Of a DNA stretch of 64,000 nucleotides, positions 1 through 64,000 are shown piece after piece. The notes beneath the pieces were generated by a model, which was given only the letters and a program-made list of their open reading frames with translations, did not search any database and was not told where the DNA came from. Source of the stretch: Actinobacteria bacterium RBG_16_68_21 (GTDB lineage Bacteria; Actinomycetota; Acidimicrobiia; Spongiisociales; UBA11373). The stretch is from assembly GCA_001767695.1 (NCBI GenBank), contig MELR01000015.1, forward strand, positions 39,887-103,886, given 5' to 3'. Within the stretch, counting starts at the first letter, position 1. Each line of letters begins with the position of its first letter. The position numbers and the translations under genes are program-made.

Positions 1-678
1 GCCGGGAGCGACACCATCTACGGAGGTGATGCCGACGACGTCATCGAGGGCGGGGGAGGGCGCGACGTCATCTACGGTGAGAACGGCGACGACCGGCTCG
101 TCGGGAACCGCGGAAGCGATACCGGCGACGGCGGCGACGGAACCGACACCTGCAAGTCGATCGAGACCGCCACATCGTGTGAAACGGGGACCGGCACGAC
201 GACCACCACCACGGTCCCTGCGGGAGCCCGCCTCGACTACACCCTGCCCGCGGCGATGAGTGTCACGTTGCCCACCAACTTCCCCCTCCCCGATCCGAGG
301 GTGTTCGGCATAGTCTCCGGCGGGGACATCAGCACGGCCTACCTCAACACGGACCCGCTGCACCGCAGCGGCGATTGCACCGGATTCGCGATCCAGAACC
401 CCGATTTCGAGCTGACCTATGCCGCCGGTATGGGGACCCAGCCGCTGCTTCGCTTCTGGTGGAGTTCGAACGACGGAACCGGCAACGCCGTGCTGATCAT
501 CAACGCTCCCAACGGGAAGTGGTTCTGCAACGACGACTCGTTCGGCACGCTCCATCCGACCATCGAATTCGACAACCCCACCACCGGGGTGTACGACGTG
601 TATGTGGCGAGCCGTACCGCGGGCAGCGGCCGGCCCGGCATGCTGAGGGTCACGGAACTCACCGGAAGTCACCCCTAG
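1..678 (+). CDS. Secreted calcium-binding repeat (RTX-type GGxGxD) protein. It is 5'-truncated by the window edge. The C-terminal part is a PPC (pre-peptidase C-terminal)-like beta-sandwich domain.
   Basis: Frame 1 is open from base 1 to the TAG at 676-678. The translation begins AGSDTIYGGDADDVIEGGGGRDVIYGENGDDRLVGNRGSDTGDGGDGTD, which is a set of nonapeptide GGxGxD repeats. The tail (LLRFWWSSNDGTGNAVLIINAPNGKWFCNDDSFG...VYDVYVASRTAGSG) resembles a PPC-type domain. The track ORF 256..678 is the in-frame internal Met. Confidence 0.6.
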   Translation, partial: AGSDTIYGGDADDVIEGGGGRDVIYGENGDDRLVGNRGSDTGDGGDGTDTCKSIETATSCETGTGTTTTTTVPAGARLDYTLPAAMSVTLPTNFPLPDPRVFGIVSGGDISTAYLNTDPLHRSGDCTGFAIQNPDFELTYAAGMGTQPLLRFWWSSNDGTGNAVLIINAPNGKWFCNDDSFGTLHPTIEFDNPTTGVYDVYVASRTAGSGRPGMLRVTELTGSHP

Positions 679-764
679 GTCCGAGAGTGCTGGAGAGCGG
701 GAGTCCGGTCTTCCGAGATACCGGGGTCACGGACGCCTGGGGTCGCTGAGTTAGGTTTCGAGCC

Positions 765-1481
765 TTGTCTAGGGTGCCTGCGATGAAGTCCATCAAGGCA
801 CTCAGTGTCATCGTGGTCCTCTCTGTGGCGACGTTCGCTCCGGGCGCATCCGGGGCCGAGGGTCCGGTGACCCACGGGAGCCGCGGCATGTCGACTTGTT
901 TCGGCCGGACGGCGACGCTTGTAGGAACCAACGGCGATGACCTCCTCGAGGGAGGACCTGGCTCGGACGTGATCGACGGTCGGGGCGGGAACGACACGAT
1001 CAACGGTCTCGGCGGCAAGGACTACCTGTGCGGTGGAGCCGGTGACGACACGATCAACGGCGGCGGCGGGCGGGACCGTATCAAGGGGCAGGGCGGAGAC
1101 GACGCCATAGATGGCGGGGCGGGCACAGACTTCGCCAACGGTGGCTCCGGTACCGACGAGTGCCTGGCCGAGTCGACCAGGAGATGTGAGGAGTCGGCGG
1201 TCCCGGACACCGTCGAGGTCTCGATCAAGAGCCTGGCATTCCATCCAGCCACGCTCACCGTTGTGGCGGGCACGACCGTCAGATGGACCAACAACGAGAG
1301 CAGCGACTACTACGGCGGCGGTGCTCTCACGCACACGGTGACCTCGACCAGTGAGCTGTGGGAGGAGCAGGTCCTGGGTGGTGGGGCGGCCTACGAGTTC
1401 ACGTTTGAGGCCCCGGGGACCTACGCCTACATGTGCACCATCCACCCGTCGATGACCGGGACGGTCACGGTCACCGGGTGA
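765..1481 (+). CDS. Secreted fusion protein: RTX-type calcium-binding repeats followed by a C-terminal type-1 (blue) copper cupredoxin domain.
   Basis: N-terminal signal peptide MKSIKALSVIVVLSVATFAPGASGA. Repeats GGPGSDVIDGRGGNDTINGLGGKDYLCGGAGDDTINGGGGRDRIKGQGGDDAIDGGAGTD. The C-terminus (FHPATLTVVAGTTVRWTNN...HTV...GTYAYMCTIHPSMTGTVTV) carries the His, Cys, His and Met ligand spacing of plastocyanin/pseudoazurin-like cupredoxins. Confidence 0.7.
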   Translation: MSRVPAMKSIKALSVIVVLSVATFAPGASGAEGPVTHGSRGMSTCFGRTATLVGTNGDDLLEGGPGSDVIDGRGGNDTINGLGGKDYLCGGAGDDTINGGGGRDRIKGQGGDDAIDGGAGTDFANGGSGTDECLAESTRRCEESAVPDTVEVSIKSLAFHPATLTVVAGTTVRWTNNESSDYYGGGALTHTVTSTSELWEEQVLGGGAAYEFTFEAPGTYAYMCTIHPSMTGTVTVTG

Positions 1482-1509
1482 CGGCGGGGGCCTCGTATTC
1501 GACGCAGTC

Positions 1510-1748
1510 TTCGGCGGGGACGTCCATGCTCCGCTTCTGATGGAGTTCGAACGGCGGAACGGGCAACGCGGTTCTGATCATCAACGCTCTCAACGCGAAG
1601 TGGTATCGCAGCGACGACTCGCTCGGCGCGCTCCATCCGGTCGACTTCAACGGCTCGGCCACGGAGATATCCGACGTGCATGTGGCGAGCTGACGGCGGG
1701 AGGTACGACATGCTGAGGGTCACGGAACTCAACGGAAGTCACCCTTGA
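1510..1748 (+). pseudogene. Decayed duplicate of the 3' end (about nt 438-678) of the upstream RTX/PPC gene. It is a gene fragment, not an intact CDS.
   Basis: Nucleotide similarity is visible by eye. Compare ccgcttctgatggagttcgaacggcggaacgggcaacgcggttctgatcatcaacgctctcaacgcgaagtgg... here with cgcttctggtggagttcgaacgacggaaccggcaacgccgtgctgatcatcaacgctcccaacgggaagtgg... at 448+. The copy ends ...gctgagggtcacggaactcaacggaagtcacccttga, against ...gctgagggtcacggaactcaccggaagtcacccctag for the original. The copy has an in-frame TGA (ttctgatgg) and indels. Confidence 0.6.
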
Positions 1749-1981
1749 ATCCCCGGGGAGGCGAGTGATCTGGCAGTCACAGCTCGGCGCCCGCGACGCG
1801 CGTGCATGCGAGAGATCGCCCTTTCAGGGTTGACTGGCTCCTGCCGACGGAGCCGGACGGTCTGGCTGCGCGAGAAAGGGCCGTCGTGCCTGACGCTCCA
1901 GGAAGCCCGCTGCGACCGGTTGAGGAGCCGGAGCCGGACCAGTGATCAGGGTGAAACCTACGATTGACTGCAGGTGCGGAA

Positions 1982-2623
1982 ATGAATGCGACGGTTGCGA
2001 CGACCGTGTTCAGCGGTGTAGCCGTGGTCTGGCTGCTGGTAACGGAGGCTCGGGATGGCCGGTGGCGACGCCCGGCCAAGATGGCGGCTTCCAGCGGTTT
2101 CATCGCGGTGGCGATCGCCGCCGGTGCCCTGGGATCGGGGTTCGGGAGACTGGTGGTCGCCGGGCTGGCGCTCTCCTGGGTGGGTGACCTCTTGCTGACC
2201 CTCCCGGCGCCGATGGCATTCCTCGGCGGGCTGGCGGCATTCCTCTGCGGGCACGTCGCCTACATCGCCGCCTTCGTGGTACGAGGAGTGGGCATGGCGG
2301 TCGTCGCCATCGCCGCGGCGATTGTTGCCCTCACCGCGGCGCTGGTATGGCGCTGGCTGTCGCCCCACGTGTCGGGGGTGATGCGACCGGCAGTGGTCGC
2401 CTATGTGATCGTGATCTCGATCATGGTGATCGCTGCCGCCGGGACGACGGCCCGTCATGGTGACGCCCGGGTGCTCCTCGGGGCGGCCGCCTTCTTCCTT
2501 TCTGATCTTGCCGTTGCCCGGGAACGGTTCGTCACTCCCGGGTTCGCCAACCGGGCGTGGGGGTTGCCCCTCTACTACCTCGGTCAGGTGCTGCTGGCGC
2601 TGGCGGCGGGTGCGACCGGATGA
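1982..2623 (+). CDS. Lysoplasmalogenase (YhhN) family integral membrane protein.
   Basis: Multi-TM hydrophobic protein with YhhN-like motifs LSWVGDLLL, CGHVAYIAAF and FFLSDLAVARE. The frame matches track ORF 1964..2623. I use the ATG at 1982; the track start is a TTG at 1964. Confidence 0.6.
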   Translation: MNATVATTVFSGVAVVWLLVTEARDGRWRRPAKMAASSGFIAVAIAAGALGSGFGRLVVAGLALSWVGDLLLTLPAPMAFLGGLAAFLCGHVAYIAAFVVRGVGMAVVAIAAAIVALTAALVWRWLSPHVSGVMRPAVVAYVIVISIMVIAAAGTTARHGDARVLLGAAAFFLSDLAVARERFVTPGFANRAWGLPLYYLGQVLLALAAGATG

Positions 2624-2692
2624 CCACGTCGGCTGTCTCTCGGCGGCCCGGCACGGACCGGTAGCCTGGCCCGAGTTGCTGAGGGGGAGCAG

Positions 2693-3301
2693 ATGACTGA
2701 TCTTCAGATCGTCGGAGGGTGGCTTCTGTTGGTGGTGCCGCTGATGGTGGTCGAGGCGACCGCCTATGTGCCGGCCGGATTCGACTCGGCGTTCTGGGCG
2801 TTGCCCCTGGCCGAGAAGCTTCCCCGCATCGCCGCCGAGGAGCACCGGTGGCTGCGCATGGCGCGGGTGTGGATCGTGATCCCGGTGGTCGTGGCGGCCG
2901 GGCTTCTTGCCGGCTCGGTGGTGGCACTGGGGGTTGATGTCTGGGTGTGGCTGGGCACCGGCATCGCCCTGGTGTGTGCCGCCGTCGCCGTGTTGATGTT
3001 CGCGACTCAGGGCGCAGCCGCGATTGCCGCCGCCCGCCGCGGCACGGCCCCCGACTGGCTCGAGGCGACCTGGGGGGTGCTCTCCGACGTGGAGCGAACC
3101 TACGTGGTCGGCACCAGCGTGGCATCCGTCCTCATCGGCATCGGTTTGACTGACGGAGCGGTTCTCGGTACCTGGGTGGCGTGGTCGATGATCGCGGCCC
3201 CTGGGCTTGTGGCAGCTTCCGCACTGATCACCGGATCCTTCTTCCCCCACATGGCTCTGCTCGGACCGCTCATCCTTGCGGTCGGGATGATGCTGTCGTG
3301 A
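2693..3301 (+). CDS. Hypothetical integral membrane protein.
   Basis: ATG start. About six hydrophobic segments. GC3-rich coding frame. I recognise no family. Confidence 0.5.
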   Translation: MTDLQIVGGWLLLVVPLMVVEATAYVPAGFDSAFWALPLAEKLPRIAAEEHRWLRMARVWIVIPVVVAAGLLAGSVVALGVDVWVWLGTGIALVCAAVAVLMFATQGAAAIAAARRGTAPDWLEATWGVLSDVERTYVVGTSVASVLIGIGLTDGAVLGTWVAWSMIAAPGLVAASALITGSFFPHMALLGPLILAVGMMLS

Positions 3302-3343
3302 CGGCGGCTGAGGGGCCGGCCGCGGCGCGATAGCCTGAGCGGG

Positions 3344-5044
3344 ATGTCGAACCCACTGGTCGAGTGCGTCCCCAACTTCTCCGAAGGCCGCGACCCCAAG
3401 GTACTCGACGCCATCGCCGCCGCCATCACCTCGGTGGACGGCGTGGCGCTGCTCGATGTCGATCCCGGGGCTTCCACCAACCGCACCGTGGTCACCTTCG
3501 TCGGCTCGCCCGAGGCGGTGGTCGAGGGGGCGGTCCGGGCGGGACGGGCCGCCGCCCAGCACATCGAAATGAGCCGTCATCACGGCGCCCACCCTCGGTT
3601 CGGGGCGATGGACGTATGCCCCTTCGTCCCGGTGCGCGACATCACGATGGACGAGGTGGTGACGCTGGCCCGGGAGGCGGCCCGCCGGCTCGCCGACGAG
3701 GTCGGCCTCACCGTCTTCCTCTACGAACATGCCGCCTCCTCCCCCCGGCGGAGGAATCTGGCCGAGGTGCGCCAAGGCGAATACGAGGGACTGGCGGCCC
3801 GGCTGGCCGATCCCGAATGGCAACCCGACTTCGGCCCGGCGACGTTCAACCCCCGCAGCGGGGCGACCGCGGTCGGAGCCCGGGAGTTCCTCGTCGCCTA
3901 CAACGTCAACCTCAACACCACCTCGACCCGCCGGGCCAACGCGGTGGCCTTCGATGTTCGGGAGCGGGGGAGGGTGAAGCGGATCGGCGACCCGCTCACC
4001 GGCGAGGTGGTGCGCGGTCCCGACGGCGAGCCCGAGTGGGAACCGGGAGAACTCGCCGGTGTCAAGGCGATCGGCTGGTACATCGCGGAGTACGGGGTCT
4101 GCCAGGTGTCGATGAACCTCACCGACATCTCGGTGACCCCGATCCACGTCGCCTTCGACGCGGTGGCGGAGCACGCCGCCGCCCGGGGGATGCGGGTCAC
4201 CGGATCGGAGATCGTCGGATTGGTGCCGCTGCGGGCGATGCTCGACGCCGGCCGGCACTACCTGGCCCGCCAGCAGCGCTCGCTGGGGATCCCCGACGAG
4301 GAGATCGTCCACATCGCGGTGCGTTCCCTCGGTCTCGACGACCTGACGCCGTTCGACCCGCGCGAAAAGATCATCGAGTGGCGGGTCGCCGAGCAGGGGT
4401 CGCGGCTGGTCGACCGCAGCGTCGCCGGGTTCGTCGGGTCGGTGGCCGCGGAGGCACCCGCCCCCGGCGGCGGCTCGGTGGCGGCCCTCGCCGGGTCGCT
4501 CGGGGCGGCGCTGGGGACGATGGTCGCCAACCTGTCGGCGCACAAGCGGGGATGGGACGACCGATGGGAGGAGTTCTCCGACTGGGCGGTGCGGGGCAAG
4601 GACCTCCACGCCCGGCTGCTCCGTCTGGTCGACGAGGACACCACCGCCTTCGACGCGCTCCTCACCGCCCACCGCATGCCCCGCGGCTCCGAAGCCGAGA
4701 TCGCCGCCCGGGACGAGGCCGTCGCCGCGGCGACCCGGGGAGCCATCGAGGTGCCGCTGGCGGTGATGGCGGCGTCGTTGGAGGCGATGGCGGTGATCGC
4801 GGCAATGGCCGCCACCGGTCTCGACACCTCCGTCAGCGACGCCGGCGTCGGTGCCCTGATGGCGCGTGCCGCGGTTCGTGGCGCCCAACTCAACGTCGCC
4901 ATCAACGCCGCCGGGCTCGCCGACGCCGCCCTCCGCGACGACTACCTGGGGCGGGCGTCCCTCATCGCGGAACGGGCCGCCTCCGAGGAGGCCCGGATCC
5001 TGGCGGTGGTGGCGGCACGGATGCCTGCGGAGACCTCCCGCTGA
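3344..5044 (+). CDS. ftcD: Bifunctional glutamate formimidoyltransferase / formimidoyltetrahydrofolate cyclodeaminase.
   Basis: The N-terminus MSNPLVECVPNFSEGRD is the hallmark of formiminotransferases. The C-terminal half (APAPGGGSVAALAGSLGAALGTMVANLS) matches the cyclodeaminase domain. The alternative frame 3364..5136 is Arg/Gly/Pro junk. Confidence 0.85.
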   Translation: MSNPLVECVPNFSEGRDPKVLDAIAAAITSVDGVALLDVDPGASTNRTVVTFVGSPEAVVEGAVRAGRAAAQHIEMSRHHGAHPRFGAMDVCPFVPVRDITMDEVVTLAREAARRLADEVGLTVFLYEHAASSPRRRNLAEVRQGEYEGLAARLADPEWQPDFGPATFNPRSGATAVGAREFLVAYNVNLNTTSTRRANAVAFDVRERGRVKRIGDPLTGEVVRGPDGEPEWEPGELAGVKAIGWYIAEYGVCQVSMNLTDISVTPIHVAFDAVAEHAAARGMRVTGSEIVGLVPLRAMLDAGRHYLARQQRSLGIPDEEIVHIAVRSLGLDDLTPFDPREKIIEWRVAEQGSRLVDRSVAGFVGSVAAEAPAPGGGSVAALAGSLGAALGTMVANLSAHKRGWDDRWEEFSDWAVRGKDLHARLLRLVDEDTTAFDALLTAHRMPRGSEAEIAARDEAVAAATRGAIEVPLAVMAASLEAMAVIAAMAATGLDTSVSDAGVGALMARAAVRGAQLNVAINAAGLADAALRDDYLGRASLIAERAASEEARILAVVAARMPAETSR

Positions 5045-5158
5045 GCAGAGCCGGGTGCGGTCATATCGATGGATCGGCGACACTACGGTTGGCACCGCCG
5101 CTGTGGTCCCCGGGACGATGCGGGCAGTACCAGTGACCAGCCCGGAGTAGCCGCCGTC

Positions 5159-5920
5159 ATGCCCCAGCCTCGGATCGTCATCTCCCCCGACCGCTTCGAC
5201 GCGGTGATCTTCGACCTGGACGGGGTGATCACCGACACCGCCCGGGTCCACCTCGTCGCCTGGAAGCGCCTGTTCGACGAGTACCTGGCGGTTGTGGATC
5301 CGGATGCGACGGGATTCAGCGACGACGACTACCTCCGCTTCGTCGACGGCCGGGCGCGCATCGACGGGGTCGAAGCGTTCCTCGCCTCACGGGGAATCCA
5401 CCTCGACCACGGCGACGCCGACGATCCACCCGACGCCCCCACCGCCTGGGGCCTGGCCAACCGCAAGAACGGCTACTACCTGGACGCCCTCGCCGTGGAG
5501 GGCGTCGACGTCTTCGCCTCGTCGGTGGGGGTGGCCGAACAGGCGCGCGCCGCCGGGATGGGCACCGCGGTGGTCACCGCCAGCAAGAACCGGGATCAGG
5601 TGCTCGCCATCGCCGGCCTCGCGCGCCTGTTCGACGCCCACGTCGACGGCATCGACGCCGAGCGAATCGGTCTGGCGGGAAAACCGGACCCGGCAACCTT
5701 CCTCGAAGCGGCCCGGCGTCTCCAGGTCGACCCGGAGCGTGCGGTGGTGGTTGAGGACGCCATCGCCGGGGTGGAAGCGGGACGACGGGGCGGGTTCGGC
5801 CTGGTGATCGGCGTCGACCGCCGCCACCAGGGCGCTGCCCTGCTGAGCGGCGGGGCGGACGTGGTCGTCGCCGACCTCGCCGAGGTCGCCGTCGCCGCCG
5901 TACCGGGAGGGACCTGGTGA
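5159..5920 (+). CDS. HAD-superfamily hydrolase, beta-phosphoglucomutase-like.
   Basis: Motif I FDLDGVITDT. Downstream GKPDPATF and VVEDAIAGVEAG. ATGA overlap (5917-5920) with the GH65 gene. The start is the internal Met MPQPRIV of track ORF 5069..5920. Confidence 0.75.
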   Translation: MPQPRIVISPDRFDAVIFDLDGVITDTARVHLVAWKRLFDEYLAVVDPDATGFSDDDYLRFVDGRARIDGVEAFLASRGIHLDHGDADDPPDAPTAWGLANRKNGYYLDALAVEGVDVFASSVGVAEQARAAGMGTAVVTASKNRDQVLAIAGLARLFDAHVDGIDAERIGLAGKPDPATFLEAARRLQVDPERAVVVEDAIAGVEAGRRGGFGLVIGVDRRHQGAALLSGGADVVVADLAEVAVAAVPGGTW

Positions 5921-8331
5921 CCGGGAGTCCCTGGGTGATCGAGTTCGACGGGTTCGTGCCCGCTGAGGAGGGACGCCGCGAGGCGCTGTGCACGCTGGGC
6001 AACGGGGTGTTCGCCACCCGGGGCGCCGCCGCCGAATCCCGCGCCGATGGGATCCACTATCCGGGCACCTATGCCGCCGGCCTCTACAACCGGCTGATCT
6101 CTGAGGTCCACGGACGGGTACTCGAGCACGAGAGCGTTCCCAACCTCCCCAACTGGCTGGTGATGACGCTGCGCGCCGACGATGAGGCGTGGCTCGGCGA
6201 GCCCGGCGCCGAGGTGGCCGATCAACATCTCTCCCTGGATCTGCGGGAGGGCATTCTCAATCGCCGGTTCTCGGTGACCGATCCCTCAGGGCGGATCACC
6301 GCGGTGCGGGAGCGGCGGCTGGTGTCGATGGACTCTCCTCATCTCGCCGCCCTGGAATGGTCGATCACACCCCAGAACTGGGAGGGATCTCTCTCCATCC
6401 GGTCGCTGCTCGACGGCGGCGTCGAGAACCGCAACGTTGCCGACGAACGCGAACTGTCCGGGCGGCACCTGCAGGTGATCGCCGCCGGCGAGGGAGATCC
6501 CGGGACGTGTTGGCTGGAGGTGGAGACCGTGCAATCACACCACAGATGCGCCGAGGCGGCGCGCGTCCGCATCGTGATCGACGACCAGATGGCGGCTGTC
6601 CCGTTGGCGCCCTACCGGAACGGGGACGCAGTGGGCTACGAGGCGACCATCCCGGTGCGCCCCGGGGAGACCGTGGTGGTGGAGAAGGTGGTCGCCCTCT
6701 TCACCGGCCTCGACCGGGCGATCTCCGAGCCGCGTTCCGCCGCGGTCGAGGCCCTTGCCGTTGCCGGCGGATTCGACGACCTGGCCGCCGCTCATCGGGT
6801 CGCCTGGCGGCAGCTGTGGGAACAGCACGCCCTGGCGCTGGACGATGCCGACCCCGACGCCGCCCGGATCCTCAACCTGCACATCTTCCACGTGTTGCAG
6901 ACCCTCTCGCCCCACACCGCCGATCGCGACGCCGGCGTCGGCCCGCGCGGACTCCACGGCGAGGGCTATCGGGGGCACATCTTCTGGGATGAGCTGTTCA
7001 TCTTCCCGTTCCTCAACATGCGCACCCCACAGCTCACCCGGGCATTGCTTCTCTACCGCTACCGGCGTCTTCCCGCGGCGCGACGCGCCGCCGCCGATGT
7101 GGGACAGCGCGGCGCGATGTTCCCCTGGCAGAGCGGCAGCGACGGACGGGAGGAGACGCCCACCCAGTTCTTCAATCCGGTCTCGCAGCGATGGATGGCG
7201 GACAACTCGCGGCGGCAGCGCCACGTCGGCCTCGCCGTGGCCTACAACGTGTGGCAGTACTACACCGTGTCGGCCGACACCGACTTCCTCGTCACCTACG
7301 GAGCGGAGATGCTCGTCGAGATCTCCCGGTTCTTCCTCTCCCTGGCCCACTACGACGAGGCCGACGACCGATTCCACATCCGGGGGGTGATGGGACCCGA
7401 CGAGTTCCACGATGGATATCCGGATCGTCCCGGCGAGGGAATCGACGACAACGCCTACACCAACGTGATGGTCTCGTGGCTGCTGCAGATCACGATCGAT
7501 GCCCACCGGCTGCTCAGCGGGCTCCACACCGAGAACCTGTGGGAACGCCTCGGAGTCACCCCCGAGGAGATCGCCGACTGGGACCGGGTGAGCCGCCGCC
7601 TGGCGGTCCCCTTCTTCGACGGCGGGATCATTGCCCAGTTCGCCGGGTACGAGTACCTCGCCGATCTCGACTGGGAGGCCTACCGGCGCCGCTTTCCGAA
7701 CATCGGCCGGCTCGACCTCATCCTGGAAGCCGAGGGCGACAACACCAACTGCTATCAGCTCTCCAAACAGCCGGACGTGCTGATGCTCCTCTACTTGTTC
7801 TCGGCGGACGAACTGACGATGCTCCTCGACCACCTCGGCTACGAATTCGATCCGGAGGTGATCCCGGAAACGATCGAGTTCTATCTGGCGCGCACCACCA
7901 ACGGCTCGACCCTGAGCCGGGTGGCCCACGCCTGGGTCTTGGCCCGCTACGACCGGGAGCGCTCCTGGCAGACCTTCCTCGAGGCGCTGGTCAGCGACGT
8001 CGCCGACATCCAGGGCGGCACCACCCCTGAGGGCATCCATCTCGGGGCGATGGCGGGGACCATCGACCTGGTACAGCGGTGCTACATGGGCATCGAGCCG
8101 CGCGGCGATGTGCTGTGGTTCGATCCCACTCTGCCCGAAGACCTCGACACCATCGGTCTGACGCTGCGGTACCGGGGTCACTGGCTCGACGTGCTCGCCG
8201 CCGACGGGACACTGCAGGTGAGCCTGCGTCCCTCCGAAGCCGCCCCGGTGCACATCGGGCTGATCGATCATGTGGTGGAGGTGGGCCCGGGCGAGTCGGT
8301 GAGCATTGCCATAGTCGATCCGTCCGGCTGA
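5917..8331 (+). CDS. Glycoside hydrolase family 65 disaccharide phosphorylase (maltose, trehalose or kojibiose phosphorylase type).
   Basis: 804 aa. GH65 catalytic region GHIFWDELFIFPFLNMRTPQLTRALLLYRYRRL...FPWQSGSDGREET. Operonic with a beta-PGM-like HAD gene, which is the classic pairing. Confidence 0.85.
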   Translation: MTGSPWVIEFDGFVPAEEGRREALCTLGNGVFATRGAAAESRADGIHYPGTYAAGLYNRLISEVHGRVLEHESVPNLPNWLVMTLRADDEAWLGEPGAEVADQHLSLDLREGILNRRFSVTDPSGRITAVRERRLVSMDSPHLAALEWSITPQNWEGSLSIRSLLDGGVENRNVADERELSGRHLQVIAAGEGDPGTCWLEVETVQSHHRCAEAARVRIVIDDQMAAVPLAPYRNGDAVGYEATIPVRPGETVVVEKVVALFTGLDRAISEPRSAAVEALAVAGGFDDLAAAHRVAWRQLWEQHALALDDADPDAARILNLHIFHVLQTLSPHTADRDAGVGPRGLHGEGYRGHIFWDELFIFPFLNMRTPQLTRALLLYRYRRLPAARRAAADVGQRGAMFPWQSGSDGREETPTQFFNPVSQRWMADNSRRQRHVGLAVAYNVWQYYTVSADTDFLVTYGAEMLVEISRFFLSLAHYDEADDRFHIRGVMGPDEFHDGYPDRPGEGIDDNAYTNVMVSWLLQITIDAHRLLSGLHTENLWERLGVTPEEIADWDRVSRRLAVPFFDGGIIAQFAGYEYLADLDWEAYRRRFPNIGRLDLILEAEGDNTNCYQLSKQPDVLMLLYLFSADELTMLLDHLGYEFDPEVIPETIEFYLARTTNGSTLSRVAHAWVLARYDRERSWQTFLEALVSDVADIQGGTTPEGIHLGAMAGTIDLVQRCYMGIEPRGDVLWFDPTLPEDLDTIGLTLRYRGHWLDVLAADGTLQVSLRPSEAAPVHIGLIDHVVEVGPGESVSIAIVDPSG

Positions 8332-8482
8332 CACTGCCGTAGAACTTTCAGACTCCTCTTGGTCCTCTCTTCACACGCCCTTAAGAATCGGTCTGCCATT
8401 GTCCGATGAGAGATGCTGGGCCGTGCTCTCGAGAACTCGCCCCCAGCCGGGAAACGCACATAACGCAACAAGGGGGGCAGAG

Positions 8483-9238
8483 ATGCTTCGAAGAATCCTC
8501 AGATTGGCAATGGTCCTCGGTGTGATCACTGCCCTGTTCCCGATGGCTTCGGCCATCGCCACCATCCCGAGGACCGTCACCTGTGATGGTCTGACGGCGA
8601 CGATCGTCGGCACTCCCGGCGATGACGTCATCGACGGCACCAACGGAGATGACGTGATCGTCGGGCTCGGCGGTGACGACGTCATCGACGGTGGCGGTGG
8701 TGACGACGTCATCTGCGGCGGTGCGGGGAACGATGACCTGACCGGCGGCTCGGACGCCGACACGCTAGAAGGCGGCAACGGCCGAGATGTGCTGTCCGGC
8801 GGCGACGGCGACGACTCCCTCGACGGGGGGCGGGGACGTGACCGCATCGAAGGCGATGTGGGCAACGACACAGCTCACGGGTTCAACGGCAACGACAGGG
8901 TCCTCGGCGGCCCCGGCGACGACGACCTGTTCGGCGAAGCCGGCAACGACACCCTTCGCGGGGGCAGCGGCACCGATTCGATCTCCGGCGGCGAGGACGA
9001 TGACACCATCGACGGTGGTGGTGACGACGACGTGATCAGCGGTGACGACGATGACGATGAGATCTCCGGCGGCGAGGGCGACGACGAGATCGACGGTGGT
9101 GAAGGCGACGACACCCTCGACGGTGACGAGGGTGATGACAGCGTCGACGGTGGTGAGGGCGACGACACCCTCGACGGTGACGAGGGCGATGACACCCTCG
9201 ACGGTGGCGACGGCGACGACGTCGAAGTCGACGACTGA
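8483..9238 (+). CDS. Secreted RTX-type calcium-binding repeat protein with a highly acidic C-terminal repeat array.
   Basis: ATG at 8483 preceded by aggggggcagag. Signal peptide MLRRILRLAMVLGVITALFPMASAIA. Many GTPGDDVIDG / GGDDVIDGGGGDDVICGGAGNDDL nonapeptides. The tail is DGGEGDDTLDGDEGDDSVDGGEGDDTL... Confidence 0.7.
   Translation: MLRRILRLAMVLGVITALFPMASAIATIPRTVTCDGLTATIVGTPGDDVIDGTNGDDVIVGLGGDDVIDGGGGDDVICGGAGNDDLTGGSDADTLEGGNGRDVLSGGDGDDSLDGGRGRDRIEGDVGNDTAHGFNGNDRVLGGPGDDDLFGEAGNDTLRGGSGTDSISGGEDDDTIDGGGDDDVISGDDDDDEISGGEGDDEIDGGEGDDTLDGDEGDDSVDGGEGDDTLDGDEGDDTLDGGDGDDVEVDD
9085..9230 (+). repeat. Tandem 27-nt repeats (about 5 copies) encoding DGGEGDDTL / DGDEGDDSV nonapeptides inside the RTX gene.
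   Basis: gacggtggtgaaggcgacgacaccctc, gacggtgacgagggtgatgacagcgtc, gacggtggtgagggcgacgacaccctc and gacggtgacgagggcgatgacaccctc follow one another directly. Confidence 0.6.
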
Positions 9239-9248
9239 CACCACCCAG

Positions 9249-9343
9249 AAGCGACACACTCCGCTCAGGGGGGTGGCTCGACGGGCCGCCCCCTGATGTT
9301 CGGCTCGCGAAATCGGGTCCATCGGGCCTGAGCGGAGTGAAAC
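9249..9343. terminator. Nested inverted repeats downstream of the RTX gene. Putative terminator or structured RNA.
   Basis: The 12-nt arms actccgctcagg (9250-9261) and cctgagcggagt (9331-9342) are exact reverse complements. They enclose an inner hairpin, tcagggggg...ccccctga. Confidence 0.35.
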
Positions 9344-9364
9344 GCCCTCCCTAGCCTGACGGTC

Positions 9365-10252
9365 ATGACCGATGTGATCTCCATTGCCGGGTTGACCAAG
9401 TCGTTCGGTGCCACCCGGGCGCTCGACGGGCTCGATCTCACCGTGGCCGCGGGCGAGGTGCATGGTTTCCTGGGTCCCAACGGGGCCGGGAAGACCACCA
9501 CCCTGCGCATCCTCCTCGGGCTGCTCCACGCCGACGGGGGCGTGGTCCGGCTGTTGGGCGGCGACCCGTGGACCGATGCCACCGAACTGCATCGCCGCCT
9601 CGCCTACGTCCCCGGTGACGTGACCCTGTGGTCGAACCTCACCGGCGGCGAGGTGATCGACCTCCTCGGGCGGCTGCGGGGCGGGCTCGACCCGCGACGG
9701 CGGGCCGACCTCCTTCAGCTGTTCGATCTCGACCCGACCAAGAAGGGCCGCACCTACTCCAAGGGCAACCGCCAGAAGGTCGCCCTGGTGGCGGCGCTCG
9801 CTTCGGATGTCGAGTTGCTGCTATTGGACGAGCCCACCGCCGGGCTCGATCCCCTCATGGAGGCGACCTTCCGCGACTACATCAACCAGGAGGTGCGGGA
9901 CGGTCGCACCGTGCTGCTCGCCAGCCACATCCTCTCCGAGGTGGAGGCGCTGTGCGATCGGGTGAGCATCGTGCGCGAGGGGAAGATCGTGGAGAGCGGC
10001 ACGCTCGTCGAGCTGCGCCACCTCACCCGGACCTCGGTCGAGGTGCAGCTCGCCGGACCGGCCGACGGGTTGACCGGGCTCGCCGGGGTGCACGATCTCC
10101 ATGTCGACGGCGATGGCGTGCGGTTCACGGTCGAACCCGACGCCATGGACCGGGTACTACAACATCTCACTACCGTCGGGGTGCGGTCCCTGGCGGCACG
10201 ACCGCCCACCCTGGAGGAGCTCTTCCTGCGCCACTACCGGACGGGGACGTGA
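9365..10252 (+). CDS. ABC transporter ATP-binding protein (ABC-2 / DrrA-like exporter).
   Basis: Walker [10 protein letters not shown]. Signature [15 protein letters not shown]. Walker [13 protein letters not shown]. The following gene begins inside its stop, a GTGA overlap. Confidence 0.85.
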
Positions 10253-11838
10253 AGAGCCTGACGGGGACCTGGGCACTGGTCCGCTTCACGCTGCGGCGCG
10301 ACCGGTTGCTCCTCCCGCTGTGGGTTGCCGCGGTTTCGGTCGTCCCGTTGGCGACCGTCTCCGGGTTCCGGACCCTGTATCCCACCGAGGAGGCGCTGGT
10401 CACCGCGGCGGAGGGCCTGGGCACCAATCCGGCCTTTCGGGCGATGTTCGGGCCGGTGTACGCCCCGAATCTGGGGGCACTGGTGGCATGGCGGGCCTCG
10501 ATCGCCCTGGTGATCATCGCCGTCATCAGCCTGCTGACGGTGATCCGTCACACCAGGGTCGAGGAGGACAGCGGGCGGCGCGAACTGGTCGGGTCGACGG
10601 TGGTGGGGCGCCACGCCCCGCTCACCGCGGCGCTCATCGTGGTGGTCCTCGGCGACCTGGCGGTCGGGGTCGTCGCCGCTGCGGGCGTCATGGCGCAGGG
10701 TCTTGCCGTCACCGGTTCGATCGCCTTCGGCATCCAGCTGGCTGCGGCGGGAATCATCTTCGCCATCGTGGGCGCGCTCGCCGCTCAGCTCACCGAGGGA
10801 GCCGGTGCCGCTCGCGCCATCGGGCTGTCGGTGGTCGGCTTCGCCTACGCGCTTCGGGCGGCGGGCGACGCCGGCGACACCGCGTGGCTGTCGTGGGTGT
10901 CACCGATCGGCTGGGTGCAGCGACTGCGACCATTCGCCGCCGAGCAGTGGTGGGTGCTCCTCCTCGTGGCGGTACTCGGCGGCGTCGTGGTCGTCGGCGC
11001 GTACGCCCTCGCCTCCCGGCGTGACGTCGGGGGAGGAGTGCTCCGACCCCGTCCCGGTCCCGCCGTCGCCGGACCTCGCCTGGGCAGTCCACTCGGCCTG
11101 GCATGGCGGATCCATCGCGGCTTGCTCTACGGGTGGACGGCGGGCCTCATCGCGCTCGGCGGCATCTACGGAAGCGTCGCCCAGGGGGTCGGAGATCTCC
11201 TCAAGGACAACCCCGACCTCGCCAGGATCTTCGAACGGATGGGGGGAACATCGGCGACGATCATCGACATGTACCTCTCCGGAGTCATCGGCGTGCTCGC
11301 CCTCTTCGCCGCCGCCTACGCGGTGCAGGCGGCGCTGCGACTACGCGTCGAGGAGGAGGCTCAGCGGGTCGAGCAGGTGCTCGCCACTGCGGTGCGCCGG
11401 CCCCGGTGGACTATCGCCCACTTGACGTTCGCCTTCGGCGGCCCGGCGGTGGCGATGGCCGGAGCCGGCCTGGGGGTGGGGATCACCTACGGGGCGATCA
11501 CCGGTGACCTCGGGGGACAGGTGCCACGGGTGCTGGCGGCGGCTCTCGGTCGGCTTCCCGCGGTGTGGCTGCTGGCGGCGATCGTCGTCGCCCTCTTCGG
11601 GGTGCGGCCCCGGCTGTCCTCGTTCGGATGGGCGGTCTACGGAGCGGTGGTGTTCATCACCTTCATCGGGGCGATCCTCCAGCTGGGGCAGTGGTTCATG
11701 GACCTGTCGCCGTTCACCCACATCCCCAACCTGCCCGGAGGCGAGGTTCTGGCCCTCCCGTTGGTGGCCCTGATCGCGATCGCCGCGTCGCTGGCCGCCG
11801 TCGGTGTGGCGGGCTTCACCAGGCGCGATCTCGGCTGA
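10249..11838 (+). CDS. ABC-2 family transporter permease.
   Basis: GTG at 10249 overlaps the stop 10250-10252 of the ATPase gene. It is in the same frame as track ORF 9628..11838. At least ten hydrophobic helices. The upstream part of the track ORF is R/G/P-rich junk. Confidence 0.7.
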
Positions 11839-11846
11839 TCAGACGC

Positions 11847-12254
11847 TCAGGTCGGCACGCCGAGGCTCGCCAACAGTCCCCTAACCCGCTGCTCGATCTC
11901 GTCCCGCACCGCCCGGACCACTGCGACGGGCTGTCCGGCCGGGTCCGTCACTTCCCAGTCCTCATACCGCTTGCCGGGATAGACCGGGCAAGTGTCACCG
12001 CAGCCCATCGTGACGATCACGTCGGCGGCGCGCAGCACCTCATCCGTCCACGGTTTGGGGACCTCGGCGGCGATGTCGATGCCTGCCTCGGCCATCGCCG
12101 CGACCGCCATCGGATTGAGATTCAAACCCGGCTCGGAGCCTCCGGAGAACACGTCGACCGTGTCTCCGGCGAGGTGGCGCGCCCATCCCGCCGCCATCTG
12201 TGACCGGCCGGCGTTGTGGACGCAGAGGAAGGCCACCGCGGGGCGACTATTCAC
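11847..12254 (-). CDS. Low-molecular-weight protein tyrosine phosphatase / ArsC-type arsenate reductase family.
   Basis: VNSRPAVAFLCVHNAGRSQMAAGWA is a CX5R P-loop of the LMW-PTP/ArsC type. GTG start 4 nt after the LLM gene stop. The longer track ORF to 12473 would overlap the LLM gene. Confidence 0.65.
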   Translation of the reverse strand: MNSRPAVAFLCVHNAGRSQMAAGWARHLAGDTVDVFSGGSEPGLNLNPMAVAAMAEAGIDIAAEVPKPWTDEVLRAADVIVTMGCGDTCPVYPGKRYEDWEVTDPAGQPVAVVRAVRDEIEQRVRGLLASLGVPT

Positions 12255-12258
12255 GTCT

Positions 12259-13092
12259 TCAGTCCCGGAGCGGGGCCAGTGCCCGGGCCAGGGGGGCGAG
12301 CACCGCCGGATCGTGGGGCGCCCCGAGCAGCATGATCGCGTGGCCGGCTCCGGCGGCGCGATATTCGGCGGCCAGCTCGGCGGCCTCCCCAGGGCTCTGG
12401 TCGCGCAGCTGGATGGAGATCTCGATGTCGTCGGGATCGCGTCCGACATCGGCGCAATGCCCGTATAGGACATCGACGAGTCGTCGGAACTCCTCGAGGC
12501 TCCCGCCCGGGTAGTTCCATTGGTCGGCCCAGCGGGCAGCGGCCCGCAGGGTGCGGCGCTCGCCCTTGCCGCCGATGACGATGGGCGGTCGGGGGACCTG
12601 AACGCCCTTGGGCTCGCAGCGGGCGCCGTGCAATCGGTAGTAGCGGCCTTCGAAGTCGGAGATCTCCTGGGTGAGGAGGAGATGGATGACCTCGAGTGCC
12701 TCGTCGAGGCGGTCGAAGCGCTCCTGCAGCGGCGGCAGCGTTATCCCGTATGCGTCGTGTTCCTCCTGATGCCACCCGGCGCCGATGCCCAACTCGAGCC
12801 GACCATCGGAGATCTGGTCGAGCGCCGCCGCCATATTGGCCAGCACCGCCGGGTGGCGGTACGTGTTGCCGATCACCATCAGCCCGAAGCGGAGACGGTT
12901 GGTGACGGCGGCCAGGGCGGTGGTCGTGGTCCATCCCTCCAGGCAGGGACCCTCGATCTCGGTGCGCAGCGGATAGAAGTGGTCGAAGGTCCACCCGGCA
13001 TCGAACACCGGGATGGCGTCGGCCTCCCTCCAGAGATCGCGCAGCGCCGTCCAGGTGGTGTGCTGCGGCGCCGTCTTGAAGGAGATCCGCAT
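12259..13092 (-). CDS. LLM-class (luciferase-like monooxygenase) F420-dependent oxidoreductase.
   Basis: MRISFKTAPQHTTW...RLELGIGAGWHQEEHDAYGI...PPIVIGGKGE, typical of the LLM family. Confidence 0.75.
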   Translation of the reverse strand: MRISFKTAPQHTTWTALRDLWREADAIPVFDAGWTFDHFYPLRTEIEGPCLEGWTTTTALAAVTNRLRFGLMVIGNTYRHPAVLANMAAALDQISDGRLELGIGAGWHQEEHDAYGITLPPLQERFDRLDEALEVIHLLLTQEISDFEGRYYRLHGARCEPKGVQVPRPPIVIGGKGERRTLRAAARWADQWNYPGGSLEEFRRLVDVLYGHCADVGRDPDDIEISIQLRDQSPGEAAELAAEYRAAGAGHAIMLLGAPHDPAVLAPLARALAPLRD

Positions 13093-13096
13093 GCGC

Positions 13097-14245
13097 CTAG
13101 TACAGGAACATCGGCTTGCCGGGGACGTGGCGCACCTTGGGGCGATAGGCGTCCACGTCGTAGAGCTCGCCGACGTCGACCCGCTTGACCCCCTCGCCTG
13201 TCACCGAGAGCGGCACCGCGGTGTAGGTGCCGCCGCGCAGGGCCACCATCCGGCCGGTGGCGCCCTCCATGGCGAGGTCGGCGGCCATCACCGCGTAGTT
13301 GGTGGCGACCATCAGGTCGAGAGAATCGGGGCGGCCGGAGCGGGCCAGGTAGGCGATGTTCTGGTTGATGATGCCGACACCGGTCTTCTGCTTGAGCAGG
13401 GCGCCGACGTGCTCGCCGATCCCGCCCAGCTTCTGGTGGCCGAAGGCGTCTGCCTCGCCGCTGAGCATCATGTCCCCACCCTCGATGGTGGCGCCTTCCG
13501 AGACGGTGCAGATGGCGTAGTTGGATGGGTTGCGCCCGCGGTCCTCCATCAACAAGGCGGTCAGCTTGTCGATGTCGAACGGAACCTCGGAGATGAGCGC
13601 CCGGTCGACGCTCGACAGGTAGGCGGTGATCAGCGAGGTCTCTCCCGAGTAGCGGCCGAACAGCTCGATGACCGCGATCCGTTCGTGACTTCCTGCAGCC
13701 GTGCGGAGGTTGTGGACGAAGTCGACCCCCCGGGTCACCGCGGTCGAGAACCCGATGCAGTAGTCGGTGCCGTGGACGTCGTTGTCCATCGTCTTGGGGA
13801 TGGCGATGACGTGCATGCCCTCGTTGTGGAGGCGGAGGCCGTAGGAGAGCGTGTCGTCGCCCCCGATGGGAATGAGGACGTCGATGCCCTGGCTCTCGAG
13901 CACCTTGAGGACGTGTTCGGTGAGGTCGTGCGGTCCGTCGCCCTGGACGCTTGCGGCGAGGAAGTCGGGCACGGCGCCGGATTTCACCTTGGATGGATTG
14001 GTTCGGCTGGAGTGGAGCACGGTCCCGCCGCTGCGGTCGATGGTGCGCACCGATGCCGGGTCGAGCGGCACCAGGTTCTCGGCGATCGATGCCGGGTCGT
14101 CTGGGTTGGTGGCGACGAGCCCTCCCCAGCCACGGCGGATGCCCACCATCGAGTGACCGGCCTCGGCGACCCGGATGACTGCCGCCTTGATGCTCGGATT
14201 CAGCCCGGGGACGTCGCCGCCCCCGGTGAGGATGCCGATTCGCAT
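13097..14245 (-). CDS. pfkA: 6-phosphofructokinase.
   Basis: [26 protein letters not shown] and IPKTMDNDV are canonical PFK motifs. Confidence 0.85.
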
Positions 14246-14320
14246 GTTCCTCCTCCTGACTCGCAGACTAGGGCGTCCGCGGGCAGCACCGGCGGCTGGT
14301 GCGGACTCCGGGGCGCGGGC

Positions 14321-14800
14321 CTAGGAGACCTTGCGGGGCACCTTCCCGGTCAGCGTGAAGATGGTCTTCATCACCTTATGGGCCCCATCCGCGGTCGGCT
14401 CGAACATCAGGGGGCAGCCTCCGTCGATCACGGTGATGCCGTGGCGTCTACCCAACTCGGTGGCCGAGTCGCAAACGCTTCCCTTGCCGAAGGCACGGTG
14501 CATCCACACATGACCGATCCCCAGATCGACGCACTCCTGCACCGCGGCGTCGGCCCGGTCGGGCTTGGTGCCGATCACGACGGCGCCCACTCCTCCGGGA
14601 ATAGCACCGATACTCGGATAGGCAGGGTCACCTTCGACCTGGTCGGCGTTCGGGTTCACCGCAAACACCTCGTAGCCCCTCTCCCGGAGCCGCTTGTACA
14701 CCGCATTGCTCCCGTGACCAGCTGGATTGCGCGACACGCCGGTCACCGCGATTCGCTTCTGGGCGAGGAACTCGGCTGCGGCTTGCTTGACCGATTGCAT
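14321..14800 (-). CDS. CoA-binding domain protein (YccU/YneT-like).
   Basis: KRIAVTGVSRNPAGHGSNAVYKRLRERGYEVFAVNPN. I place the start at the internal Met MQSVKQ of the track ORF. When I tried to count bases I found a 1-nt disagreement, so the ends may be off by plus or minus 1. Confidence 0.6.
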   Translation of the reverse strand: MQSVKQAAAEFLAQKRIAVTGVSRNPAGHGSNAVYKRLRERGYEVFAVNPNADQVEGDPAYPSIGAIPGGVGAVVIGTKPDRADAAVQECVDLGIGHVWMHRAFGKGSVCDSATELGRRHGITVIDGGCPLMFEPTADGAHKVMKTIFTLTGKVPRKVS

Positions 14801-14878
14801 GGGACTCCCTGGTTCGTCCCCGGATGAATACCCGCGGTCGGGGAACGCCACTAGGGGCGATCGGCCGGGCGCCTTCGG

Positions 14879-15136
14879 CTAGTGGTCCTCTTCGGTCCGT
14901 TCGACGCGGATGGTGCAGTCGGTGAGTACCGCGGCGAGCGCCCCCACCGCGGCAGCCATCGGCAGCAGCAACGCCCCGACCACTCCTACGGTGAGGGGGA
15001 TCTCCACGATGGTCTTGCCCTCCTCGTTCTGGATGATGAGGCGGCGGACGTTGCCCTCCCGGACCAGGTCTTTCACCTTGGCGAGCACCTCGTCGCCCTT
15101 GACCTTGAACTCTTCCCAGCGCGAGTCGTTGTTCAT
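14879..15136 (-). CDS. DUF4342-like small protein.
   Basis: 85 aa. MNNDSRWEEFKVKGDEVLAKVKDLVREGNVRRLIIQNEEGKTIVEIPLTVGVVGALL. Confidence 0.5.
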   Translation of the reverse strand: MNNDSRWEEFKVKGDEVLAKVKDLVREGNVRRLIIQNEEGKTIVEIPLTVGVVGALLLPMAAAVGALAAVLTDCTIRVERTEEDH

Positions 15137-15250
15137 CGCATCTCCCTTCTCTTCGGTTGTGTTACCGGCGGCGACGCAGGGTCGCCAGGGACGGAGGCCT
15201 CAACCGAGACGTCGCCTGACGGAAGGTCGTGGAGCCGGAGGCGGCCCGGC

Positions 15251-15484
15251 TCAGACGTTGACGACGGGGCAGGTCAGGGTGCGGGTGACGCCCTCGACTC
15301 CCTGGATCCCGGTGGCGATCAGCCTCCCCAGGGCATCCATGTCGGCGGCCGCCACCTGGGCGATCACGTCGTACGGTCCGGTCACGACCTCGGCGGCGCT
15401 CACCCCCGCCACCCTGCGGACATCGGTGCACACCTGGGTGTGCCTCCCGAGTTCGGCTTGGATCAGCACGAAAGCAGAGACCAC
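15251..15484 (-). CDS. Stand-alone Lrp/AsnC-type ligand-binding (RAM) domain protein.
   Basis: 77 aa. MVSAFVLIQAELGRHTQVCTDVRRVAGVSAAEVVTGPYDVIAQVAAADMDALGRLI resembles the C-terminal domain of AsnC regulators. No HTH is present. Confidence 0.6.
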   Translation of the reverse strand: MVSAFVLIQAELGRHTQVCTDVRRVAGVSAAEVVTGPYDVIAQVAAADMDALGRLIATGIQGVEGVTRTLTCPVVNV

Positions 15485-15586
15485 GGCACCTCCCGGTGTG
15501 ACGACGGAAGCTCAAGCTACACCGCGCCGATCGGGCGCGAGTAGCAACCCGCCTCTCCCTACCATCCCCCGGTCACAGGAGGGGCA

Positions 15587-16600
15587 ATGTCGGTGCTGGA
15601 ACTCGTCGAATTGGGAATGCCCTGGATGGGCCTCGACCCGTTCATCTTCACGGTGCATCACGTCGACGACTACCCGGCAGGCGACGACGACCTCGGGCCG
15701 TCGGTTTCGCTCGACGGTCGCAGGATCGGCGCCGACTTCTCCTACATCGACGGGTGGAGCATGTATCACGGGGAGCGGATCCCCGGGTTTCCCCAGCATC
15801 CCCACCGCGGGTTCGAGACCGTCACCGTCGTCCGCCGCGGCTACGTGGATCACTCCGACTCGCTGGGCGCCACCGCCCGCTACGGGCAGGGTGATGTGCA
15901 GTGGCTCACCACCGGCGGCGGCATCCAGCACGCCGAGATGTTCCCCCTCCTCGACCCCGAGGGCGCCAACCCGCTGGAACTCTTTCAAATCTGGCTCAAC
16001 CTGCCCCCGGAGTCGAAGATGGTCCCGGCGCACTTCGGGATGCTTTGGGGAGAGGACATTCCCACGCTCGACCCGGCACCCGGGGTGAGCGTCACCGCCA
16101 TCGCCGGGTCCCTCGGCGGCTCGCGGCCGCCCTCCCCGCCCCCCGACTCGTGGGCATCTCGTCCCGAATCCCACCTGGCGATCTGGCTGATCCGCCTCGC
16201 CCCCGATGCCACCTGGACCGTCCCGCAGGGGGCGCCGGGGGTCAACCGGATGCTCCACTTGTTCACAGGTGACCACGTTGCGGTCGATGCCACCCGGATC
16301 GGGGCAAGGACCGGAGCACGGGTTCGGCCGGATGCCGACGTCGTTCTCGCCAATCACGGCGAACCCGCCGAATTCCTCATGCTCCAGGGGATGCCGATCG
16401 GGGCCCCGGTGTTCCAGATGGGTCCCTTCGTGATGAACTCTGCCGAGGAGTTGCGGCGAGCCGTCGACGACTACCACCGCACCGGTTTCGGGGGCTGGCC
16501 GTGGGCGGGGCGGGCTCCGGTCCACGCCCGGACCGAGGGCCGGTTCGCCCTCCACGCCGACGGAAGGGTCGAGCACCGGGAGATGCAGGCAACCCGGTAG
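15587..16600 (+). CDS. Pirin family protein (bicupin).
   Basis: HPHRGFETVTVV pirin N-domain motif. ELFQIWLNLP. Confidence 0.8.
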   Translation: MSVLELVELGMPWMGLDPFIFTVHHVDDYPAGDDDLGPSVSLDGRRIGADFSYIDGWSMYHGERIPGFPQHPHRGFETVTVVRRGYVDHSDSLGATARYGQGDVQWLTTGGGIQHAEMFPLLDPEGANPLELFQIWLNLPPESKMVPAHFGMLWGEDIPTLDPAPGVSVTAIAGSLGGSRPPSPPPDSWASRPESHLAIWLIRLAPDATWTVPQGAPGVNRMLHLFTGDHVAVDATRIGARTGARVRPDADVVLANHGEPAEFLMLQGMPIGAPVFQMGPFVMNSAEELRRAVDDYHRTGFGGWPWAGRAPVHARTEGRFALHADGRVEHREMQATR

Positions 16601-16603
16601 CTT

Positions 16604-16690
16604 CGTCCGTCTCCCGTCTCCCGTCTCCCGTCTCCCGTCGCCCGTCTCCGGTCGCCCGTCGCCCGTTGTTGCCAGTTGCCAGTTGCTCGG
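16604..16690. repeat. Heptanucleotide microsatellite: (CCGTCTC)n about 8 units with point variants, then (GTTGCCA) x 2.5.
   Basis: cgtctcc cgtctcc cgtctcc cgtctcc cgtcgcc cgtctcc ggtcgcc cgtcgcc cgttgtt gccagtt gccagtt gc. It sits between the pirin stop and the chagasin-like gene. Confidence 0.8.
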
Positions 16691-16767
16691 AACCAACGAT
16701 GCCCTTGCCGCCGTCTCACCCGGTGAGGGGGGAGAGAACCAAGGTTTGTCGAGACAAGGGAATCGCC

Positions 16768-17181
16768 ATGACGAAACGGAACATCATCATCGTGGGAGTC
16801 CTCCTCGTCGCGCTGATCGCCGCCGGCGCCCTGGTGGCGCTGGCGATGTCGGGCGACGAGCCGAGCGGGCCCCTCGTCTATTCGGCTGGGGACGACGGCC
16901 GGTCCATCGAGGTGAAGGTGGGGGAGTCCTTCACCGTGGTCCTGGAAGGCAACCCCACGACCGGTTACAGCTGGCAGGTGGAGGGCGTCGACGAGGCGAT
17001 CCTCTCCGTCGGAGAACCGGACTACAAGAGCGACTCGGATCTGGTCGGCTCCGGGGGAACCTTCACCTTCACCTTCACGGCGCTCTCCGCCGGGGAGAGC
17101 CAGGTGCGCCTCGGCTACAGCCGGCCGTGGGAGAGTGTCGCCCCGCTGCAGAGCTTCACCTTGAACGTGACCGCTCGCTGA
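16768..17181 (+). CDS. Chagasin-family (I42) cysteine-peptidase inhibitor. Membrane-anchored or secreted.
   Basis: ATG at 16768. N-terminal TM or signal IIIVGVLLVALIAAGALVALA. The diagnostic NPTTGYSW motif, then GGTFTFTFTA. The upstream part of the track ORF is R/P-rich junk. Confidence 0.7.
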   Translation: MTKRNIIIVGVLLVALIAAGALVALAMSGDEPSGPLVYSAGDDGRSIEVKVGESFTVVLEGNPTTGYSWQVEGVDEAILSVGEPDYKSDSDLVGSGGTFTFTFTALSAGESQVRLGYSRPWESVAPLQSFTLNVTAR

Positions 17182-17192
17182 GGAACCCGGCT

Positions 17193-17228
17193 TCCGCGAA
17201 GAGGCCCCGGCGTGCCGGGGCCTTCTCG
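17193..17228 (+). terminator. GC hairpin after the chagasin-like gene.
   Basis: gaggccccggc gtg ccggggcctTc. Confidence 0.35.
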
Positions 17229-17461
17229 CGACCGGGCAACCCGAGGCGGGGCGAGAAAGCGGGACACGCGACGCGGTAGGGGTCCGCAACTGCTACAGTT
17301 CGTGCCCGCACACGCCGTATTGCGTGTGACGCCGGTCTTCGCTCCTTCAGTCCCGTCGAGTGAAGTCGCCGCAGCCCCCCAGCCACGGTCTTCGACTCTG
17401 GCGACCGGGGGACTCGCTGCGGGGCGTTTCCCTAGGACGGTCGATATTGAGGAGCAATCCA

Positions 17462-17716
17462 ATGGCAACCAACATCTACGTGGGCAATCTGGCGTTCGGC
17501 ACTGCGTCTGGAGATCTGCAAACGCTGTTCTCCGAGCACGGAACGGTCACCAGTGCCCAGGTCGTAGCCGATCGCGAGACCGGTCGCTCACGGGGCTTCG
17601 GCTTCGTCGAGATGGCCGATGACAACGAGGCGGCTGCGGCGATCAAGGCAATCGACGGTCGCAACGTCGACGGGCGTCAGCTCAAAGTCAACATCGCCAA
17701 GGATCGCAGGGCCTAA
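17462..17716 (+). CDS. RRM-type RNA-binding protein (Rbp).
   Basis: MATNIYVGNLAFGTAS (RNP2) and SRGFGFVEM (RNP1). 84 aa. It has a long upstream untranslated region, about 17230-17461. Confidence 0.8.
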   Translation: MATNIYVGNLAFGTASGDLQTLFSEHGTVTSAQVVADRETGRSRGFGFVEMADDNEAAAAIKAIDGRNVDGRQLKVNIAKDRRA

Positions 17717-17736
17717 GGCCTAGAGCGCGTTCAATA

Positions 17737-17779
17737 GATCGGGGTCGGAGGCTTGCCTCCGACCCCGATCTCTTTTGGG
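17737..17779 (+). terminator. Rho-independent terminator.
   Basis: gatcggggtcggaggc ttg cctccgaccccgatc followed by tcttttggg. Confidence 0.6.
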
Positions 17780-17796
17780 CAAGCCGCCGCGCGCAC

Positions 17797-18480
17797 TCAG
17801 TGGCCGACGCCGCCATCACCTTCGACGGGATCAACGACGTGCTCCCCGCGACGGGCCGCCGACACCCCTTCCCTGTTGAGGGCGGTCATGACCCAGTAGT
17901 AGGTGATGGCCAGCCCGAGTACCGCGTAGGTGTAGGTGGAACCGACATAGCCCAACCCTGCACCGCCGGCGAGGACGACGAGGATGGCGGTCGCGGATCG
18001 ATTCTCCCTCCTGATGAAACGCTCCTGGAGACGTGGATCCACCAGCCGGCGTTTCCGGGAGGCGTAGGCGAACATCGCTGCGTTGGATGCCGCCGCCAGG
18101 AAGACGCTGGACCCGTAGATGATCGCCGCCAGCCGCTCGTCCGGATTGGCGGTGACCAGGGCCGAACTGAAGGGTGTGATCGACACGGCGAAGAGGAAGA
18201 AGACGTTGAGGGTGAGCAGCGTCCCGTCCGCTCTCTGGATGTAGCGGAAGACGTTGTGGTGGTAGAGCCACAGCAATCCCACGAGGAAGAAGCTCACCGC
18301 GTACCCGAGCGTCTCCCGCCACAGGCTGCGGAGCTCGGGCCAGAGGCCCTCCGAACCGGAGATCTCCGCAACCACGGGCACGGTCAACTCGAGCACGAGG
18401 AGCGTGATCACGATGGCGATCACGCCGTCGGTGAGTGCCTTCAGTCGATCCGTGGAGAAGGTCGTTGCGTCCTGCGTCAT
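17797..18480 (-). CDS. TMEM175 / DUF1211 family membrane protein (putative K+ channel).
   Basis: FSTDRLKALTDGVIAIVITLLVLEL is the TMEM175 helix-1 signature. About six TM helices. Confidence 0.7.
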   Translation of the reverse strand: MTQDATTFSTDRLKALTDGVIAIVITLLVLELTVPVVAEISGSEGLWPELRSLWRETLGYAVSFFLVGLLWLYHHNVFRYIQRADGTLLTLNVFFLFAVSITPFSSALVTANPDERLAAIIYGSSVFLAAASNAAMFAYASRKRRLVDPRLQERFIRRENRSATAILVVLAGGAGLGYVGSTYTYAVLGLAITYYWVMTALNREGVSAARRGEHVVDPVEGDGGVGH

Positions 18481-19220
18481 CCGTCACCTCCGGGAATTCC
18501 CTTCACGCCCGATGGGTTGAGCCGGACTGCGGTGTAGTAGATCCGGGCAGTGGTGTCACACCCGATGCGGACGATCGCCGGCACCGCGGCGCAGCGCACC
18601 CGCATGTCGTGGAGGAAACCGGCGTCGACCCGGTCCTTGTTCTCCACCTGCCAGGTGGGCACGTCGGCGCGGTCGATGTTCTTCAGGTTCCGCCACCCGA
18701 AGTCATGGCGATTGCAGGCGAGTGTGAAGTCGAACGGTCCCCGCCCGAGAACGGGAGCCGAGCAGCCGTCGCTGTCCCACAGCAAGTACTCGGGGCGGGG
18801 ACGGGTGGGATCGGAGGGCGGTCCGGAGTATCGGAAGTCGCCCTCGAATCCGTCCGTTCCCGAGATCGGGATGTCGAGCCGGACGTCGATGGATTCACAA
18901 ACCGTGTCGAGTGTCACCTGAGCGATGGGCTCTCCAAGGATGGGATCGGGCACGTCGGCACAGACGTCGGCGGCGGGCGGTGCGGGGCCCACCGATCCGC
19001 TGATCCAGAATGCCGCCCCGACCGCGCCGATGACTCCAGTGGCCAGGCCGAGCAGGGTCGCGCGGAGCACCCGGTAGAGCCAGGTGTGCTTCGGCGCGGA
19101 ATCCTGCCCCGCCCGGGCGGCGGCCTTGGTCCGCCGTGCCTTCGTTTCCGGCGGTGGCGGTGGCGGGGGAGGCGGCGGTGGCGGTGGCGGGGGAGGTGGG
19201 GGAGGGGGAGGTACGGTCAT
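18477..19220 (-). CDS. Membrane-anchored protein with a 22-residue polyproline N-terminus and a C-terminal prokaryotic phospholipase A2-like domain.
   Basis: MTVP(22 x P)ETKARRTKAAARAG..., then a TM helix LLGLATGVIGAVGAAFWI. The domain contains WDSDGCSAP...FTLACNRHDFGWRNL, a Cys-rich His-Asp dyad like secreted PLA2. ATGA overlap with the upstream gene at 19217-19220. Confidence 0.5.
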   Translation of the reverse strand: MTVPPPPPPPPPPPPPPPPPPPPPETKARRTKAAARAGQDSAPKHTWLYRVLRATLLGLATGVIGAVGAAFWISGSVGPAPPAADVCADVPDPILGEPIAQVTLDTVCESIDVRLDIPISGTDGFEGDFRYSGPPSDPTRPRPEYLLWDSDGCSAPVLGRGPFDFTLACNRHDFGWRNLKNIDRADVPTWQVENKDRVDAGFLHDMRVRCAAVPAIVRIGCDTTARIYYTAVRLNPSGVKGIPGGDG

Positions 19221-20446
19221 CTCGAGCCCACCGTGAAGTCGAAGGAGAACCTCTCGCCCTGGGTGGCGAGAGTGTGCCGCTGCTGATGGACAACTGTTCC
19301 ACCGACCTGGACGATCAGGTCGAAGGTCTGGGAGCCCTCGCCGAGGCAGTCGCTGGTGAATACCACCGTCGCCGTGTACGAGCCCTCGGGCGCCTGTCCG
19401 GTGGGCCAGAAGATGTTCTCCGCGGCCGGTGAGGACGAGTCGGAATTGCAGGGAAAGTTGGCATCCCGGTCGAGAGTCCCGCCTGAGGCAACGGTGCGGT
19501 TGTTGTAGAACACCTCATCGAGCGCCGGGTCGGTCACCATGAGATCGAGGTCGGCCTTGGAGCTCCAGATCAGGGTCACCTGCACATCGCCGCTTCCCAG
19601 CCCGGAGGGAAGCTCTGGCCGGCCGGCTTGGGGGATCAGGGTCTCGAGTTGGGCCCGGTTGCGAGCGACGAACTCCGGAGCCAGCCGCTCGGCGACCGTG
19701 CGGGTCGCCGGGTCGAGGGTCCGATTGCGGCATGCGAAGTCGTCGGCGGCGATTCGTAGCTCCTCCACGCCCAGACTCCGAGCGGCGTCTCCCCCCACGG
19801 CTGCCAGGGACGCCCGCTGCCGTTCGAGGAGATCGTCGGGCGACGCCGCGGTGTACCCGCGCTCGGCCATGCAGGCCGCCCAGGCGTCCAAGGCGGCGAC
19901 ATACACCGGGTCGGAGAGGGCATCGGCCTCCAACTGGTCGATCGGGTAAGGCAGGTTCTCGAGGCCGTCGACGGCTGCGGCCAGCGTCTGGTAGCCGATT
20001 GCGGCGCATCCACCGTCCCCGCCTCCCTCGGCATCCAGGGGCGCGCCGTAGAGAGCGATCTCATAGGCGGGCCGCTCATCCACGGAAGGCCCGCCGCTCC
20101 CCAGGGTGGGCCGAGGCGTATCGCCTCCCGCGGCGATTCCGTAGCCGTCGCGAGACGGATCGAGGATCGCGTAGATGTCCTCGGCCACGGCCGGCCCGCG
20201 GAAGTCCTGCCCGCGCTCTGCCATGCACGAGCGCACGGCCTCGGTCACCTGCATCTCCACGGCGGTGCCGAGAATCCCCGGATCGGTGAACAGCGCGGTG
20301 GGATCCTCCCAGATCACGGCCGGGTCGGTGCGCCCGGCGAGATCGGGAGTCCGGGTCGCCGATCGGTAGAGGAGCAGGGCAACCCCTGCCACGACCGCGG
20401 TCGTAGCCAGCCAGATCCAGACGAGAGTTCTTCTGTTGCGGTCCAT
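19217..20446 (-). CDS. Membrane-anchored exported hypothetical protein with an internal CMAERG-containing repeat and a C-terminal beta-rich domain.
   Basis: N-terminal TM LVWIWLATTAVVAGVALLLY. The repeat appears as VRSCMAERGQDF and WAACMAERGYTAASPDD. C-terminus DLDLMVTDPALDEVFYNNRTVASGGTLDRDANFPCNSD...NIFWP. Translationally coupled to the PLA2-like gene. Confidence 0.5.
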   Translation of the reverse strand: MDRNRRTLVWIWLATTAVVAGVALLLYRSATRTPDLAGRTDPAVIWEDPTALFTDPGILGTAVEMQVTEAVRSCMAERGQDFRGPAVAEDIYAILDPSRDGYGIAAGGDTPRPTLGSGGPSVDERPAYEIALYGAPLDAEGGGDGGCAAIGYQTLAAAVDGLENLPYPIDQLEADALSDPVYVAALDAWAACMAERGYTAASPDDLLERQRASLAAVGGDAARSLGVEELRIAADDFACRNRTLDPATRTVAERLAPEFVARNRAQLETLIPQAGRPELPSGLGSGDVQVTLIWSSKADLDLMVTDPALDEVFYNNRTVASGGTLDRDANFPCNSDSSSPAAENIFWPTGQAPEGSYTATVVFTSDCLGEGSQTFDLIVQVGGTVVHQQRHTLATQGERFSFDFTVGSR

Positions 20447-20618
20447 GGCGCCGGGCTCCCAAGATACCCGTCCGACTCAGAGCGTGGCGCCTGCCGCGGA
20501 TCGCTTCTGGCTCTGCCGGGTCGAAGGGCAGGCTTCCCGGGCCGAAGGCCCCTGCGAACCGGCCGCTCCCTGCCCTACCGTCTGTGGCACTGGTTGTTTC
20601 GATGGAGAGGGGTGCGCG

Positions 20619-21221
20619 ATGAGAGGGGTGTCGAGCCGGCTCGGCTATGTACTGGCGGTGGTGGCGATGGTCGCCGCTGCCTGCACCCTGCCGTCCCCCA
20701 CCGGCTCCTATGTCCCTGACGACCCGGTCGACACCCCCATCGTTCCGCCCTTTGTCAACCCGAGCGACGACTCGCTACCCCTGTCGGAATACCAGATCAC
20801 GGTGAACATCGAACTCACCGACACCGGATTCGAACCCGCCACCATCTACATCCCCGAGGGCCGGGGTATCCAGCTGGTGCTGCGCAACCGGGGGACCACG
20901 GAACACCACTACCGGGTCGCCGGGCTCGTCCCCACCCATCTCACCTGGCTGGCCACAGCGGAGTACAACCTGAGCCAGCTGCAGGACAGACCCGAGGACA
21001 TCTCCGAAGCGGAGCACCTGCTCCACCACTTGATCGCCTTCGTTCCCTTCCGTGACGAGTCGCCCTTTGGCGTGCAGCCCCTTGGTACCGAGGTTCACGG
21101 ATACGCTGGACCCCGGGACCGGGAGATCATGCGGTTCATCGCGGTCAACACTGGAACGTTCCCGGTCGAGGACGTGCTGCATCCCGAGATCACCGGTCGG
21201 GTCGTCGTCTTCGCACCCTGA
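20619..21221 (+). CDS. Lipoprotein with a cupredoxin-like fold and a His-rich motif.
   Basis: ATG at 20619. Signal plus lipobox-like VAMVAAAC. ITVNIELTDTGFEPATIYIPEGRGIQLVLRNRGTTEHHYRV resembles cupredoxin-like (PF13473-type) domains. His cluster AEHLLHHLIAF. Confidence 0.5.
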   Translation: MRGVSSRLGYVLAVVAMVAAACTLPSPTGSYVPDDPVDTPIVPPFVNPSDDSLPLSEYQITVNIELTDTGFEPATIYIPEGRGIQLVLRNRGTTEHHYRVAGLVPTHLTWLATAEYNLSQLQDRPEDISEAEHLLHHLIAFVPFRDESPFGVQPLGTEVHGYAGPRDREIMRFIAVNTGTFPVEDVLHPEITGRVVVFAP

Positions 21222-21332
21222 CCGTGCATCCGGTCGTGCCACGCCAGCAACTCGGGTCTCGGGGCCGTGCCGTTGGCCCCTACCTCGGCGTCGGGCCGTT
21301 GCGGACAATCAATCAGTAGGGGAGGGAGGCGG

Positions 21333-22436
21333 ATGCGGGAGTACATCGACGGGTCTACGGCGATAGTGCGCGGGGCACTCGACGCCGGGTGCACCTTCTT
21401 CGCCGGATACCCGATAACTCCGGCTTCGGGGATCCTCATGGCGATGATGCGCGAGCTCCCCAAGGTGGGCGGCGTGGCGATCCAGGGAGAGGACGAAATC
21501 GCCTCGATCGGCATGTGCATCGGGGCGACCCTCGCCGGATCCAGGGCGATGACGGCCACCAGCGGTCCCGGCATCAGCCTCTACAGCGAGAACATCGGGC
21601 TGGCGGTGATGGGCGAGGTGCCGCTGGTCATCGTGGACGTGCAGCGGCTCGGTCCCTCGACGGGAGGGGCGACCACGGTCTCCCAGGGCGACGTCCAATT
21701 CGTGCGATGGGGGACCGGAGGCGGGTTTCCAATCATCGCCCTCGCCCCATCGACCGTCACCGAGTCGTACTGGCTCACCGCCAAGGCATTCGACCTGGCC
21801 GAGCGCTTCCGGTGTCCGGTGTTCGTCGTCACCGACAAAGAGCTGGCCACCACTCTGACCACCGTCGACCTCGAGTCCTATCCGACGATCCAGGTCCGTG
21901 ACCGGGAGGTCGGGTCGGGTGGGCCGCCGTACCGCTACGCCCCCGCCGACGAAGTGGCGCCGCTGCACGAGTTCGGTCGCGGGGCGACCGTGCGGTTCAC
22001 CGGCTCGACCCACGACACCGGGGGGTACATCACCAAGCACCTCCCCACCGTCGACGCCCTCAACCGCCATCTATCCGAGAAGATCGAGGACCATCGCGAC
22101 GAGATCGAGCTCGCCGACGCGGACCTGGAGGACGGCGCCCCGACCCTTGTCATCGGTTACGGCGTCACCGGGGGAGCGGTGCGCGCCGCCGTTGCCGAGG
22201 CGAGGCGCCGGGGAATCAGAGTCTCCGGGCTGGTGGTGCAGAGTCTGTGGCCGATTCCGGAGACGGTGATCCGCCGCGCCATGGAGGGAGTGGACCGGGT
22301 GGTCGTCCCCGAGTTGAACCTGGGGCTCTACCGGCGCGAGGTGGAGAGGATCGCCGCAGGTAGATCGGTGGTCGGGGTGAACCGGGTGGATGGCGAACTG
22401 ATCGACGTGGACCAGATCGTGGAGGCTGTGACGTGA
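21333..22436 (+). CDS. korA: 2-oxoglutarate (2-oxoacid):ferredoxin oxidoreductase subunit alpha.
   Basis: MREYIDGSTAIVRGALDAGCTFFAGYPITPAS...ATSGPGISL. An RBS ggagggagg lies 5 nt upstream. Confidence 0.85.
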   Translation: MREYIDGSTAIVRGALDAGCTFFAGYPITPASGILMAMMRELPKVGGVAIQGEDEIASIGMCIGATLAGSRAMTATSGPGISLYSENIGLAVMGEVPLVIVDVQRLGPSTGGATTVSQGDVQFVRWGTGGGFPIIALAPSTVTESYWLTAKAFDLAERFRCPVFVVTDKELATTLTTVDLESYPTIQVRDREVGSGGPPYRYAPADEVAPLHEFGRGATVRFTGSTHDTGGYITKHLPTVDALNRHLSEKIEDHRDEIELADADLEDGAPTLVIGYGVTGGAVRAAVAEARRRGIRVSGLVVQSLWPIPETVIRRAMEGVDRVVVPELNLGLYRREVERIAAGRSVVGVNRVDGELIDVDQIVEAVT

Positions 22437-23743
22437 CCGTCGACATCACCCCGCTGCGCCGGTACCGCAACGAGACTCCCTACCCGTTCTGTCCCGGCTG
22501 TGGGCACGGCAGCATCCTCGACAAACTGTCCGAGGCGCTGGCGACCATCGACATCGATCCGGCGAGCGTCGTTGTGGTGAGCGACATCGGGTGTGCCGGG
22601 CTCTCCGACCAGTACTTCGACACCAGCGCGTTCCATGGACTCCACGGGCGCAGCATCACCTACGCCACCGGCGTCAAGCTGGCACGTCCCGAGCTGACCG
22701 TGATAGTGATCATGGGCGACGGCGGTACCGGCATCGGCGGAACCCATCTGATCAACGCGGCGAGACGGAACGTCGGCATCACGGTCCTCGTGTTCAACAA
22801 CCTCAACTTTGGGATGACCGGAGGTCAGCACTCGACAACCACACCAGATGGGGCGGTGACCGCCACGACCCCGGGAGGGAATCTGGAGCATCCGCTCGAC
22901 ATCTGCGCCACGGTCGGGGTCAACGGTGCCGGGTACGTGTATCGGGGGACCAGCTTCGACGACGATCTCTCGACGCGTATCGTCGAGGCGATCCGGCACC
23001 CCGGGTTTGCCCTCCTGGACATTTGGGAGCTGTGCACCGCGTATTTCGTGCCGGCGAACAAGTTCACCCGCCGCGGGCTGGAGTCGACCATCGAGCGGCT
23101 CGGGCTGGCGACCGGCGTCCTGTATCAGCACGACGTCGCCGAGTACGCCACGGCGTATCGGGCGGCATCGCGGGACCTGCCCTCCCGGATGCGGCCGGTG
23201 GGCATTCCCACCACCCACCCATCGCCGCTCACCGACACGACGTCCCTGGTCGTCGCCGGTTCGGCCGGCGCCAAGGTCCGTTCGGCGGCACGGCTGGTAG
23301 GCGAGGCGGCGATCAGGTCGGGGCTGTGGGCGACCCAGCGCGACGACTACCCGGTGACCGTGAAGACCGGGCACAGCCTCTCCGAAGTGGTGCTCGGCCC
23401 GCGCCCGGCGGCGCCGGTTGGGGTGACCGTTCCGGACGTGGCCGTCGTCGTCTCCGCCGATGGCCTGCGCAAGGTCCAGCCGATGCTGGCGGCGATGGGA
23501 CTGAACGGCGTGGTCTTCACCATCCCCGAGTTCGCCGACGTGGTGACCGGAGCCCGGTTGGTGGTGATCGATCCGACGGCATCCCCGGTGCGGATCCCCA
23601 AGGCGCAGCTCGCCCTGGTCCTGCTCACCGCCGCCGTCGCCCGTCTGGGTCTGTTTCCGGTGGAGGCCATGACCGAGGCGGCCGCCGCCGGAGCCTTCGC
23701 CGAGGAGAACCTGGCGGCGATAGAGGCGGGGCGGGGACTCTGA
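22433..23743 (+). CDS. korB: 2-oxoacid:ferredoxin oxidoreductase subunit beta (TPP-binding) with a C-terminal gamma-like extension.
   Basis: GTGA overlap with korA. FCPGCGHGSI...VSDIGCAG...IMGDGG is the TPP/Fe-S region. Confidence 0.85.
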   Translation: MTVDITPLRRYRNETPYPFCPGCGHGSILDKLSEALATIDIDPASVVVVSDIGCAGLSDQYFDTSAFHGLHGRSITYATGVKLARPELTVIVIMGDGGTGIGGTHLINAARRNVGITVLVFNNLNFGMTGGQHSTTTPDGAVTATTPGGNLEHPLDICATVGVNGAGYVYRGTSFDDDLSTRIVEAIRHPGFALLDIWELCTAYFVPANKFTRRGLESTIERLGLATGVLYQHDVAEYATAYRAASRDLPSRMRPVGIPTTHPSPLTDTTSLVVAGSAGAKVRSAARLVGEAAIRSGLWATQRDDYPVTVKTGHSLSEVVLGPRPAAPVGVTVPDVAVVVSADGLRKVQPMLAAMGLNGVVFTIPEFADVVTGARLVVIDPTASPVRIPKAQLALVLLTAAVARLGLFPVEAMTEAAAAGAFAEENLAAIEAGRGL

Positions 23744-23847
23744 GGCGAGCTCTCTTGTCGGGTTCGCGCTCTGGTTGACATCCCTCATGAACGGCGATAA
23801 CTTACTATCGCTAACTTACTGTCGATAAGTCACACGGGAGAGGTGTC

Positions 23848-26016
23848 ATGGAGAAGCTGGGTCGGTTCGTCGTTCGGTTGCGCTGGCCGGTGGTGATCGC
23901 CGCCCTCGTGTTCATGGCGGTGGCGGGAGCCGTCGGTGGCGGCGTCGCCGACTCCCTGTCCAACGGCGGGTTCCTCGATCCCAACGCCGAGTCGACCCTG
24001 GCGAGCGACCTCCTCGAGGACGGTTTCGGTGTGTCGGATCCGGCGGTCATCCTGGTGGTGAGCGCTCCCGGGGGTTCGGTGGACGATCCCGCGGTTGCCG
24101 CCGACGGCATCGCTCTCACTCAGGTCCTCGCCGCCGAGGAGGGCGTCACCGCGGCCTCGTCCTATTGGACGTTGGGGAGCCCACCGCCACTGCGAAGCTT
24201 CCGGGGCGATCGCGCCCTGGTGTTCGCCTCGATCGAGGGCGACCAGGGGGAGGTGCTCGATCACTCGGCAGCCATCTCGGACGAGTACCGAGGAAGCTTC
24301 GGTTCGCTCGAGGTGCTCGTCGGGGGCGTGGGGCCGCTCTTCTCCGAGGTGCAGGCGACGGTCGAGGCCGACCTGGCCCGGGCGGAACTGATCGCCTTCC
24401 CTCTGACCGCGGTGCTGCTCATCGTCGTCTTCGGCAGCCTGGTGGCCGCCTCCTTGCCGCTGGCCATGGGAGGACTCGCCATCGTCGGCTCACTCCTCAT
24501 CCTCCAGGTCCTCACCGGCTTCACCGAGGTCTCCATCTTTGCCCTCAACCTGACGACCGCGCTCGGCCTCGGTCTGGCGATCGACTACTCGCTCTTCATT
24601 GTGTCCCGCTTCCGTGAGCAACTCGGCCGGGGCGACCAAACCGGGGACGCGGTGGTGGCCACGGTGCGCACTGCCGGACGGACCGTGCTGTTCTCCGCAG
24701 CCACGGTTGCCGTCTCGCTGGCGGCGATGATCATCTTCAAGCTCGCCTTCCTGCGCTCGTTCGGATATGCCGGCATCGCCGTCGTCCTCATGGCGGCGAT
24801 CGGGGCGGTCGTCGTGTTGCCGGCGATCCTCGCCATCCTTGGCTCCCGGGTGGAGAAGGGCCGGGTGCGCAAGGCGCGGCAGAGCGCGGTGGAGGACGGC
24901 GTCTGGCACCGGGTGGCCACGTTTGTGATGCGGCGCCCGATTCCCATCGCCACCGCCGCCCTGCTGTTCCTCGTGGTTCTCGGGTTGCCGTTCCTGGGCG
25001 TGAACCTCGGGCAATCAGACGACCGGATGCTGTCGACGACGTCCAATGCCCGCACCACCGGCGACGTGATGCGCGCCGAGTTCTCGGCGTTCGAGTCGGC
25101 TCCGGTCGACGTCATCTTCCCCGGCCTCGCCGACACCTCCGAGGCCGACGCGCTGGCGGTCACGCTGTCCCGGCTCGACGGGGTGGCGCGAGTCGATGGT
25201 CCCACCGGGTCCTACATCGCGGGCTTCAACGTGATCTCCGGGGGCCCGGCATACGGTCGCTTCACCGCGGATGCCGGCATGTTCTTCTCGGCGATACCGT
25301 CGGTGGAGCCCAACGGCCCGGAGGCCGAGGCACTGGTCGACGAGATCCGGAGTCTCGACGTCGGCCGCACTCTCCTGGTGGGGGGAACGTCGGCGTTCCT
25401 CCACGACACCAAGGCATCACTGCTCGGCGACCTTCCCTGGACCCTGGGAGTCATCGCCGTCGTCACGTTCGTGCTGCTCTTCCTGATGTTCGGATCCGTC
25501 GTGGTTCCGGCCAAGGCGCTGGTACTCAACGTGCTCTCCCTCTCGGCGACCTTCGGCGCCCTCGTCTGGGTGTTCCAGGAGGGGCACTTCGCCGACCTGC
25601 TCGGTGTCACCGCCACCGGGTCTCTGGAGATCACGATGCCGATCCTCATGTTCTGCATCGCCTTCGGGCTCTCGATGGACTACGAGGTGTTCCTGCTCAG
25701 CCGCATCAAAGAGGAGCACGACCTCGGTGCGGACAACGTCGCTTCGGTGGCCCGCGGGCTGGAGCGGACCGGGCGGATCGTCACCGCGGCCGCGGTGCTG
25801 ATCGCGGTCGTGTTCCTGGCGTTCGCCACGTCCGAGGTGTCGTTCATGAAGATGTTCGGCGTCGGCATGACACTCGCCGTCCTCGTGGATGCCTTCGTGG
25901 TGCGGGCGACGCTCGTGCCCGCGTTCATGAGGCTCGCCGGCAATGCCAACTGGTGGGCGCCGCGGTGGATGAAGCGGATCTACAACCGGTTCGGGATCAG
26001 CGAGGTGACCGAGTGA
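23848..26016 (+). CDS. MMPL family (RND superfamily) transporter.
   Basis: 722 aa. Two 6-TM bundles. GLAIDYSLFIVSRFRE and GLSMDYEVFLLSRIKEE duplicated motifs. Confidence 0.85.
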   Translation: MEKLGRFVVRLRWPVVIAALVFMAVAGAVGGGVADSLSNGGFLDPNAESTLASDLLEDGFGVSDPAVILVVSAPGGSVDDPAVAADGIALTQVLAAEEGVTAASSYWTLGSPPPLRSFRGDRALVFASIEGDQGEVLDHSAAISDEYRGSFGSLEVLVGGVGPLFSEVQATVEADLARAELIAFPLTAVLLIVVFGSLVAASLPLAMGGLAIVGSLLILQVLTGFTEVSIFALNLTTALGLGLAIDYSLFIVSRFREQLGRGDQTGDAVVATVRTAGRTVLFSAATVAVSLAAMIIFKLAFLRSFGYAGIAVVLMAAIGAVVVLPAILAILGSRVEKGRVRKARQSAVEDGVWHRVATFVMRRPIPIATAALLFLVVLGLPFLGVNLGQSDDRMLSTTSNARTTGDVMRAEFSAFESAPVDVIFPGLADTSEADALAVTLSRLDGVARVDGPTGSYIAGFNVISGGPAYGRFTADAGMFFSAIPSVEPNGPEAEALVDEIRSLDVGRTLLVGGTSAFLHDTKASLLGDLPWTLGVIAVVTFVLLFLMFGSVVVPAKALVLNVLSLSATFGALVWVFQEGHFADLLGVTATGSLEITMPILMFCIAFGLSMDYEVFLLSRIKEEHDLGADNVASVARGLERTGRIVTAAAVLIAVVFLAFATSEVSFMKMFGVGMTLAVLVDAFVVRATLVPAFMRLAGNANWWAPRWMKRIYNRFGISEVTE

Positions 26017-26642
26017 CGGCCCGAGCGAGGTCGCGGGCGCGCAAAGGGGATGGCGACCTCCTCGCCGACCAGATCCTTGACGCTGCCGAGGCGCTGCTCG
26101 TCGAGCGGGGCTCGGTGGAGGCGGTGTCGATCCGGGAGGTCGCCCGCCGGGTAGGGGTGACCTCACCGGCCATCTACCTCCACTTCGCCGACAAGGAGGA
26201 TCTGTTCTACCAGTGCTGCCGCCGCGGCTTCGCCAACCTGGCGAGCCGGATGGAAGCGGTCCGCGGCGAAGGGAGTTCCCTCGATCAGCTGCGGCGCCTG
26301 GGGCGCGCCTACGTCGAGTTCGGCCTGAAGAAGGGCTCCCAGTACCGGGTGATCTTCGGGGGAGTGCCGCCCCACCCGGCCCATTCGGACGATCCGGGGG
26401 ATCTCCCCGGGGTACGCGCCTTCGAGATCCTGCTCGAGACGGTCGGGTCCGGCATCGCCGCCGGGGAGTTCCGCGACGACCTCGACCCCGTGGCGCTGGC
26501 GGTGGCGGTGTGGTCGGCGGTGCACGGCGCGGTGCTCATCCTCCTCTCCAAGGACGCCACCCACGACGCGGTGCCTATTCCCGATTCGGCAGCCGTGGTC
26601 GACGCGGTCCTGGGCGTCGTCGGCAGCGGGGTTCGCTCGTAG
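26013..26642 (+). CDS. TetR/AcrR family transcriptional regulator.
   Basis: GTG at 26013 overlaps the MMPL stop (26014-26016). HTH SIREVARRVGVTSPAIYLHFADKEDL. Confidence 0.8.
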   Translation: MTARARSRARKGDGDLLADQILDAAEALLVERGSVEAVSIREVARRVGVTSPAIYLHFADKEDLFYQCCRRGFANLASRMEAVRGEGSSLDQLRRLGRAYVEFGLKKGSQYRVIFGGVPPHPAHSDDPGDLPGVRAFEILLETVGSGIAAGEFRDDLDPVALAVAVWSAVHGAVLILLSKDATHDAVPIPDSAAVVDAVLGVVGSGVRS

Positions 26643-26709
26643 GGTGTGAGCCGCGAGGGAAGGGGCCGGATGACCGGCCCCTTCCCTCCGTTTGAAGCAC
26701 CCGATGCGG

Positions 26710-26907
26710 TCAGTGGGTGGCGGTGCCGGCAGTGTGTGCCAGCCAGGTGCCGACGACGATCAGGCCGTGCCCGATCGCGTGCCGGGCCCGGGCAATCGGC
26801 CCGGCACGGCCGTCGATGGTGTTCAGTACCCGGCGAGTGGCGGCTGCGCGTATGCGGTCGTCGATGATTGCCGAGGACAGTTCGCTCATCAGTTGCGGGT
26901 TGTTCAT
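26710..26907 (-). CDS. Small hypothetical protein (65 aa) with one C-terminal hydrophobic helix.
   Basis: An AGGAGA RBS lies 6 nt before the ATG. It sits immediately downstream of the ArsR-type fusion regulator on the same strand. MNNPQLMSELSSAIIDDRIRAAATRRVLNTIDGRAGPIARARHAIGHGLIVVGTWLAHTAGTATH. Confidence 0.4.
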   Translation of the reverse strand: MNNPQLMSELSSAIIDDRIRAAATRRVLNTIDGRAGPIARARHAIGHGLIVVGTWLAHTAGTATH

Positions 26908-26917
26908 TGCGTCTCCT

Positions 26918-28003
26918 CTATTCGTCTTCGAGAAACCCGGCCAGCAGACGGGCGGCGTCGGGGACCGCGCCACCGCGCAGGCTGTACTCCGATTCGGCGC
27001 CCAGGGTGATCCGGACCAGACCGGCCCGGCGGAGGACGCTGAGATGGTGGTGGACGGTGGACTTGGCGAGCGCGATGCGGGCGGTGATGTCGCTGAGCGA
27101 CGCCGGGCCGTCCCTGAGGATCTTGAGCAGGCGCAGTCGCCGCTCGTCGCCGAGGGCCTTGTAGACCTCGACCAGCCAGGCGGGCGGCGTGTCCGCGTCG
27201 GCGTCGAGGTGCTGTTCCGCCACCGGGTAGCAGAACACCCGGCTTCGCTCGTGTTCGGTGATGGTCACCCACGGTCGGATCACCACCGAGGGGATGAGCA
27301 CGATGCGGTCGACGTCGGGCACCATCGTGAATGTGACCCCGTTGGTTGCCGTCTCCACGAGTTGCGGCGACTCCATCGTGCCGGCGAGAGCGCGTTTGTG
27401 ATCGGCGTCGCGGGCGAGCACGATCCCGACCCCATCGCCATCGCCGAAGACGTCGCGGGCGAACGACAGCAGCGTCCCGGCAAGCAGTTCGGTCGACTCG
27501 GTAGGCGGTGTCTCGAGCAGCCGGCACAGTGCGTCGGGGATCTCGCACCCATCCCCGGACACGACCCGCTTGAGGGCGGAGGCATCGCCGGCGACCGCGG
27601 CGCCGACCAGATCCCTTTCTTCCTGGGTGTGGCAATGCTCCCGGGCCAGGCCGAGCAGGTCTTCCCAGAGCTTGGCGGGGTCCCTTTCCCGGAGACGGGT
27701 GGCGAGCGCCTCGGGTGACCGGTCCGGGCCGAGGGCGAGGGCTTCCCCGATGAGTGCGACCCACACCCCTCCCAGCCCGGCGAGTCGGTCGAGACCGGTA
27801 CTGAGATCGGGGCTCGCCTGCTCCCGCACCCGGTCATACCACGAAGGATCGACGGCGAAATCGGCGAGCTCGCCGGCGTCATGCGACGAGTAGACGAAGA
27901 GGCTGAGCAGCAGCTCGAACAGCGGGTCGGCGACGATGTCCACCGGGAGCCCCGATGCGGTTTCTCCGGTGTAGTCCTTGATGCGAGGGCCGGTGACCGT
28001 CAT
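26918..28003 (-). CDS. Two-domain regulator: an unknown N-terminal domain of about 250 aa fused to a C-terminal ArsR-type winged HTH.
   Basis: C-terminus EVYKALGDERRLRLLKILRDGPASLSDITARIALAKSTVHHHLSVLRRAGLV is ArsR/SmtB HTH_20. I do not recognise the N-terminal part. Confidence 0.65.
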   Translation of the reverse strand: MTVTGPRIKDYTGETASGLPVDIVADPLFELLLSLFVYSSHDAGELADFAVDPSWYDRVREQASPDLSTGLDRLAGLGGVWVALIGEALALGPDRSPEALATRLRERDPAKLWEDLLGLAREHCHTQEERDLVGAAVAGDASALKRVVSGDGCEIPDALCRLLETPPTESTELLAGTLLSFARDVFGDGDGVGIVLARDADHKRALAGTMESPQLVETATNGVTFTMVPDVDRIVLIPSVVIRPWVTITEHERSRVFCYPVAEQHLDADADTPPAWLVEVYKALGDERRLRLLKILRDGPASLSDITARIALAKSTVHHHLSVLRRAGLVRITLGAESEYSLRGGAVPDAARLLAGFLEDE

Positions 28004-28208
28004 GTTCGTGACCTTTCGAAGGTTCTATCGACGTAAGGCGTTCGATCAAGATCGAACATACGACATCAGCCGACGGTTGTCAAGGGGGAGTTGGCTTCGG
28101 GGCGTTTGGCCGTCGAGAAGGCGACCTTCCCGTGGGTAGTCTTGGTGGGACGATTCGGCCCGGAGGTGGGCCCCGATCGGCATCGAGGGCCGGAAAGGAT
28201 GGGATTCC

Positions 28209-29522
28209 ATGGGAGCGACGCGGGCCCTGTTCGCCCGGCGCGTCGCCGCCATCGGTACCGAGGAGGCGTTCGCCCTGGGGGCGCTCATCGCCGAGGTGGA
28301 AGCCGAGTCGGGTCCGGTGATCCGCTGCAATCTCGGCCAACCGGACTTTCCCCTTCCCACCCACATCGCCGATGCGGTGGTGGCGGCGATCCGTGCCGGC
28401 AAGACCACCTACTGCGATCCCCAGGGCCTCCCCGAGGTGCGCGCCGCGATCGCCGCCAAGGTGGGCACCGATCGCGGCCTCGACCTCGATCGCGAACGGG
28501 TCGTGGTCTTCGCCGGCGGGCGGCCGCCGATCGGTCTTGCCCAGCATGCGTATGTCGAGGAGGGTGACGAGGTGATCTACCCGTCCCCCGGCTACCCACT
28601 GTTCGAGTCGTTCATCCGCTACATCGGCGGGGTTCCGGTGCCGCTGCGGCTCCGTGAGGAATCCGGGTTCAACTTCACGGGCCCCGATCTCGGCGAGTTG
28701 ATCTCGGCGCGCACCAAGCTGATCTTCGTCAACTTCCCCTCCAACCCCACCGGGGGAGTCGCCAGCCGCGAGCAGCTCACCGAGATCGCCGAAGTGATCC
28801 TGGAGCGGACCGGTCCCGAAGTGCGGGTCTACTCGGACGAAGCCTACGAGGCGATCGTGTTCGACGGGGCGGTGCACGCCTCGATCGCATCGATCCCCGG
28901 CATGGCGGAGAGGACGATCATCGCTTCAGGGGCATCCAAGACCTACTCGTGGACCGGGGGACGGATCGGCTGGGGGGTATACCCGTCGGTCGACGAGGCC
29001 CTGGTGCAGCGGCGCCTCAACATCAACTACTTCGCCTCGATCCCGCCGTACAACCAGCTCGGCGTGCTGACCGCGCTGCAGTCACCGGAGTCCCCTGCTG
29101 CGATCGCCAAGATGGTGGAGGCATTCCAGCGGCGGCGCGACCTGGTGGTAGATGCCATCAACGCCATCGACGGGGTCACCTGCACGCGACCACTCGGGGC
29201 GTTCTATGTCTTTCCCAACGTGTCGGGCGCCCTCGAGCGCGTTGGGGCGTTCGAGGCGTTCGCCGCACTGCCCGAAGAGGTCAGGCGCAAGTCGTCACCG
29301 GCCACGCTCTTTCAGCTGTTCTTCCTGTACCGCTACCGGGTGGCGACCATGGACCGCCGATCGTTCGGCGTTCTCGGTTCGGAGGGGGAGAACTACCTGC
29401 GGGTGTCGATCGCCACCGGCGACGACGATCTGGCGGAGGCGATGGATCGGCTGGCCGCGGCCGCCGCCGACGTGTCCGGCTTCGAGGAGTTCGTGGCGTC
29501 CGGGCGGAGACTCACACTGTGA
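28209..29522 (+). CDS. Pyridoxal-phosphate-dependent aminotransferase, class I/II.
   Basis: SGASKTYSWTGGRIGW is the PLP-lysine region. NFPSNPTGG. 437 aa. Confidence 0.8.
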   Translation: MGATRALFARRVAAIGTEEAFALGALIAEVEAESGPVIRCNLGQPDFPLPTHIADAVVAAIRAGKTTYCDPQGLPEVRAAIAAKVGTDRGLDLDRERVVVFAGGRPPIGLAQHAYVEEGDEVIYPSPGYPLFESFIRYIGGVPVPLRLREESGFNFTGPDLGELISARTKLIFVNFPSNPTGGVASREQLTEIAEVILERTGPEVRVYSDEAYEAIVFDGAVHASIASIPGMAERTIIASGASKTYSWTGGRIGWGVYPSVDEALVQRRLNINYFASIPPYNQLGVLTALQSPESPAAIAKMVEAFQRRRDLVVDAINAIDGVTCTRPLGAFYVFPNVSGALERVGAFEAFAALPEEVRRKSSPATLFQLFFLYRYRVATMDRRSFGVLGSEGENYLRVSIATGDDDLAEAMDRLAAAAADVSGFEEFVASGRRLTL

Positions 29523-31873
29523 AGGACAACGCGGCGGCCGACATGGGAGCTGCCACGACCAGAGGGTTCGGTCCCCGCCGTGCGGTGTGGATCGATGTCG
29601 CCGCCGCCGAGGACGACTTCGAGCCCTCCACGATCGAGACGATCGAGCGTTTCGATCTGGTGTACCGCTCGCTGGTTTCGATCATGTTCAACTTCACCCA
29701 GTCGGGGCATCCCGGCGGCTCGGTGTCCTCCGGGCGGATCGTCTCATCGGTCCTCCTCGAGGGGCTCGACTACGACATCGGTGATCCCAATCGGCCGGAC
29801 GCCGACATCGTCTCCTATGCCGCGGGGCACAAGGCGTTGGGCCTTTATGCGATGCTCGGGCTCAGGGACGAGATCTGCAGGATCGCCGCCCCCGAGTTGC
29901 TGCCCGGCGCCGATAACCTCAGGCTGCGTTTCGAGGACATGCTGGGCTTCCGGCGCAATCCCACCCAGCCGACCCCGCTGTTCGGCAAGTTCGGGTCGAA
30001 AGCGCTGGACGGGCACCCGACACCGGCGACCCCGTTCGTCAAGCTGGCCACCGGGCCGTCCGGCGTGGGGGTGGCTTCGTCGATGGGCCTGGCGGTCGCA
30101 GCCGCCGACTACTACGGCACCGACGCCCCGCGCATCCACATCGTCGAGGGCGAGGGTGGCCTGACCCCGGGTCGGGTGGTCGAGGCGCTGGCGTTTGCCG
30201 GCACCGCGGGCCTGTCCAACGTAGTGATGCATCTCGACTGGAACCAGGCGTCCATCGACTCCGATACGGTCACCCGCGAGGGCGACCATCCCGGGGACTA
30301 CGTGCAGTGGGACCCGATGGAGCTCTTCTACCTCCACGACTGGAACGTCGTGGCGGTGCCCGACGGCTTCGACGTGGGCTTGGTGCTCACCGCGCAGCGC
30401 CGGGCTCAGCAGATCGACAACGGGCAACCGACCGCGATCGTCTATCGGACCACCAAGGGTTGGCGGTACGGGATCGAGGGGAAGAAGTCGCACGGCGGTG
30501 GTCACAAGATGGGCTCGGCGGCCTACCTCGACTCGCTCGCCCCCTTGTTCGGGGACGACGTCACCGGTTTGCCGTCGGCCGATGGCACAGACCCGATCGC
30601 CACCGAGGCCGCCTACTGGGCAACGCTGGAACGGGTGCGAGCGGTGCTCGCCTCCGATCCGATGACCCCGGCCGTTGCCGGGCGGGTGCGCGCCGCCTCC
30701 GATCGTCTCGCCTCCTGGAGGAGAATCCCCCGGGTGGGAGCCCCCGACGTCGAGGCGATCTACCGGGGGCTCGATCCGACCACCACGCCGGAGGGGCTGC
30801 AGCTCGAACCGGGAGGCGCCACCGCGCTTCGCCAGCAGCTGGGCAGAGTGCTCGGCCACCTGAATGCCGCCTCGGGAGGGGCCCTGCTCATCGCCGCGGC
30901 CGACCTGCTCGGATCGACCGCGATCTCCGACGCCGCGGCCGGGTTCCCTGCCGGGTTCTACCACCGCCGCGACAACCCGCTGTCGCGAACCCTGGCGGTG
31001 GGCGGAATCTGTGAGGACGGCCTCACCGGGGTGATGACCGGAGTATCGGGCTACGGCCGCCATGTCGGTGCCGGAGCTTCATATGGGGCGTTCATCGCAC
31101 CGCTCGGGCACATCGCCGCCCGGGTCCACGCGATCAGCGACCAGATGCGCCGCCAGACCGACCCCAGCCCGCCCCGGCCGGTGGTGATCGTGTGCGGGCA
31201 CGCCGGCCTGAAGACCGGCGAGGACGGCCCGACCCACGCCGATCCCCAGGCGCTGCAGCTCATGCAGGAGAACTTCGTCCCCGGTTCGGCGGTGACCCTC
31301 ACCCCGTGGGAACCCCAGGAGCTGTGGCCGATGGTCGCCGCGGCGTTCGCCGCCCGCCCGTCGGTGATCGTTCCGTTCGTGACCCGCCCCTCCGAAGCGA
31401 TCCTCGATCGGGCCGCACTCGGCCTGGCGCCGGCGGCCGAATCCACCCGGGGGGTGTACCGACTGAAGGCTGCCTCCGGCGACTCGGCGGGCGCGGTGGT
31501 GCTGCAGGGCTCCGAGGTGACCTACGCGTTCGTCCAGGAGACCATGCCTCTCCTCGAGGCGGCCGGGATCGATCTCGATGTCTACGTGGTGACCAGTCCG
31601 GAGTTGTTCGACCTGCTGGATCCCGCCGAGCGAGAGGCGACCTTCCCCGACTCCGTGGCTCGGAACGCGATGGGGATCACCGGCTTCACACTGCCGACCA
31701 TGTATCGGTGGGTTACCGGCGAGGTGGGTCGAGCCCACACGCTCCACCCCTTCCGGGGCGGCCATTACCTGGGGAGCGGGGTCGGGGCGATGGTGATCCA
31801 CGAGGCGGGCCTGGATGGCCCAGGGCAGTTCGCCGGCATCACGCGGTTCATTGCCGCGATGGACGCCCGGTAG
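29519..31873 (+). CDS. Divergent transketolase-family thiamine-diphosphate enzyme.
   Basis: GTG at 29519 overlaps the aminotransferase stop (GTGA). TQSGHPGGSVSSG...SYAAGHKALGLYAMLG is the TPP-binding N-domain. GEDGPTHADPQALQLMQ is the transketolase GEDGPTH motif. The track ORF start at 28949 is upstream junk in the same frame. Confidence 0.7.
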   Translation: MKDNAAADMGAATTRGFGPRRAVWIDVAAAEDDFEPSTIETIERFDLVYRSLVSIMFNFTQSGHPGGSVSSGRIVSSVLLEGLDYDIGDPNRPDADIVSYAAGHKALGLYAMLGLRDEICRIAAPELLPGADNLRLRFEDMLGFRRNPTQPTPLFGKFGSKALDGHPTPATPFVKLATGPSGVGVASSMGLAVAAADYYGTDAPRIHIVEGEGGLTPGRVVEALAFAGTAGLSNVVMHLDWNQASIDSDTVTREGDHPGDYVQWDPMELFYLHDWNVVAVPDGFDVGLVLTAQRRAQQIDNGQPTAIVYRTTKGWRYGIEGKKSHGGGHKMGSAAYLDSLAPLFGDDVTGLPSADGTDPIATEAAYWATLERVRAVLASDPMTPAVAGRVRAASDRLASWRRIPRVGAPDVEAIYRGLDPTTTPEGLQLEPGGATALRQQLGRVLGHLNAASGGALLIAAADLLGSTAISDAAAGFPAGFYHRRDNPLSRTLAVGGICEDGLTGVMTGVSGYGRHVGAGASYGAFIAPLGHIAARVHAISDQMRRQTDPSPPRPVVIVCGHAGLKTGEDGPTHADPQALQLMQENFVPGSAVTLTPWEPQELWPMVAAAFAARPSVIVPFVTRPSEAILDRAALGLAPAAESTRGVYRLKAASGDSAGAVVLQGSEVTYAFVQETMPLLEAAGIDLDVYVVTSPELFDLLDPAEREATFPDSVARNAMGITGFTLPTMYRWVTGEVGRAHTLHPFRGGHYLGSGVGAMVIHEAGLDGPGQFAGITRFIAAMDAR

Positions 31874-31972
31874 GGACGCGGGCAGAGACACCCTGGAAGG
31901 GGGCCATCCGGGGGCACCCCCGATGTCAAACGGCCCTGTCCTGCGTCGTCCTCGGAGAGTGAAGTCTGGTTC

Positions 31973-32422
31973 ATGTTCGTGCAGTACTACGGGTTGGTGC
32001 CGGTTCCGCTGGATCGCGCGGAGACGCGGCTGCTCGGGCTGCTCGACGGCCTCAGCGAGTCTGCCGACATCGCCTACCGCCACGGCGAAGAGATGCTCGC
32101 CCGGATCCGCGGGGGGGAGAGCAAGGTGGCCAAGACGGTCAAGCTCGAGGTAGGGGCCCCATCGCGGCGCGAGACCCAGGTCACCCTTCCCCTCTCGTGG
32201 TGGGCTACGGGGACTCCCTTCCTCTTCCCGACCATGGACGCCGAATTGGTGCTGGCCGCCATGGGACCGCAGCTCACCCAGGTGACGCTCCAGGGAACCT
32301 ACAAGCCGCCGATCGGCCCGGTGGGCCGCGCCCTCGACAAGGCCCTGCTGCACCGTTTTGCCGAGGCGAGTGTCAAGGACTTCGTCGATCGGGTGGTCGA
32401 GGGCCTCGGCGCCGACGGCTGA
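31973..32422 (+). CDS. Hypothetical protein.
   Basis: 149 aa. ATG start. Coding-like composition. No family recognised. Confidence 0.45.
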   Translation: MFVQYYGLVPVPLDRAETRLLGLLDGLSESADIAYRHGEEMLARIRGGESKVAKTVKLEVGAPSRRETQVTLPLSWWATGTPFLFPTMDAELVLAAMGPQLTQVTLQGTYKPPIGPVGRALDKALLHRFAEASVKDFVDRVVEGLGADG

Positions 32423-32455
32423 CAGCAACCGGACCAGCGGTACCATCCGGGTTCG

Positions 32456-34279
32456 GTGACCTCTCCCTCCTTCCGCAACGTCGCGCTCGTCGCGCACGTC
32501 GACCACGGCAAGACCACGCTCGTCGACGCGATGCTGCGCGCCACCGGGGTATTCGCCGCCCATCAGGCCCTGGTCGAAAGGGTGATGGACTCCAACGATC
32601 AGGAACGGGAACGGGGCATCACGATTCTCGCCAAGGCAGCTTCGGTGGAGTGGAAGGGCGTGCGGATCAATCTGGTGGACACGCCCGGTCATGCCGACTT
32701 CGGCGGCGAGGTGGAGCGAGCACTGGCCCTGGTCGACGGGATACTGCTGCTGGTCGATGCCGCCGAAGGTCCGATGCCCCAGACCCGCTACGTGCTCTCC
32801 AAAGCCCTGGCACGCGATCTCCCCGCGGTGGTGGTGGTCAACAAGGTGGATCGCGCCGATGCCCGCCCCGACGAGGTGGTCGACGAGGTCTACCAACTGT
32901 TCTTCGATCTCGATGCCGGCGAGCGGCACATCGAGTTCCCCATCGTCTCCACCATCGCTCGGCAGGGGAGGGCCATCGCCGGTATGGGCATGCCCTCCGA
33001 GGAGGCCGATCTCTCGGCGCTGCTCGACGCGATCGTGAACACGATCCCCGCTCCCGATGGAGATCCAACTGCTCCGCTGCAGGCACTGGTCACCAACCTC
33101 GACGCCTCCGACTATCTGGGTCGGCTGGCCATAGGCCGGGTGGCTCAGGGCACGCTGCGCGCCGACAGCCGGGTAGCCCTCTGTCATGCCAACGAGGAGG
33201 AGCCGCCGATCAAGAGACGCCTCACCCAATTGCTGGGGTTCGCCGGCCTTGACCGGGTCGAGGTGAGTGAGCGAGTGGCCGGGGACCTGTTCGTCGTTGC
33301 CGGCTTCCCGGAGGTGGAGATCGGCGACACCCTCGCCGATCCCGATGATCCCCAGCCGCTGCCCCGGCTGGAGGTGGACGAGCCGGTGTTGCGGATGACC
33401 TTCGGGGTGAGCACGTCTCCGCTCTCCGGCCGGGAAGGAAGCCTGCTGACCTCGCGGCAGATCCGCGACCGTCTGGACCGGGAGGTGCGGGGGAACGTCT
33501 CCATCAGGATCGGTCCGACCACTTCGCCGGACGTGATCGAGGTGGCCGGACGCGGTGAGCTGCAGTTGGCGGTGCTGATCGAATCGATGCGCCGCGAGGG
33601 ATTCGAGCTCCAGGTGAGTCGGCCCGAGGTGATCATCCGGCAGATCGAGGGGAAACCCCATGAGCCGATGGAACGAGCGGTGATCGACATCCCTGCCGAG
33701 TACGTCGGCACCGTCACCCAGGCGATCGCCCCGCGGCGGGGGAAGGTGACCGATCTGCGTCCCGGGGACTCGGGGAGAACCGTGGTCACCGTGGTGGCGC
33801 CGGCCCGCGGCCTGATCGGTCTCCGCTCGGCGTTGATCACCGCCACCAGGGGCACGGCGCTGATCCATCAGCATCACGACGGTTGGGAGCCCTGGGCGGG
33901 CGACATTCCCGGGCGGATCGGGGGAGCGATGATCGCCGATCGTCAGGGTGTCTCGTCGTCGTTCGCCCTCGACAACCTCCAGCTGCGCGGCACCCTGTTC
34001 ATCGGCCCCGGCGAGGACGTCTACGAGGGGATGATCATCGGGGAGTCGTCACGACCCGATGAGATGGTGGTGAATCCCACCAAGACCAAGGAGTTGACCA
34101 ACATCCGTACCCACGACCACGACGAGCAGGTGCGCCTCACTCCTCCCCGGCGCGCCACGCTGGAGACGGCCATCGAGTGGATCGCCGAGGACGAGCTGGT
34201 CGAGGTGACCCCACAGTCCGTGCGGATTCGCAAGCGGCATCTCTCCGAACAGCAGCGCAGATTGGCGCGCAAACGCTGA
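32456..34279 (+). CDS. typA: Translational GTPase TypA/BipA.
   Basis: FRNVALVAHVDHGKTTLVDAML, DTPGHADFGGEVER, NKVDR. 607 aa. Confidence 0.9.
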   Translation: MTSPSFRNVALVAHVDHGKTTLVDAMLRATGVFAAHQALVERVMDSNDQERERGITILAKAASVEWKGVRINLVDTPGHADFGGEVERALALVDGILLLVDAAEGPMPQTRYVLSKALARDLPAVVVVNKVDRADARPDEVVDEVYQLFFDLDAGERHIEFPIVSTIARQGRAIAGMGMPSEEADLSALLDAIVNTIPAPDGDPTAPLQALVTNLDASDYLGRLAIGRVAQGTLRADSRVALCHANEEEPPIKRRLTQLLGFAGLDRVEVSERVAGDLFVVAGFPEVEIGDTLADPDDPQPLPRLEVDEPVLRMTFGVSTSPLSGREGSLLTSRQIRDRLDREVRGNVSIRIGPTTSPDVIEVAGRGELQLAVLIESMRREGFELQVSRPEVIIRQIEGKPHEPMERAVIDIPAEYVGTVTQAIAPRRGKVTDLRPGDSGRTVVTVVAPARGLIGLRSALITATRGTALIHQHHDGWEPWAGDIPGRIGGAMIADRQGVSSSFALDNLQLRGTLFIGPGEDVYEGMIIGESSRPDEMVVNPTKTKELTNIRTHDHDEQVRLTPPRRATLETAIEWIAEDELVEVTPQSVRIRKRHLSEQQRRLARKR

Positions 34280-34288
34280 CGGGGGCAC

Positions 34289-34798
34289 TCAGGCCGGGGT
34301 CGACACTCCCACCCCACCGCGCGTCTGTCCTCCGAAGCGGGCCTTCTCCGCGGCCAGGTCCAAGCGGCGCAGCTGCATCTTCGCCGCCCGGGTGGCGTCG
34401 TCGATGAGGTCGGCGGGCACCAGCCAGCACACCTCGAACTCGATGCCGTCGGGATCCCGCCCGTAAACCGCCTTGGTGGTTCCGTGGTCGGTGGCGCCCA
34501 CCATCGCTCCCGCTTCGGTCAAACGGGTGGTGATCTCCTCCAGGGCGTCCAGGGTGTCGACCTCCCAGGCGAGGTGGTACAGGCCGACCGTGCTCCGGCC
34601 GGCATCGGATGGGGACGCCTGGCGTCCGATGGCGAACAGCCCCAGGTCGTGATCGTTGGACGACCCGGCGGCCTGCAGGAACGCTGCTCCCGGCGGACCG
34701 CCGAGGTTGCGGAAGCCGAGGGCCTCCTCGTAGAAGGAGACGCTGCGCTCCAAATCCGTTACGTATAGGACGGCGTGGTTGAGACGGGCGATCGGCAT
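34289..34798 (-). CDS. VOC (glyoxalase / bleomycin-resistance / dioxygenase) family protein.
   Basis: MPIARLNHAVLYVTDLERSVSFYEEALGF. I use the internal Met of the track ORF. Confidence 0.7.
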   Translation of the reverse strand: MPIARLNHAVLYVTDLERSVSFYEEALGFRNLGGPPGAAFLQAAGSSNDHDLGLFAIGRQASPSDAGRSTVGLYHLAWEVDTLDALEEITTRLTEAGAMVGATDHGTTKAVYGRDPDGIEFEVCWLVPADLIDDATRAAKMQLRRLDLAAEKARFGGQTRGGVGVSTPA

Positions 34799-34892
34799 GC
34801 ATCTCTGAACGCCTGCCCTGGAGCGGTATTCCTCCTCCGCAGGCCCGGCGACCCCGCTAGCGTCCGAGGGGAGGAAGTCGAGAGGAGGGCTC

Positions 34893-35207
34893 ATGCACGA
34901 CCACCTCCGCCCGGTCGAACGGCGGATCCTCGCCCTGCGCGCCTCCGGCGAGTCCACCGATCAGATCGCCGCCCGGCTCCGGCGCAGCCCGGCGCATGTG
35001 GAGCGAATCATCACCTGGACCGACATCCCCCGATCGGGTCCGGCCCCGATGCTGGCACCGATGGCGCGGGGCCGGGTCGTGCTGGCACTCCGGGGTGACG
35101 GCATGTCCCGTGAAGCCATCGCCGAGAAGTTCGGACGTTCCGCCGAGTCCATCCGCCGCCTCGAGGGTCTGGCGCACTACCGGCGGGCACTGGATCTTCT
35201 CGGCTGA
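34893..35207 (+). CDS. Small protein with two tandem LuxR/GerE-like HTH units.
   Basis: ERRILALRASGESTDQIAARLRRSPAHVERI and RGRVVLALRGDGMSREAIAEKFGRSAESIRRLEG. It lies at the start of a lower-GC3 stretch. Confidence 0.45.
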   Translation: MHDHLRPVERRILALRASGESTDQIAARLRRSPAHVERIITWTDIPRSGPAPMLAPMARGRVVLALRGDGMSREAIAEKFGRSAESIRRLEGLAHYRRALDLLG

Positions 35208-35419
35208 AGCCGCGGGATACTATCCGGCGGTGTCTTCGGCGTTGATGAGCTACTACCACACCTAGCGGGGGAGATGGGTCGAGGCCCTGCTGTTCGTGGT
35301 GGTGCTCTCCCTGGCGGTGGCGACGGCATTCGTCGACGTGGCGTGGTGGGTGCGGATCGTGCTCGACGGATCCGGCGATCGTCTACTACCTGCTGGTCGA
35401 CACGTTCACCCGGCTCAGG

Positions 35420-35863
35420 GTGCGAGTCGGAGGAGAAGTCCTACGAGTGAGCTTCGGCCAGCGTTGGCCGCGCAAGGTGATCCCCCTCGCAGCAATCACT
35501 GCGGTCGGTGCCCGCCGGGGGAAGTGTGGTGGTACGGCTGGGGCATCCGACGAATTCCCGACGGATGGTTGTGGAACGTGGCGGGCTTCGACTACGTCCG
35601 ACGCCGGCGATCCGGAAGCGCTCGGCGAGTTCATTGCACGGGCCATCCTTGACAATCTCCACAAGTTCATCGTTCCGGCTGTTGCCGGGCCCGCGCGCTT
35701 GGTACCCCTCGCTGCCCTGGAGACCCACGGCCTCTCGCGCAACGCTCTTCGCGTTGCGGCAATTCGTGGACGCCTCCAAGCGACCAAGGGTCCAGACGGT
35801 CAGTGGCGAAGCTCACGCAACTGGGTTGATCAGTACATCGAATCCCGATATCGACGCATCTAG
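35420..35863 (+). CDS. Excisionase-family / MerR-like HTH DNA-binding protein. Start uncertain.
   Basis: C-terminus LVPLAALETHGLSRNALRVAAIRGRLQATKGPDGQWRSSRNWVDQYIESR looks like the excisionase-family HTH. GC3 is about 60% against about 85% in core genes. Confidence 0.4.
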   Translation: MRVGGEVLRVSFGQRWPRKVIPLAAITAVGARRGKCGGTAGASDEFPTDGCGTWRASTTSDAGDPEALGEFIARAILDNLHKFIVPAVAGPARLVPLAALETHGLSRNALRVAAIRGRLQATKGPDGQWRSSRNWVDQYIESRYRRI

Positions 35864-35973
35864 TGCCGCTGGAAATCGGGTGACATTCCCGCACGCCGGC
35901 CGAGGGGACGGCTTGTGCCCAGTAGCCGGCACCCTAGGCTCGTCTTCTCGTTCGAGTCTGTGAGGAGGAAGCG

Positions 35974-36708
35974 ATGGCAACCACTGACGATCTGAGTTCG
36001 CAGCGGTTCTACCACGGTACGAAGGCCGACCTGAAGCCAGGGGACCTGATCGTGTCCGGCCAATCGCCCAACTCCGGTGAACAGGATCGGGCAACCGGCT
36101 ACGTCTACCTGACCGGCACCCTGGATGCGGCCGCCTGGGAAGCGGAGCTGGCACCCGGCGACGGTCCAGGCAGGATCTACATGGTCGAACCGACCGGCCC
36201 GATCATGGATGACCCGGACCTCACGGGTAAGAAGTATCCGGGTCCGGCGAAGTCATACCGCTCCCGAGAGCCGCTGCGGGTCACGGGTGAGGTCACGGAT
36301 TCGCAGGGGCGCCCGCTGCGGTTCTACCACGGCACGAAGGCTGACTTGAAGCCAGGGAACCTGATCGGGCCCGGCCACTCTCCCAACTTCGGTGAACAGG
36401 ATCGGGTAACGGACTACGTCTACCTGACCGGCACCCTGGATGCGGCAATCTGGGGGGCGGAGCTGGCACTTGGCGGTGGAGCGGGCAGGATCTACGAAGT
36501 GGAACCGACCGGCCCGATCATGGACGACCCCAATCTGACGAACATGAGGTATCGAGGCAATCCGACGAAGTCCTATCGCTCTCGAGAGCCGCTGCGGGTC
36601 ACGGGTGAGGTCACGGATTGGCAGGGGCACCCCCCGGAGACACTCCAGGCCATGAAGGACGGCCTGGAGCAACTCAAGAAGCTTGGTGTTGAGCCGATCG
36701 AGGACTGA
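35974..36708 (+). CDS. arr: Arr-family (NAD+:rifampin ADP-ribosyltransferase-like) protein. It contains two tandem Arr repeat units of about 105 aa each.
   Basis: RFYHGTKADLKPGDLI...YVYLTGTLDAAAWEAELA...RIYMVEPTGPIMDDPDLT...KSYRSREPLRVTGEVTD is repeated almost exactly from aa 117. The second copy ends ...DWQGHPPETLQAMKDGLEQLKKLGVEPIED, as in single-domain Arr proteins. The nucleotide repeats are 36007..36321 and 36322..36636. Confidence 0.75.
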   Translation: MATTDDLSSQRFYHGTKADLKPGDLIVSGQSPNSGEQDRATGYVYLTGTLDAAAWEAELAPGDGPGRIYMVEPTGPIMDDPDLTGKKYPGPAKSYRSREPLRVTGEVTDSQGRPLRFYHGTKADLKPGNLIGPGHSPNFGEQDRVTDYVYLTGTLDAAIWGAELALGGGAGRIYEVEPTGPIMDDPNLTNMRYRGNPTKSYRSREPLRVTGEVTDWQGHPPETLQAMKDGLEQLKKLGVEPIED

Positions 36709-36901
36709 GTCAAGCCGTCCTCTGATGACTGTGAGGATCACGTCCGCCGGCCGAGGGGACTGTTGCCTGTCGCACACCCTGCCCGAGGGTGCCGTCATCT
36801 GAAGGGGGTGTGCACCCAAGAACCGCCGCCCACGGCGTGGTCCCGGCACCGGTGGCGGTGCCGGGACGCGCTCGTCGAAGCCTACGAACGGGCTCCATCG
36901 G

Positions 36902-37735
36902 CTAACGGAACAGGTGCCTGCCGAGGAATGCGGTGATGTCACCGGCGTGGGGCAGAAAGCGGTCGAGGTCGCTGTGGCCGCCGCCGTCGACGATCAGCAC
37001 CTCGGCGTCGGGACGTGCCGCCGCCAACTGGTGGAGGTTCTCCAACGGCACCACCTGGTCGGCGGCGCCGTGCACCAGCAAGGTCGGGACCCGCACCAGA
37101 GGGATCCGGTTGCGGGGGGCGAAGTCCTCGAAAGGCTGGCCGATTGCCCTCTGCATGATGGCGAGGGCTGCGGCGCGCACCGGTCGCGGCGCCGACGCCA
37201 TCTGCTGGCGCATCAGCGCACCGGGATCTGCCGGCGACGCCACCGACACCAGGACCTGAAGTGCACCGCCCCGCGAGGCGCTGAGGATCGCTGCCCCGCC
37301 CCCGACCGAGTGGCCGACGACACCGATCGTGGTGACCTCCTCACGCCCCGAGAGCCAGCCGAGCGCCGCGTCGAGGTCGTCGGCGAAACGGGGCATCGAC
37401 ACGAACCGGCGACGATCCGAGAGGCCGTGGTTGCGGACGTCGAGGAACAGCGAGTGAAACCCGGCCCGGTGCAGATGGGGAGCCAGCGGGAGCATCAGGG
37501 ATGCGTTGCCGCCCCAGCCGTGAAGGACGACAACGGCGGGAGCGGAACCTGCGACCGGGATGAACCAGGCGTGGAGGCGGGGACCGCCCGGAGCCTGCAA
37601 CCACACCTCCTCCTCGGGAAGGCCGAGTGCGCTGGGGGCGGACACACCGCGAGCGACGCCAAGGCGGACGTGGTCGATGCGGTGGGGGGAGACCAACCAC
37701 AGCCACTTGCGCAGGCCGCGGAGTCGGGTGGTCAC
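36902..37735 (-). CDS. Alpha/beta-hydrolase fold protein.
   Basis: VVLHGWGGN and GHSVGG (nucleophile elbow). The GTG start overlaps the TetR stop (GTGA at 37732-37735). The longer track ORF would run through the TetR gene. Confidence 0.7.
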   Translation of the reverse strand: MTTRLRGLRKWLWLVSPHRIDHVRLGVARGVSAPSALGLPEEEVWLQAPGGPRLHAWFIPVAGSAPAVVVLHGWGGNASLMLPLAPHLHRAGFHSLFLDVRNHGLSDRRRFVSMPRFADDLDAALGWLSGREEVTTIGVVGHSVGGGAAILSASRGGALQVLVSVASPADPGALMRQQMASAPRPVRAAALAIMQRAIGQPFEDFAPRNRIPLVRVPTLLVHGAADQVVPLENLHQLAAARPDAEVLIVDGGGHSDLDRFLPHAGDITAFLGRHLFR

Positions 37736-38355
37736 GCCCGGGCGATCCCGACGTCGCCGACCTCGCCCAGGCCGGCGTCGAGGAGGTCGAAGCACCTGGC
37801 CATGAGGTCGGGTAGGGATGCCTGGCCGCCTCCGGCCAGCCACATGGCCATCGAGGCCCGCATGGCGGAGAGTGCTGCGCCGGCGAGCAGTCGGGGCACT
37901 ATTTGGAGGTCGGGGTCCGGCCTCAACCATCCGGCGACGATCCCGGCCACGGCGGCCTCCCACTCCGCCTGGAGCTTGAGGCTGCGGGCACCGACGGACG
38001 GCACCGTGGTGATGATCCGGAATCGACGCAGCATCTGCGCCCGCTCGCTCTCGTAGTCGGCCGACACGGCGACGAACGCCGCTCGCAGCGATCGCCATGG
38101 CGACTCGTCGGCGGGACCCTCCTCCAATTCCGATACCAACCGGCCCAGGCGGGCGGCGTAGTCGGCGAGGACCACGTCCTCCTTGGAGGGGAAGTAGTGG
38201 AAGAAGGTCCGAGGAGCGATGTCGGCGGCGGCGGCGACCTCGTCGACCGTGGTGCTGTTGAACCCTCGCTGCTCGAAGAGGTCGAGGGCGGCGCGCTCGA
38301 TGGCGCCCCGGGTGCGCGCCTTCTTGCGCTCGCGCAGGGTGGCGTCGCCGGACAT
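37732..38355 (-). CDS. TetR/AcrR family transcriptional regulator.
   Basis: RTRGAIERAALDLFEQRGFNSTTVDEVAAAADIAPRTFFHYFPSKED. Divergent from the MMPL gene at 38452. Confidence 0.8.
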   Translation of the reverse strand: MSGDATLRERKKARTRGAIERAALDLFEQRGFNSTTVDEVAAAADIAPRTFFHYFPSKEDVVLADYAARLGRLVSELEEGPADESPWRSLRAAFVAVSADYESERAQMLRRFRIITTVPSVGARSLKLQAEWEAAVAGIVAGWLRPDPDLQIVPRLLAGAALSAMRASMAMWLAGGGQASLPDLMARCFDLLDAGLGEVGDVGIARA

Positions 38356-38451
38356 GGGCTCAGAGTATCACGGATCGCTGCATGTCACGCATATTTGCGT
38401 TAACTGCGAAATTGCCTAGAGTGCACGCGACCTCGACACAAGGAACCGCAC

Positions 38452-40749
38452 GTGCTCGCTCGTCTCGGTCGCTTTGCCGCCGCCCACCCCTGGCGCTACG
38501 TCGCCGCCTGGATGCTCACCGCCGCCCTGCTGGTGGGCGGCGTGGTGACGGTCGGAGCGGCGTTCACTTCAAGAATCACCGCCCCGGCGTCGGAGAGCAG
38601 CGCCGGGCTCGACCTGCTGGCGAGCGAGTTCCCGGGCGCCGGCGGCGATGCCGGCTCGATCGTGTTCGTCGCCGAGCAGGGAGTCGAAGACCCCGAGGTG
38701 GCCTCCACCATGACCGGCCTCTTCGAGGCGGTGAAGGAGATCGATGGCGTCGTCAACGTGGTCAGCCCCTACTCCCCTGTGGGCGCCGGCCAGATCTCCG
38801 TCCTGGGCGACTCCGCCGGAAAGGTCGCCTACGCTCAATTGGCGCTCGAATCGGGCACCACCACCGACGACGGGGCGAGGATCTACGACGAGATCACCGC
38901 GCTCTCCCCCGACATCGCCGGGCTGGAGATCGCCCTCGGGGGCGACATGTTCCGCCACCGTGAACCCCCGAGCTCGGAGATGCTGGGACTGGCCTTCGCC
39001 ATCTTCGTGCTCATCCTCTCGTTCGGCTCCGTGCTGGCCATGGGACTGCCCATCGCCACCGCCCTGGCCGGGGTCGGGACCGGGGTGGCGGCGACCGCCT
39101 TGCTGAGCAACCTCATCGAGATGCCCGACTTCGCCGCCACGATCGGGGTGATGATCGGTCTCGGCGTGGGGATCGACTACGCCCTCTTCATCGTCACCCG
39201 GTACCAGCAGCACCTTGCCGCCGGAGCGTCGCCCCCCGAGTCGATGGCGGCAGCGCTCGACCGTGCTGGCCGGGCGGTGCTCTTTGCCGGGGTGACCGTG
39301 GTGGTCTCGCTCCTGGGCATGGTGCTGATGGGGGTCGGTTTCGTCACCGGCCTCGCCTTAGCCGCCGCCACGACAGTGGTACTCACCATGGCGGCGTCCG
39401 TCACGTTGCTCCCCGCCCTGGTCGGGCTGGCGGGACAGCGCATTCAGATCACCAGGTGGAGTGGCCTGATCGGCTCGCTCCTGGTCGCCGTCGCCATGAT
39501 CGGCGTCGCCCTCGGGGTGCCGGAGCTTCGCTTCGCCCTGGTCGCCGCGGTGGTGGTGCTGATCGCCGGCCGGTTCGGCAGCCCCCTCTCCAGGACGATC
39601 ACCCTGCGCAAGGAGAAGCCGCTCGAGGCCACCGCCTCGTACCGGTGGAGTCGCTTCGTGCAGCGGCGGGCGGCCATCATCACCGTCTCGGCGTCGCTGG
39701 TGCTGGCGATCGCCGCCCTCCCCTTGTTCTCGATCCAACTCGGGTTCACCGACGCCGGCAACGACCCGGAAGGCATTACGACCCGGCGAGCGTACGACCT
39801 GTTGGAGGCCGGATTCGGCGCCGGCGCCAACGGGCCACTGGTCCTGATCGCCACCCTCCCCGACGGTGCCGACCCGAGGGCGCTCCAGGGGGTGACGGCG
39901 ACCCTGGGCGAGGTGGAAGGCGTCGCCCAGGTGTCGGTGGGCATCCCCAACGACCCGCAGCAGCCCACCGCGATGCTGTGGCAGCTGACCCCCGAGACCG
40001 GACCGCAGGACGAGGCGACCACCTACCTGGTCCACCGGCTGCGCGACGAGGTGATCACCGGAATCGACGCCGACTTGGGCACTGAGATCCTGGTGGCCGG
40101 CTCGGTGGCGGCCAACATCGACTTCTCCGACTACCTGGCGGAGCGCATCTGGTACTTCTACGGAGCGGTGCTGCTGATCTCGTTCCTGTTCCTCTTGGCG
40201 GTGTTCCGTTCGGTGTTGGTGCCGTTGAAGGCGGTCTCCATGAACCTGCTGGCGATCGGCGCCGCCTACGGCGTGGTGGTGGCGGTGTTCCAGTGGGGCT
40301 GGGGAGGGTCGCTGCTCGGGATCGAGCCGGGCCCGATCGAGCCGTTTGTCCCGATGATGCTGTTCGCCATCGTCTTCGGGCTCTCCATGGACTACGAGGT
40401 GTTCCTCCTCACCCGGATCCGGGAGGAGTACGACCGGACCGCCGACAACACGAGTGCCGTCGCCGACGGGCTGGCGGCCACCGCCCGGGTGATCACCGCC
40501 GCCGCCCTGATCATGGTGTTCGTCTTCGCCTCCTTCGTGCTCGAAGACACGCGGACGGTCAAAGTCCTCGGCCTCGGACTGGCGGCGGCAGTAGCCATCG
40601 ATGCCACCGTTATCCGCATGCTGCTCGTCCCGGCGACCATGGAGCTGCTCGGCGACAGGAACTGGTGGATCCCGAAGTGGCTCGACCGTGTGCTACCTAA
40701 CCTGGTGGTGGAGCCGCGGAAGGTCTCCGCCGAGTCGCAAGCGGGGTGA
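38452..40749 (+). CDS. MMPL family (RND superfamily) transporter, second copy in the window.
   Basis: 765 aa. GVGIDYALFIVTRYQQ and GLSMDYEVFLLTRIREE. Confidence 0.85.
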   Translation: MLARLGRFAAAHPWRYVAAWMLTAALLVGGVVTVGAAFTSRITAPASESSAGLDLLASEFPGAGGDAGSIVFVAEQGVEDPEVASTMTGLFEAVKEIDGVVNVVSPYSPVGAGQISVLGDSAGKVAYAQLALESGTTTDDGARIYDEITALSPDIAGLEIALGGDMFRHREPPSSEMLGLAFAIFVLILSFGSVLAMGLPIATALAGVGTGVAATALLSNLIEMPDFAATIGVMIGLGVGIDYALFIVTRYQQHLAAGASPPESMAAALDRAGRAVLFAGVTVVVSLLGMVLMGVGFVTGLALAAATTVVLTMAASVTLLPALVGLAGQRIQITRWSGLIGSLLVAVAMIGVALGVPELRFALVAAVVVLIAGRFGSPLSRTITLRKEKPLEATASYRWSRFVQRRAAIITVSASLVLAIAALPLFSIQLGFTDAGNDPEGITTRRAYDLLEAGFGAGANGPLVLIATLPDGADPRALQGVTATLGEVEGVAQVSVGIPNDPQQPTAMLWQLTPETGPQDEATTYLVHRLRDEVITGIDADLGTEILVAGSVAANIDFSDYLAERIWYFYGAVLLISFLFLLAVFRSVLVPLKAVSMNLLAIGAAYGVVVAVFQWGWGGSLLGIEPGPIEPFVPMMLFAIVFGLSMDYEVFLLTRIREEYDRTADNTSAVADGLAATARVITAAALIMVFVFASFVLEDTRTVKVLGLGLAAAVAIDATVIRMLLVPATMELLGDRNWWIPKWLDRVLPNLVVEPRKVSAESQAG

Positions 40750-41016
40750 GGACGGTCATCGCCTCAGGGAGTTCCGACTTCAGCCGCAGCGCTCCGTTTG
40801 CCTCGGGAGCCACCCGGTGCCATCACGCTGCTCGATCATCACCCGGCCCTGGCGGTGCCCGTAGGCACCTCGGTGGACGAAGGCAACCTCGCTGGAGATC
40901 TCTGGCTCCATTTCTGGAGTGCCGGGTGGCACGAGATCATCGGCGCGTAGGATGAGTGCGTCGGCGGGCGATTGGACGGCTGCGTCGGGTACCTGGCGGC
41001 CTGCAGTTGGCCCCAC

Positions 41017-41619
41017 TCAGCCGCGCAACAGGCGAATCGCCTCCCTGCGAACCCTCGAAAGCACGTCGGGAAGCACCTTCCCAGCAAACGACTTGTCGTC
41101 CACAGCGTGCTCCGCTCGTTCTTCGAGCTTCTTCCAGTCGATGCGTTCGTAGGCCGCGACCCCCAGCCGGACCGCCTCGTCGAATGCCACCGGCTCTTCC
41201 CCAGTTGCCTGCAGGAGCCGATCCATGATCAGGTCGTTCAGCGAGATCACCGCCAGTTCTCCTGGTGCCAGGTCGATCACCTGCGGCCGTTCGGTGTCGA
41301 AGTCGCCCAAGCTGTCTCCAGGTACCTCGATCGCGAGTCTTTCCTCATCGTCGAAGGAGAACAACCAGCGCCGCCCGTCCTTCTTGAAGCCGAGTTCTCT
41401 GAGTGATCGGGCCTGGTCGGGCTTGCGATGCCCGACCAGATCGATGTCGGTGGGTCGATATGAGCCAGTGTGGAGCTCCACTGCCGCCCCACTCACGAGC
41501 ACCGCTCCCTCGAGGCCCGCGCTGGCGAAGGCTGCCGCGGTGAGCAGCTTCCGTCGAATGGAGTTCTGTGGCGCGTCTGACGCCCGTCGCAGCAGCTCGG
41601 TTGCCTGCGCGTCAGGCAC
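41017..41619 (-). CDS. Nucleotidyltransferase-fold protein. Candidate toxin or effector partner of the upstream XRE HTH.
   Basis: ELHTGSYRPTDIDLV fits the pol-beta-type hG[GS]x(5-13)DhD motif. The GTG start overlaps the stop of the HTH gene by 8 nt (GTGCCTGA). Confidence 0.5.
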   Translation of the reverse strand: MPDAQATELLRRASDAPQNSIRRKLLTAAAFASAGLEGAVLVSGAAVELHTGSYRPTDIDLVGHRKPDQARSLRELGFKKDGRRWLFSFDDEERLAIEVPGDSLGDFDTERPQVIDLAPGELAVISLNDLIMDRLLQATGEEPVAFDEAVRLGVAAYERIDWKKLEERAEHAVDDKSFAGKVLPDVLSRVRREAIRLLRG

Positions 41620-41986
41620 CGGCGTTCAACAGCGTTTGTTCGACTGTGATGTCGATCCCAAGACGCTGCCTCGCGTCGAGTCGCTCTTGCGGAGACGAAG
41701 CACCGAGTCCGGCCGCGACAAGTCGTGCGCGACCCCGCTCGGATGACGCGACAACCTCATCAATCGAGACCCGAGTGGTCCGAGGCACTAGTTGGATTTC
41801 GAGTCCCAGCGCATCCAACACCCTTTCGAGAGTGCTGAGGCGGAGGTCCACCTTGCCGCTCTCGATCTTGGAGAGGTTGGGAACAGCGATGCCTGACGCT
41901 CGAGATACCGCGGACTGTGTCAGTCCGGTGGCCTCTCGGGCCAGGCGCAGTCTGCTGGCAAGGTTGATTCTCAGGTCCTCTGTTAT
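41612..41986 (-). CDS. XRE (Cro/C1)-family HTH protein with a C-terminal extension. The start codon is uncertain.
   Basis: LASRLRLAREATGLTQSAVSRASGIAVPNLSKIESGK is a textbook XRE HTH. The frame is open up to a TGA at 42017-42019, but the first canonical start (GTG at 41851) lies after the HTH. An ATA, CTG or ATC start near 41970-41986 is therefore implied. Confidence 0.5.
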   Translation of the reverse strand: MTEDLRINLASRLRLAREATGLTQSAVSRASGIAVPNLSKIESGKVDLRLSTLERVLDALGLEIQLVPRTTRVSIDEVVASSERGRARLVAAGLGASSPQERLDARQRLGIDITVEQTLLNAGA

Positions 41987-41991
41987 GGAGT

Positions 41992-42020
41992 ACGCTAAGT
42001 TATCGAATAGTATAAGTCAA
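41992..42020 (-). promoter_or_regulatory. Putative sigma-70-type promoter: TTGACT - 17 nt - TAGCGT, in an AT-rich stretch.
   Basis: Reverse strand reads cTTGACTtatactattcgataactTAGCGTactccataacagaggacctgag. This is the most AT-rich 60 nt in the window. Confidence 0.35.
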
Positions 42021-42168
42021 GACCTGACTGGCTTCTCCCCGGGAGTGTGTGGGCAGACCTTGGCTGAGACGGCCAATCTCGTGTGCGCTTCCCGGACCCT
42101 GGCGACGCCTGCGGACCACACCAGATCGACGGTGCCATCCGAGGTCAGCCCGACGGCGAGCCAGGCTG

Positions 42169-42654
42169 TCAGCCCGCCGCCTTCTTCACGAGCGCGCCGA
42201 TCCGCTTCTCCTCGGCGGCGGTCAACTCCTTCAGTGCGAATGCGGTCGGCCACATGGCGCCTTCGTCGAGGTCTGCCTTGTCGCTGAACCCGAATGTCGC
42301 ATACCTCGTCTTGAACTTGTGTGCGCTTTGGTAGAAGCAAATGACTGTGCCGTCCTTGGCATACGCCGGCATCCCGTACCAGGTCTTCGGCGACAGAACT
42401 GGCGCGCTGGCCTTGACGATCGCATGGATCCGCTCGGCCATGGCGCGATCGGGTTGCGGCATCTCGGCTATCTTGGCGAGCACGTCGCTTTCTCCGTCCG
42501 CCTTGCCCGCGCCGCGGCGGGCGGCCGCCTTTTGCTCTTGGGCACGCTCCTTCATCGCGGCGCGTTCCTCGTCCGTGAACCCCTTGGACCCCCTGCCAGT
42601 TGTGCTCTTGGCGGGTCGCGGCGTGCCTCTTGTCGCAGGTTTTCTCTCAGCCAT
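42169..42654 (-). CDS. DUF1801 (YdhG-like) domain protein with a Lys/Arg-rich N-terminal extension.
   Basis: [35 protein letters not shown]. Confidence 0.55.
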
Positions 42655-43093
42655 TGCGATTCACCTCCGTGCGTCGAACGGGCACCACAGCTGCGCGGGC
42701 AGTGGGCGAAGGCGGTTGACGCTACTGCCTTGAGAGAGACCACACGGAGAGGGCGGTCACTGCGAGGCTCAGAAACCCGGTCAGATACCGGGGAGACACG
42801 CTCAGTGCCAACGCCCGTGCCGGCGCTCCGGTGTCACGATCCAACACCGACCGATGCGATGGGGTACGTCGCGGCTGCTCCAGCGGTCGACGGGAGTCGG
42901 CCATGGGTACGCCAAGCGGTCGCCCTCAACAGCTTCGGCAAGTCGAAGTCTTCGAAAAGAGCGAAGTCCCAGCAGGGTGTTGATTGTCTCCGCGTGAGGA
43001 CGCAGAGCCGCCAGGGTCGATCGCGCTGTTGGCTCGATCGACGCCGCGACCTCGTCGAAGGTCGGCTGTCTCGATTAACGTGCCGGTTCGCCC

Positions 43094-44056
43094 ATGATCC
43101 CGACCGAATGGCTGCTCGACTCCGATCCTGCGATCCGCTGGCAGGTGATGCGCGATCTCCTCGATGTCACTGAGACCGAGTGGGCAGCCGAGAGAGCCCG
43201 AGTGGAGAGGGAGGGATGGGGTGCCCGACTGCTTGCTCTCGAGGATGAGGATGGGCAGTGGGCCGGCGGTGCCTTCTTCCCCAGCGGTTTCGACTTCCGC
43301 GGGCCGGAGGCTGAGCCGGGTGCGGGCCAGCCCTGGACCACCACCACTCATGTGCTCACCCAGCTCCGGGAGTTCGGGCTCGACCCTCGATCGGCCCGTG
43401 CCCAACGAGCCGTGGAACTGATCGGCGTCAACTCCCGTTGGGACGAAGGCGGCCAGCCGTTCTGGGAAGGTGAGGTCGAGCCGTGCATCAACGGCAGGAC
43501 CGTTGCCGACGGTGCCTACTTCGGAGTCGAGGTGCGTCGGATCGTCGACCGACTGGTCGGGGAGAGGCTGAAGGACGGCGGCTGGAACTGCGAGGCCGAG
43601 AACGGTTCGGTTCGATCGTCGTTCGACACGACGATCAATGTCCTCGAGGGCCTCTTGGAGTATGAGCGGGTCACCGGTGGAACCCCCGATTCGCAGGCGG
43701 CACGCCGGTCCGGCGAGGAGTACTTGCTGGCACGGTCGCTGTTCAGGCGTCTCAGCACCGGCGAGCCCGCCGATGAGCGGTACCTGCGTTTCATCCATCC
43801 GTCCCGCTGGTTCTACGACGTGCTGCGCGGTCTGGACTACTTCCGATCCGCCGGCATCCTCATGGCGACGTCACCCGACTCGCGGCTCGCGGAGCCGATC
43901 GAGCACGTCCGCTCACGTCGCCGGGACGATGGCACCTGGGAGCTGGATTGGAATCCGACCGGGCGTGCGTGGTTCGAGGTCGACGATGGACCCGGCAAGC
44001 CTTCGCGTTGGGTGACCCTTCGGGCGCTCCGCGTCCTGAGGTGGTGGCAGGGTTAG
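43094..44056 (+). CDS. Alpha/alpha-toroid (prenyltransferase / terpene-cyclase-like) repeat protein.
   Basis: Recurrent DGxW modules, DGQWAGGAFFPSG, DGGWNCEAENGS and DGTWELDWNPTG, like the QW repeats of squalene-cyclase and prenyltransferase beta-subunit folds. Confidence 0.45.
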   Translation: MIPTEWLLDSDPAIRWQVMRDLLDVTETEWAAERARVEREGWGARLLALEDEDGQWAGGAFFPSGFDFRGPEAEPGAGQPWTTTTHVLTQLREFGLDPRSARAQRAVELIGVNSRWDEGGQPFWEGEVEPCINGRTVADGAYFGVEVRRIVDRLVGERLKDGGWNCEAENGSVRSSFDTTINVLEGLLEYERVTGGTPDSQAARRSGEEYLLARSLFRRLSTGEPADERYLRFIHPSRWFYDVLRGLDYFRSAGILMATSPDSRLAEPIEHVRSRRRDDGTWELDWNPTGRAWFEVDDGPGKPSRWVTLRALRVLRWWQG

Positions 44057-44342
44057 GTCGCGGTCGATGTTCCCAGGGCCCGCGAGTGGGTGGCACGGGC
44101 AGGGCAGGCAGAGGCTCGTCAGCGTCCCTTGTCGTCCTCACGTCGCGGGGCGAGCCCGGCCTGTGCCTCCGAGTCCGGCGAGGAGTCCATTGATCATACC
44201 CGCACCGCGGTCCCCGTCGTCGGCCGTGAGAACCAGATCAGGACGATCGGCACGACGGATTCGCAGCGGGTTCCCGCCCCGCACGACGACGGCTCTGGTC
44301 CCGGGGCGCACCCGGTAGCCCTCACCGGAGCCGGGGCGGTAA

Positions 44343-44603
44343 CCAGCCTCCGCGTCTGCGATCGGGACCGGAATCGCCGAACCGGTCGCGTCCGCACTGT
44401 TCTCCCCATTCGTGCATACCCCATCCCCGACACGGGCGCGCACCTCAATCGGTCTCGGATTGTCGGTGTCGCGCCGTCTGGCACGCGCCATGCAGGGCAC
44501 TCTGACCTACCGCCACGATGACGGCGAGACGGTATTCGACCTCACCCTCCCCACCGCGGTCGGAAGCACCCCACGGACAGCAGGGGCGGGTATCAGAGCC
44601 TGA
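44343..44603 (+). pseudogene. Remnant of the C-terminus of a sensor histidine kinase (HATPase_c G2-box end).
   Basis: GTGIAEPVASALFSPFVHTPSPTRARTSIGLGLSVSRRLARAMQGTLTYRHDDGETVFDLTLP. The open frame is only 86 codons and begins right after a TAA. No HisKA or sensor region lies upstream. Confidence 0.45.
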
Positions 44604-44978
44604 TCGCTCGACCTCCCAAGCCACCGTCGGTTACTCACCGAGCAGACCCAACAACAAACTCGACGGGGACCGGACGCACAAGAGGCAGCTCGTCGTCGCG
44701 GTGGTTTCCGAGTCGCGGTTGGCATCAATGCCGCTGCCGGGTCAAAGGCCGCTTTCGTAGATGGCCGTGACCAGACCCACTCGGTCGTCGCGGGCCTCAC
44801 CACCCTGGGGCATCCCTTGATGGCAGCGCCCCCATGCAGATGGCGAAACATGTCGTCGTGAGTCCCCGCCGGTTGAAGGGCCGGACGCTCATGCCCCAAG
44901 TAGGGGGCCGCCGGTCAGTTCCTACTCGGGCCTTGGTGGATAACGTGCCGTGATCGATGTCGATGGAGGCGTCCGATC

Positions 44979-45311
44979 ATGACTGTCGACCAGTATCTGG
45001 ATGGGGCCCCTGAACCGCAGCGGAGCACTCTGATCCGGCTTCGCGCCACCCTGCGGGAGATCCTGCCCGATGCGACCGAAGGGATCTCCTACGGTGTGCC
45101 GGCATTCCTGGTCGAAGGGACGCCGATCGCCGGCTACGCCTACCTCAAGGATTCCTGCACTTACTACCCGCACTCGGGTTCGGTGCTCCCCGGGCTCGCC
45201 GCGGAGTTGGAGTCCTACCAGTGGTCGAAGGGGGCCTTGCGGTTCCCGATCGACCAACCCCTTCCCCGCGCATTGCTGGCGCGTCTCGTGGAGGCCAGAC
45301 TCCGACTGTGA
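44979..45311 (+). CDS. DUF1801 (YdhG-like) domain protein.
   Basis: ISYGVPAFLVEGTPIAGYAYLKDSCTYYPHSG. Confidence 0.6.
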   Translation: MTVDQYLDGAPEPQRSTLIRLRATLREILPDATEGISYGVPAFLVEGTPIAGYAYLKDSCTYYPHSGSVLPGLAAELESYQWSKGALRFPIDQPLPRALLARLVEARLRL

Positions 45312-45407
45312 GTGGCAATGGCAGGGTGGCGGCGGCGTGCCCATCACCTCGGAAAGGCGCTCCGTCGTAGGCTCACTGGGGGAGCCGGCGGATTCCAGGA
45401 GGCAATC

Positions 45408-46160
45408 ATGATCGACATGTCGGTCGTCGTCACCGGCAGCAGCAGCGGCCTCGGCGCCCACATCACCCGTCGCCTGGTAGGCGAGGGAGCCCGGGTGGTG
45501 GCGGCGGCCCGGCGCCTCGACCGGCTCACTGCCTTGGTCGATGAACTCACCGATGCCCCCGGCCGCGTCGTCGCCGTGCAGGCCGACGTGACCAGTGCCG
45601 AGGACGCCGCCAGGATCGCCCAGACGGCGGCCGATACCTTCGGCGGAATCGATGCGCTGGTCAACAACGCGGGCATGGAGGTCCGGGGATCCATCGAGAA
45701 TCTGGAAGAGGCGGACTTCGAGTCGATGCTGCGAACCAATGTCATCGGGTACTACCTGTGCACCCGGGCGGCGCTGCCCTACCTGAAGCGAAACGGTGGG
45801 TCGGTGGTCAACATCGGCTCGACGGTGGTGGCCCGTGCTCCCCGTGACCGCTTCGGCTACGTGGCTACGAAGGGTGCCGTCGATGCGATGACGCGGGCAC
45901 TGGCCGGGGACCTGGGCAAACATCGCATCCGGGTCAACGTGGTCCGGCCGGGGCTGGTGCCTTCCGAGTTTCGCGGCGGCAGCGAGGAGGAGGCCGAAGA
46001 GCTGCTGGCGAGGATCGCTCCGCCGATGCAGGCGCTGCAGGCGGTCGGCGCCGGAGCCGACGTCGCCGCCATCGTGGCTTTCCTGGTCTCCGCCGATTCC
46101 GCCTGGATGACCGGGGCCGTCATCGATGTCGACGGCGGGTACGCCCTGGGGACCCCCTAA
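45408..46160 (+). CDS. SDR family NAD(P)-dependent oxidoreductase.
   Basis: An AGGAGG RBS lies 6 nt before the ATG. TGSSSGLGAHITRRL is the Rossmann motif and NNAG follows. Confidence 0.8.
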   Translation: MIDMSVVVTGSSSGLGAHITRRLVGEGARVVAAARRLDRLTALVDELTDAPGRVVAVQADVTSAEDAARIAQTAADTFGGIDALVNNAGMEVRGSIENLEEADFESMLRTNVIGYYLCTRAALPYLKRNGGSVVNIGSTVVARAPRDRFGYVATKGAVDAMTRALAGDLGKHRIRVNVVRPGLVPSEFRGGSEEEAEELLARIAPPMQALQAVGAGADVAAIVAFLVSADSAWMTGAVIDVDGGYALGTP

Positions 46161-46267
46161 CCGGCACTTGTGGCAGGCGGGCGTCGTGTAGGCGATCACC
46201 GGCTGAGGCCAACCGACTGTTCCGAGCCCTCGCCGACGCCACGCGGCGAGACATCCTCGTTCGGACG

Positions 46268-46534
46268 ATGCAGGAGGAGCACTCGGTCTCGGCTCTCGCC
46301 GGTCGCTATCCGATGAGCTTCGCCGCAGTTCAGAAACACGTCGCCGTGCTGGAACACGCCGGACTGGTGAGCAAGAGGAGAGAGGGTCGCGAGCAACTGG
46401 TACCCGGCAACGTCAATGCGGTGCTTGCGGCGCGACGTCTCCTCGACCAACTGGAAGCGGTGTGGCGCGACCGCCTCGACCGAATCGGCGAGATCCTCGC
46501 CACCGACACCCAGAATGAAGGAGCCGACGCATGA
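46268..46534 (+). CDS. ArsR/SmtB family regulator. As written, the N-terminal helix lies in another frame, so the gene is apparently frameshifted.
   Basis: In-frame: MQEEHSVSALAGRYPMSFAAVQKHVAVLEHAGLVSKRR. Upstream, in the -1 frame (46214-46260), it reads RLFRALADATRRDILV, the conserved ArsR helix. An extra T in gtttcgg near 46258-46261 separates the two frames. Confidence 0.5.
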   Translation: MQEEHSVSALAGRYPMSFAAVQKHVAVLEHAGLVSKRREGREQLVPGNVNAVLAARRLLDQLEAVWRDRLDRIGEILATDTQNEGADA

Positions 46535-47031
46535 CGGTGATCAGCATCGACAAGGACCCCGGGGCAATGACGATGACCATCGTCGCCGAATTCGACGCCC
46601 CCGCACGGCGCGTCTGGGAGGTGTGGGCGAACCCTCGCCAGTTGGAGAAGTGGTGGGGGCCGCCGACGTACCCGGCGACGGTCGTCGATCATGACCTCTC
46701 CCCGGGGGGAAAGGTCGGCTACTTCATGACCGGCCCCGAGGGAGACCGCCACCGGGGTTGGTGGCGCATCCTCATGGTCGACGGCCCGCATCGCCTCGAG
46801 TTCGAGGACGGTTTCGCCGACGAGGCGGGCACGCCCGACCCGGCCATGCCGACGACGACCGCCCGTGTGTCGCTCAGCGAACAGCCGGGTGGCGGTACCC
46901 GCATGACCATCGAGACGACCTTCCCCTCCCTGGAGGCGATGGAACAGCTGATCGCGATGGGCATGGAGGAGGGCATCGGCTTGGCGGTGGGTCAGATCGA
47001 CGGGCTCCTCCGAGCCGCACCCAACGGGTGA
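46531..47031 (+). CDS. SRPBCC / AHSA1 (activator of Hsp90 ATPase homologue-like) domain protein.
   Basis: ATGA overlap with the ArsR gene. FDAPARRVWEVWANPRQLEKWWGP. Confidence 0.75.
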   Translation: MTVISIDKDPGAMTMTIVAEFDAPARRVWEVWANPRQLEKWWGPPTYPATVVDHDLSPGGKVGYFMTGPEGDRHRGWWRILMVDGPHRLEFEDGFADEAGTPDPAMPTTTARVSLSEQPGGGTRMTIETTFPSLEAMEQLIAMGMEEGIGLAVGQIDGLLRAAPNG

Positions 47032-47101
47032 CCCTTCGGTCGTGGCACTCGCGTGTCGCTGACACGACGCAATCGTCACTCGCAATCGCCGACGATTCGG
47101 A

Positions 47102-47458
47102 TCACTCGCCGGCGTCGATGACGCAGAAGCGGTTGCCTTCCGGGTCGGCGAGGATGACATAGTCGGCATCCGCCGGTCGTTTGTCCCAGTGCACCTCGGT
47201 GGCGCCGAGCGTGATCAGCCGTGCGACCTCGGCGGGCTGATCGTCGGCATACAGGTCGAGGTGAATGCGCGGCGGAGTCGGCGCTTCCGAGTGATGCATG
47301 TCGAGCGACAGATTGGGTCCCACTCCGTCGCGGGGACGCAGCAAGACGAAGTCGTCACTGTCATCCTGGCGCGCCACGTAGTCGAGGGCAGCCGCCCAGA
47401 ACTCGGTCTGGCGCCGCAGGTCATCGACGCGCAGAACGATCGAACCCACCCGGATCAT
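47102..47458 (-). CDS. VOC (glyoxalase/bleomycin resistance) family protein.
   Basis: MIRVGSIVLRVDDLRRQTEFWAAALDY...IHLDLYADD...PEGNRFCVI. Confidence 0.7.
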   Translation of the reverse strand: MIRVGSIVLRVDDLRRQTEFWAAALDYVARQDDSDDFVLLRPRDGVGPNLSLDMHHSEAPTPPRIHLDLYADDQPAEVARLITLGATEVHWDKRPADADYVILADPEGNRFCVIDAGE

Positions 47459-47836
47459 GGCTTTCGATGGTATCCCTGGCAGGGACTTCGGGTTCCCGCG
47501 GAGGCCCGAGGTGGCGACAGCTTGGTGGCACCCAGAAGATCGCCACCAGAGTGCGTGATCGCATCGGTGTGCTTTGGCGTTGCCGGAGTGCTCTTTGCGA
47601 TCACAGCCCCGCGCAACGCCGAACCCGGGTCGGGCCTCAATCATATGCTGTCCGTGCTGCTGGGCGTCGCCGGGTCCATCGTGGCCTCGTCGTTCGCCCT
47701 GAGCGTTACAGGCAGGTACCTCGGAGTCGGACGGACCGACAACCTCCCAGTCGGTGTTCCCGGTGCCAATCCTCGGCGGGCACCACCACGACTGACCCCC
47801 TCGGGTGATCGATGCCTGTCCCGAGGGGGTCGGTCG

Positions 47837-49558
47837 ATGGTCGCTCGCCTGTTGCTCGCAACCTTAGAGGCGAGGCGGCCACGGCCGGAAGACGCTGCCT
47901 CGACTTGGGCCGGCGTGACGCGTGGCCAAGTGGGGGATTCGGCTACCTTGACGATCGTGGCCGACGGCACCTGTTCCGAACCCACTCGGGGGCGCGACCG
48001 CGCGCTTCTCGCGGCCGCCATGTCCCTCGTCGTCCCCGGTGCGGGGCAGTGGTTCGCCGGTCGGCGGCGTCGTGCCGTTCCCTTTCTCGCGGGCACTGCC
48101 GCCCTGCTGGGCATAGCCATCGTGATGGTCGCCAGGGGGGAGGTCTATGCCCTGCGGCTGCTGGTGCAGCCGCGGTGGCTGACGACCTTCATCGTTGCCG
48201 ACGTCGCCGTGGCCGTCTTCCGCCTGGTGGCGGCGATCGACGCCTACGTGGTGGCCGCGGCCGGAACGGGGTTCAACCGTCCCGCGGTGCATGCCGCGGT
48301 TGTCGTGGTCCTCGTCGGCGCGTTGGTCGTTCCCCATCTCTTGCTCGGTGCCCGTGCCGCACGGCTGCTCGATCTCCTCGACCGGGTTTTCGTCGAAGAC
48401 ACCCAAGTCACCACCGATCAGCTACGGGCCCGTTTCTCCGCCGAGGCGGCGCGCAGCGGCGGTGTGATCCCGACCGTGTCGACCTCGACCACCAGCGCGG
48501 GTACGGACCTGTATCCCGAGTATCCCGATGGGCTCCCGCTTCCCGTGCGCACCCACTACGGAGAGGTGAGCGAAGCCGTCATCGAACCTATCGACATCGA
48601 CCGGATCACGGTGCTGCTGGTTGGCGGCGACGCCGGGCCGGGGAGGACGGGGCTGCGCACCGACGTCATGGTCCTCGCCAGCCTGGACCCGGTCACGCAC
48701 CAGGCCGTCCTGGTGAGCGTCTCCCGCGAGCTCACCGGTTTCCTGCTTCCCAGGGAATTGCAGCAGCCGCTCGAGTGGCGTCAGGACACGATCTGGTCGC
48801 TCGCCGAGCAGGCGGAGAAGAACGGCACGTCCCAGGCGACAGATCCCCTCCCCGCGGAACGAGATCCCGGAGTGTGGCTTGACCGAATCAACGCCATCTA
48901 CCCGTTCAGTCAAACCTTCGACCGCCTGTACCCGGGTGGTGTCGATCCCGGAATGGAGGCCCTTCGCCAGACCTTCCAGCAGACGCTAGGTGTCCGCATC
49001 GACTTCTACGTGCTGGTGGACTTCGCCGGATTCGTGGACGTCATCGACGCCATCGGTGGGATCGACGTCACCGCCCACGAGCCGATGCACGTGCTCTTCT
49101 CGCCCGCCAAGCCGGGGGAGGACGAGACCCTGATCGACATCGAGCCGGGAAGGCACCACTTCGACGGGCGCACCGCGCTCGCCTATGTGCGGAATCGCAG
49201 TGACTCGAGCGACATCGTGCGAACCCGCCGCCAGCGCTGCCTGCTGCGCGAAGTCGCCGCCCGACTGGACCCGCTGACCGTGCTGGTCAACTTCGATGCC
49301 CTCGCCACCGCGGTGGAGGACCACACCACCACGAATCTCCCGTTGCGGCTTCTCCCCGACCTGATCGGCGCGGTCGCCGAACTCGACCCCGGTCAGATCG
49401 GTACCTGGGCGATCCAACAAGGTTCGTCGGCGGACGGAAAGGTGGACTACCGGAATCTGCCGATCATCGATGTGGCGGGGACCCGGAGCCGGTTGGCGGC
49501 GATCCTGAGAGGCGTCGAGGAAGGTGCCCCGGTCGTGGGTGCCGACGAGTGCGGGTAG
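47837..49558 (+). CDS. LytR-CpsA-Psr (LCP) family cell-envelope phosphotransferase with a multi-TM N-terminus. Start uncertain.
   Basis: ITVLLVGGDAGPGRTGLRTDVMVLASLDP and YVRNRSDSSDIVRTRRQR are LCP core motifs. The open frame continues upstream to about 47540 with further hydrophobic segments. Confidence 0.7.
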   Translation: MVARLLLATLEARRPRPEDAASTWAGVTRGQVGDSATLTIVADGTCSEPTRGRDRALLAAAMSLVVPGAGQWFAGRRRRAVPFLAGTAALLGIAIVMVARGEVYALRLLVQPRWLTTFIVADVAVAVFRLVAAIDAYVVAAAGTGFNRPAVHAAVVVVLVGALVVPHLLLGARAARLLDLLDRVFVEDTQVTTDQLRARFSAEAARSGGVIPTVSTSTTSAGTDLYPEYPDGLPLPVRTHYGEVSEAVIEPIDIDRITVLLVGGDAGPGRTGLRTDVMVLASLDPVTHQAVLVSVSRELTGFLLPRELQQPLEWRQDTIWSLAEQAEKNGTSQATDPLPAERDPGVWLDRINAIYPFSQTFDRLYPGGVDPGMEALRQTFQQTLGVRIDFYVLVDFAGFVDVIDAIGGIDVTAHEPMHVLFSPAKPGEDETLIDIEPGRHHFDGRTALAYVRNRSDSSDIVRTRRQRCLLREVAARLDPLTVLVNFDALATAVEDHTTTNLPLRLLPDLIGAVAELDPGQIGTWAIQQGSSADGKVDYRNLPIIDVAGTRSRLAAILRGVEEGAPVVGADECG

Positions 49559-49677
49559 CAGGTGATCGGGTGCGGTCTCAGCGGGACTGTTTGGGATCGT
49601 TGGAGGCGCGACGCGACCACAGGGAGGAACCCGCCCGCCTCCGGGTCGGATGATCCTAGGCACCGAAGCGGCGCCAC

Positions 49678-49857
49678 TCAGACGGTGGATCGCTGCCTGA
49701 TCGGTTCGAGGTAGGCGCCGGTGACCGACGAGAGGTGCCCGTCGTCCCAGCGGATCTCGACCGTGGGGCCGCGCACCGCGACCACGCTCCCCTGACGGGG
49801 AATCTGACCGACGCGCTTGGTGAGCTCCTGGACCCGCATGCCCTTTCGGAGTCTCAT
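49678..49857 (-). CDS. DUF1918-like small protein (59 aa). Not in the supplied ORF track.
   Basis: MRLRKGMRVQELTKRVGQIPRQGSVVAVRGPTVEIRWDDGHLSSVTGAYLEPIRQRSTV. ATG to TGA. It fits the gap between the LCP and malic enzyme genes. Confidence 0.45.
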   Translation of the reverse strand: MRLRKGMRVQELTKRVGQIPRQGSVVAVRGPTVEIRWDDGHLSSVTGAYLEPIRQRSTV

Positions 49858-49905
49858 GGCGCCAGCGTAGGACCGGGCAGCCGAGCCCGGCGAGGGTCCT
49901 TCGGC

Positions 49906-51606
49906 CTAGACCGCCCGATACGGCAGGTAGCAGGGCCTCCACATGGCATGGTCCATCGCTGCGGGAAGATCCTCGATCGGATCGGCCACGCCTTCCGCGA
50001 TCGCCGCCTCCGCCACCTTGACTGCCACGTGACGGGACACCGACCGCACCTCGGTGATCGGCGGGAACAGCGCTCCCACCTTGAGGCAGTCGTCGGTCAC
50101 CGAGTCGGCCAGCGCCCGGGCGGCGGCGAGGAACATCCCCACCGTTACCATTCGTGCCCGGCTCACCATGGTCCCCAGGCCCACTCCGGGGAAGACGAAC
50201 ACGTTGTTCGCCTGCCCGATGCGGTGGGTGGCTCCGTCGAAGACGACGTCATCGAAGGGGCTTCCGGTCGCCACCAGGGCACGGCCCTGGGACCAAGGGA
50301 TGATGTCGGCAGGTTTGGCCTCCGTCATGGCCGTCGGGTTGGACAGCGGCATGATGATCGGTCGGTCATGGACGGCCGAGATCGCCTCCACGATCGAACG
50401 GGTGAACGACCCCGGAGTCCCGGTGACCCCGATCAGGATCGACGGCAGGTGATTGCGAACACAGGTCTCCAGGTCGACGTAGTCGCCGCGTGCTCCCCAC
50501 CCGGCAATCTGCGCGGGGTCGATGGCGAATTCACGTTTCCGGTCGACCAGATCGGTCCGGTCGGCAACCAGCAATCCGCGGCTATCGGTCATCAGGACCC
50601 GCTGCTTGGCCTCGGCGGAGCTGAGTCCGTCTTCGACCATCGCCGCGGTGATCTGGCGGGCGATGCCGATTCCGGCCGAGCCCGATCCGGCAATGAGTAC
50701 CCGCTGTCGGGAGATGCCCTCGCCGAGCAGCCGCATCGCCGCGTAGAGTCCGCCCACAACCATCGCCGCGGTCCCCTGGATGTCGTCGTTGAACGACGGC
50801 AGGGTCTCCCGGTAGGTGTCGAGATGGTGGAAGGACGTGCCGTTGGCGAAGTCCTCCCACTGGAGGATCGCCCCCGGGTACAGCGTCCGCACCGCGGTGA
50901 CCAGCTCGTCGACCAGCTCCCAGTAGGTGTCGCCCCGCACCCGATGACCCGGGTATCCGAGGTAGAGCGGATCGTCGTGGAGGTCCTGGTTGTCGGTTCC
51001 GACGTCCAGGGACACCGGCAGGCACACCGCCGGGTGGATTCCGGCGGCCGCCGTGTAGAGCGCGAGCTTGCCGATCGGGATGCCCATCCCGCCGGCACCC
51101 TGATCACCGATGCCGAGGATGCGCTCGTTGTCGGTGACCACGATCACCTTGGCGTCGGCGACCCCGCTGTTGCGGAGCCGGGCCGCCACCCATCCGAAGT
51201 CGTCGGGGGTGATGTACACCCCGCGGGCGCGGCGGAAGATGTGGCTCCAGGTGCGGCACGCCTCGGCGACGGTTGGCGTGTAGATGAGCGGGACGGTCTC
51301 CTCGAGGTTCTCGGCGACAAGGCGGTAGAAGAGGTGTTCGTTGCGATCGTGAAGGCTTGCCAGATAGATGTGCTTCTGCAGGTTGGTGTCCTTGGCCCGC
51401 ATCTGGTCGAGGCACCGCGCAACCTGCTGCTCGTGGGTCGAGACGTGGCTGGGAAGGAGTCCGGCGAGACCGAGGGTTAGCCGCTCATCGAGGGGGAATG
51501 CGGTTCCCTTGTTGAGCAGAGGATCCTCGAGCACCTGCCGACCCCGCTCGACGACCGGCAAGTACTCCTGGCCGGTCTCAGGGTCAAAAAGGGGTTGGTA
51601 GCGCAT
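49906..51606 (-). CDS. NAD(P)-dependent malic enzyme.
   Basis: LNKGTAFPLDER, YTPTVAEAC, GIGDQGAGGMGIPIGKLALYTAAAGI. 566 aa. Confidence 0.9.
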   Translation of the reverse strand: MRYQPLFDPETGQEYLPVVERGRQVLEDPLLNKGTAFPLDERLTLGLAGLLPSHVSTHEQQVARCLDQMRAKDTNLQKHIYLASLHDRNEHLFYRLVAENLEETVPLIYTPTVAEACRTWSHIFRRARGVYITPDDFGWVAARLRNSGVADAKVIVVTDNERILGIGDQGAGGMGIPIGKLALYTAAAGIHPAVCLPVSLDVGTDNQDLHDDPLYLGYPGHRVRGDTYWELVDELVTAVRTLYPGAILQWEDFANGTSFHHLDTYRETLPSFNDDIQGTAAMVVGGLYAAMRLLGEGISRQRVLIAGSGSAGIGIARQITAAMVEDGLSSAEAKQRVLMTDSRGLLVADRTDLVDRKREFAIDPAQIAGWGARGDYVDLETCVRNHLPSILIGVTGTPGSFTRSIVEAISAVHDRPIIMPLSNPTAMTEAKPADIIPWSQGRALVATGSPFDDVVFDGATHRIGQANNVFVFPGVGLGTMVSRARMVTVGMFLAAARALADSVTDDCLKVGALFPPITEVRSVSRHVAVKVAEAAIAEGVADPIEDLPAAMDHAMWRPCYLPYRAV

Positions 51607-51673
51607 GTCTCCTTCACCCTACGCCGGGGGCCTCGGGTTCGCACGGGCATTTCGTCCTACGGCGATCGGTCGG

Positions 51674-52297
51674 TCATCGGAGCGCCACCAGCACCGCCAG
51701 GCCGGCCACGACGAGGTTGCCGACGATGCTCGCCCCGATCCTGAATCGTGCCGGGAGGCTGCTGTGGGCCATCCCGCCCACCGCAGCGAGGGCGGTCTGC
51801 CAGGACAGGGAGGCGACGAAAGCCGCCCCCACGAATACGGCTCCCTCCGCGGCGCTCAAACCGGCGGCGAGACCGGAGCCCACGACGAATACCGTGAAAT
51901 AGATCACCGTGAGCGGGTTGAGGATCGTCAGTCCCACGAACGTGCGGTAGGTGCGCAGCAGTTCGTTCCGGTCGACGTTCACAGAAGCTGCGGCGGACGA
52001 CGGCTGTCGCCGGCGAATGGCGCGGACCACTCCGACCACGGCCATGGCCATCAGGACGGCGGCGCTGGCGTAGCGGAAAGGCGTCTCCACCGACGAGATC
52101 GCCGAGGCGATGGCTGCCCCGCCGGTCACGGCCAAGGCGGAGTAGACGAGGTCGGCGGTGGCGGCACCGGCACCGGCGGCGGAGGCGCACCGGAAGCCGC
52201 ACCTGATGCCGGTCTCGACGATGAGCACGCTGATCGCTCCGACGGGAATGGCAATGCCGTATCCGGCGAGGAGTCCGTGGGCCAACGCGCTCATCAT
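51674..52297 (-). CDS. LysE/RhtB family amino-acid exporter.
   Basis: 207 aa. Six TM segments. The N-terminus MMSALAHGLLAGYGIAIPVGAISVLIVETGIR is LysE-like. Confidence 0.7.
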   Translation of the reverse strand: MMSALAHGLLAGYGIAIPVGAISVLIVETGIRCGFRCASAAGAGAATADLVYSALAVTGGAAIASAISSVETPFRYASAAVLMAMAVVGVVRAIRRRQPSSAAASVNVDRNELLRTYRTFVGLTILNPLTVIYFTVFVVGSGLAAGLSAAEGAVFVGAAFVASLSWQTALAAVGGMAHSSLPARFRIGASIVGNLVVAGLAVLVALR

Positions 52298-52406
52298 TCC
52301 GCCACCCCAGAACCCGGGAATGTCACGTCCCCGGTCTCTGGCCCGGGGACGTGACTGGGTCGGAGGGTTCGCCGTGGGCGTCCCTCACTCCGCTGGCGGG
52401 AATCTA

Positions 52407-53363
52407 TCAGTCCGACGATGGTCTCGTCCCGTCGAGCCGCTCCAGGGCGCGGGCGAGCTCGGCATGGAGCGAGCGGATCCGATCGAGGGCCCACTCCGCC
52501 GGATCGTCCCTGAGGAACGACGTGCGATCCACGCGGTTGTCGAAGCGCTGCACGGGCACGGCGATCGTGGCGGCATCGGCCTTCACCAGGATCGCCCCCG
52601 GTTGCGGTGAGGTCTTTTCCAGCCACTCGATGTCATCCATGCCGTAGTCGGCGCGCAACACCTGTTCCGGCACGCCGTGGTGGAGGATCGTGGCGTCGCC
52701 CTCCGGGCCGGCGACGGCGCGCTCGCGGTTGCGACGACGGCTCTCCTCGGGAGAGACCCACACATAGAGAATCGCCGCCCGGGTGAGGATCGCCGCCGAG
52801 AGCGCGGCGAGCGACGCCCGATATCCGATCGGATGGGGCAGCGGGGCGGCCGCCCCGGTCGGACCTCCCCGGGCGAACTCGATGACCACCGTGCTCCGGG
52901 TCAGCGTCTCCCCGGTGACGACCGGGAGCGATTCCGCAAGTTCGGCGGCATCGCCGGCAAGCGCTCGGGCAACCCGCTCTCGCTGGCGGGGGACGCTTCC
53001 GCCGCTGATTCCAGCGCGACATCGCGCGGCATCGATCCGATCGAACAGGTCCTCCGGCTGGGGACTCGGTCTCTCCGGAGTGCCCAGGGAGGCGAAGTCC
53101 TCATTGAGCAGGTGGATCAGCGTCAGCCAGTCCCTGGGATCGGTGAAAGAAGAGTCGACGGAGTCGAAGAATGTCGGGGCGATGCCCGCATCGAGCTGCT
53201 CCTGGGAGATCCGGCGCATGATGTGCACGTAGGGATAGTCGTCGAGCTGGATCGTTGGCCCCACGGGGAGTGAGGGCAGGCTCGGGTCGGGGTGCTCCAG
53301 GTAGCGCCGGATCTCCGATTTGCCCGAGGCGGGAAGCGCCAGCAGGAGGAGTACCGGGATCAT
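52407..53363 (-). CDS. Uncharacterised P-loop (Walker A) protein.
   Basis: The N-terminus MIPVLLLLALPASGKSEI has a Walker A GxxxxGKS motif. The rest is unrecognised. 318 aa. Confidence 0.45.
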   Translation of the reverse strand: MIPVLLLLALPASGKSEIRRYLEHPDPSLPSLPVGPTIQLDDYPYVHIMRRISQEQLDAGIAPTFFDSVDSSFTDPRDWLTLIHLLNEDFASLGTPERPSPQPEDLFDRIDAARCRAGISGGSVPRQRERVARALAGDAAELAESLPVVTGETLTRSTVVIEFARGGPTGAAAPLPHPIGYRASLAALSAAILTRAAILYVWVSPEESRRRNRERAVAGPEGDATILHHGVPEQVLRADYGMDDIEWLEKTSPQPGAILVKADAATIAVPVQRFDNRVDRTSFLRDDPAEWALDRIRSLHAELARALERLDGTRPSSD

Positions 53364-53476
53364 GGTGGGGATCTTGGAACGATCTCACCGCCTTGGCAAT
53401 CGGGGTTCGGAGGCGGTTATCGCCCACTAGCGGCGCCGGCCGCCTTAGATTGGCGGACCCACCAACCGGAGACACC

Positions 53477-54049
53477 ATGCCGCAGCGCAAGCAGACCCCA
53501 CCGGCGACTCGATCCCGAGCGCCCCGAACCCGGCGTTCCTGGAGGACGTGGCTGATCGGGGGACTCGGGGTGGTGATACTCGGAGCGCTGGTGGTGTTCA
53601 TCGCCCGGGACGTGAGCACCAAACCCCAGGACGATGTCGCCCCTCCCGCCGGGGTCGAGACGTTCGAGGTGGCGAGCGCCGATCACACCACGGACTCGGT
53701 GGACTATCCGCAGACCCCTCCGGTGGGCGGGCCGCATTCTGCGGCCACGCTGGCGTGCGGCGCCTACGACGCCCCGGTGCGCAACGAGGAGGCGGTCCAT
53801 TCGCTTGAGCACGGGGCGGTGTGGATCACCTACCAGCCCGACCTGGATACGGCCGCAATCGCCGATCTCGACCGGTTCGCCCGCCAGTCGGAGGTCCTCG
53901 TCAGCCCGTACCCGGGACTCGACGTGCCGGTGGTGCTCAGCACGTGGGGGACCCAGCTTCGGCTGGACACCGTGGACGACGCCACAATCACCCAGTTCAT
54001 CGGCGCCTTCAAGAACAAGACTGCGCCCGAGGGTGCGGCGACCTGCTGA
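53477..54049 (+). CDS. DUF3105-like membrane-anchored protein.
   Basis: ATG at 53477. TM LIGGLGVVILGALVVFIA. LEHGAVWITYQPD. The upstream part of the track ORF is junk. Confidence 0.5.
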   Translation: MPQRKQTPPATRSRAPRTRRSWRTWLIGGLGVVILGALVVFIARDVSTKPQDDVAPPAGVETFEVASADHTTDSVDYPQTPPVGGPHSAATLACGAYDAPVRNEEAVHSLEHGAVWITYQPDLDTAAIADLDRFARQSEVLVSPYPGLDVPVVLSTWGTQLRLDTVDDATITQFIGAFKNKTAPEGAATC

Positions 54050-54053
54050 TGCG

Positions 54054-55223
54054 ATGAGGCGGCGTCTGGCGCTCCATCTGTCGGTGCTCGTGGTGGGCGC
54101 GGCGGTGGTGCGGGTGGCGGTCGTCCCCGCCGAAGTGTGCCCCCCGGTCACCTCCGGTGAGGTGCGGGCGGCGGTCGACGCCGCCGCCGGATGGCTGGAG
54201 CGCGGGGTGCAGCCGAGTGGCCGGTACACCTACGGGTACGACCGGGACGCCGACGTCGTATCACCCGACTACAACGAGGTGCGTCACGCCGGCCTCGTCA
54301 TGGTCTTGTACCAGGCGTTTGCCGCCACCAGTTCGTCCGAGGCATTGCGGGCCGGCGATGCCGGCCTGCAGCGAGCACTCGGCCAGCTGCTGGATCACGG
54401 TGACTGGATCGCATGGGCGCCCCCCGGCGAGGTGACCTCGGGCGGTAACGGGTTGCTCCTCGCCGGGATGGCGATCAGGAGGGCGGCGACGGGTGATACC
54501 ACCCACGACGGGATCATGAGGGGGATCGGTCGGTTCTTGAAGGAGATGCAGTTCCCCGACGGGAGCGTCAGCTCCGATTGGCGGGAAGGGACGGGACCGA
54601 TCGACAACCACTCGCTCTACTCGACGGGCGAGACTGCCTGGGCCCTCGTCCTGATGGATCGGGAGTTTCCCGGCGAGGGGTGGGGCGAGGCGGCGGTGCG
54701 CACCATCGACTACATGGTCTCCGATCGCGATCGGGCCGAGGGCCGGTTCTCCCGGCTTCCCGACCACTGGGCGGCTCACGCGCTGGCGGATCTCCGGTCC
54801 GACCTGCGCGCCGATCCTCGGCTGGACTACGCGCGCCGACTGGCGGGCTACTTCTCCATCAGGCTCAGGTTCGAGTCGCAGCGCCTCGGCAAGGGCATCA
54901 ACCTCCTCGTGCGGTGGTACCCGGGAACCCCGGCCGGAGTGGGCACCGCCGGTGAGGGCATGGGGGCGTTGCACCGACTGGCCGTGGACGATCCCCGGCT
55001 GTCCGATCTCGCCGAGGGCATCGACGACCGGATAGTGTGCACCGCCGGGCTCATGGTGGATCGCCAGGTCACGCCGGCGGAGTCCGCCGATGGCGCCCAC
55101 CCGCTCCTCGAAGAGGGAGCCTGGTTCTACCGGGGGTACACCCAGATGGACGACCAGCAACACACGATCACCGCCCTGCTCGAGGCGCTTCCCGTGCTCG
55201 CTGCCCGGGAGGCGGGCAGATGA
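54054..55223 (+). CDS. Hypothetical exported protein. Weak resemblance to alpha/alpha-toroid repeat proteins.
   Basis: ATG 4 nt after the previous stop. Signal-like LALHLSVLVVGAAVVRVAVVPA. DW, GW and TAWAL motifs. Confidence 0.45.
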   Translation: MRRRLALHLSVLVVGAAVVRVAVVPAEVCPPVTSGEVRAAVDAAAGWLERGVQPSGRYTYGYDRDADVVSPDYNEVRHAGLVMVLYQAFAATSSSEALRAGDAGLQRALGQLLDHGDWIAWAPPGEVTSGGNGLLLAGMAIRRAATGDTTHDGIMRGIGRFLKEMQFPDGSVSSDWREGTGPIDNHSLYSTGETAWALVLMDREFPGEGWGEAAVRTIDYMVSDRDRAEGRFSRLPDHWAAHALADLRSDLRADPRLDYARRLAGYFSIRLRFESQRLGKGINLLVRWYPGTPAGVGTAGEGMGALHRLAVDDPRLSDLAEGIDDRIVCTAGLMVDRQVTPAESADGAHPLLEEGAWFYRGYTQMDDQQHTITALLEALPVLAAREAGR

Positions 55224-55771
55224 GCAGCGCACTGCTCGTGGTGGCTTTCCTCGCCGCGGCCAATCCCTTCCGATCACGAGGGTCGATTCCCGAGGAGGCA
55301 TCGGGCAGAGCCCGCCTGGTTCCGGTTCTCGTCGGAGGGGCGCTTCTGATCGGGTCGGTGGCCGCCCTGGCGTGGTGGTCGGGGCCGATGCTGCGGGCCC
55401 TGCAGATCACTCCGGAGACGTTCAAGATCGCCGCCGGGTTCGTGGCGGTGCTGGCCGGGGGATACGCATTCGTGGTCCCCACCCCTTCCACCGAGCCGGA
55501 ACTCGCCGGCTGGCGGGCGGGGGTGTGGCCGGTGTGGTACCCCCGACTGTTCGCTCCCGAGGTGATGGCATTGGCGGTCACCGCCGGCACCGGGAACGGG
55601 GTGGCCGCCTCGGCCGGGGCGGCCGCGGTGGCCGTGGGCGGACTGCTGGCTCTGGTGCCGGTGCGCGGGCAGGTGGCGCGCCGACTCGTCGTATGGCTGG
55701 GTCGGATCCTGTCGGCAGCCCTGGTCGTGGTCGGCATCTGGCTCACCATCGACGGCATCAGGGACGTCTAG
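55220..55771 (+). CDS. Small polytopic membrane protein (MarC/UPF0056-like).
   Basis: ATGA overlap at 55220-55223. MSSALLVVAFLAAANPF... Five or six TM helices. Confidence 0.45.
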   Translation: MSSALLVVAFLAAANPFRSRGSIPEEASGRARLVPVLVGGALLIGSVAALAWWSGPMLRALQITPETFKIAAGFVAVLAGGYAFVVPTPSTEPELAGWRAGVWPVWYPRLFAPEVMALAVTAGTGNGVAASAGAAAVAVGGLLALVPVRGQVARRLVVWLGRILSAALVVVGIWLTIDGIRDV

Positions 55772-55868
55772 GAAGCGCTGGCCGGCTTCCGGCTGCCCGC
55801 TACTCGCCGGCCGGTGCCCATTGCTCATTGCGTGTTGCGTATCGACGGGCTCGCTAGCCTCGCCGGTC

Positions 55869-56789
55869 ATGGTCAAGCGGCTGGCATTCCTCGGTGTCCC
55901 CTTCGACGGGGCGGCCACCCTGGGGTGGCCGGGATCCCGCTATGCCCCCGACGAGGTCCGGCGCAATCTGGCGTGGATGCGGATGCGGGTCGAGGACGGC
56001 CGCATCTATTGGATCGACCGCGACGAGGTCGTGCCGTTCGATCCCGACTCGTTCGAGGATGCCGGTGACGTGGCCGTGGTGCCGCACGACCTGATGGCGA
56101 CCTTGGCGGCCACGCGGAGCCGGGTGACGGAACTCGCCGCCGCCGGCTGGGTCCCCATCGTTGTCGGCGGCGACGATTCGATCCTGTTTCCCGCAGTGGC
56201 GGGCGTGCACGACGCGGTCGAGGGGACCGTCGCCGTGGTCCACTTCGACGCCCATCTCGATCTCACCGACGGCAACCCCGCTCAAGGAACCCACAGTCAA
56301 TCGAGCGGGATGCGCCGCGCTCTCGAGCTGGAGCGAGTCGATCCGCGGCGATGCGTCCAGGTGGGCACCCGCAACTTCAACTTCCCCTCGTCTAAGGCCT
56401 TCATCGATTCGATCGGCCTCACCGAGATTCCCGCCGCCCGGGTCCTCTCCGACGGGGTGGCCGCCTCCTTGGAGACCATTGACGCGGTCACCGCCGGCGC
56501 CGACCACGTGCTCGTGAGTGTCGACATCGACGTGCTCGATCCGGCCTTCGCCCCCGGGGTTGGGTGGCAGGAACCGGGCGGACTGAGCTCCCGGCAACTG
56601 CTCGACCTCCTGGTGGCGCTGGCACCGACGGCGGGCGGTCTGGCGGTCAACGAGGTGAATCCGATGACCGACCACCGGTCCCAGACGTCGATCCTGGCCG
56701 CCAACCTGATCTTTCAGTTCGCGGTGGCCGCCGGTATCGGGAGCCGACCGGCTAACCCGTCCGGCAGCCGGGCTGGAGATCGCCGTTGA
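55869..56789 (+). CDS. Arginase/agmatinase/formiminoglutamase (ureohydrolase) family protein.
   Basis: GGDDSI, HFDAHLD and SVDIDVLDPAFAPG are the Mn-binding motifs of the arginase fold. Confidence 0.8.
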   Translation: MVKRLAFLGVPFDGAATLGWPGSRYAPDEVRRNLAWMRMRVEDGRIYWIDRDEVVPFDPDSFEDAGDVAVVPHDLMATLAATRSRVTELAAAGWVPIVVGGDDSILFPAVAGVHDAVEGTVAVVHFDAHLDLTDGNPAQGTHSQSSGMRRALELERVDPRRCVQVGTRNFNFPSSKAFIDSIGLTEIPAARVLSDGVAASLETIDAVTAGADHVLVSVDIDVLDPAFAPGVGWQEPGGLSSRQLLDLLVALAPTAGGLAVNEVNPMTDHRSQTSILAANLIFQFAVAAGIGSRPANPSGSRAGDRR

Positions 56790-58575
56790 CCCCGATCCCG
56801 CGGGGGTTGTACTCCCTGATCTCCCAGTAGCCCTCATAGTGCCACGTCCACTCGTCGATGGTCTCGTATCCCTCGGGATGCGTGACGTAGCGGTAGACGT
56901 CGACTGTCCACCCCGGGGTGCCGGCCTGGGTGACGGTGGCGGTCCCAGGCGTGCAGTTGAGCTCTGCGTCGTCGGTGTTCTCCCGGGTCTCCTTGCGGGG
57001 AGACGTGTAGTTGTAGCGGTCCGAAAGACCGGCCGTGATCTCGAGACCCCCGTTGTCCCCGTAGATCTTGACGGTCACCGAAGTGTCGGTATACGAGGTG
57101 CGGATCAGGATGGCGTTGGCCGTGTTGTTCCTGAAGATGAGCTCGGGGTCGCGCCACCCGAGGGTTGCCTCCCGTCCTTCCGGGTATCGGCTGAACCAGA
57201 TGGTGTGCGGCATGTGGTAGACGTCTTCGAGCCCTGCAAAGAACGACGCGTTGTAGATCGTGGTGGTGAACTGGCTGGTGCCGCCTCCGATGCAGATCTC
57301 CCCCTCCTCGACGATCTCGCCGCCGATGAGGGCTCCGGCGCACACATATCCCTTGGCGACCGTGCGCTTGCCGACGACGTCGTTGAGCGAGAAGTTCTCA
57401 CCCGACATGATCATCGTCCCGTCTACGTCGTCGGCGATCTGGTGGATGTTGGTCACCCGCGCCGCGCAGCACGGGTGGAAGGTGGTGAATTCCCCGATGA
57501 GCCCGCTGATGCCCAGGGCTTTGGCGTCCGCGGTCGAAAACGGCGCCTCGCGCCCGTCGTGGTAGGGGAGATCTCCGGTGCGCCCCGGGTTGGCGGCCGC
57601 GCTCAACACCGCATCGACGAGGGCGGCCGGGTCGGGTTCCTGGACCGGCGTGCTCGGCAGGATCGTCACCTCGTCGGTCTCGACGTCCGCCTGGATCTCG
57701 GCGTCGGCCGGGGCGGTCTCGAGTGAGGGACCGAATGCGGCGACATAGTTGCCGATGACTCCGGGATCGAGCGTGATCAGGAAGCTCGGCGCTTCGCCCG
57801 AGTCGTCGCGTGTCACCCGCAGAGCTTCTCCGATCACGTTGTCGGGGATCGTTATCGACCTGTCGAATTCCGAATTGACGAGCGTCACGTCCCCGTCGAT
57901 GAGGTGGCGGGCTTCTACGACCGCGGCGTCGATGTCACCGCTCTGCAACGGTGCGGGAAGAACCCGCGTGGGCAGGGTGACCACCGGTGCGTCTGGGACC
58001 GCCAGCACGGCGGCAAGTGCCTGCACGGCCTGATCGGAGTCGATGCCGATGCCGTCGGCGGGGTACTGGTAGACGATGGCTCCGTCCTCGACCGTGACAT
58101 CGCCGGGGAAGGGCGGATCGGCGATGCCCTCGGCTTCCCACCCGGCGACGATGCTCGCCAGGGCTGCCTGGTCGTAGTCGTAGCTCACCGCGATGTCGCG
58201 ACTCCCCGAGCCAAACCGGGTCAGCCAGGAGCCGAACTGGCGGAAGACGCTGCCGGTGCGGCCGTTGTGCAGCGCCTCGTCGAGGATCGCCTGCTCATCG
58301 ATGCCGAATCCGATCTGGCGCGGATCGAGATCGAACCGATGTCCGGCGACCACCGCCGGGACGGGGCGGGAGGCAAGGGATTCCTCAAGACCGCGAACGC
58401 GGGCGAGAGCGGCGTTCTCGTCGAGACCGCCGATGTCCACCCCGTCCACGGTGACGCTTCCCAGCACCTCGCCCCCGTTGGAGACCCGGTCGATGCCGTA
58501 GACGAGCACCACCATCGCCACCAGCGAACCGGCGACCAGAAGTGCGAGACGGAGGGGTGCGGGGACGTTCAGCAT
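56752..58575 (-). CDS. VanW family protein (membrane-anchored, with an upstream peptidoglycan-binding-like region).
   Basis: FSLNDVVGKRTVAKGYVCAGALIGGEIVEEGEICIGGGTSQFTTTIYNASFFAGL is the VanW core. N-terminal TM. Confidence 0.75.
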   Translation of the reverse strand: MLNVPAPLRLALLVAGSLVAMVVLVYGIDRVSNGGEVLGSVTVDGVDIGGLDENAALARVRGLEESLASRPVPAVVAGHRFDLDPRQIGFGIDEQAILDEALHNGRTGSVFRQFGSWLTRFGSGSRDIAVSYDYDQAALASIVAGWEAEGIADPPFPGDVTVEDGAIVYQYPADGIGIDSDQAVQALAAVLAVPDAPVVTLPTRVLPAPLQSGDIDAAVVEARHLIDGDVTLVNSEFDRSITIPDNVIGEALRVTRDDSGEAPSFLITLDPGVIGNYVAAFGPSLETAPADAEIQADVETDEVTILPSTPVQEPDPAALVDAVLSAAANPGRTGDLPYHDGREAPFSTADAKALGISGLIGEFTTFHPCCAARVTNIHQIADDVDGTMIMSGENFSLNDVVGKRTVAKGYVCAGALIGGEIVEEGEICIGGGTSQFTTTIYNASFFAGLEDVYHMPHTIWFSRYPEGREATLGWRDPELIFRNNTANAILIRTSYTDTSVTVKIYGDNGGLEITAGLSDRYNYTSPRKETRENTDDAELNCTPGTATVTQAGTPGWTVDVYRYVTHPEGYETIDEWTWHYEGYWEIREYNPRGIGVNGDLQPGCRTG

Positions 58576-58630
58576 GCGCGGGGAGCGGGATTGTACCGGC
58601 GACCAGTGCTATCGAAGGTGATCGCCGGGG

Positions 58631-59092
58631 TCACGGGACGAGTTCGGCGACGAGCCGCCCGGCGTGTCCTTTCGCCTTGACGTTTCTCCAGACTCGCTCG
58701 ATCAGGCCGTCGGCACCGATGACGAAGGTGGAGCGGATGATCCCCTGGTACTCGCGGCCGTAGTCCGTCTTGGTTCCCCATGCGCCGTAGGCGGCGGCGA
58801 CCGTGTGGTCGGCGTCCGACAGCATCGGAAACGACAGTCGGTGCTCCCGGCGGAACCTGGCGAGTACCGCGACCGGGTCCGGGCTCACGCCGGCGATGGC
58901 GTACCCCGCCCGGTCGAGCGAGGTGGTCGCGTCGCGGAAGTCACATGCCTCGGTGGTGCAGCCGGGAGTGAATGCTTTGGGGTAGAAGTAGAGGACGAGA
59001 CCTTTTCCCGAGAAGTCCGCCAGCGAGACCTGAGTCCCGGCGTCGTCGGGAAGGCTGAAGTCCGGCGCCCGATCCCCGATGTCGATGGTCAT
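58631..59092 (-). CDS. bcp: Thiol peroxidase Bcp (peroxiredoxin Q).
   Basis: GDRAPDFSLPD...VLYFYPKAFTPGCTTEACDFRD. Confidence 0.85.
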   Translation of the reverse strand: MTIDIGDRAPDFSLPDDAGTQVSLADFSGKGLVLYFYPKAFTPGCTTEACDFRDATTSLDRAGYAIAGVSPDPVAVLARFRREHRLSFPMLSDADHTVAAAYGAWGTKTDYGREYQGIIRSTFVIGADGLIERVWRNVKAKGHAGRLVAELVP

Positions 59093-59122
59093 CCCGCGAT
59101 GGTGGCACAAACCCGGACGCGG

Positions 59123-60148
59123 TCAACCGCCGGAACTCACCCGGAGTTGGCCGCAGGCGGCATCGATCTCGATGCCGCGGGTGTCGCGCAGAGTCACGGT
59201 CGCTCCGGTTCGGCGAACCTCATCGACGAATTGGTCGATGCGTGCCTTCGGGGGACGCTTCTGCGGGGCCAGCGGCGTCGGATTCATGGGGATCACATTC
59301 ACGTGCGCCCTGAGCTCACGGGCAATCGCTCCCAGAGCACGAGCCTGATCGGGGGTGTCGTTGACCTCGCTCATCAGCGTCCACTCCAGGGTCACCCGCC
59401 TGCCCTTCTCCGCTCGGAACCGGGCGGCGGCGGCGAGGATGTGATCGAGCGGGTAGCGGTGGTTCAGCGGTACCAGGGTCTCCCGGAGGTGGTCGTCGGC
59501 GGCATGGAGGCTCAGTGCCAGCGTTACCGGCCAGGGCTCGGTCGCCAGCCGGTCGATTCCCGGCGTCACGCCGACGGTGGAAACCGTGATCGAACGCGCC
59601 GACAACCCCATCACCTCGACGATGCGGCGAATCGCCTCGCGTACGTTGGGGTAGTTGGCCAGCGGCTCCCCCATGCCCATGAACACCACGTTGCCGACCC
59701 GCGCAGGCGAACGCGGCATCGGGTTCGCCCGGAGATGAGCGGCGGCGTATGCCACCTGGGCGACTATCTCGCCCGCGGTGAGGTGTCGGTCGAAGCCGAA
59801 CTGCCCCGTAGCGCAGAAGGTGCAGGCCATCGCACATCCCGCCTGACTGCTGATGCACAGGGTCGTGCGATGGGGATAGCCCATGAGCACCGCCTCGATG
59901 GCCGCTCCGTCGCCGGCGCGGAACAGCCACTTGATCGTCGCCCCGTCGTCGGTGGTGCGTTCGGCCTCGACACGAAACGGCCACAGACGATCGGCCAGAT
60001 CGCGTCGCAGCGACAGGGGGAGGTTGGTCATCTGTTCGGCGTCGAGCACTGGGTGCAGGTAGAGCCACTCGCGAAGCTGATCGATTCGATACCGGGGCTC
60101 GCCGGGGAGAAGCGCCCCCAGGGCATCGGGGTCGGTGGCGTAGGGCAT
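59123..60148 (-). CDS. rlmN: 23S rRNA / tRNA (adenine-C2)-methyltransferase RlmN (radical SAM).
   Basis: CISSQAGCAMACTFCATGQ is the CxxxCxxC cluster. VFMGMGEPL. Confidence 0.85.
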   Translation of the reverse strand: MPYATDPDALGALLPGEPRYRIDQLREWLYLHPVLDAEQMTNLPLSLRRDLADRLWPFRVEAERTTDDGATIKWLFRAGDGAAIEAVLMGYPHRTTLCISSQAGCAMACTFCATGQFGFDRHLTAGEIVAQVAYAAAHLRANPMPRSPARVGNVVFMGMGEPLANYPNVREAIRRIVEVMGLSARSITVSTVGVTPGIDRLATEPWPVTLALSLHAADDHLRETLVPLNHRYPLDHILAAAARFRAEKGRRVTLEWTLMSEVNDTPDQARALGAIARELRAHVNVIPMNPTPLAPQKRPPKARIDQFVDEVRRTGATVTLRDTRGIEIDAACGQLRVSSGG

Positions 60149-60156
60149 CGCCGCGA

Positions 60157-60513
60157 TCAATCGGTGAGCCGGCGGGCCAGGTCGATCCACTCGATCGCCC
60201 TGGCTTCGGGAACCCCGGCGGCCTCGGCGACCCTCGCCGCAGGTGTCGCCACCAGATCGACGAAGCGGTTGATGCCCGCGGCCGCCAGCCTGGCCCGGTA
60301 GGCCGGTCCGATGCCCCGGATCAGCGTGAGGTCGTCCCCGGCGACGGAGGAGTGCGGATCAGAAGTCGGCACCACCCGAAAAACCGGAGGGCGCGGCGGT
60401 GCCGACGGCAGGATTTCCGGCCCCATCAGCCGATCGCGCAGCATCCAGACGACCGCTACCACGCCGGCCCCGATCCCGATGAGGACACCGGCAATCTTCG
60501 AAGTTCTGCGCAC
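60157..60513 (-). CDS. Membrane-anchored helix-hairpin-helix (DUF4332-like) protein.
   Basis: N-terminal TM. DDLTLIRGIGPAYRARLAAAGINRFVDL is an HhH. Confidence 0.55.
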   Translation of the reverse strand: MRRTSKIAGVLIGIGAGVVAVVWMLRDRLMGPEILPSAPPRPPVFRVVPTSDPHSSVAGDDLTLIRGIGPAYRARLAAAGINRFVDLVATPAARVAEAAGVPEARAIEWIDLARRLTD

Positions 60514-60591
60514 CAGCCGATTCTACGGCTCCCGGGGTCATCGAACCGGCGGTGGATCCGAGCCCTGAATTGGCATCGTTACGATTGCCGG

Positions 60592-61737
60592 ATGGACCGC
60601 ATGTTCGGCTTGGCAGTCATCATCGCCATGTTGCTCGACCCGGCGGGCGGGGCCGTCGCCCAGCAGTCGGCAGGTCGATGCGGTGAGCGCTTCGGGGACT
60701 CCGTGTTCGAGACGTCGGCAGCCGCCGGCACGGTGCTGGTCTACGGCTCGGGACTGGTGCCCGAGTTGACCGACCGGTTTGCGGCCGATTTCGCCGAGCT
60801 GGCGATTCCCCTCCAGGCGGAGATGGGCGGCTTGGACGACGACGTTGCGGTGTGCATCTTCGCGGACGGTATCCCCCTGGACGGGCAGGCGCTCGGATGG
60901 CCGGAGGGGCAGCGGCTCCACGCGGTTGCCTTTGGTGAGGAACGCCTGGTGGTGCTCTCGTCGTACATGATCCGGGTGGTGCCGGATGCCGGACGAGCGG
61001 GACTGCTGCACGTGGCGATGTGGCAAGTCTCCGGGGGCAGCTACCCGCAGCCCTTCGGGACCGACGTGGCCGGGTGGTACCGCAACCGAATCGGCGATCA
61101 GGTCGAGATCGTCCATCGGCAGTTCGTCCGTCTCAACATCGGGCTCAGTGAGCCGTGGCCTCCGTCCCAGTGGGCGGTGGGGCGCATGGTGGAGCCCCTC
61201 CTGTGGAACCCCGAGTTCGGCTACGGCGGAAACGGCGACTTCACCAACTACGCCGTGGCGACCGCGGGAAACACCGTGTTGTCCAACCCTCTGGGCTCGA
61301 ATCTCGACACGCTGGATGCAGGGTGGCGGCAGCTGTTGTGGGAGGAGTCCGACCCGATCCCCGGCGGAAGCAAGGGATGGGTGACCGGACTGGTCCTCAT
61401 CATCCTCGCGGTCGTCGCCGGGATCGCCATGGCCTGGTGGGGGCACGCCACCCGCAAACGGCTGGAGCGAGAGCTCCGCGAGGCGGTGGCGCGAGAGCGG
61501 CGCACTGCGATGCCGGTTCCCGAGCTTGTGGCGGTGCGGCCGTCAGACCCCGTCGGCAAGGGCCGAGGAGACGCGGGGATCGGCGGCGGCGTGTCGAGTG
61601 CCGTCGGGCGAAAGCCGGATCACGGAAACCGGGCCCCATCCCTGGGGAACCGCCGGGCCCCGGCCGACAATGTGCCCCCGCCGGGTGAGTCCGGAGACGA
61701 CCTCTTCCGACATCCCGGGTTCGACGAGCAGAGCTGA
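60592..61737 (+). CDS. Hypothetical exported protein with a C-terminal TM helix. The 3' end overlaps ggt convergently, so its extent is doubtful.
   Basis: ATG at 60592. Signal-like MFGLAVIIAMLLDPAGGAVAQQ. A TM helix at WVTGLVLIILAVVAGIAMAWW. The last 65 codons, about 195 nt, run antisense to ggt. Confidence 0.4.
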   Translation: MDRMFGLAVIIAMLLDPAGGAVAQQSAGRCGERFGDSVFETSAAAGTVLVYGSGLVPELTDRFAADFAELAIPLQAEMGGLDDDVAVCIFADGIPLDGQALGWPEGQRLHAVAFGEERLVVLSSYMIRVVPDAGRAGLLHVAMWQVSGGSYPQPFGTDVAGWYRNRIGDQVEIVHRQFVRLNIGLSEPWPPSQWAVGRMVEPLLWNPEFGYGGNGDFTNYAVATAGNTVLSNPLGSNLDTLDAGWRQLLWEESDPIPGGSKGWVTGLVLIILAVVAGIAMAWWGHATRKRLERELREAVARERRTAMPVPELVAVRPSDPVGKGRGDAGIGGGVSSAVGRKPDHGNRAPSLGNRRAPADNVPPPGESGDDLFRHPGFDEQS

Positions 61738-63129
61738 CCGCTCACCCTCGCCTGTCTGGTCGCTGTGCCATCGCGGCGAAGCCTGGGCGTCGGTCGGCTC
61801 GAGACCGACGTGGAGCAGCAGAGCACCCATCTGGGCGAGGTACTGCGGCTGCTGGTGACCGCCGCGCGTGCCCAGCGTCATTGCCACCCGATCACCCCGG
61901 GTCCACAGCGTCGGTGCCAGCGTGTGGAGGGGCCGCTTTCCCGGCGCTGCCTCGTTGGGATGTTCGGGCACCAAGCTGAAGCCGGCGCCGCGATTGTGGA
62001 GGAACACTCCGGTGGCCCCGGCGGCGATGCCGCTCCCGATGCCGGTGAAGTTCGACTGGATCAGCGACACCGCCATGTCATCACGGTCGACCACGCACAG
62101 GAAGGCGGTGCCTCCCGGGGCCGGCTGAAGATCCGGCCAGGTGGCCACTCCGTCGGGGACGATGAACCTGGCCCGCGCCATCACCCGCTCCGGGTCGAGG
62201 AGCACCGCTGCCGAGAGGGGGATGTGGCGGGGATCGGCGACCAGGCCATCGCGCTCCCATGCCACCGCTCGGTACGCCTCGATGACCGTGTGGTGGAAGG
62301 CGGGATCCTCCGGGTCGGGCGGAGGGCCCAGTGCCTCGATGAGCATCAGGGCGGCGATGGTCAGGTAACCCTGGCTGTTGGGGGGAACCGTCCACCCGGT
62401 CAGCCCGAACAGGTCGGCCCCGGCCGGTTCCACCCAGTCGGAGGTGTTTGCGGCCAGGTCGTCGGCGGTGAGGATCCTGCCGGTGGCGGCAACGATCGCT
62501 TGGGCAACCGGTCCCTCATAGAAGGCGGCGCGGCCGGCGGCGGCGATTCCGGCGAGGGTGCGGGCGAGGTCGGGCCGACGGAGGACGGCGCCGGACGCCG
62601 GTGGCCCGTCGCCCGGGTAGAGGGCAGTGGCGGACGGCTGACCGAAGACGATCGACTGGGAGCGGGTCAGGTCGGAGGCCAGTTCGGCGGTGACCTCGAA
62701 GCCCTGCTCGCCGAAGGCGATTGCCGGCGTCAGCAGCTCGGCGAGCGGGCGAGTGCCGTGACGGGCCGCCAGCGCTTCCCATCCGTCGACGCATCCGGGA
62801 ACGGTGATCGCCGCCGGATCTCGCAGCGGGATCGTCGCGTGACCGGCGGCGCGTATTGCGGAGGCATCGAGCCCGGAGCCGCCACGCCCCGATGCATTGA
62901 GGACCTCCGGCCGGGTCATCCCGGGGCGGTGCACGATGGCGAACAGGTCCCCGCCGACGCCGCAGGTGGTGGGGAGCACCATGCCGAGGACCGCATTGGC
63001 CGCGATCGCGGCATCGACCGCGTTGCCGCCCGCCCGTATCACGTCGAGGGCGGAGGAGGTGGCGAGCCGGTGCGGAGTCACCGCGACTCCGCCCCTTCCT
63101 GTGAACGCGCTCACCCGGTGGTCGACCAT
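61543..63129 (-). CDS. ggt: Gamma-glutamyltransferase.
   Basis: 528 aa. The GGT catalytic-threonine region RPLHTLAPTLW and GTRGGHQQPQ. Confidence 0.85.
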   Translation of the reverse strand: MVDHRVSAFTGRGGVAVTPHRLATSSALDVIRAGGNAVDAAIAANAVLGMVLPTTCGVGGDLFAIVHRPGMTRPEVLNASGRGGSGLDASAIRAAGHATIPLRDPAAITVPGCVDGWEALAARHGTRPLAELLTPAIAFGEQGFEVTAELASDLTRSQSIVFGQPSATALYPGDGPPASGAVLRRPDLARTLAGIAAAGRAAFYEGPVAQAIVAATGRILTADDLAANTSDWVEPAGADLFGLTGWTVPPNSQGYLTIAALMLIEALGPPPDPEDPAFHHTVIEAYRAVAWERDGLVADPRHIPLSAAVLLDPERVMARARFIVPDGVATWPDLQPAPGGTAFLCVVDRDDMAVSLIQSNFTGIGSGIAAGATGVFLHNRGAGFSLVPEHPNEAAPGKRPLHTLAPTLWTRGDRVAMTLGTRGGHQQPQYLAQMGALLLHVGLEPTDAQASPRWHSDQTGEGERSALLVEPGMSEEVVSGLTRRGHIVGRGPAVPQGWGPVSVIRLSPDGTRHAAADPRVSSALADGV

Positions 63130-63227
63130 GGGAGAACCCTAGGCCCGTCCTGCCCCATGCCTGGCTCGCGTCCCGGGGGAGGCGACCCTCCCCGGGTGAC
63201 GAGGCATCGGCGTCAGGTCGTGTTTTC

Positions 63228-63968
63228 TCAGGACCGGCTGATTCTCCGATTGAGGGCGTCGAGAACGGCGCGCACGGTGGCCTCCGAGTCGTCACCGTGA
63301 CTCAACGCCGACCCTACCGAGACCTCCTCGCCGCGCTCACCGGTGGAGACGACGACCACCACCATGACGGTCCGCATTCCGACGGCAGGGGAGCCGACCG
63401 CATCGAGAGCGAGGGCCTCATCGGGGAGGAGGTCCTCCACTGCCCGCAGGGCGGCCTCGCCGACGAGGCGCAGCCGGGCCGAGGGTGCCGCCGGGCCGGT
63501 GGCGGTGCCGACGTACTCCTGACCGTGCCAGCCGAGCGTCACCGCCACGGTGGTCCGGGCACCTTCGGGAATCTCGTGGACTCCCATGATCGCCGGGCGA
63601 TCGTCTCCGGGATCGATCCGATCCGGACCGATCTGCACCACTGAGATGGCGCGCCGGTCGATGGTGATCCCGAAGCGGGCGAGGGCCAGCGTCTGCACGT
63701 CGCGCACCACCTGCTTGGGAGCCTTGTCGGGAGAGGCGAGCACGTGCACCTCACGGATGCCGTCCTTGCCGCCGGCGACTCGCACCGCGTTCACCGACGG
63801 CAGGCGGGCCAGCGTCTCCTCGAGCTCATGCATGTCCACCGTGTTCGACTCCCCGACCTGGACGGCCGCAACGCCTCGCCACCACCACATAGCGTAGTCA
63901 TATCGGTCACCGAGTGTCAGGACGAGTTGTGGTCCGGAGGCGGCGGCACGACGACCCCCGAAGGTCAC
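63228..63968 (-). CDS. Hypothetical protein. The N-terminus may extend beyond the window.
   Basis: 246-aa ORF with coding-like composition. No family recognised. Confidence 0.35.
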   Translation of the reverse strand: MTFGGRRAAASGPQLVLTLGDRYDYAMWWWRGVAAVQVGESNTVDMHELEETLARLPSVNAVRVAGGKDGIREVHVLASPDKAPKQVVRDVQTLALARFGITIDRRAISVVQIGPDRIDPGDDRPAIMGVHEIPEGARTTVAVTLGWHGQEYVGTATGPAAPSARLRLVGEAALRAVEDLLPDEALALDAVGSPAVGMRTVMVVVVVSTGERGEEVSVGSALSHGDDSEATVRAVLDALNRRISRS

Positions 63969-64000
63969 CGGCCGCCCGAGATCGCGAAATCCAACACCAC

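Follow-up and report, generated by a model that had tools for sequence, protein, structure and literature searches.

A copy-number-variable heptanucleotide array upstream of a putative ECF-type promoter, between pirin and chagasin-family inhibitor genes in Acidimicrobiia

Does a regular heptanucleotide array upstream of a gene act on that gene, or is it a product of replication slippage? The question is raised by the spacer between a pirin gene (15587–16600, plus strand; Pfam Pirin, E = 1.7e-23; Pirin_C, E = 6.8e-17) and a gene for a chagasin-family (I42) peptidase inhibitor (16768–17181, plus strand; Pfam Inhibitor_I42, E = 4.1e-26) in the window, which is the whole 64-kb stretch of DNA analysed. 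Identical pirin and I42 proteins are recorded as OFW66422.1 and OFW66423.1 of 'Actinobacteria bacterium RBG_16_68_21', and the nearest pirin relatives are uncultured Acidimicrobiia throughout. The I42 protein bears an N-terminal membrane anchor or signal sequence, and its gene is followed by an RRM-domain gene and then, on the opposite strand, by TMEM175 and phospholipase A2 genes. A preliminary description had named both neighbours, on which Pfam agrees, and had placed a heptamer array between the pirin stop codon and the I42 start, in the promoter region of the inhibitor gene. The placement holds in a broad sense, as the array lies upstream of I42 and the repeat tract ends 2 nt before the putative -35 element. 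Our preferred reading, to which we assign a probability of roughly 0.6, is that of a slippage-generated, non-coding heptameric SSR upstream of the I42 promoter, which would be neither an on/off phase switch nor a conserved operator.

The repeat itself is beyond doubt. Tandem Repeats Finder (TRF) reported a period-7 array with the consensus CCGTCTC and 8.6 copies (16607–16666, plus strand; score 92, 90% matches), whereas no period-7 score exceeded 44 when the whole 64-kb window was shuffled 40 times with dinucleotide content preserved. No other array in the window combines more than three copies with a period indivisible by three. A second array, (GTTGCCA) in 2.7 copies (16668–16686, plus strand; 100% matches), follows in the same 7-nt register, and both lie within 16604–16690. 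Read in this register, the tract consists of 12 heptads, the first four being perfect CCGTCTC units and the next four CCGTCGC, CCGTCTC, CGGTCGC and CCGTCGC. The unit after these is decayed, and heptads 9–12 read CCGTTGT, TGCCAGT, TGCCAGT and TGCTCGG. About 6–7 nt separate the pirin stop codon from the array, and about 100 nt separate the array from the I42 ATG at 16768; the C-rich strand of the array is the sense strand for both flanking genes. No inverted partner or palindromic element of the array was found in the window; such elements accompany arrays of this kind in other organisms. Head-to-tail iteration of a 7-nt unit beyond chance, one property of a heptameric SSR, is therefore present according to both TRF and the shuffles.

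In the I42 reading frame, an ORF (16501–17181) runs across the repeat without a stop codon. The statement that the repeat is out of frame with both neighbours is thus not strictly accurate. A coding repeat (PSPVSRL) was considered and rejected, given that orthologous I42 proteins begin with MTKR or MSKR. Because a conserved promoter intervenes between the repeat and the ATG, and because a 7-nt indel allele (see below) shifts the frame, the CCGTCTC repeat is non-coding and intergenic. A sigma-70 promoter scan of 16300–17500 returned no site, and an Rfam search by E-value over 14000–20000 retrieved chance miRNA matches only. With Rfam gathering thresholds, 20 array-bearing metagenome loci yielded two tRNAs only, both located away from the arrays.

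Slipped-strand variation in copy number had also been proposed, and the comparison between strains bears this out. The same locus was recovered from other assemblies by exact-protein look-up. Contigs from three of them (ERZ27256843 k141_4505697, JGI 3300030613 Ga0299915_10004144 and ERZ27256953 k141_1769157; loci L001/L006, L002/L007 and L008) contain five perfect CCGTCTC units against four in the window, although these contigs may be non-independent, some of the assemblies possibly deriving from the same samples. The first array accordingly counts 9.6 copies in these strains, and the pirin–I42 intergenic distance is 174 nt against 167 nt in the window. Over 6–11 kb the five-unit contigs are 99.6–99.7% identical to the window, with 12–25 substitutions, and the single gap across this length is one perfect CCGTCTC unit. 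This gap maps to the run of four perfect units (16607–16634, plus strand), which is therefore the polymorphic section of the array. Unit-sized differences among close relatives are another property of a heptameric SSR, and a change within the perfect section is what slipped-strand mispairing would predict. At the contig level, two alleles differing by one unit were recovered between assemblies, and 90% protein clusters yielded no further allele. An assembly artefact was considered and judged unlikely: typical reads exceed the array (60–67 nt) in length, and the five-unit form occurs in both megahit (k141) and JGI assemblies. Five contigs start in or near the tract, L209 at 16648, L210 inside the orthologous array and L003–L005 all at 16704. 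Such breaks fit a variable, assembly-breaking repeat, although they are suggestive only.

Whether this variation could switch the inhibitor gene depends on where its promoter lies. We read the upstream DNA of I42 orthologues at 57–82% identity, covering ten lineages and at least five gene contexts, in which I42 follows pirin, the RRM gene or a glyoxalase-family gene, or is divergent from one of several different genes. The pattern GGAACC-N16/17-CGTC precedes I42 in all ten lineages (16689–16715 in the window). In the window, the putative -35 element GGAACC (16689–16694, plus strand) is followed 17 nt later by the putative -10 element CGTCTC (16712–16717, plus strand), with its CGTC core at 16712–16715. 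In a MAFFT alignment of seven loci, the GGAACC and CGTC columns are invariant against a mean column identity of 56%, and GGAACC is also retained in three further loci. CGTC is followed by T or C and, about 12 nt further, in most lineages by a GAGGGGG block (16725–16731, plus strand). The GGG of this block is invariant in the seven-locus alignment, the block is degenerate in lineage L219, and it is probably the start of the I42 leader. ECF-sigma promoters have a GGAAC -35 element and commonly a CGTC -10 element (PMC3397946), and the conservation of the same pattern upstream of all I42 orthologues examined suggests that the I42 promoter is of the ECF-sigma type. By itself the GGAACC/CGTC pattern is statistically unremarkable in 64 kb, and its weight comes from conservation. 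A search for GGAACC-N14–18-CGTC elsewhere in the window gave one match (57616–57640, minus strand), inside a long ORF. An autoregulated ECF sigma factor nearby was considered and set aside, as this only other match lies within a gene. As a minor observation, the solitary CCGTCTC copy at 16711–16717, which contains the putative -10 element, is identical to the repeat unit; this may be a coincidence.

The position of this promoter bears directly on the suggestion that slippage gives phase-variable spacing of promoter elements. In a phase-variable promoter, the SSR lies between the -35 and -10 elements, in the leader or over a required element, where a change in unit number switches expression. 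Copy number does vary here, with two alleles between samples, but the arrays end at 16686 and the putative -35 element starts at 16689, with the -10 element further downstream. Both arrays are wholly upstream of the -35 element, and changes in unit number therefore leave the -35/-10 spacing, the leader and the distance between promoter and ATG unaltered. Judging from this arrangement, the spacing switch would fail unless an undiscovered element sits in the 3' end of pirin.

Alternatively, the number of units upstream of the -35 element might grade the strength of the I42 promoter, leading to heterogeneous expression of the inhibitor through upstream DNA contacts, helical phasing (7 nt corresponds to 240 degrees) or local DNA structure. 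The difference in copy number between near-identical strains and the immediate vicinity of the tract to the -35 element are what such grading would need, and the product, an exported or membrane-anchored envelope protein, is of a type often subject to variation. There is also a precedent in Haemophilus influenzae, where (TGAAAGA)n about 100 bp upstream of hmw1A and hmw2A modulates expression (Dawid 1999, as cited in PMC2651432). No other heptamer SSR upstream of a gene is well known for such an effect. In both systems a heptanucleotide unit is repeated about 100 bp ahead of an ORF, and copy number varies among strains. The hmw repeats, as that source describes them, comprise 13–38 units in a host-adapted pathogen, involve alternative start sites and have a demonstrated effect on expression, whereas the present array has 8–10 units and lies upstream of a -35 element in a free-living organism. 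Against graded control, the array is outside both the -35/-10 pair and the leader, just a one-unit difference has been observed, and the unit sequence is not conserved in lineage L212. Most I42 orthologues are without an array, including that of L221, which has an identical gene order. In addition, the host is a free-living sediment or soil bacterium in whose clade heptamer arrays adjoin genes of all kinds. Because the array is dispensable in orthologues, we do not favour this explanation and consider it improbable.

The orthologous sites indicate how the array may have come about. Gene order near pirin is fluid: in L129, the closest pirin relative (88%), pirin is followed by the RRM gene, and in L166 and L218 by the RRM gene and then I42. 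The order of the window, pirin, I42 and RRM, is common to L212/L210 (I42 82% identical) and L221 (I42 61%). In L221, the pirin stop codon is followed by unique sequence starting GCCGTCACC, with a single-copy CCGTCAC and no repeat. L129 has at this place TCGTCTG in 2.1 copies, a two-copy proto-repeat. In L212, TCGTTTC in 5.9 copies (equivalent to about six TTTCTCG) fills the gap up to the -35 element, as the tract does in the window, where it occupies almost all of the 88 nt between the pirin stop and the -35 element. Every unit of the L212 array differs from the window unit by C-to-T changes, and the two arrays have therefore been homogenised separately. The last unit of the GTTGCCA array, GTTGCTC, matches the single-copy ATTGCCC of L166 (ATTGCCC GGAACC), and this second array therefore arose through local duplication (triplication) of the sequence abutting the -35 element. 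Related lineages thus offer a natural series at one site of 1, 2, about 6, 8.6 and 9.6 units, with two of the alleles at about 99.7% identity. It can also be noted that an array occurs at one site in two lineages 18% apart in I42 protein, which could reflect selection rather than neutrality.

Overall, the window lineage has the repeat, L212 has one with a different unit and L213 a weak one, while L166, L214, L218, L219, L221 and L222 keep the promoter but have no repeat. Because the promoter is kept in all lineages and the repeat is not, the compared sequences are best described by microsatellite birth and turnover rather than by a conserved operator. The second suggestion of the preliminary description, a reiterated regulator-binding site (an iteron or direct-repeat operator) controlling I42 or pirin, does not fit this pattern. 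In favour of such a site, the promoter is directly preceded by eight to nine near-identical units, and three units cover 21 bp, about two helical turns. Nevertheless, the unit differs in L212 and is missing in L221 and most other I42 loci, CCGTCTC arrays occur in many unrelated contigs (see below), and no regulator gene is consistently linked. We regard an operator as very improbable. Under the preferred reading of a slippage-generated SSR, the array would have originated in a short sequence containing CGTCT, immediately downstream of the pirin stop codon, and replication slippage would have expanded and homogenised it until it nearly filled the spacer up to the -35 element, where it would still slip by one unit. 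Any effect would then probably be compositional, in that the G-poor, pyrimidine-rich, unstructured tract may damp read-through from pirin, and a dedicated sequence-specific function would be absent.

Heptamer arrays are common in this clade, contrary to the expectation that such repeats are rare in high-GC actinobacterial intergenic DNA. We examined 575 kb of Acidimicrobiia DNA, consisting of pirin and I42 loci together with the window. Among non-triplet arrays of at least three copies in this sample, period 7 is the dominant class with 23 arrays, followed by period 14 with four and periods 5 and 10 with one each; periods 4, 8 and 11 are not represented. In shuffled sequence, about 0.45 period-7 arrays are expected per 64 kb. 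The array of the window is the longest in the sample. Non-coding sequence makes up only about 16% of the DNA, yet all 14 strong arrays (score of at least 40) lie between genes; four of the intergenic arrays had been mislabelled as coding by a crude GC3-based caller and were corrected with database gene calls. The strong arrays have diverse units, about three of the 14 containing G3/C3 tracts, and the genes that they adjoin are of all kinds. What the arrays of the clade have in common is therefore their period of 7 nt.

An over-representation of heptameric SSRs has been reported for many bacteria, especially for non-pathogens with large, high-GC genomes, and was ascribed to slippage of the polymerase (Mrazek 2007, as summarised in PMC4692102). 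The present array resembles the long heptameric SSRs of that summary in being head-to-tail, intergenic and variable in number and sequence between relatives, and both the reported frequency in high-GC non-pathogens and the slippage explanation fit it. It is a further case of this known class, which has itself already been described. Neither Acidimicrobiia nor the unit CCGTCTC/GGGAGAC was among the described cases that we found, and the locus adds a direct allelic pair in environmental populations. Heptamer repeats have long been noted without a function having been established, and the present locus leaves this picture unchanged. For annotation, it indicates that a gene in such organisms should not be assigned a phase-variation switch solely on account of a regular heptamer array ahead of it.

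The unit CCGTCTC itself is widespread. Runs of at least three CCGTCTC units were detected in at least 120 metagenome contigs with GC contents of 37–72% and unrelated flanks. Among the matches listed, (CCGTCTC)n often adjoins, in register, arrays of CCGATTC, CCGCTAC, CCGCTTC or CCGTCAC. CCGATTC is GGGAATC on the opposite strand, so the metagenome arrays belong to the same family as the G3N4 heptamers of PMC4692102. In that family, GGGAATC of Xanthomonas and GGGGAYT of Nostoc are abundant, intergenic and variable among relatives, with function undescribed (Rehm 2015, PMC4692102). In vitro, G3N4 heptamers fold into G4 and i-motif structures, and their positions are biased: the G strand is typically antisense where the array precedes an ORF by no more than 50 bp, and sense where it follows a stop codon within the same distance (PMC4692102). 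A rough census of the metagenome arrays gave the same polarity. Among arrays abutting stop codons, the G-rich strand was sense in 44 and the C-rich strand in 15, and in 45 of 60 cases the gene nearer to the array lay 3' of the C-rich strand. The gene caller used in this census was crude, extending the I42 gene of the window to an upstream in-frame ATG, and only stop-anchored comparisons were used. With its C-rich strand sense beside a stop codon, the array of the window has the minority orientation. Polarity toward neighbouring genes across metagenomes, also seen in PMC4692102, is an observation that goes beyond pure slippage.

The number of units in these metagenome arrays was also counted. 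Runs of perfect units fall monotonically (70 of three, 26 of four and 9 of five), while whole period-7 tracts peak at four, a count confounded by the requirement for at least three perfect units. A preference for four units is the pattern of Rehm 2015, with which the counts of perfect-unit runs were compared.

Membership in the G3N4 family raises the idea of a structural DNA element, in which a quadruplex of the template strand, (GGGAGAC)n, or an i-motif of the coding strand would obstruct RNA polymerase or replication between pirin and I42, or modulate either. On the minus strand, at least four G3 tracts are spaced 4 nt apart, and the array as a whole has seven C3/G3 tracts. The segment 16613–16643 on the minus (template) strand is the longest of the nine canonical G4 motifs in the window according to a regular-expression census, and ViennaRNA with its gquad option predicts a quadruplex there. 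The wide occurrence of the unit, often beside (GGGAATC)n-type arrays, the in vitro structures and position bias of related heptamers (PMC4692102) and the polarity bias reproduced in our census all point in the same direction. The array also shares with the GGGAATC and GGGGAYT repeats the form (GGG-N4)n, a place between co-directional ORFs, variability in length and sequence and the lack of a link to gene function. It differs from them in other respects: those repeats are abundant in their hosts, whereas the host here is not enriched, with one array in 64 kb, and the array is atypical in having its G strand antisense about 6 nt after a stop codon and about 100 nt before an ATG. Furthermore, orthologous sites do not preserve the G tracts: no G3/C3 tract occurs in the L212 array (TTTCTCG), and L221 lacks an array altogether. 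G/C tracts are also infrequent among the strong Acidimicrobiia arrays. Taken together with the minority orientation, these points make a structural role quite unlikely.

A last reading concerns the transcript of the spacer rather than its DNA. Rho utilization (rut) sites are stretches of about 70–80 nt of C-rich, G-poor, unstructured RNA. As a rut-like Rho-loading tract, the array in the 3' UTR of pirin would act as an insulator that stops read-through before the I42 promoter, with copy number tuning termination. The RNA would in this case be about 90 nt of C-rich, G-poor sequence, and I42 would depend on its own ECF promoter. We consider this the most interesting of the four functional ideas weighed, although it is still unlikely. 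The scan for intrinsic terminators over 16300–17500 found no hairpin terminator after pirin. The 78-nt tract contains 37 C and 18 G, within the top 1.4% of windows for C/G skew, and the sense RNA is predicted to be essentially unfolded (minimum free energy [MFE] of -7.7 kcal/mol for 90 nt, z = +2.43, open centroid). By composition and predicted folding, the tract thus has the sense C-rich, G-poor, unstructured RNA after a stop codon that is expected of a rut site. The same character recurs in the three pirin–I42 spacers, those of the window, of L212 and of the repeat-free L221, with a skew of 0.27–0.39 and 65–81% pyrimidine. Their MFE per nt is -0.04 to -0.08 against -0.26 to -0.44 upstream of I42 in other foldable contexts, where the regions are balanced in composition and structured.

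This common composition may, however, be due to shared ancestry, as L221 starts with the related single-copy CCGTCAC, and the effective sample is two to three lineages. The skew is high rather than extreme. In addition, the pirin 3' flanks of 78 other orthologues are not G-poor, with a mean skew of -0.03 and a skew of at least 0.25 in 5% of them against 7% in the background. The possibility that a G-poor tract is a general trait of pirin 3' flanks was rejected on these numbers. That the three pirin–I42 spacers, repetitive or not, are alike in being G-poor, pyrimidine-rich and unstructured is an observation that could reflect selection.

The slippage-generated SSR that we prefer may have a modest role as an insulator or expression tuner. 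A broader and speculative extension, to which we give low odds, would see functional intergenic punctuation in the Acidimicrobiia heptamer arrays and in the (CCCNNNN)n arrays widespread among soil bacteria. The array would then be a copy-number-tunable insulator that loads Rho through its C-rich, unstructured transcript, impedes RNA polymerase by a G3N4 template strand, or does both. If so, the insulator would set the read-through from pirin into I42, and slippage would make cells differ, heritably and by degrees, in the strictness of ECF-sigma (envelope-stress) control over the protease inhibitor. The series of unit numbers beside a well-conserved ECF-type promoter could serve as a test bed for the effects of such arrays on transcription.

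Tandem intergenic heptamers are also known as the TAACTGA repeats of Beggiatoaceae, cyanobacteria and Bacteroidetes (MacGregor 2015, PMC4679880). Like the cyanobacterial heptanucleotide repeats cited in PMC4692102, they lie beside many unrelated genes, and their function, where one is proposed, is post-transcriptional. The TAACTGA repeats have one fixed unit, mostly in 2–6 copies, a few nt from start codons (PMC4679880), whereas the unit of the present array is lineage-specific and the array is located upstream of a promoter.

An ECF-sigma-type promoter motif, GGAACC-N16/17-CGTC(T/C), was recognized within 16689-16731, upstream of the chagasin-family I42 inhibitor gene, through its conservation across orthologues. 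The motif precedes all I42 orthologues examined, which represent 10 lineages (the window and the Acidimicrobiia relative contigs L166, L212-L214, L217-L219, L221 and L222) and at least five gene contexts, and in most of these lineages GAGGGGG follows about 12 nt downstream of CGTC(T/C). This conservation suggests that the inhibitor would belong to an envelope-stress regulon in Acidimicrobiia. Comparison of window 15587-19220 with relative contigs L129, L166, L218, L219 and L221 showed that close Acidimicrobiia relatives differ in how the pirin, I42, RRM, AsnC-type, TMEM175 and phospholipase A2 genes are ordered. The arrangements found were pirin-I42-RRM, pirin-RRM-I42 and pirin-RRM without I42; I42 and its promoter region of about 85 nt move together as a module.

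The RRM-domain gene (17462-17716) is preceded by some 170 nt of conserved 5' sequence, located at 17285-17464 in the window, with counterparts at L129 4035-4227, L166 900-1087, L218 1385-1574 and L210 715-894. This region starts with a -10-like CTGCTAnnGT box and contains a core of 55-69 nt at 92-98% identity. Pairing is predicted between the Shine-Dalgarno AGGAGC and an invariant GCUCCUU of this region, which would thereby be a candidate translational leader, either autoregulatory or thermosensing. Covariation was seen in 2 of 52 pairs, weak support that reflects the invariance of most pairs, and the region matched no Rfam family.

Several contigs begin close to the heptanucleotide tract. L003, L004 and L005, which match the window locus and come from different assemblies, share exactly the same first base, window 16704, within the I42 promoter spacer and 18 nt downstream of the tract; the first base of L209 corresponds to window 16648. 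The common start of the first three may reflect a strain breakpoint, a single read set or reduced coverage close to the C/G-tract repeat.

Period-7 or period-14 arrays occupy essentially every intergenic spacer of the Acidimicrobiia contigs L213 (439-462, 1267-1394 and 1877-1907) and L217 (927-951 and 1856-1898), and thus heptamer arrays are far more abundant in some lineages than in the window's genome. In the orthologous Sua5-PrmC spacer, both contigs have the unit CGAATTG/GCGAATT. A large palindromic element, composed of (GGGAGAC)n, AACCCTCGGGAKGC, a loop of 15-25 nt, GCMTCCCGAGGGTT and (GTCTCCC)n in that order, includes the C-rich array as one of its arms in about 10 unrelated contigs from metagenomes. 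This element, found at the left flank of the arrays in L009, L056, L062, L104, L107, L110 and L119 (and L013/L111), matched no Rfam family. A REP-like hairpin, GTCATYCCGAGC...GCTCGGRATGAC, adjoins the array in about eight other metagenome contigs.

Other repeats occur in the window. At 19149-19205, within the minus-strand gene 18477-19220, a (GGCGGT)n/24-nt repeat gives the prokaryotic phospholipase A2 homologue an N-terminal stretch of about 22 prolines; the repeat has the same length in the 99.7%-identical contig L001. The AT-rich 14-nt direct repeat CGATAACTTACTAT (2.4 copies, 23795-23828) lies between the divergent ORFs 22328-23788 (-) and 23848-26016 (+), directly after a TTGACA hexamer, and contains an internal palindrome, CGATA...TATCG; it looks like an operator. 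Tandem Repeats Finder (TRF) additionally retrieved 27-, 54- and 81-nt periodic coding repeats at 8-1069 and 8603-9221, within large ORFs; these repeats are rich in GGxGxD-type (calcium-binding, RTX-like) motifs.

What the first reader, a model, noticed from the sequence alone, without database searches (positions are those of the whole stretch)
28209..31873. Class-I aminotransferase translationally coupled (GTGA) to a divergent, extended transketolase-family TPP enzyme
The transketolase-like gene is not next to tal, zwf or opcA as housekeeping tkt usually is in actinobacteria. It carries an N-terminal extension of about 55 aa before the GHPGG motif and is long, at 784 aa. Its start codon sits inside the stop of a PLP aminotransferase. 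A coupled aminotransferase and C2-transferring TPP enzyme suggests a dedicated two-step pathway, ketol transfer then transamination, or the reverse. That would produce an amino-polyol or amino-sugar-like metabolite rather than pentose-phosphate flux.
Basis: inference. Interest (0 to 1): 0.55.

Follow-up and report, generated by a model that had tools for sequence, protein, structure and literature searches.

The report
Aminotransferase paired with unstudied transketolase subfamily
A two-gene operon encodes an aspartate-aminotransferase-like enzyme and a transketolase-like enzyme from a distinct, highly conserved subfamily; the same pair recurs in uncultured bacteria of more than ten lineages, and nobody has worked out what it does.

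Summary
A 437-aa class-I aminotransferase (28209-29522) ends in a GTGA overlap with a 784-aa transketolase-like gene (29519-31873). An ATG 24 nt further on is an alternative start.

The transketolase-like protein belongs to a compact family of about 770-800 aa. It is only about 20-23% identical to real transketolases and scores far below curated transketolase thresholds. It nevertheless keeps every transketolase catalytic, cofactor-binding and phosphate-binding residue, apart from GDG changing to GEG.

A class-Ib aminotransferase is the only neighbour that recurs across lineages. It lies next to the gene in about two thirds of loci with enough flanking sequence, involves three aminotransferase subfamilies, and occurs in five arrangements. 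Variant operons add or substitute a hydroxypyruvate/glyoxylate-reductase-like dehydrogenase, glycerate kinase, glutamate dehydrogenase or serine hydroxymethyltransferase.

My best reading is inferred, not shown. The aminotransferase makes a 2-oxo acid from serine or glycine, most likely hydroxypyruvate. The transketolase-like enzyme then uses it as a decarboxylating two-carbon donor onto an aldose phosphate.

The proposed amino-polyol product is not. No literature on this family was found. I rate it a new variant of a known kind, of moderately high interest.

The parts
28004..28208 (.). Intergenic region between the divergent ArsR-type regulator gene and the aminotransferase gene. It presumably holds the promoter of the two-gene operon.
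   Evidence: Gene coordinates. One sigma-70-like site for the minus-strand gene at 28083-28055. No Rfam riboswitch.
28209..29522 (+). Class-I (subgroup Ib, aspartate-aminotransferase-like) PLP aminotransferase, 437 aa. PLP lysine K244 is at nt 28938-28940. The alpha-carboxylate arginine R398 is at nt 29400-29402. N179, D210 and Y213 are present. R105 (GGRPP) sits where class-Ib enzymes have the distal-carboxylate lysine.
   Evidence: PF00155 1.8e-49. Best NCBIfam hit is aspartate transaminase PRK06107, 223.6 bits against a cut-off of 617. Best PDB hit is S. meliloti AatB 6f35, 1.6e-59, followed by aspartate and prephenate aminotransferases. Residue positions. Orthologues at 48-88% identity occur in the same lineages as the transketolase-like gene.
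29503..29522 (+). Coupling junction: GGGCGGAG Shine-Dalgarno-like stretch (GGAG at 29506-29509), GTG start at 29519-29521, and the overlapping aminotransferase stop TGA at 29520-29522.
   Evidence: Sequence. The same 4-nt overlap occurs in L006, L007, L009, L075 and L082. 'CTGTGA' at the aminotransferase 3' end recurs in Acidimicrobiia/Actinomycetota relatives and some Gemmatimonadota. The JGI gene call agrees.
29519..31873 (+). Transketolase-like TPP enzyme, 784 aa (776 aa if ATG 29543 is the start). Family-specific N-terminal segment: residues about 17-45. PP domain: about 46-330, with a roughly 27-aa family-specific insertion between H104 and H166. Helical linker: about 331-435. Pyr domain: about 436-625. 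C-terminal domain: about 640-784. Key residues (nt): H64 29708, H104 29828, H166 30014, E212 of the GEG motif 30152, N242 30242, H325 30491, R438 30830, S466 30914, E499 31013, H561 31199, D569 31223, H573 31235, R623 31385.
   Evidence: Pfam and NCBIfam. AlphaFold2 model with pLDDT 81.8 and pTM 0.85. The top 50 Foldseek PDB hits are all transketolases, TM 0.64-0.68 normalised to the query. hhalign against E. coli TktA gives 98.5% probability. Residues are invariant in 36 homologues and in distant members at 29-50% identity.
31973..32422 (+). Small ORF of 149 aa with no family match, lying between the transketolase-like gene and typA. It is conserved only in the closest relatives, so its membership of the unit is doubtful.
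   Evidence: No Pfam or NCBIfam hit. 72% identical copies sit at the same place in L006 and L007 only. The ORF was also called on the JGI contig.
26918..28003 (-). Divergently transcribed 361-aa regulator with a C-terminal ArsR/SmtB-type HTH and an unassigned N-terminal part of about 280 aa. It is a possible local regulator but is not conserved with the pair.
   Evidence: PF01022 at residues 286-331. NF033788 53.5 bits. It is present on the identical JGI contig. In L006 and L007 it is absent, and korB directly precedes the aminotransferase gene.

Best explanation
The two genes form a self-contained, laterally mobile metabolic module. It joins amino-acid metabolism to sugar-phosphate metabolism.

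Shown. The two genes form an operon with coupled or nearly coupled translation. The second protein has the full transketolase fold and the complete transketolase catalytic, cofactor-binding and phosphate-binding residue set. It belongs to a separate, strongly conserved subfamily. A class-Ib aminotransferase is its only recurrent partner.

Inferred mechanism.
1. The aminotransferase deaminates a small amino acid of the serine/glycine family to its 2-oxo acid, using 2-oxoglutarate as amino acceptor. The most likely reaction is L-serine to hydroxypyruvate.
2. The transketolase-like enzyme binds that 2-oxo acid on TPP and decarboxylates it to dihydroxyethyl-TPP.
3. It transfers the two-carbon ketol unit to an aldose phosphate (glyceraldehyde-3-P, erythrose-4-P or ribose-5-P) held by the conserved Arg/Ser/His/Arg phosphate site. 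A ketose phosphate and CO2 are released.

The net effect would be an irreversible route from serine or glycine carbon into the pentose/hexose-phosphate pool. It would run in parallel with the hydroxypyruvate to D-glycerate to phosphoglycerate route, whose genes appear in variant operons.
For: Operon and coupling.

Separate family. There are only 183 hits at E <= 1e-30 among 1.84 billion cluster representatives, and about ten of them are full-length 50%-identity clusters. Members are 53-84% identical across Actinomycetota/Acidimicrobiia, Gemmatimonadota, Planctomycetota, Thermoanaerobaculia, Latescibacterota, Eisenbacteria, Pseudomonadota, Myxococcales, Bdellovibrionales, Desulfobacteraceae, Anaerolineales and Thermoleophilia. 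NCBI names the members it names 'hypothetical protein'.

Transketolase chemistry is retained. The counterparts of E. coli H26, H66, H100, N185, H261, R358, S385, E411, H461, D469, H473 and R520 are invariant, and D155 is conservatively E.

Donor type. H166 and H573 correspond to the two histidines that had to be changed (H102L/H474S) to make a Geobacillus transketolase accept pyruvate or 2-oxobutyrate instead of hydroxypyruvate (PMC7696235). Their conservation favours a hydroxymethyl-bearing donor.

Partner. An orthologous aminotransferase lies directly upstream in 49 of 70 genome loci with enough flank, and 4 more loci have a different class-Ib aminotransferase placed convergently. In a second sample, 26 of 50 loci have one. 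Across all loci, 88 of 168 have one within 500 nt, and no other neighbour recurs across lineages. A clade at 43% identity has the reverse order, transketolase-like gene then aminotransferase.

Pointers to the node.
- L148: transketolase-like gene, glycerate kinase, then a glyoxylate/hydroxypyruvate-reductase-like dehydrogenase.
- L123: dehydrogenase, aminotransferase, transketolase-like gene, then NADP-glutamate dehydrogenase.
- L004 and L012: the same genes in another arrangement.
- L035: serine hydroxymethyltransferase takes the aminotransferase's place.

A gluconeogenic and peptide-utilisation flavour is added by PEP synthase, class II FBA, peptidases and amino-acid permeases near other copies.

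Precedent for an aminotransferase feeding a 2-oxo acid donor to a transketolase-type enzyme: AniQ/AniP in anisomycin biosynthesis (PMC11387542).
Against: - There is no biochemical evidence. Substrate identity is inferred from residues and from a handful of variant operons (one to four loci each), some of them phylogenetically related.
- Known serine:pyruvate and serine:glyoxylate aminotransferases are class V, not class I (my own knowledge).
- The conserved residue set is equally compatible with the ordinary reversible ketose-phosphate/aldose-phosphate reaction.
- About one third of loci with adequate flanks have no adjacent aminotransferase, so the enzyme can work without a dedicated partner gene.
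- Glyoxylate is also consistent with the glyoxylate-reductase-like and GlcF-like neighbours. It could act as donor or as acceptor aldehyde.
- Whether these genomes also have a canonical tkt could not be checked.
Confidence: 0.35

Rival explanations
1. This is an ordinary transketolase of a divergent lineage. It catalyses the reversible ketose-phosphate/aldose-phosphate reaction of the pentose-phosphate pathway. The aminotransferase and the other neighbours are co-expressed only because all serve growth on amino acids and peptides: gluconeogenesis plus pentose supply.
For: All transketolase catalytic and phosphate-binding residues are invariant. The fold is transketolase. JGI pipelines already call it transketolase. 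Gluconeogenic neighbours occur in some loci: PEP synthase, class II FBA, glycerate kinase. One third of loci lack an aminotransferase.
Against: It is only about 20-23% identical to real transketolases and far below the curated equivalog cut-offs. Identity of 53-68% between phyla, together with a patchy distribution, suggests lateral spread of an accessory function rather than a vertically inherited housekeeping gene. No tal, rpe, rpi or zwf neighbour appeared in the clustering of 168 loci or in the Pfam census of neighbours in aminotransferase-less loci. Repeated independent re-association with three aminotransferase subfamilies in five arrangements is hard to explain without a direct metabolic link.
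Confidence: 0.25
2. The transketolase-like enzyme first builds a ketol (alpha-hydroxyketone) sugar phosphate. The aminotransferase then aminates the keto group to give a 2-amino-polyol or amino-sugar-like phosphate. It could also act both before and after, as AniQ does.
For: AniQ in anisomycin biosynthesis acts both before and after the transketolase AniP (PMC11387542). Some class I/II aminotransferases aminate ketol phosphates, for example histidinol-phosphate aminotransferase (my own knowledge). The gene order, aminotransferase then transketolase-like gene with translational coupling, does not fix the order of the reactions.
Against: The closest relatives of the aminotransferase are alpha-amino-acid/2-oxo-acid enzymes, and its alpha-carboxylate arginine is kept. 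No phosphatase, acyltransferase, reductase (AniN-like) or exporter is conserved with the pair. The contexts are primary-metabolism-like, not biosynthetic clusters. Glutamate dehydrogenase in the variant operons fits net deamination, not amine synthesis.
Confidence: 0.12
3. This is a glyoxylate/C2 variant. The aminotransferase interconverts glycine and glyoxylate. The transketolase-like enzyme then does one of two things. It may use glyoxylate as the acceptor aldehyde for a ketol unit taken from a ketose phosphate. Or it may decarboxylate glyoxylate to hydroxymethyl-TPP and add it to an aldose phosphate, or to a second glyoxylate as glyoxylate carboligase does.
For: The neighbouring 2-hydroxyacid dehydrogenases score best against glyoxylate reductase. 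A GlcF-like Fe-S protein lies upstream in L147 and L163. Serine hydroxymethyltransferase lies upstream in L035. Glycerate kinase is the last step of the classical glyoxylate-carboligase glycerate pathway (my own knowledge).
Against: The two histidines that bind the donor's C1 hydroxyl and the whole phosphate site are invariant. That fits a two-carbon ketol donor and a phosphorylated partner better than a glyoxylate-glyoxylate ligation. Known glyoxylate carboligases belong to a different TPP superfamily (my own knowledge). The supporting contexts come from very few loci.
Confidence: 0.13

Closest known systems
Transketolase (EC 2.2.1.1; E. coli TktA, yeast Tkl1, human TKT)
   Same: It has the same three-domain fold. 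It keeps the same catalytic glutamate and the histidines H26, H66, H100, H261 and H473, plus D469, the TPP-stacking aromatics and the R358/S385/H461/R520 phosphate site. All transketolases tested accept hydroxypyruvate as an irreversible donor (my own knowledge; PMC7696235).
   Different: Identity is about 20-23%. It scores 123 bits against 488 and 90 against 682 for the curated models. GDG has become GEG. It is about 100-120 aa longer, through a conserved N-terminal segment, a roughly 27-aa insertion between H104 and H166, and a longer linker. There is no pentose-phosphate gene context. It has a conserved aminotransferase partner.
AniQ/AniP (anisomycin biosynthesis, Streptomyces; PMC11387542)
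   Same: An aminotransferase makes a 2-oxo acid that a transketolase-type TPP enzyme decarboxylates and condenses with an aldehyde. The two genes are clustered.
   Different: AniP is 603 aa and groups with DXS. It uses aromatic keto acids and unphosphorylated glyceraldehyde. It is always accompanied by the dehydrogenase AniN inside a secondary-metabolite cluster. Here the phosphate site is conserved, there is no AniN and no cluster, and the family spans many phyla.
[quoted passage not shown]
   Same: It is a transketolase-superfamily enzyme that decarboxylates a 2-oxo acid (pyruvate) and adds the unit to glyceraldehyde-3-P. That is the type of reaction proposed here.
   Different: The DXS model TIGR00204 scores only 17.8 bits against 466. 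No DXS appears among the PDB sequence hits or among the 50 best fold hits listed. Domain arrangement and length differ.
Class-Ib aspartate and prephenate aminotransferases (S. meliloti AatB 6f35, T. thermophilus AspAT, Arabidopsis PAT)
   Same: They are the best sequence matches. The PLP lysine, the alpha-carboxylate arginine and the Asn/Asp/Tyr cofactor ligands are conserved.
   Different: It scores well below the equivalog cut-offs (223.6 against 617). It has about 30 extra residues near 340-370, R instead of K in the GGKQ-like motif, and Y instead of the PLP-stacking W (and my own knowledge of the T. thermophilus enzyme). PGAP gives it only a generic name.
Serine to hydroxypyruvate to D-glycerate to phosphoglycerate route (serine-glyoxylate aminotransferase, hydroxypyruvate reductase, glycerate kinase)
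   Same: Reductase-like and glycerate-kinase genes sit in operons with the transketolase-like gene in L148, L123, L004 and L012. Both routes would share the same proposed intermediate, hydroxypyruvate.
   Different: That route needs no TPP enzyme, and its aminotransferase is class V (my own knowledge). Here the minimal conserved unit is an aminotransferase plus the transketolase-like enzyme only.

Membership tests
Transketolase (EC 2.2.1.1) | Three-domain PP / Pyr / C-terminal fold of the transketolase type | tested here: met
   Pfam Transketolase_N and Transket_pyr match; Transketolase_C_1 matches below its cut-off. The top 50 Foldseek PDB hits are all transketolases, TM 0.64-0.68 (query-normalised) and 0.73-0.80 (target-normalised).
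Transketolase (EC 2.2.1.1) | TPP/metal-binding motif GDG-X(25-30)-N | tested here: inconclusive
   The motif is G211-E212-G213 ... N242, with Glu in place of Asp. The Glu is invariant in the family apart from one distant member with Asp. The spacing is normal.
Transketolase (EC 2.2.1.1) | Catalytic Glu (E411) and active-site His/Asp set (H26, H66, H100, H261, H461, D469, H473; E. coli numbering) | tested here: met
   The counterparts are E499, H64, H104, H166, H325, H561, D569 and H573. All are invariant.
Transketolase (EC 2.2.1.1) | Phosphate-binding residues R358, S385, H461 and R520 | tested here: met
   The counterparts are R438, S466, H561 and R623. They are invariant even in members at 29-50% identity.
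Transketolase (EC 2.2.1.1) | Score above the curated equivalog thresholds (NCBIfam TIGR00232, NF004559 and related models) | tested here: not met
   90.4 against 682.25, 123.1 against 488, 74.3 against 575 and 54.5 against 788 bits.
Transketolase (EC 2.2.1.1) | Catalyses xylulose-5-P + ribose-5-P <-> sedoheptulose-7-P + glyceraldehyde-3-P, or complements tktA tktB | not testable with these tools
   This needs an enzyme assay or genetic complementation.
Transketolase (EC 2.2.1.1) | Is the sole or housekeeping transketolase of its genome, in a pentose-phosphate gene context | tested here: inconclusive
   There is no tal, zwf, opcA or second tkt in the 64-kb window, nor in any fetched locus.
[quoted passage not shown] | Match to the DXS equivalog model and the DXS domain arrangement | tested here: not met
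   TIGR00204 scores 17.8 bits against 465.95. No DXS appears among the PDB sequence hits or the 50 best fold hits listed.
AniP-type aromatic-keto-acid transketolase with AniQ and AniN | A protein of about 600 aa in the DXS clade, clustered with an aminotransferase and a short-chain dehydrogenase (AniN) in a benzylpyrrolidine gene cluster | tested here: not met
   This protein is 784 aa and closest to transketolases proper. No SDR is conserved next to the pair and there is no cluster context. The defining features are taken from PMC11387542.
Phosphoketolase / 2-oxo-acid dehydrogenase E1 (other long transketolase-superfamily enzymes) | Match to XFP or E1 domains or structures | tested here: not met
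   No XFP, E1_dh or PDH_E1_M Pfam hits at E <= 0.01. The PDB sequence searches returned only transketolases.
Class-Ib aspartate aminotransferase | Fold-type I PLP enzyme with the Schiff-base Lys, the alpha-carboxylate Arg and the Asn/Asp/Tyr cofactor ligands | tested here: met
   K244, R398, N179, D210 and Y213 are present. PF00155 at 1.8e-49.
Class-Ib aspartate aminotransferase | Score above the curated aspartate-transaminase equivalog thresholds; aspartate/2-oxoglutarate activity | tested here: not met
   PRK06107 scores 223.6 against 617, and the archaeal aspartate aminotransferase model 201 against 550. Activity is not testable here.

The most novel reading that the evidence does not exclude
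The pair encodes a natural serine (or glycine) to sugar-phosphate shunt. Hydroxypyruvate has so far been regarded as an artificial transketolase donor used in biocatalysis. Here it would be the physiological donor of a dedicated decarboxylating transketolase subfamily. That would give many uncultured Gemmatimonadota, Acidimicrobiia, Planctomycetota, Acidobacteriota and others an irreversible route from amino-acid carbon into pentose and hexose phosphates. The route would bypass PEP formation and the lower half of gluconeogenesis.
Probability: 0.3. Interest if true: 0.75.

Novelty: new variant of a known kind. Interest (0 to 1): 0.6.

Why it matters
Automated pipelines label this protein either "transketolase" (JGI) or "hypothetical protein" (NCBI). 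Metabolic reconstructions of many environmental genomes therefore either count it as the pentose-phosphate enzyme or ignore it.

It is in fact a separate, very strongly conserved subfamily with its own partner enzyme. That implies a distinct reaction at the junction of amino-acid and sugar-phosphate metabolism, in abundant soil, sediment and marine lineages with few cultured representatives.

If hydroxypyruvate is the physiological donor, this would be the first natural pathway built on the decarboxylative transketolase reaction. It would also supply ready-made enzymes for the transaminase-transketolase cascades that biocatalysis groups currently assemble artificially. If it turns out to be an ordinary transketolase, the very tight conservation and the aminotransferase linkage still need an explanation.

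Tried and rejected
- Adding E. coli TktA to the family alignment with MAFFT --add misaligned everything after the first three histidines. I replaced it with hhalign and the HMMER alignments.
- The afdb50 fold library was not available, so no UniProt-named relatives or cultured hosts could be identified.
- The nine-sequence alignment of distant members had no stretch conserved enough for a metagenome scan. A five-sequence alignment worked.
Only the transketolase-like genes themselves matched.
- I looked for a riboswitch, terminator or promoter that would define the operon. There were no Rfam hits of note, no terminator-like sites, and only a minus-strand promoter-like site.
- Four literature searches for this family or for a natural aminotransferase-transketolase pair found only AniQ/AniP and synthetic cascades.
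- I considered and set aside DXS-like, phosphoketolase-like, E1-like, sulfo-transketolase, phosphonopyruvate or sulfopyruvate decarboxylase, and PLP-biosynthesis (PdxB/SerC-like) readings. They lack sequence support or the expected neighbours.
- The first neighbour clustering lost many aminotransferase genes because the transketolase-like ORF extends upstream in frame. I redid it with tblastn and a second clustering.
- Simple motif searches for serine hydroxymethyltransferase found one locus. The Pfam census reported two members matching SHMT. The second was not identified.

Full report

Yes. The + strand carries a 437-aa ORF at 28209-29522. It matches Pfam Aminotran_1_2 (class I/II) at E = 1.8e-49. 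Its last codons read CTG TGA. The GTG that spans the last base of CTG and the first two of TGA (29519-29521) opens a frame that runs to 31873, giving 784 aa. A GGAG lies 9 nt upstream of that GTG.

An identical JGI metagenome contig was called with exactly these two overlapping genes. The nearest relatives L006, L007 and L009 also have a 4-nt overlap.

There is one caveat. Almost every homologue starts 'M(S/T)RAFGPRR', which corresponds to window residues 13-21. The window has eleven extra residues after the GTG. ATG 29543 (M9) is therefore an equally good start. With either start the genes are separated by at most 20 nt.

**2. The second gene product**

It hits Transketolase_N (4.5e-18), Transket_pyr (1.8e-8) and, below Pfam's cut-off, Transketolase_C_1. 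It scores far below every curated transketolase threshold: 123 against 488 bits, and 90 against 682. The DXS model gives only 17.8 bits.

PDB sequence searches, with the single protein or with a family profile, return only transketolases, at E of about 1e-21 to 1e-26. An AlphaFold2 model (pLDDT 81.8, pTM 0.85) has only transketolases among its top 50 Foldseek hits. Query-normalised TM-scores are about 0.66 and identity is 18-22%.

"Divergent, extended, transketolase-family" is therefore accurate. The window holds no tal, zwf, opcA or second transketolase. The neighbours are korA/korB, an MmpL transporter, an ArsR-type regulator, a small unassigned ORF, typA/bipA, a glyoxalase, arr, a TetR regulator and a second MmpL.

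**3. A distinct, compact, very conserved family**

A search of 5.8 billion proteins found full-length relatives of 744-796 aa at 64-84% identity, from Actinomycetota, Acidimicrobiia, Gemmatimonadota and Longimicrobiales MAGs. JGI calls them 'transketolase'. NCBI calls the ones it names 'hypothetical protein'.

An exhaustive HMMER search of 1.84 billion cluster representatives found only 183 hits at E <= 1e-30. Only about ten of these are full-length 50%-identity clusters, reaching down to 29-50% identity.

In one-genome-per-species GTDB contigs the family occurs in Acidimicrobiia/Actinomycetota, Gemmatimonadota, Planctomycetota/Phycisphaerae, Thermoanaerobaculia, Latescibacterota, Eisenbacteria, Pseudomonadota, Myxococcales, Bdellovibrionales, Desulfobacteraceae, Anaerolineales and Thermoleophilia. 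All 80 loci listed are MAGs, at 53-82% identity. Such high identity across phyla, with a patchy distribution, fits lateral spread of an accessory gene better than vertical housekeeping inheritance. This is an inference.

**4. Active site**

HMMER and hhalign alignments to solved transketolases and to E. coli TktA map the transketolase residues as follows.

| E. coli TktA | This protein |
|---|---|
| H26 | H64 |
| H66 | H104 |
| H100 | H166 |
| D155 | E212 (GDG becomes GEG) |
| N185 | N242 |
| H261 | H325 |
| R358 | R438 |
| S385 | S466 |
| E411 | E499 |
| F434 / F437 | Y522 / F525 |
| H461 | H561 |
| D469 | D569 |
| H473 | H573 |
| R520 | R623 |

Every one is invariant in 36 homologues. The catalytic and phosphate-site residues (those checked; Y522 and F525 were not) are also unchanged in the most distant full-length members, apart from Asp at the E212 position in one and one apparently corrupted sequence, P0195.

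The enzyme therefore almost certainly binds TPP and a divalent metal. It most likely forms a dihydroxyethyl-TPP-type intermediate and holds a phosphorylated sugar in the usual site. The extra length comes from four places:
- a conserved N-terminal segment (FGPRR, W24);
- a roughly 27-aa insertion between H104 and H166 carrying invariant D140 and R145;
- a slightly longer loop after the metal-binding Asn;
- a longer helical linker.

**5. The aminotransferase**

Its best structural relatives by sequence are class-Ib aspartate and prephenate aminotransferases: S. meliloti AatB 6f35 at 1.6e-59, then the Phormidium, Pyrococcus, Thermus and Arabidopsis enzymes. The Schiff-base lysine (K244), the alpha-carboxylate arginine (R398), and N179, D210 and Y213 are present. 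It is far below all equivalog cut-offs, and PGAP gives it only a generic name. Its close homologues come from the same lineages as the transketolase-like protein.

**6. The linkage is the strongest result**

- In the genome set, an orthologue of the window aminotransferase (48-84% identity) lies directly upstream on the same strand in 49 of 70 loci with at least 1.4 kb of upstream sequence. Gaps range from -10 to about +160 nt. The identities of the two proteins to the window copies correlate with r = 0.92.
- Four Actinomycetota loci instead have a different class-Ib aminotransferase (about 395 aa, 35-37% identical) placed convergently just downstream.
- A clade at 43% identity has the reverse order, the transketolase-like gene followed by a third aminotransferase type of 406 aa.
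- A second sample of 80 metagenome loci was seeded from distant members. In it, 26 of 50 loci with adequate flanks have one of these aminotransferases close by (25 within 400 nt), in five different relative arrangements.
- All 168 loci were clustered together. The aminotransferase cluster is present and adjacent (within 500 nt) in 88 of them. No other neighbour recurs outside lineage-specific synteny.

Gene-order-independent, repeated association with three aminotransferase subfamilies is good evidence for a direct functional link.

**7. Which metabolite links them?**

The informative loci are the variants.
- L148: transketolase-like gene, then glycerate kinase (TIGR00045, 388 bits against a cut-off of 168), then a D-2-hydroxyacid dehydrogenase. 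The dehydrogenase scores best against glyoxylate reductase and glyoxylate/hydroxypyruvate reductase GhrB. All three are co-directional.
- L123: an SsuA/TauC-like ABC transporter, the same kind of dehydrogenase, the aminotransferase, the transketolase-like gene, then NADP-glutamate dehydrogenase. All are co-directional.
- L004 and L012: the same dehydrogenase, aminotransferase and glutamate dehydrogenase set, convergent with the transketolase-like gene.
- L035: serine hydroxymethyltransferase sits 184 nt upstream, where the aminotransferase normally is.
- Other copies lie next to a GlcF-like Fe-S protein (L147, L163), class II fructose-bisphosphate aldolase (L112, L139, L156), PEP synthase (five Gemmatimonadota loci), a HAD phosphatase (L088), RidA (directly upstream in L079; 1.4 kb downstream in L095), several peptidases and amino-acid permeases.

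Each of these rests on one to five loci. Taken together they point to the serine/glycine-hydroxypyruvate/glyoxylate-D-glycerate node, and to growth on amino acids or peptides.

**8. Proposed mechanism (inference)**

Class-Ib aminotransferases interconvert alpha-amino and 2-oxo acids. Transketolase-superfamily enzymes can use 2-oxo acids as irreversible, decarboxylating donors:
- hydroxypyruvate for transketolases;
- pyruvate for DXS;
- 4-hydroxyphenylpyruvate for AniP, which is fed by the aminotransferase AniQ (PMC11387542).

To make a Geobacillus transketolase accept pyruvate or 2-oxobutyrate, the two histidines equivalent to H166 and H573 had to be replaced (H102L/H474S; PMC7696235). Here both are invariant. 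That favours a donor carrying a CH2OH group, meaning a ketose or hydroxypyruvate.

I therefore propose the following sequence. Serine plus 2-oxoglutarate gives hydroxypyruvate plus glutamate (aminotransferase; glutamate dehydrogenase recycles 2-oxoglutarate where present). Hydroxypyruvate plus an aldose phosphate then gives a ketose phosphate plus CO2 (transketolase-like enzyme).

This explains three things:
- why the minimal unit needs no further dedicated enzymes, since the products are common metabolites;
- why the phosphate site is conserved;
- why hydroxypyruvate-reductase and glycerate-kinase genes, the alternative fate of hydroxypyruvate, join the operon in some lineages.

Confidence in this specific chemistry is about 0.35. 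Confidence that the pair is a dedicated module distinct from housekeeping transketolase is higher, about 0.6.

**9. Rivals**

(a) An ordinary reversible transketolase co-expressed with amino-acid catabolic genes. The fully conserved residue set allows this, and a third of loci lack an aminotransferase. But the family is remote from true transketolases and is never found with pentose-phosphate genes. The repeated re-association with aminotransferases would be unexplained.

It has precedents (AniQ acts twice; histidinol-phosphate aminotransferase). It lacks any conserved downstream gene, and it clashes with the glutamate dehydrogenase in the variant operons.

(c) A glyoxylate-centred variant. 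It is compatible with the glyoxylate-reductase-like and GlcF-like neighbours, but less compatible with the conserved donor-hydroxyl histidines and the phosphate site.

None of these can be excluded without biochemistry.

**10. What could not be done**

The afdb50 library was unavailable. No cultured host was seen among the loci listed (the 80 best genome loci are all MAGs; the metagenome contigs carry no organism names). Four literature searches found nothing on this family.

**11. Verdict**

It is a distinct transketolase subfamily with a conserved class-Ib aminotransferase partner, widespread in uncultured bacteria and uncharacterised. Interest: 0.6.

Noticed in passing
window 35974-36708 (+): The rifampin ADP-ribosyltransferase (Arr) ORF is a tandem duplication. 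It has two complete Arr domains in one 244-aa protein, and the halves are 79% identical. Typical Arr proteins have a single domain of about 140 aa.
   Followed up: partly
window 21267-28003; L006, L007: In the closest relatives, korA/korB (2-oxoglutarate:ferredoxin oxidoreductase) directly precede the aminotransferase gene. In the window, an MmpL transporter gene (23848-26016) and an ArsR-type regulator gene (26918-28003, minus strand) lie between korB and the aminotransferase. This looks like a local insertion.
   Followed up: partly
window 26918-28003 (-): A 361-aa regulator has its ArsR/SmtB HTH at the extreme C-terminus (residues about 280-345). The roughly 280-aa N-terminal part matches no family. 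It is transcribed divergently from the aminotransferase gene.
   Followed up: no
window 31973-32422 (+): A 149-aa ORF lies between the transketolase-like gene and typA. It has no Pfam or NCBIfam match but is 72% conserved at the same position in L006 and L007.
   Followed up: partly
window 3302-5044 (+): A full-length bifunctional formiminotransferase-cyclodeaminase (FTCD_N + FTCD + FTCD_C, 580 aa). As far as I know, this architecture is better known from animals than from bacteria.
   Followed up: no
window 5755-8331 (+), 13097-14320 (-), 49906-51618 (-), 61543-63138 (-): Other central-metabolism genes in the window: a GH65 disaccharide phosphorylase, a phosphofructokinase, a malic enzyme and a gamma-glutamyltranspeptidase. 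None is linked to the pair in other genomes.
   Followed up: no
window 37732-40749: A TetR regulator with an MftR-type C-terminal domain is divergent from a second MmpL transporter. That transporter is 30% identical to the first MmpL at 23848-26016.
   Followed up: no
L123 3352-5160: An SsuA/TauC-like (NitT/TauT family) ABC transporter permease and binding protein lie directly upstream of the dehydrogenase-aminotransferase-transketolase-like-glutamate dehydrogenase operon, on the same strand. This hints at an imported substrate for that variant.
   Followed up: no
L001, L002, L017-L064 (Gemmatimonadota loci), upstream of the pair: In Gemmatimonadota, a GAF-HisKA_3 histidine kinase, a LuxR-type response regulator and a TonB-dependent receptor are conserved divergently upstream of the pair. 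In several species (L022, L030, L032, L060) the aminotransferase gene is missing while the kinase and the transketolase-like gene remain adjacent.
   Followed up: partly
L004 1-9300 and 16600-22310: The Actinomycetota variant locus is embedded in a gene set that includes xdhC, molybdopterin dehydrogenases, an SsnA-like amidohydrolase, a MocA-like nucleotidyltransferase, two carbamoyltransferases, carbamate kinase and PALP enzymes. From memory, this resembles the ygeW-ygfK/xdhD-type purine-degradation cluster of enterobacteria.
   Followed up: no

What the first reader, a model, noticed from the sequence alone, without database searches (positions are those of the whole stretch)
34893..36708. 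Lower-GC3 accessory islet: LuxR-like double-HTH protein, excisionase-like HTH protein and the Arr gene
Codon third-position GC drops visibly across 35200-36700. Examples are ttcattgcacgggccatccttgacaatctccacaagttc and the Arr gene itself, against about 85% GC3 in flanking core genes such as typA and MMPL. Two small DNA-binding genes precede arr. One has an excisionase/MerR-type C-terminal HTH, which suggests a remnant of an integrative element that has lost its integrase. No integrase, tRNA or direct repeats are visible in the window.
Basis: seen in the sequence. Interest (0 to 1): 0.55.

Follow-up and report, generated by a model that had tools for sequence, protein, structure and literature searches.

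The report
Acquired arr resistance patch, fic remnant
A ~1.2-kb piece of foreign DNA carrying a double-domain rifampicin-inactivating gene (arr) and the broken tail of a fic gene has replaced part of a decaying gene in an uncultured soil actinobacterium (class Acidimicrobiia). It is an ordinary case of horizontal acquisition of a resistance gene, not the relic of an integrating element.

Summary

- **ORF1 is backbone.** ORF1 (34893-35207, two HTH motifs) has GC3 0.83 and is syntenic in two sister Acidimicrobiia species.
- **"ORF2" is a chimera.** ORF2 (35420-35863) starts with a frameshifted orphan DUF3093-like gene. From 35599 it is the last 88 codons of a ~330-aa Fic protein (86% identical). 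The "excisionase HTH" is that Fic C-terminus.
- **The left junction is exact.** A same-species contig (L084, 99.4% identical) matches up to 35598 and then continues the orphan gene instead. The patch is therefore strain-variable.
- **The composition is atypical.** The patch (35599-~36760) has 63.8% GC, in the lowest 2% of windows. GC3 is 0.66 for the fic remnant and 0.78 for arr, against 0.83-0.92 in the flanking genes.
- **arr is a tandem-domain gene.** It encodes two Arr domains (244 aa). This architecture is widespread, annotated as ordinary arr, and apparently uncharacterised. No canonical rifamycin-associated element (RAE) lies upstream.
- **arr is bracketed by a repeat.** A ~40-nt direct repeat ("E") flanks arr. 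E also follows fic and other genes in donor-like contigs.
- **No mobility genes were found.** There is no tRNA and no excisionase, and no integrase within about 10 kb on one side and 6 kb on the other.

Interest is modest.

The parts
34893..35207 (+). ORF1, a 104-aa protein with two HTH motifs. It is a backbone gene and marks the left limit of conserved synteny. It is NOT part of the acquired patch.
   Evidence: Pfam: HTH_23 at 41 bits, Sigma70_r4_2 at 37 bits, HTH_28 at 31.8 bits; GerE at 23.0 bits is just below its 23.5 cut-off. It is 75% identical and syntenic in sister species L004 and L005, and homology stops at 35207. GC3 is 0.83.
35296..35598 (+). 5' remnant of an orphan DUF3093-like small membrane-protein gene. 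It is a frameshifted pseudogene, truncated at 35598.
   Evidence: L084 is 99.4% identical up to 35598 and there carries a 151-aa ORF, P0218. The frame-corrected L084 gene aligns 44% over 118 aa with P0241, E=5e-33, and the alignment runs past the junction. Two frame changes are shared with L084. One extra 1-nt indel near 35374 is specific to the window haplotype.
35598..35599 (.). Left junction of the acquired DNA. Resident pseudogene lies to the left and the fic fragment to the right.
   Evidence: Identity to L084 ends at 35598. All fic-locus blastn matches begin at 35598-35600. There is at most 1 nt of microhomology. L178, L180 and L182 share this junction.
35599..35863 (+). 3' fragment of a fic gene: the last ~88 codons plus the stop. 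The catalytic Fic domain is missing.
   Evidence: 79/92 residues identical to residues 237-328 of P0121, a 329-aa Fic protein. The Pfam Fic domain of P0121 lies at residues 110-217, upstream of the break. GC3 is 0.66.
35420..35863 (+). It is a chimeric open frame spanning the pseudogene remnant and the fic tail, and is probably not a functional gene.
   Evidence: No Pfam family at E<=0.01. Residues 1-54 come from the pseudogene and residues 55-146 from Fic.
35874..35909 (+). E(up): the upstream copy of the ~40-nt E repeat. Its 5' end is degraded here.
   Evidence: Direct repeat D5. nhmmer E=8e-7. The same element lies upstream of arr in L086 and downstream of fic in L085, L166 and L167.
35910..35973 (+). 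Putative arr promoter and leader. Features: imperfect dyad GGCTTGTGCCCAGTAGCC at 35910-35927, -35 TTGTGC at 35913-35918, -10 TAGGCT at 35935-35940, Shine-Dalgarno GAGGAGG at 35962-35968.
   Evidence: Inferred from conservation among the closest arr loci: window, L001, L086, L087. It is below the threshold of the consensus promoter scan. No canonical RAE is present.
35974..36708 (+). arr, encoding a 244-aa tandem-domain rifampin ADP-ribosyltransferase. The N domain is about 35974-36306 and the C domain about 36307-36708.
   Evidence: PF12120 matches twice, E=8e-82. NF033144 scores 331.9 bits against a cut-off of 130. The halves are 84% identical at nucleotide level and 79% at amino-acid level. 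The C half is 56% identical to Arr-ms (2HW2/9IAF), with target-normalised TM-score 0.82-0.84. GC3 is 0.78.
36715..36760 (+). E(dn): the downstream copy of the E repeat, with a 6-nt insertion.
   Evidence: The 16-nt exact core at 36745-36760 equals 35894-35909. E is conserved directly after the arr stop in L001, L003, L086 and L087.
36761..36880 (.). Spacer of undetermined origin between E(dn) and the conserved hydrolase block. It contains the hairpin CCCGGCACCG-GTGG-CGGTGCCGGG. The right junction of the patch lies somewhere in this spacer.
   Evidence: Sister-species homology resumes at about 36881. Positions 36827-36861 are deleted in the same-species contig L176. A 23-nt match (21/23) to the region upstream of fic in L166 lies at 36775-36797.
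36902..37735 (-). Alpha/beta hydrolase (277 aa). It is the first gene of the conserved hydrolase-TetR-MMPL block and marks the right limit. It is not part of the patch.
   Evidence: Pfam Abhydrolase_1 and Hydrolase_4. The block is conserved in sister species L184 and L186-L189 with different neighbours and no arr.

Best explanation
The locus is a gap (35208-36880) between two conserved gene blocks of an uncultured Acidimicrobiia species: typA-VOC-ORF1 on the left and hydrolase-TetR-MMPL on the right. The gap originally held an orphan small membrane-protein gene that was already decaying.

In one lineage of the species, a foreign fragment of at least 1.16 kb replaced the 3' part of that pseudogene, removing at least 173 nt. 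The replacement was by illegitimate recombination. The fragment came from a donor in which arr lay downstream of a fic gene. It carries:
- the last 265 nt of fic, which is non-functional because the catalytic domain is missing;
- a ~40-nt intergenic repeat E;
- arr's own promoter and Shine-Dalgarno sequence;
- a complete arr;
- a second E copy.

arr encodes two fused Arr domains that both keep the H/Y/D catalytic residues. It most likely inactivates rifamycins by NAD+-dependent ADP-ribosylation. It is probably expressed from its own promoter without the canonical RAE switch.

Shown here: the gene identities, the left junction, strain variability, absence from sister species, the compositional contrast and the flanking repeats. 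Inferred: the direction of the event, the promoter, the enzyme activity and the resistance phenotype.
For: - **Left synteny.** Sister species L004 and L005 (TypA 92% and 90% identical) share typA-VOC-ORF1. They lose all similarity exactly after the ORF1 stop.
- **Right synteny.** Sister species keep hydrolase-TetR-MMPL but with other neighbours and no arr. Similarity ends at about 36881.
- **Strain variability.** Same-species contig L084 (99.4% identical) matches 34252-35598 and then continues the small gene. Its 173-nt tail is absent from the 64-kb window. That tail aligns with the distant homologue P0241, so L084 shows the ancestral state.
- **fic fragment.** From 35598/9 onwards the window matches fic 3' ends in five independent loci.
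- **Shared junction.** Same-species contigs L178, L180 and L182 share the junction, and L174-L176 carry the arr 3' end next to the hydrolase. L182 carries the L084 indel allele together with the junction, which gives the order L084 -> L182 -> window.
- **Composition.**
- **Scattered arr contexts.** The closest arr genes (77-90% identical) sit in unrelated contexts. They hold about 64-66% GC in hosts of 70-72% GC.
- **arr identity.**
Against: - The arr-less allele rests on one short metagenomic contig (1519 nt). Its right side was not recovered, so the right junction and the size of the deletion are unknown.
- No donor with intact fic-E-arr was found among 83 arr loci.
- arr GC3 alone is not an outlier.
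- The promoter assignment fails the generic sigma-70 scan.
- No tandem-domain Arr has been assayed, as far as the searched literature shows.
Confidence: 0.8

Rival explanations
1. First reader's view. The three genes form the remnant of an integrative or mobilisable element: a LuxR-type regulator, an excisionase and arr as cargo, with the integrase lost.
For: - An HTH_17-like signal is present in the ORF2 tail (E=0.044).
- The region is lower in GC.
- arr is known on IMEs and integrons in other phyla (PMC8492726).
Against: - ORF1 is syntenic backbone.
- The HTH tail is the normal C-terminus of a ~330-aa Fic family, 86% identical.
- No repeats flank the three-gene unit.
- No tRNA was found.
- No integrase-type Pfam hit occurs on same-species contigs covering window 24893-43001.
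- The left end is an illegitimate join.
Confidence: 0.04
2. arr is a small mobile cassette bounded by E sites. On this view E is a recombination site, functionally analogous to attC or att. [E-half - promoter - arr - E-half] units would insert into resident E copies downstream of genes such as fic. The window would then have received fic'-E-arr-E from such an array.
For: - E flanks arr as a direct repeat in two unrelated contexts: the window (z=5.8) and L086 (30/36 matching positions, z=10).
- A single E follows fic in arr-less loci L085, L166 and L167.
- Co-oriented E copies follow successive genes in fic contigs (L085 x3, L168 x4) and bracket a 379-aa gene in L089.
- All copies within each contig are co-oriented. 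The product of chance probabilities is about 1/256 (own arithmetic).
- Upstream similarity between arr loci ends within or near E(up).
- E has inverted ends, GTCCTCT...AGGGGAC.
Against: - No recombinase is linked to any copy.
- Breakpoints in E(up) are not at one fixed position.
- The window's own left junction lies in fic, not in E.
- E lacks the attC core sites.
- The sample is small (about 20 copies) and most copies trained the profile that detected them.
- E could simply be a lineage-specific intergenic repeat (MIRU- or REP-like) or a 3'-UTR element of the donor.
Confidence: 0.12
3. The region is native. Its lower GC3 would reflect protein composition or expression level, and L084 would be a derived deletion or rearrangement.
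For: - arr GC3 (0.78) lies within the window's range.
- Most same-species contigs carry the patch.
Against: - Two truncated genes abut at 35598/9.
- The L084 tail continues the ancestral reading frame, as shown by P0241.
- Sister species lack arr on both sides.
- The nearest arr and fic relatives are in unrelated genomes.
Confidence: 0.04

Closest known systems
Arr rifampin ADP-ribosyltransferases (Arr-ms of Mycolicibacterium smegmatis, PDB 2HW2/9IAF; Arr-2, 9IBA)
   Same: - The C domain is 56% identical to Arr-ms over 129 aligned positions and has the same fold, with TM-score 0.82-0.84.
- Equivalents of H19, Y49 and D84 are present. The roles of those residues are from my own knowledge of Baysarowich et al. 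2008; the alignment is.
- The protein passes the NCBIfam equivalog cut-off.
   Different: - It has two fused Arr domains (244 aa), whereas characterised enzymes are single-domain proteins of 140-150 aa.
- The N domain lacks the C-terminal helix.
- Across 121 tandem proteins the N domain evolves faster (63% against 79% identity between proteins). It also often loses the motifs: HGT is kept in 88 and the DDP-like motif in 43 of 121, against 118 and 119 for the C domain.
RAE-controlled rifamycin resistance genes of Actinobacteria (Spanogiannopoulos 2014; Surette 2021, bioRxiv 10.1101/2021.05.10.443488)
   Same: It is an actinobacterial arr with a dyad-symmetric sequence overlapping the putative -35 box. 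The RAE overlaps the -35 of promoter 2 in helR in the same way (PMC10719064).
   Different: - The 19-bp palindrome is absent. The best match has 8 mismatches, which is background level.
- Nine of the 83 other arr loci carry it with 0-3 mismatches.
- The consensus string I used is recalled from memory, but it is validated by those nine recurrences.
Integron gene cassettes carrying arr-2/arr-3, with attC sites
   Same: A short imperfect-palindrome-ended element follows arr and neighbouring genes in one orientation.
   Different: - E is ~40 nt and has no RYYYAAC/GTTRRRY cores.
- arr here has its own promoter region.
- No intI is present.
- The hosts are Actinomycetota.
MIRU/REP-type short intergenic repeats
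   Same: E is short and co-oriented with genes. It lies at gene 3' ends and sometimes overlaps the stop codon (L085 fic, L168, L089).
   Different: - There are only two copies in this 64-kb window and none in about 1.2 Mb of other Acidimicrobiia loci.
- No tandem arrays of E were seen.
Fic/DOC family proteins (PF02661) with a C-terminal winged-helix-like tail
   Same: ORF2 residues 55-146 are 86% identical to the tail of this subfamily.
   Different: Only the tail is present. The HxFx(D/E)GNGRxxR core is missing, so it is a gene fragment.

Membership tests
Arr (rifampin ADP-ribosyltransferase, PF12120 / NF033144) | Arr-ms domain match above the curated cut-offs | tested here: met
   PF12120 scores 270 bits (cut-off 25) with two stretches. 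NF033144 scores 331.9 bits (cut-off 130).
Arr (rifampin ADP-ribosyltransferase, PF12120 / NF033144) | Catalytic and substrate residues equivalent to Arr-ms H19, Y49 and D84 | tested here: met
   HGT, YVYLT and DDP are present in both halves. The alignment to 9IAF/2HW2 places them at H119, Y150 and D185. The residue roles are from my own knowledge.
Arr (rifampin ADP-ribosyltransferase, PF12120 / NF033144) | Single-domain protein of about 140-150 aa, as in all functionally verified Arr | tested here: not met
   The protein is 244 aa with two tandem domains. PMC8492726 states that verified Arr proteins are about 140-150 aa.
Arr (rifampin ADP-ribosyltransferase, PF12120 / NF033144) | ADP-ribosylation of rifamycins and a resistance phenotype | not testable with these tools
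   This needs cloning, MIC measurement and LC-MS.
RAE regulon | 19-bp palindrome GGGGCTTGCNGCAAGCCCC within about 300 nt upstream | tested here: not met
   The best match has 8 mismatches. The distribution over 84 loci (83 plus the window) is bimodal, 0-3 against 6 or more mismatches.
Integrative element remnant (ICE/IME/CIME) | Integrase or recombinase gene | tested here: not met
   No such Pfam family occurs on the called genes of same-species contigs covering window 24893-43001. The rest of the window was not scanned with profiles.
Integrative element remnant (ICE/IME/CIME) | Excisionase (HTH_17 / Xis family) | tested here: not met
   HTH_17 scores 14.5 bits against a cut-off of 27. The segment is the C-terminus of Fic.
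Integrative element remnant (ICE/IME/CIME) | attL/attR direct repeats at the ends of the islet, often at a tRNA gene | tested here: not met
   No tRNA was found. The repeats bracket arr only. The left end of the patch is an illegitimate junction.
Integron gene cassette | attC site with R''/R' core sites, and intI nearby | tested here: not met
   By inspection E has no RYYYAAC/GTTRRRY cores. No integrase was found. No attC covariance model was available.
Fic/DOC (PF02661), for ORF2 | Fic domain with the HxFx(D/E)GNGRxxR motif | tested here: not met
   ORF2 has no Pfam hit. It matches only residues 237-328 of P0121, whose Fic domain lies at 110-217.
LuxR/GerE-type HTH regulator, for ORF1 | GerE domain above the gathering score | tested here: inconclusive
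   GerE scores 23.0 bits against 23.5. HTH_23, Sigma70_r4_2, HTH_38 and HTH_28 are above their cut-offs, and two HTH units lie at residues 1-41 and 59-92.

The most novel reading that the evidence does not exclude
The ~40-nt E element may be the recombination site of a previously undescribed cassette-type gene-capture system in high-GC soil Actinomycetota. E has inverted ends and is co-oriented with genes. It follows successive genes in fic-bearing contigs and brackets arr. Under this reading, gene-E arrays would be the working unit and arr would be a self-promoted cassette. The two-domain Arr, whose N domain is often degenerate, would be its resistance cargo.
Probability: 0.12. Interest if true: 0.7.

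Novelty: new member of a known kind. Interest (0 to 1): 0.33.

Why it matters
- **A clean worked example of resistance-gene acquisition.** It documents, to the base, how an environmental Acidimicrobiia lineage acquired a rifamycin-inactivating gene. Both allele states are present in public metagenomes.
- **A caution for annotation.** The "small DNA-binding gene" next to the resistance gene is a scar: a fic tail fused to a pseudogene. It is not a mobility gene.
- **An untested enzyme architecture.** The tandem-domain Arr occurs across several phyla and on cyanobacterial megaplasmids. It is annotated as ordinary arr but appears untested. Surveys that filter by coverage of Arr-ms may not distinguish it.
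- **A testable hint of a new element.** The E repeat points, weakly, to a cassette-like organisation in Actinomycetota.

Tried and rejected
- **Canonical RAE upstream of arr.** It is absent here but present in nine other arr loci.
- **Leader peptide (uORF) in E(up), MTFPHAGRGD....** Rejected. The frame and stop are not conserved in L001, L085 has an immediate stop, and the putative -10 box lies inside the ORF.
- **E as an RNA hairpin or terminator.** The stem is not conserved between copies, whereas the loop sequence is. There is no Rfam hit and no terminator-like site.
- **E as attC or a dif-like site.** No core sites or arm symmetry were seen by inspection.
- **Phage or plasmid origin.** No Fic or Arr relative was found in IMG/VR and no E pattern. 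Plasmids match only arr itself, and E gave only chance-level hits.
- **Donor with intact fic next to arr.** None was found among 83 arr loci.
- **Precise right junction.** It was not resolvable. Sister-species intergenic DNA is too diverged, no arr-less contig covers that side, and the look-ups were exhausted.
- **Orphan small-gene family.** Only one distant relative exists among 1.84 billion representatives.
- **E flanking fic on both sides.** This is only suggestive: a 12-nt exact repeat in L085 (z=3.5) and a 21/23 match between window 36775-36797 and the region upstream of fic in L166.
- **Caveat on my own queries.** My 'abh' query was one base out of frame. Its identity values should be ignored. 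The locations are still valid, and one search gives the correct identities.
Full report
**Anatomy**

The window is 68.1% GC. The ORFs around the finding are:

| Feature | Coordinates | Strand | Notes |
|---|---|---|---|
| typA | 32456-34279 | + | |
| VOC/glyoxalase gene | 34289-34798 | - | |
| ORF1 | 34893-35207 | + | 104 aa, two HTH units |
| "ORF2" | 35420-35863 | + | 147 aa, no Pfam hit |
| arr | 35974-36708 | + | 244 aa |
| alpha/beta hydrolase | 36902-37735 | - | |
| MftR-type TetR | 37732-38355 | - | |
| MMPL transporter | 38452-40749 | + | |

**Observation check**

GC3 is 0.83-0.92 in all flanking genes, including ORF1 (0.83). It is 0.66 in 35600-35863 and 0.78 in arr.

Total GC of 35599-36760 is 63.8%, against 68.2 +/- 1.9% for equal-sized windows. 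That is the lowest 2%. Tetranucleotide distance from the whole window is in the top 3.3%. ORF1 is 71.1% GC. The dip is therefore real, but it starts after ORF1.

In 35210-35600 the blurred codon-phase signal has a different cause, described under "ORF2" below. arr GC3 alone is unremarkable against 58 crude ORF calls, whose median is 0.82 and 5th percentile 0.69.

**Organism and synteny**

TypA places the window in uncultured Acidimicrobiia. The best species representatives are L004 (92% identical) and L005 (90%); the next best are at or below about 80%.

L004 and L005 share typA-VOC-ORF1 with the window, with ORF1 75% identical. Nucleotide similarity stops exactly at the ORF1 stop, position 35207. 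L005 continues with a Rieske oxygenase that is absent from the window.

On the other side, sister species keep MMPL-TetR-hydrolase. The hydrolase is 83-87% identical. Beyond it they have an aminotransferase (L184) or TfoX/MarR genes (L186-L189), and no arr. Similarity to the window ends at about 36881.

So 35208-36880 is a variable gap between two conserved blocks, and ORF1 is backbone.

**What "ORF2" really is**

Reading the three frames of 35208-35863 suggested a frameshifted gene.

1. About 330-aa Fic proteins covering only the C-terminal part of the query. ORF2 residues 55-146 are 86% identical (79/92) to residues 237-328 of P0121. The Fic catalytic domain of P0121 is at residues 110-217, which lies upstream of the break.
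2. P0218, a 151-aa protein matching the N-terminal part.

The P0218 contig, L084, is 99.4% identical to window 34252-35598 and then diverges abruptly. Its last 173 nt are nowhere in the window.

P0218 is an orphan with one distant relative, P0241, among 1.84 billion representatives. P0241 has a weak DUF3093 hit. A frame-corrected translation of the L084 gene aligns with P0241 at 44% over 118 aa (E=5e-33), and the alignment runs past the junction.

Three conclusions follow:

- The small gene is a pseudogene. Two frame changes are shared by L084 and the window.
- L084 preserves its original continuation.
- The window state is derived.

All fic loci align to the window starting at 35598-35600. 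The join has at most 1 nt of microhomology. HTH_17 scores only 14.5 bits against a cut-off of 27.

**Strain variation**

Exact-protein look-ups gave further same-species contigs at 99.6-100% identity.

- L178, L180 and L182 cross the left junction into fic'.
- L174, L175 and L176 run from MMPL through the hydrolase into the 3' part of arr.
- L182 carries the L084 allele of a 1-nt indel near 35374 and also has the junction.

This gives a simple order: L084 (no patch), then L182, then the window haplotype. L084 is the only arr-less allele seen and covers only the left side. L176 lacks a 35-nt hairpin at 36827-36861.

**arr**

arr encodes two Arr-ms domains that are 84% identical at nucleotide level and 79% at amino-acid level. 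It passes the NCBIfam equivalog model.

The C domain aligns with Arr-ms residues 17-141. An AlphaFold model (pLDDT 78, pTM 0.76) matches 2HW2/9IAF with target-normalised TM-score 0.82-0.84 and 56% identity. Both halves keep HGT, YVYLT and DDP.

The 240-245-aa architecture is common. The best 120 database clusters are all tandem. The named sources are Nodosilinea, Limnocylindrales and Longimicrobiales, and the gene also sits on Nostoc and Leptolyngbya megaplasmids annotated simply as arr.

Across 121 tandem proteins the two domains behave differently:

| | C domain | N domain |
|---|---|---|
| Identity between proteins | 79% | 63% |
| HGT motif kept | 118/121 | 88/121 |
| DDP or DDP-like motif kept | 119/121 | 43/121 |

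In this clade the N-C identity (about 80%) is near the family maximum. That fits gene conversion or a younger re-duplication, but I did not resolve which.

A published survey noted Arr-domain proteins of 36-679 aa but kept only those resembling Arr-ms (PMC8492726). I found no description of the tandem form.

**Regulation**

The canonical RAE palindrome occurs upstream of nine of the 83 other arr loci with 0-3 mismatches. The window and its closest relatives L001, L086 and L087 have only background matches of 7-8 mismatches.

The window clade shares another conserved upstream region:

- an imperfect dyad over a TTGTGC box;
- TAGGCT 16 nt downstream of that box;
- a conserved leader;
- the Shine-Dalgarno sequence GAGGAGG.

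I read this as arr's own promoter. This is an inference, and the generic promoter scan finds nothing.

**Mobility evidence**

The closest arr genes (90%, 83% and 77% identical) sit in unrelated contexts without HTH or fic neighbours. They stay at about 64-66% GC in contigs of 70-72% GC.

arr is bracketed by a direct repeat, E. The upstream copy is at 35874-35909 and the downstream copy at 36715-36760, with a 16-nt exact core (z=5.8). The same bracket occurs in L086 behind an alcohol dehydrogenase gene (30/36 matching positions, z=10). It is degraded in L001 and L003.

A single E follows fic in the arr-less loci L085, L166 and L167. A profile search over about 2 Mb of fetched DNA found E in the following places only:

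- arr-clade loci;
- fic contigs, with co-oriented copies after successive genes (L085 x3, L168 x4, L169);
- around a 379-aa gene in L089.

No E copy was found in the other Acidimicrobiia loci. The window has only the two copies inside the patch. E has inverted ends (GTCCTCT...AGGGGAC) and often overlaps the stop codon of the preceding gene.

The conservative reading is that E is a short intergenic repeat of the donor lineage that came along with fic' and arr. This in itself marks the patch as foreign. The bolder reading is that E is a cassette recombination site. I rate it about 0.12 because no recombinase is linked, the breakpoints are not fixed, and this patch's own left end lies in fic.

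**Negative results**

- No tRNA in the window.
- No Rfam family in 34800-37100.
- No integrase-type Pfam hits on same-species contigs spanning window 24893-43001.
- No relatives in viral contigs.
- No plasmid match beyond arr itself.

**Verdict**

The feature is a real, strain-variable, horizontally acquired patch. It consists of a fic remnant plus a complete tandem-domain arr, inserted by illegitimate recombination into a decaying orphan gene at a synteny break.

It is a new member of a known kind: acquisition of arr. Two side observations merit follow-up, the untested tandem Arr architecture and the E repeat.

Noticed in passing
window 35974-36708, and proteins P0001-P0120: The two-domain Arr (about 240-245 aa) is a large family spanning several phyla. 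The C domain is conserved and the N domain is fast-evolving and often lacks the catalytic motifs. Databases name it plain arr, and I found no paper describing it.
   Followed up: partly
L085 1203-2322; L168 674-5203; L169 827-868; L089 6720-7988: Co-oriented copies of the ~40-nt E repeat follow successive, mostly hypothetical, genes in fic-bearing metagenomic contigs. The result is a gene-E-gene-E layout reminiscent of cassette arrays or MIRU-like intercistronic repeats.
   Followed up: partly
window 36287-36455 (L178 ends and L174 starts inside arr): In sample ERZ27256843 the short-read assembly breaks inside arr, presumably because of its 315-nt internal repeat. Tandem arr genes may therefore be under-assembled in metagenomes.
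   Followed up: no
window 36827-36861: A 35-nt segment carrying most of a perfect 10-bp-stem hairpin (CCCGGCACCG/CGGTGCCGGG) lies between arr and the hydrolase. It is deleted in the same-species contig L176.
   Followed up: partly
window 40850-42400: This is the lowest-GC stretch of the window (62-63%) and a tetranucleotide outlier. It holds hypothetical genes; only a sub-threshold DUF1801 hit was found in one of them. It may be a second accessory segment.
   Followed up: partly
window 8100-8700: This stretch has the strongest tetranucleotide deviation in the window. It was not examined.
   Followed up: no
L085 100-200; L166 640-740; L168 2930-3020; L169 3140-3230: Regions upstream of fic share repeated TGTACGGT(T/A)CAGTT-like boxes, which are probably an operator for fic regulation.
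   Followed up: no
window 35296-35598 and L084 1045-1500: The orphan DUF3093-like gene carries two frame changes shared by both haplotypes, so it was already a pseudogene before the patch arrived. The gene caller still reports a 151-aa protein (P0218) from it.
   Followed up: yes
L003 (contig_40654, 662 kb): Many neighbouring genes are split into fragments (UPRTase, ETF, SRP54 pieces). This suggests indel errors in a long-read assembly, so gene calls there are unreliable.
   Followed up: no
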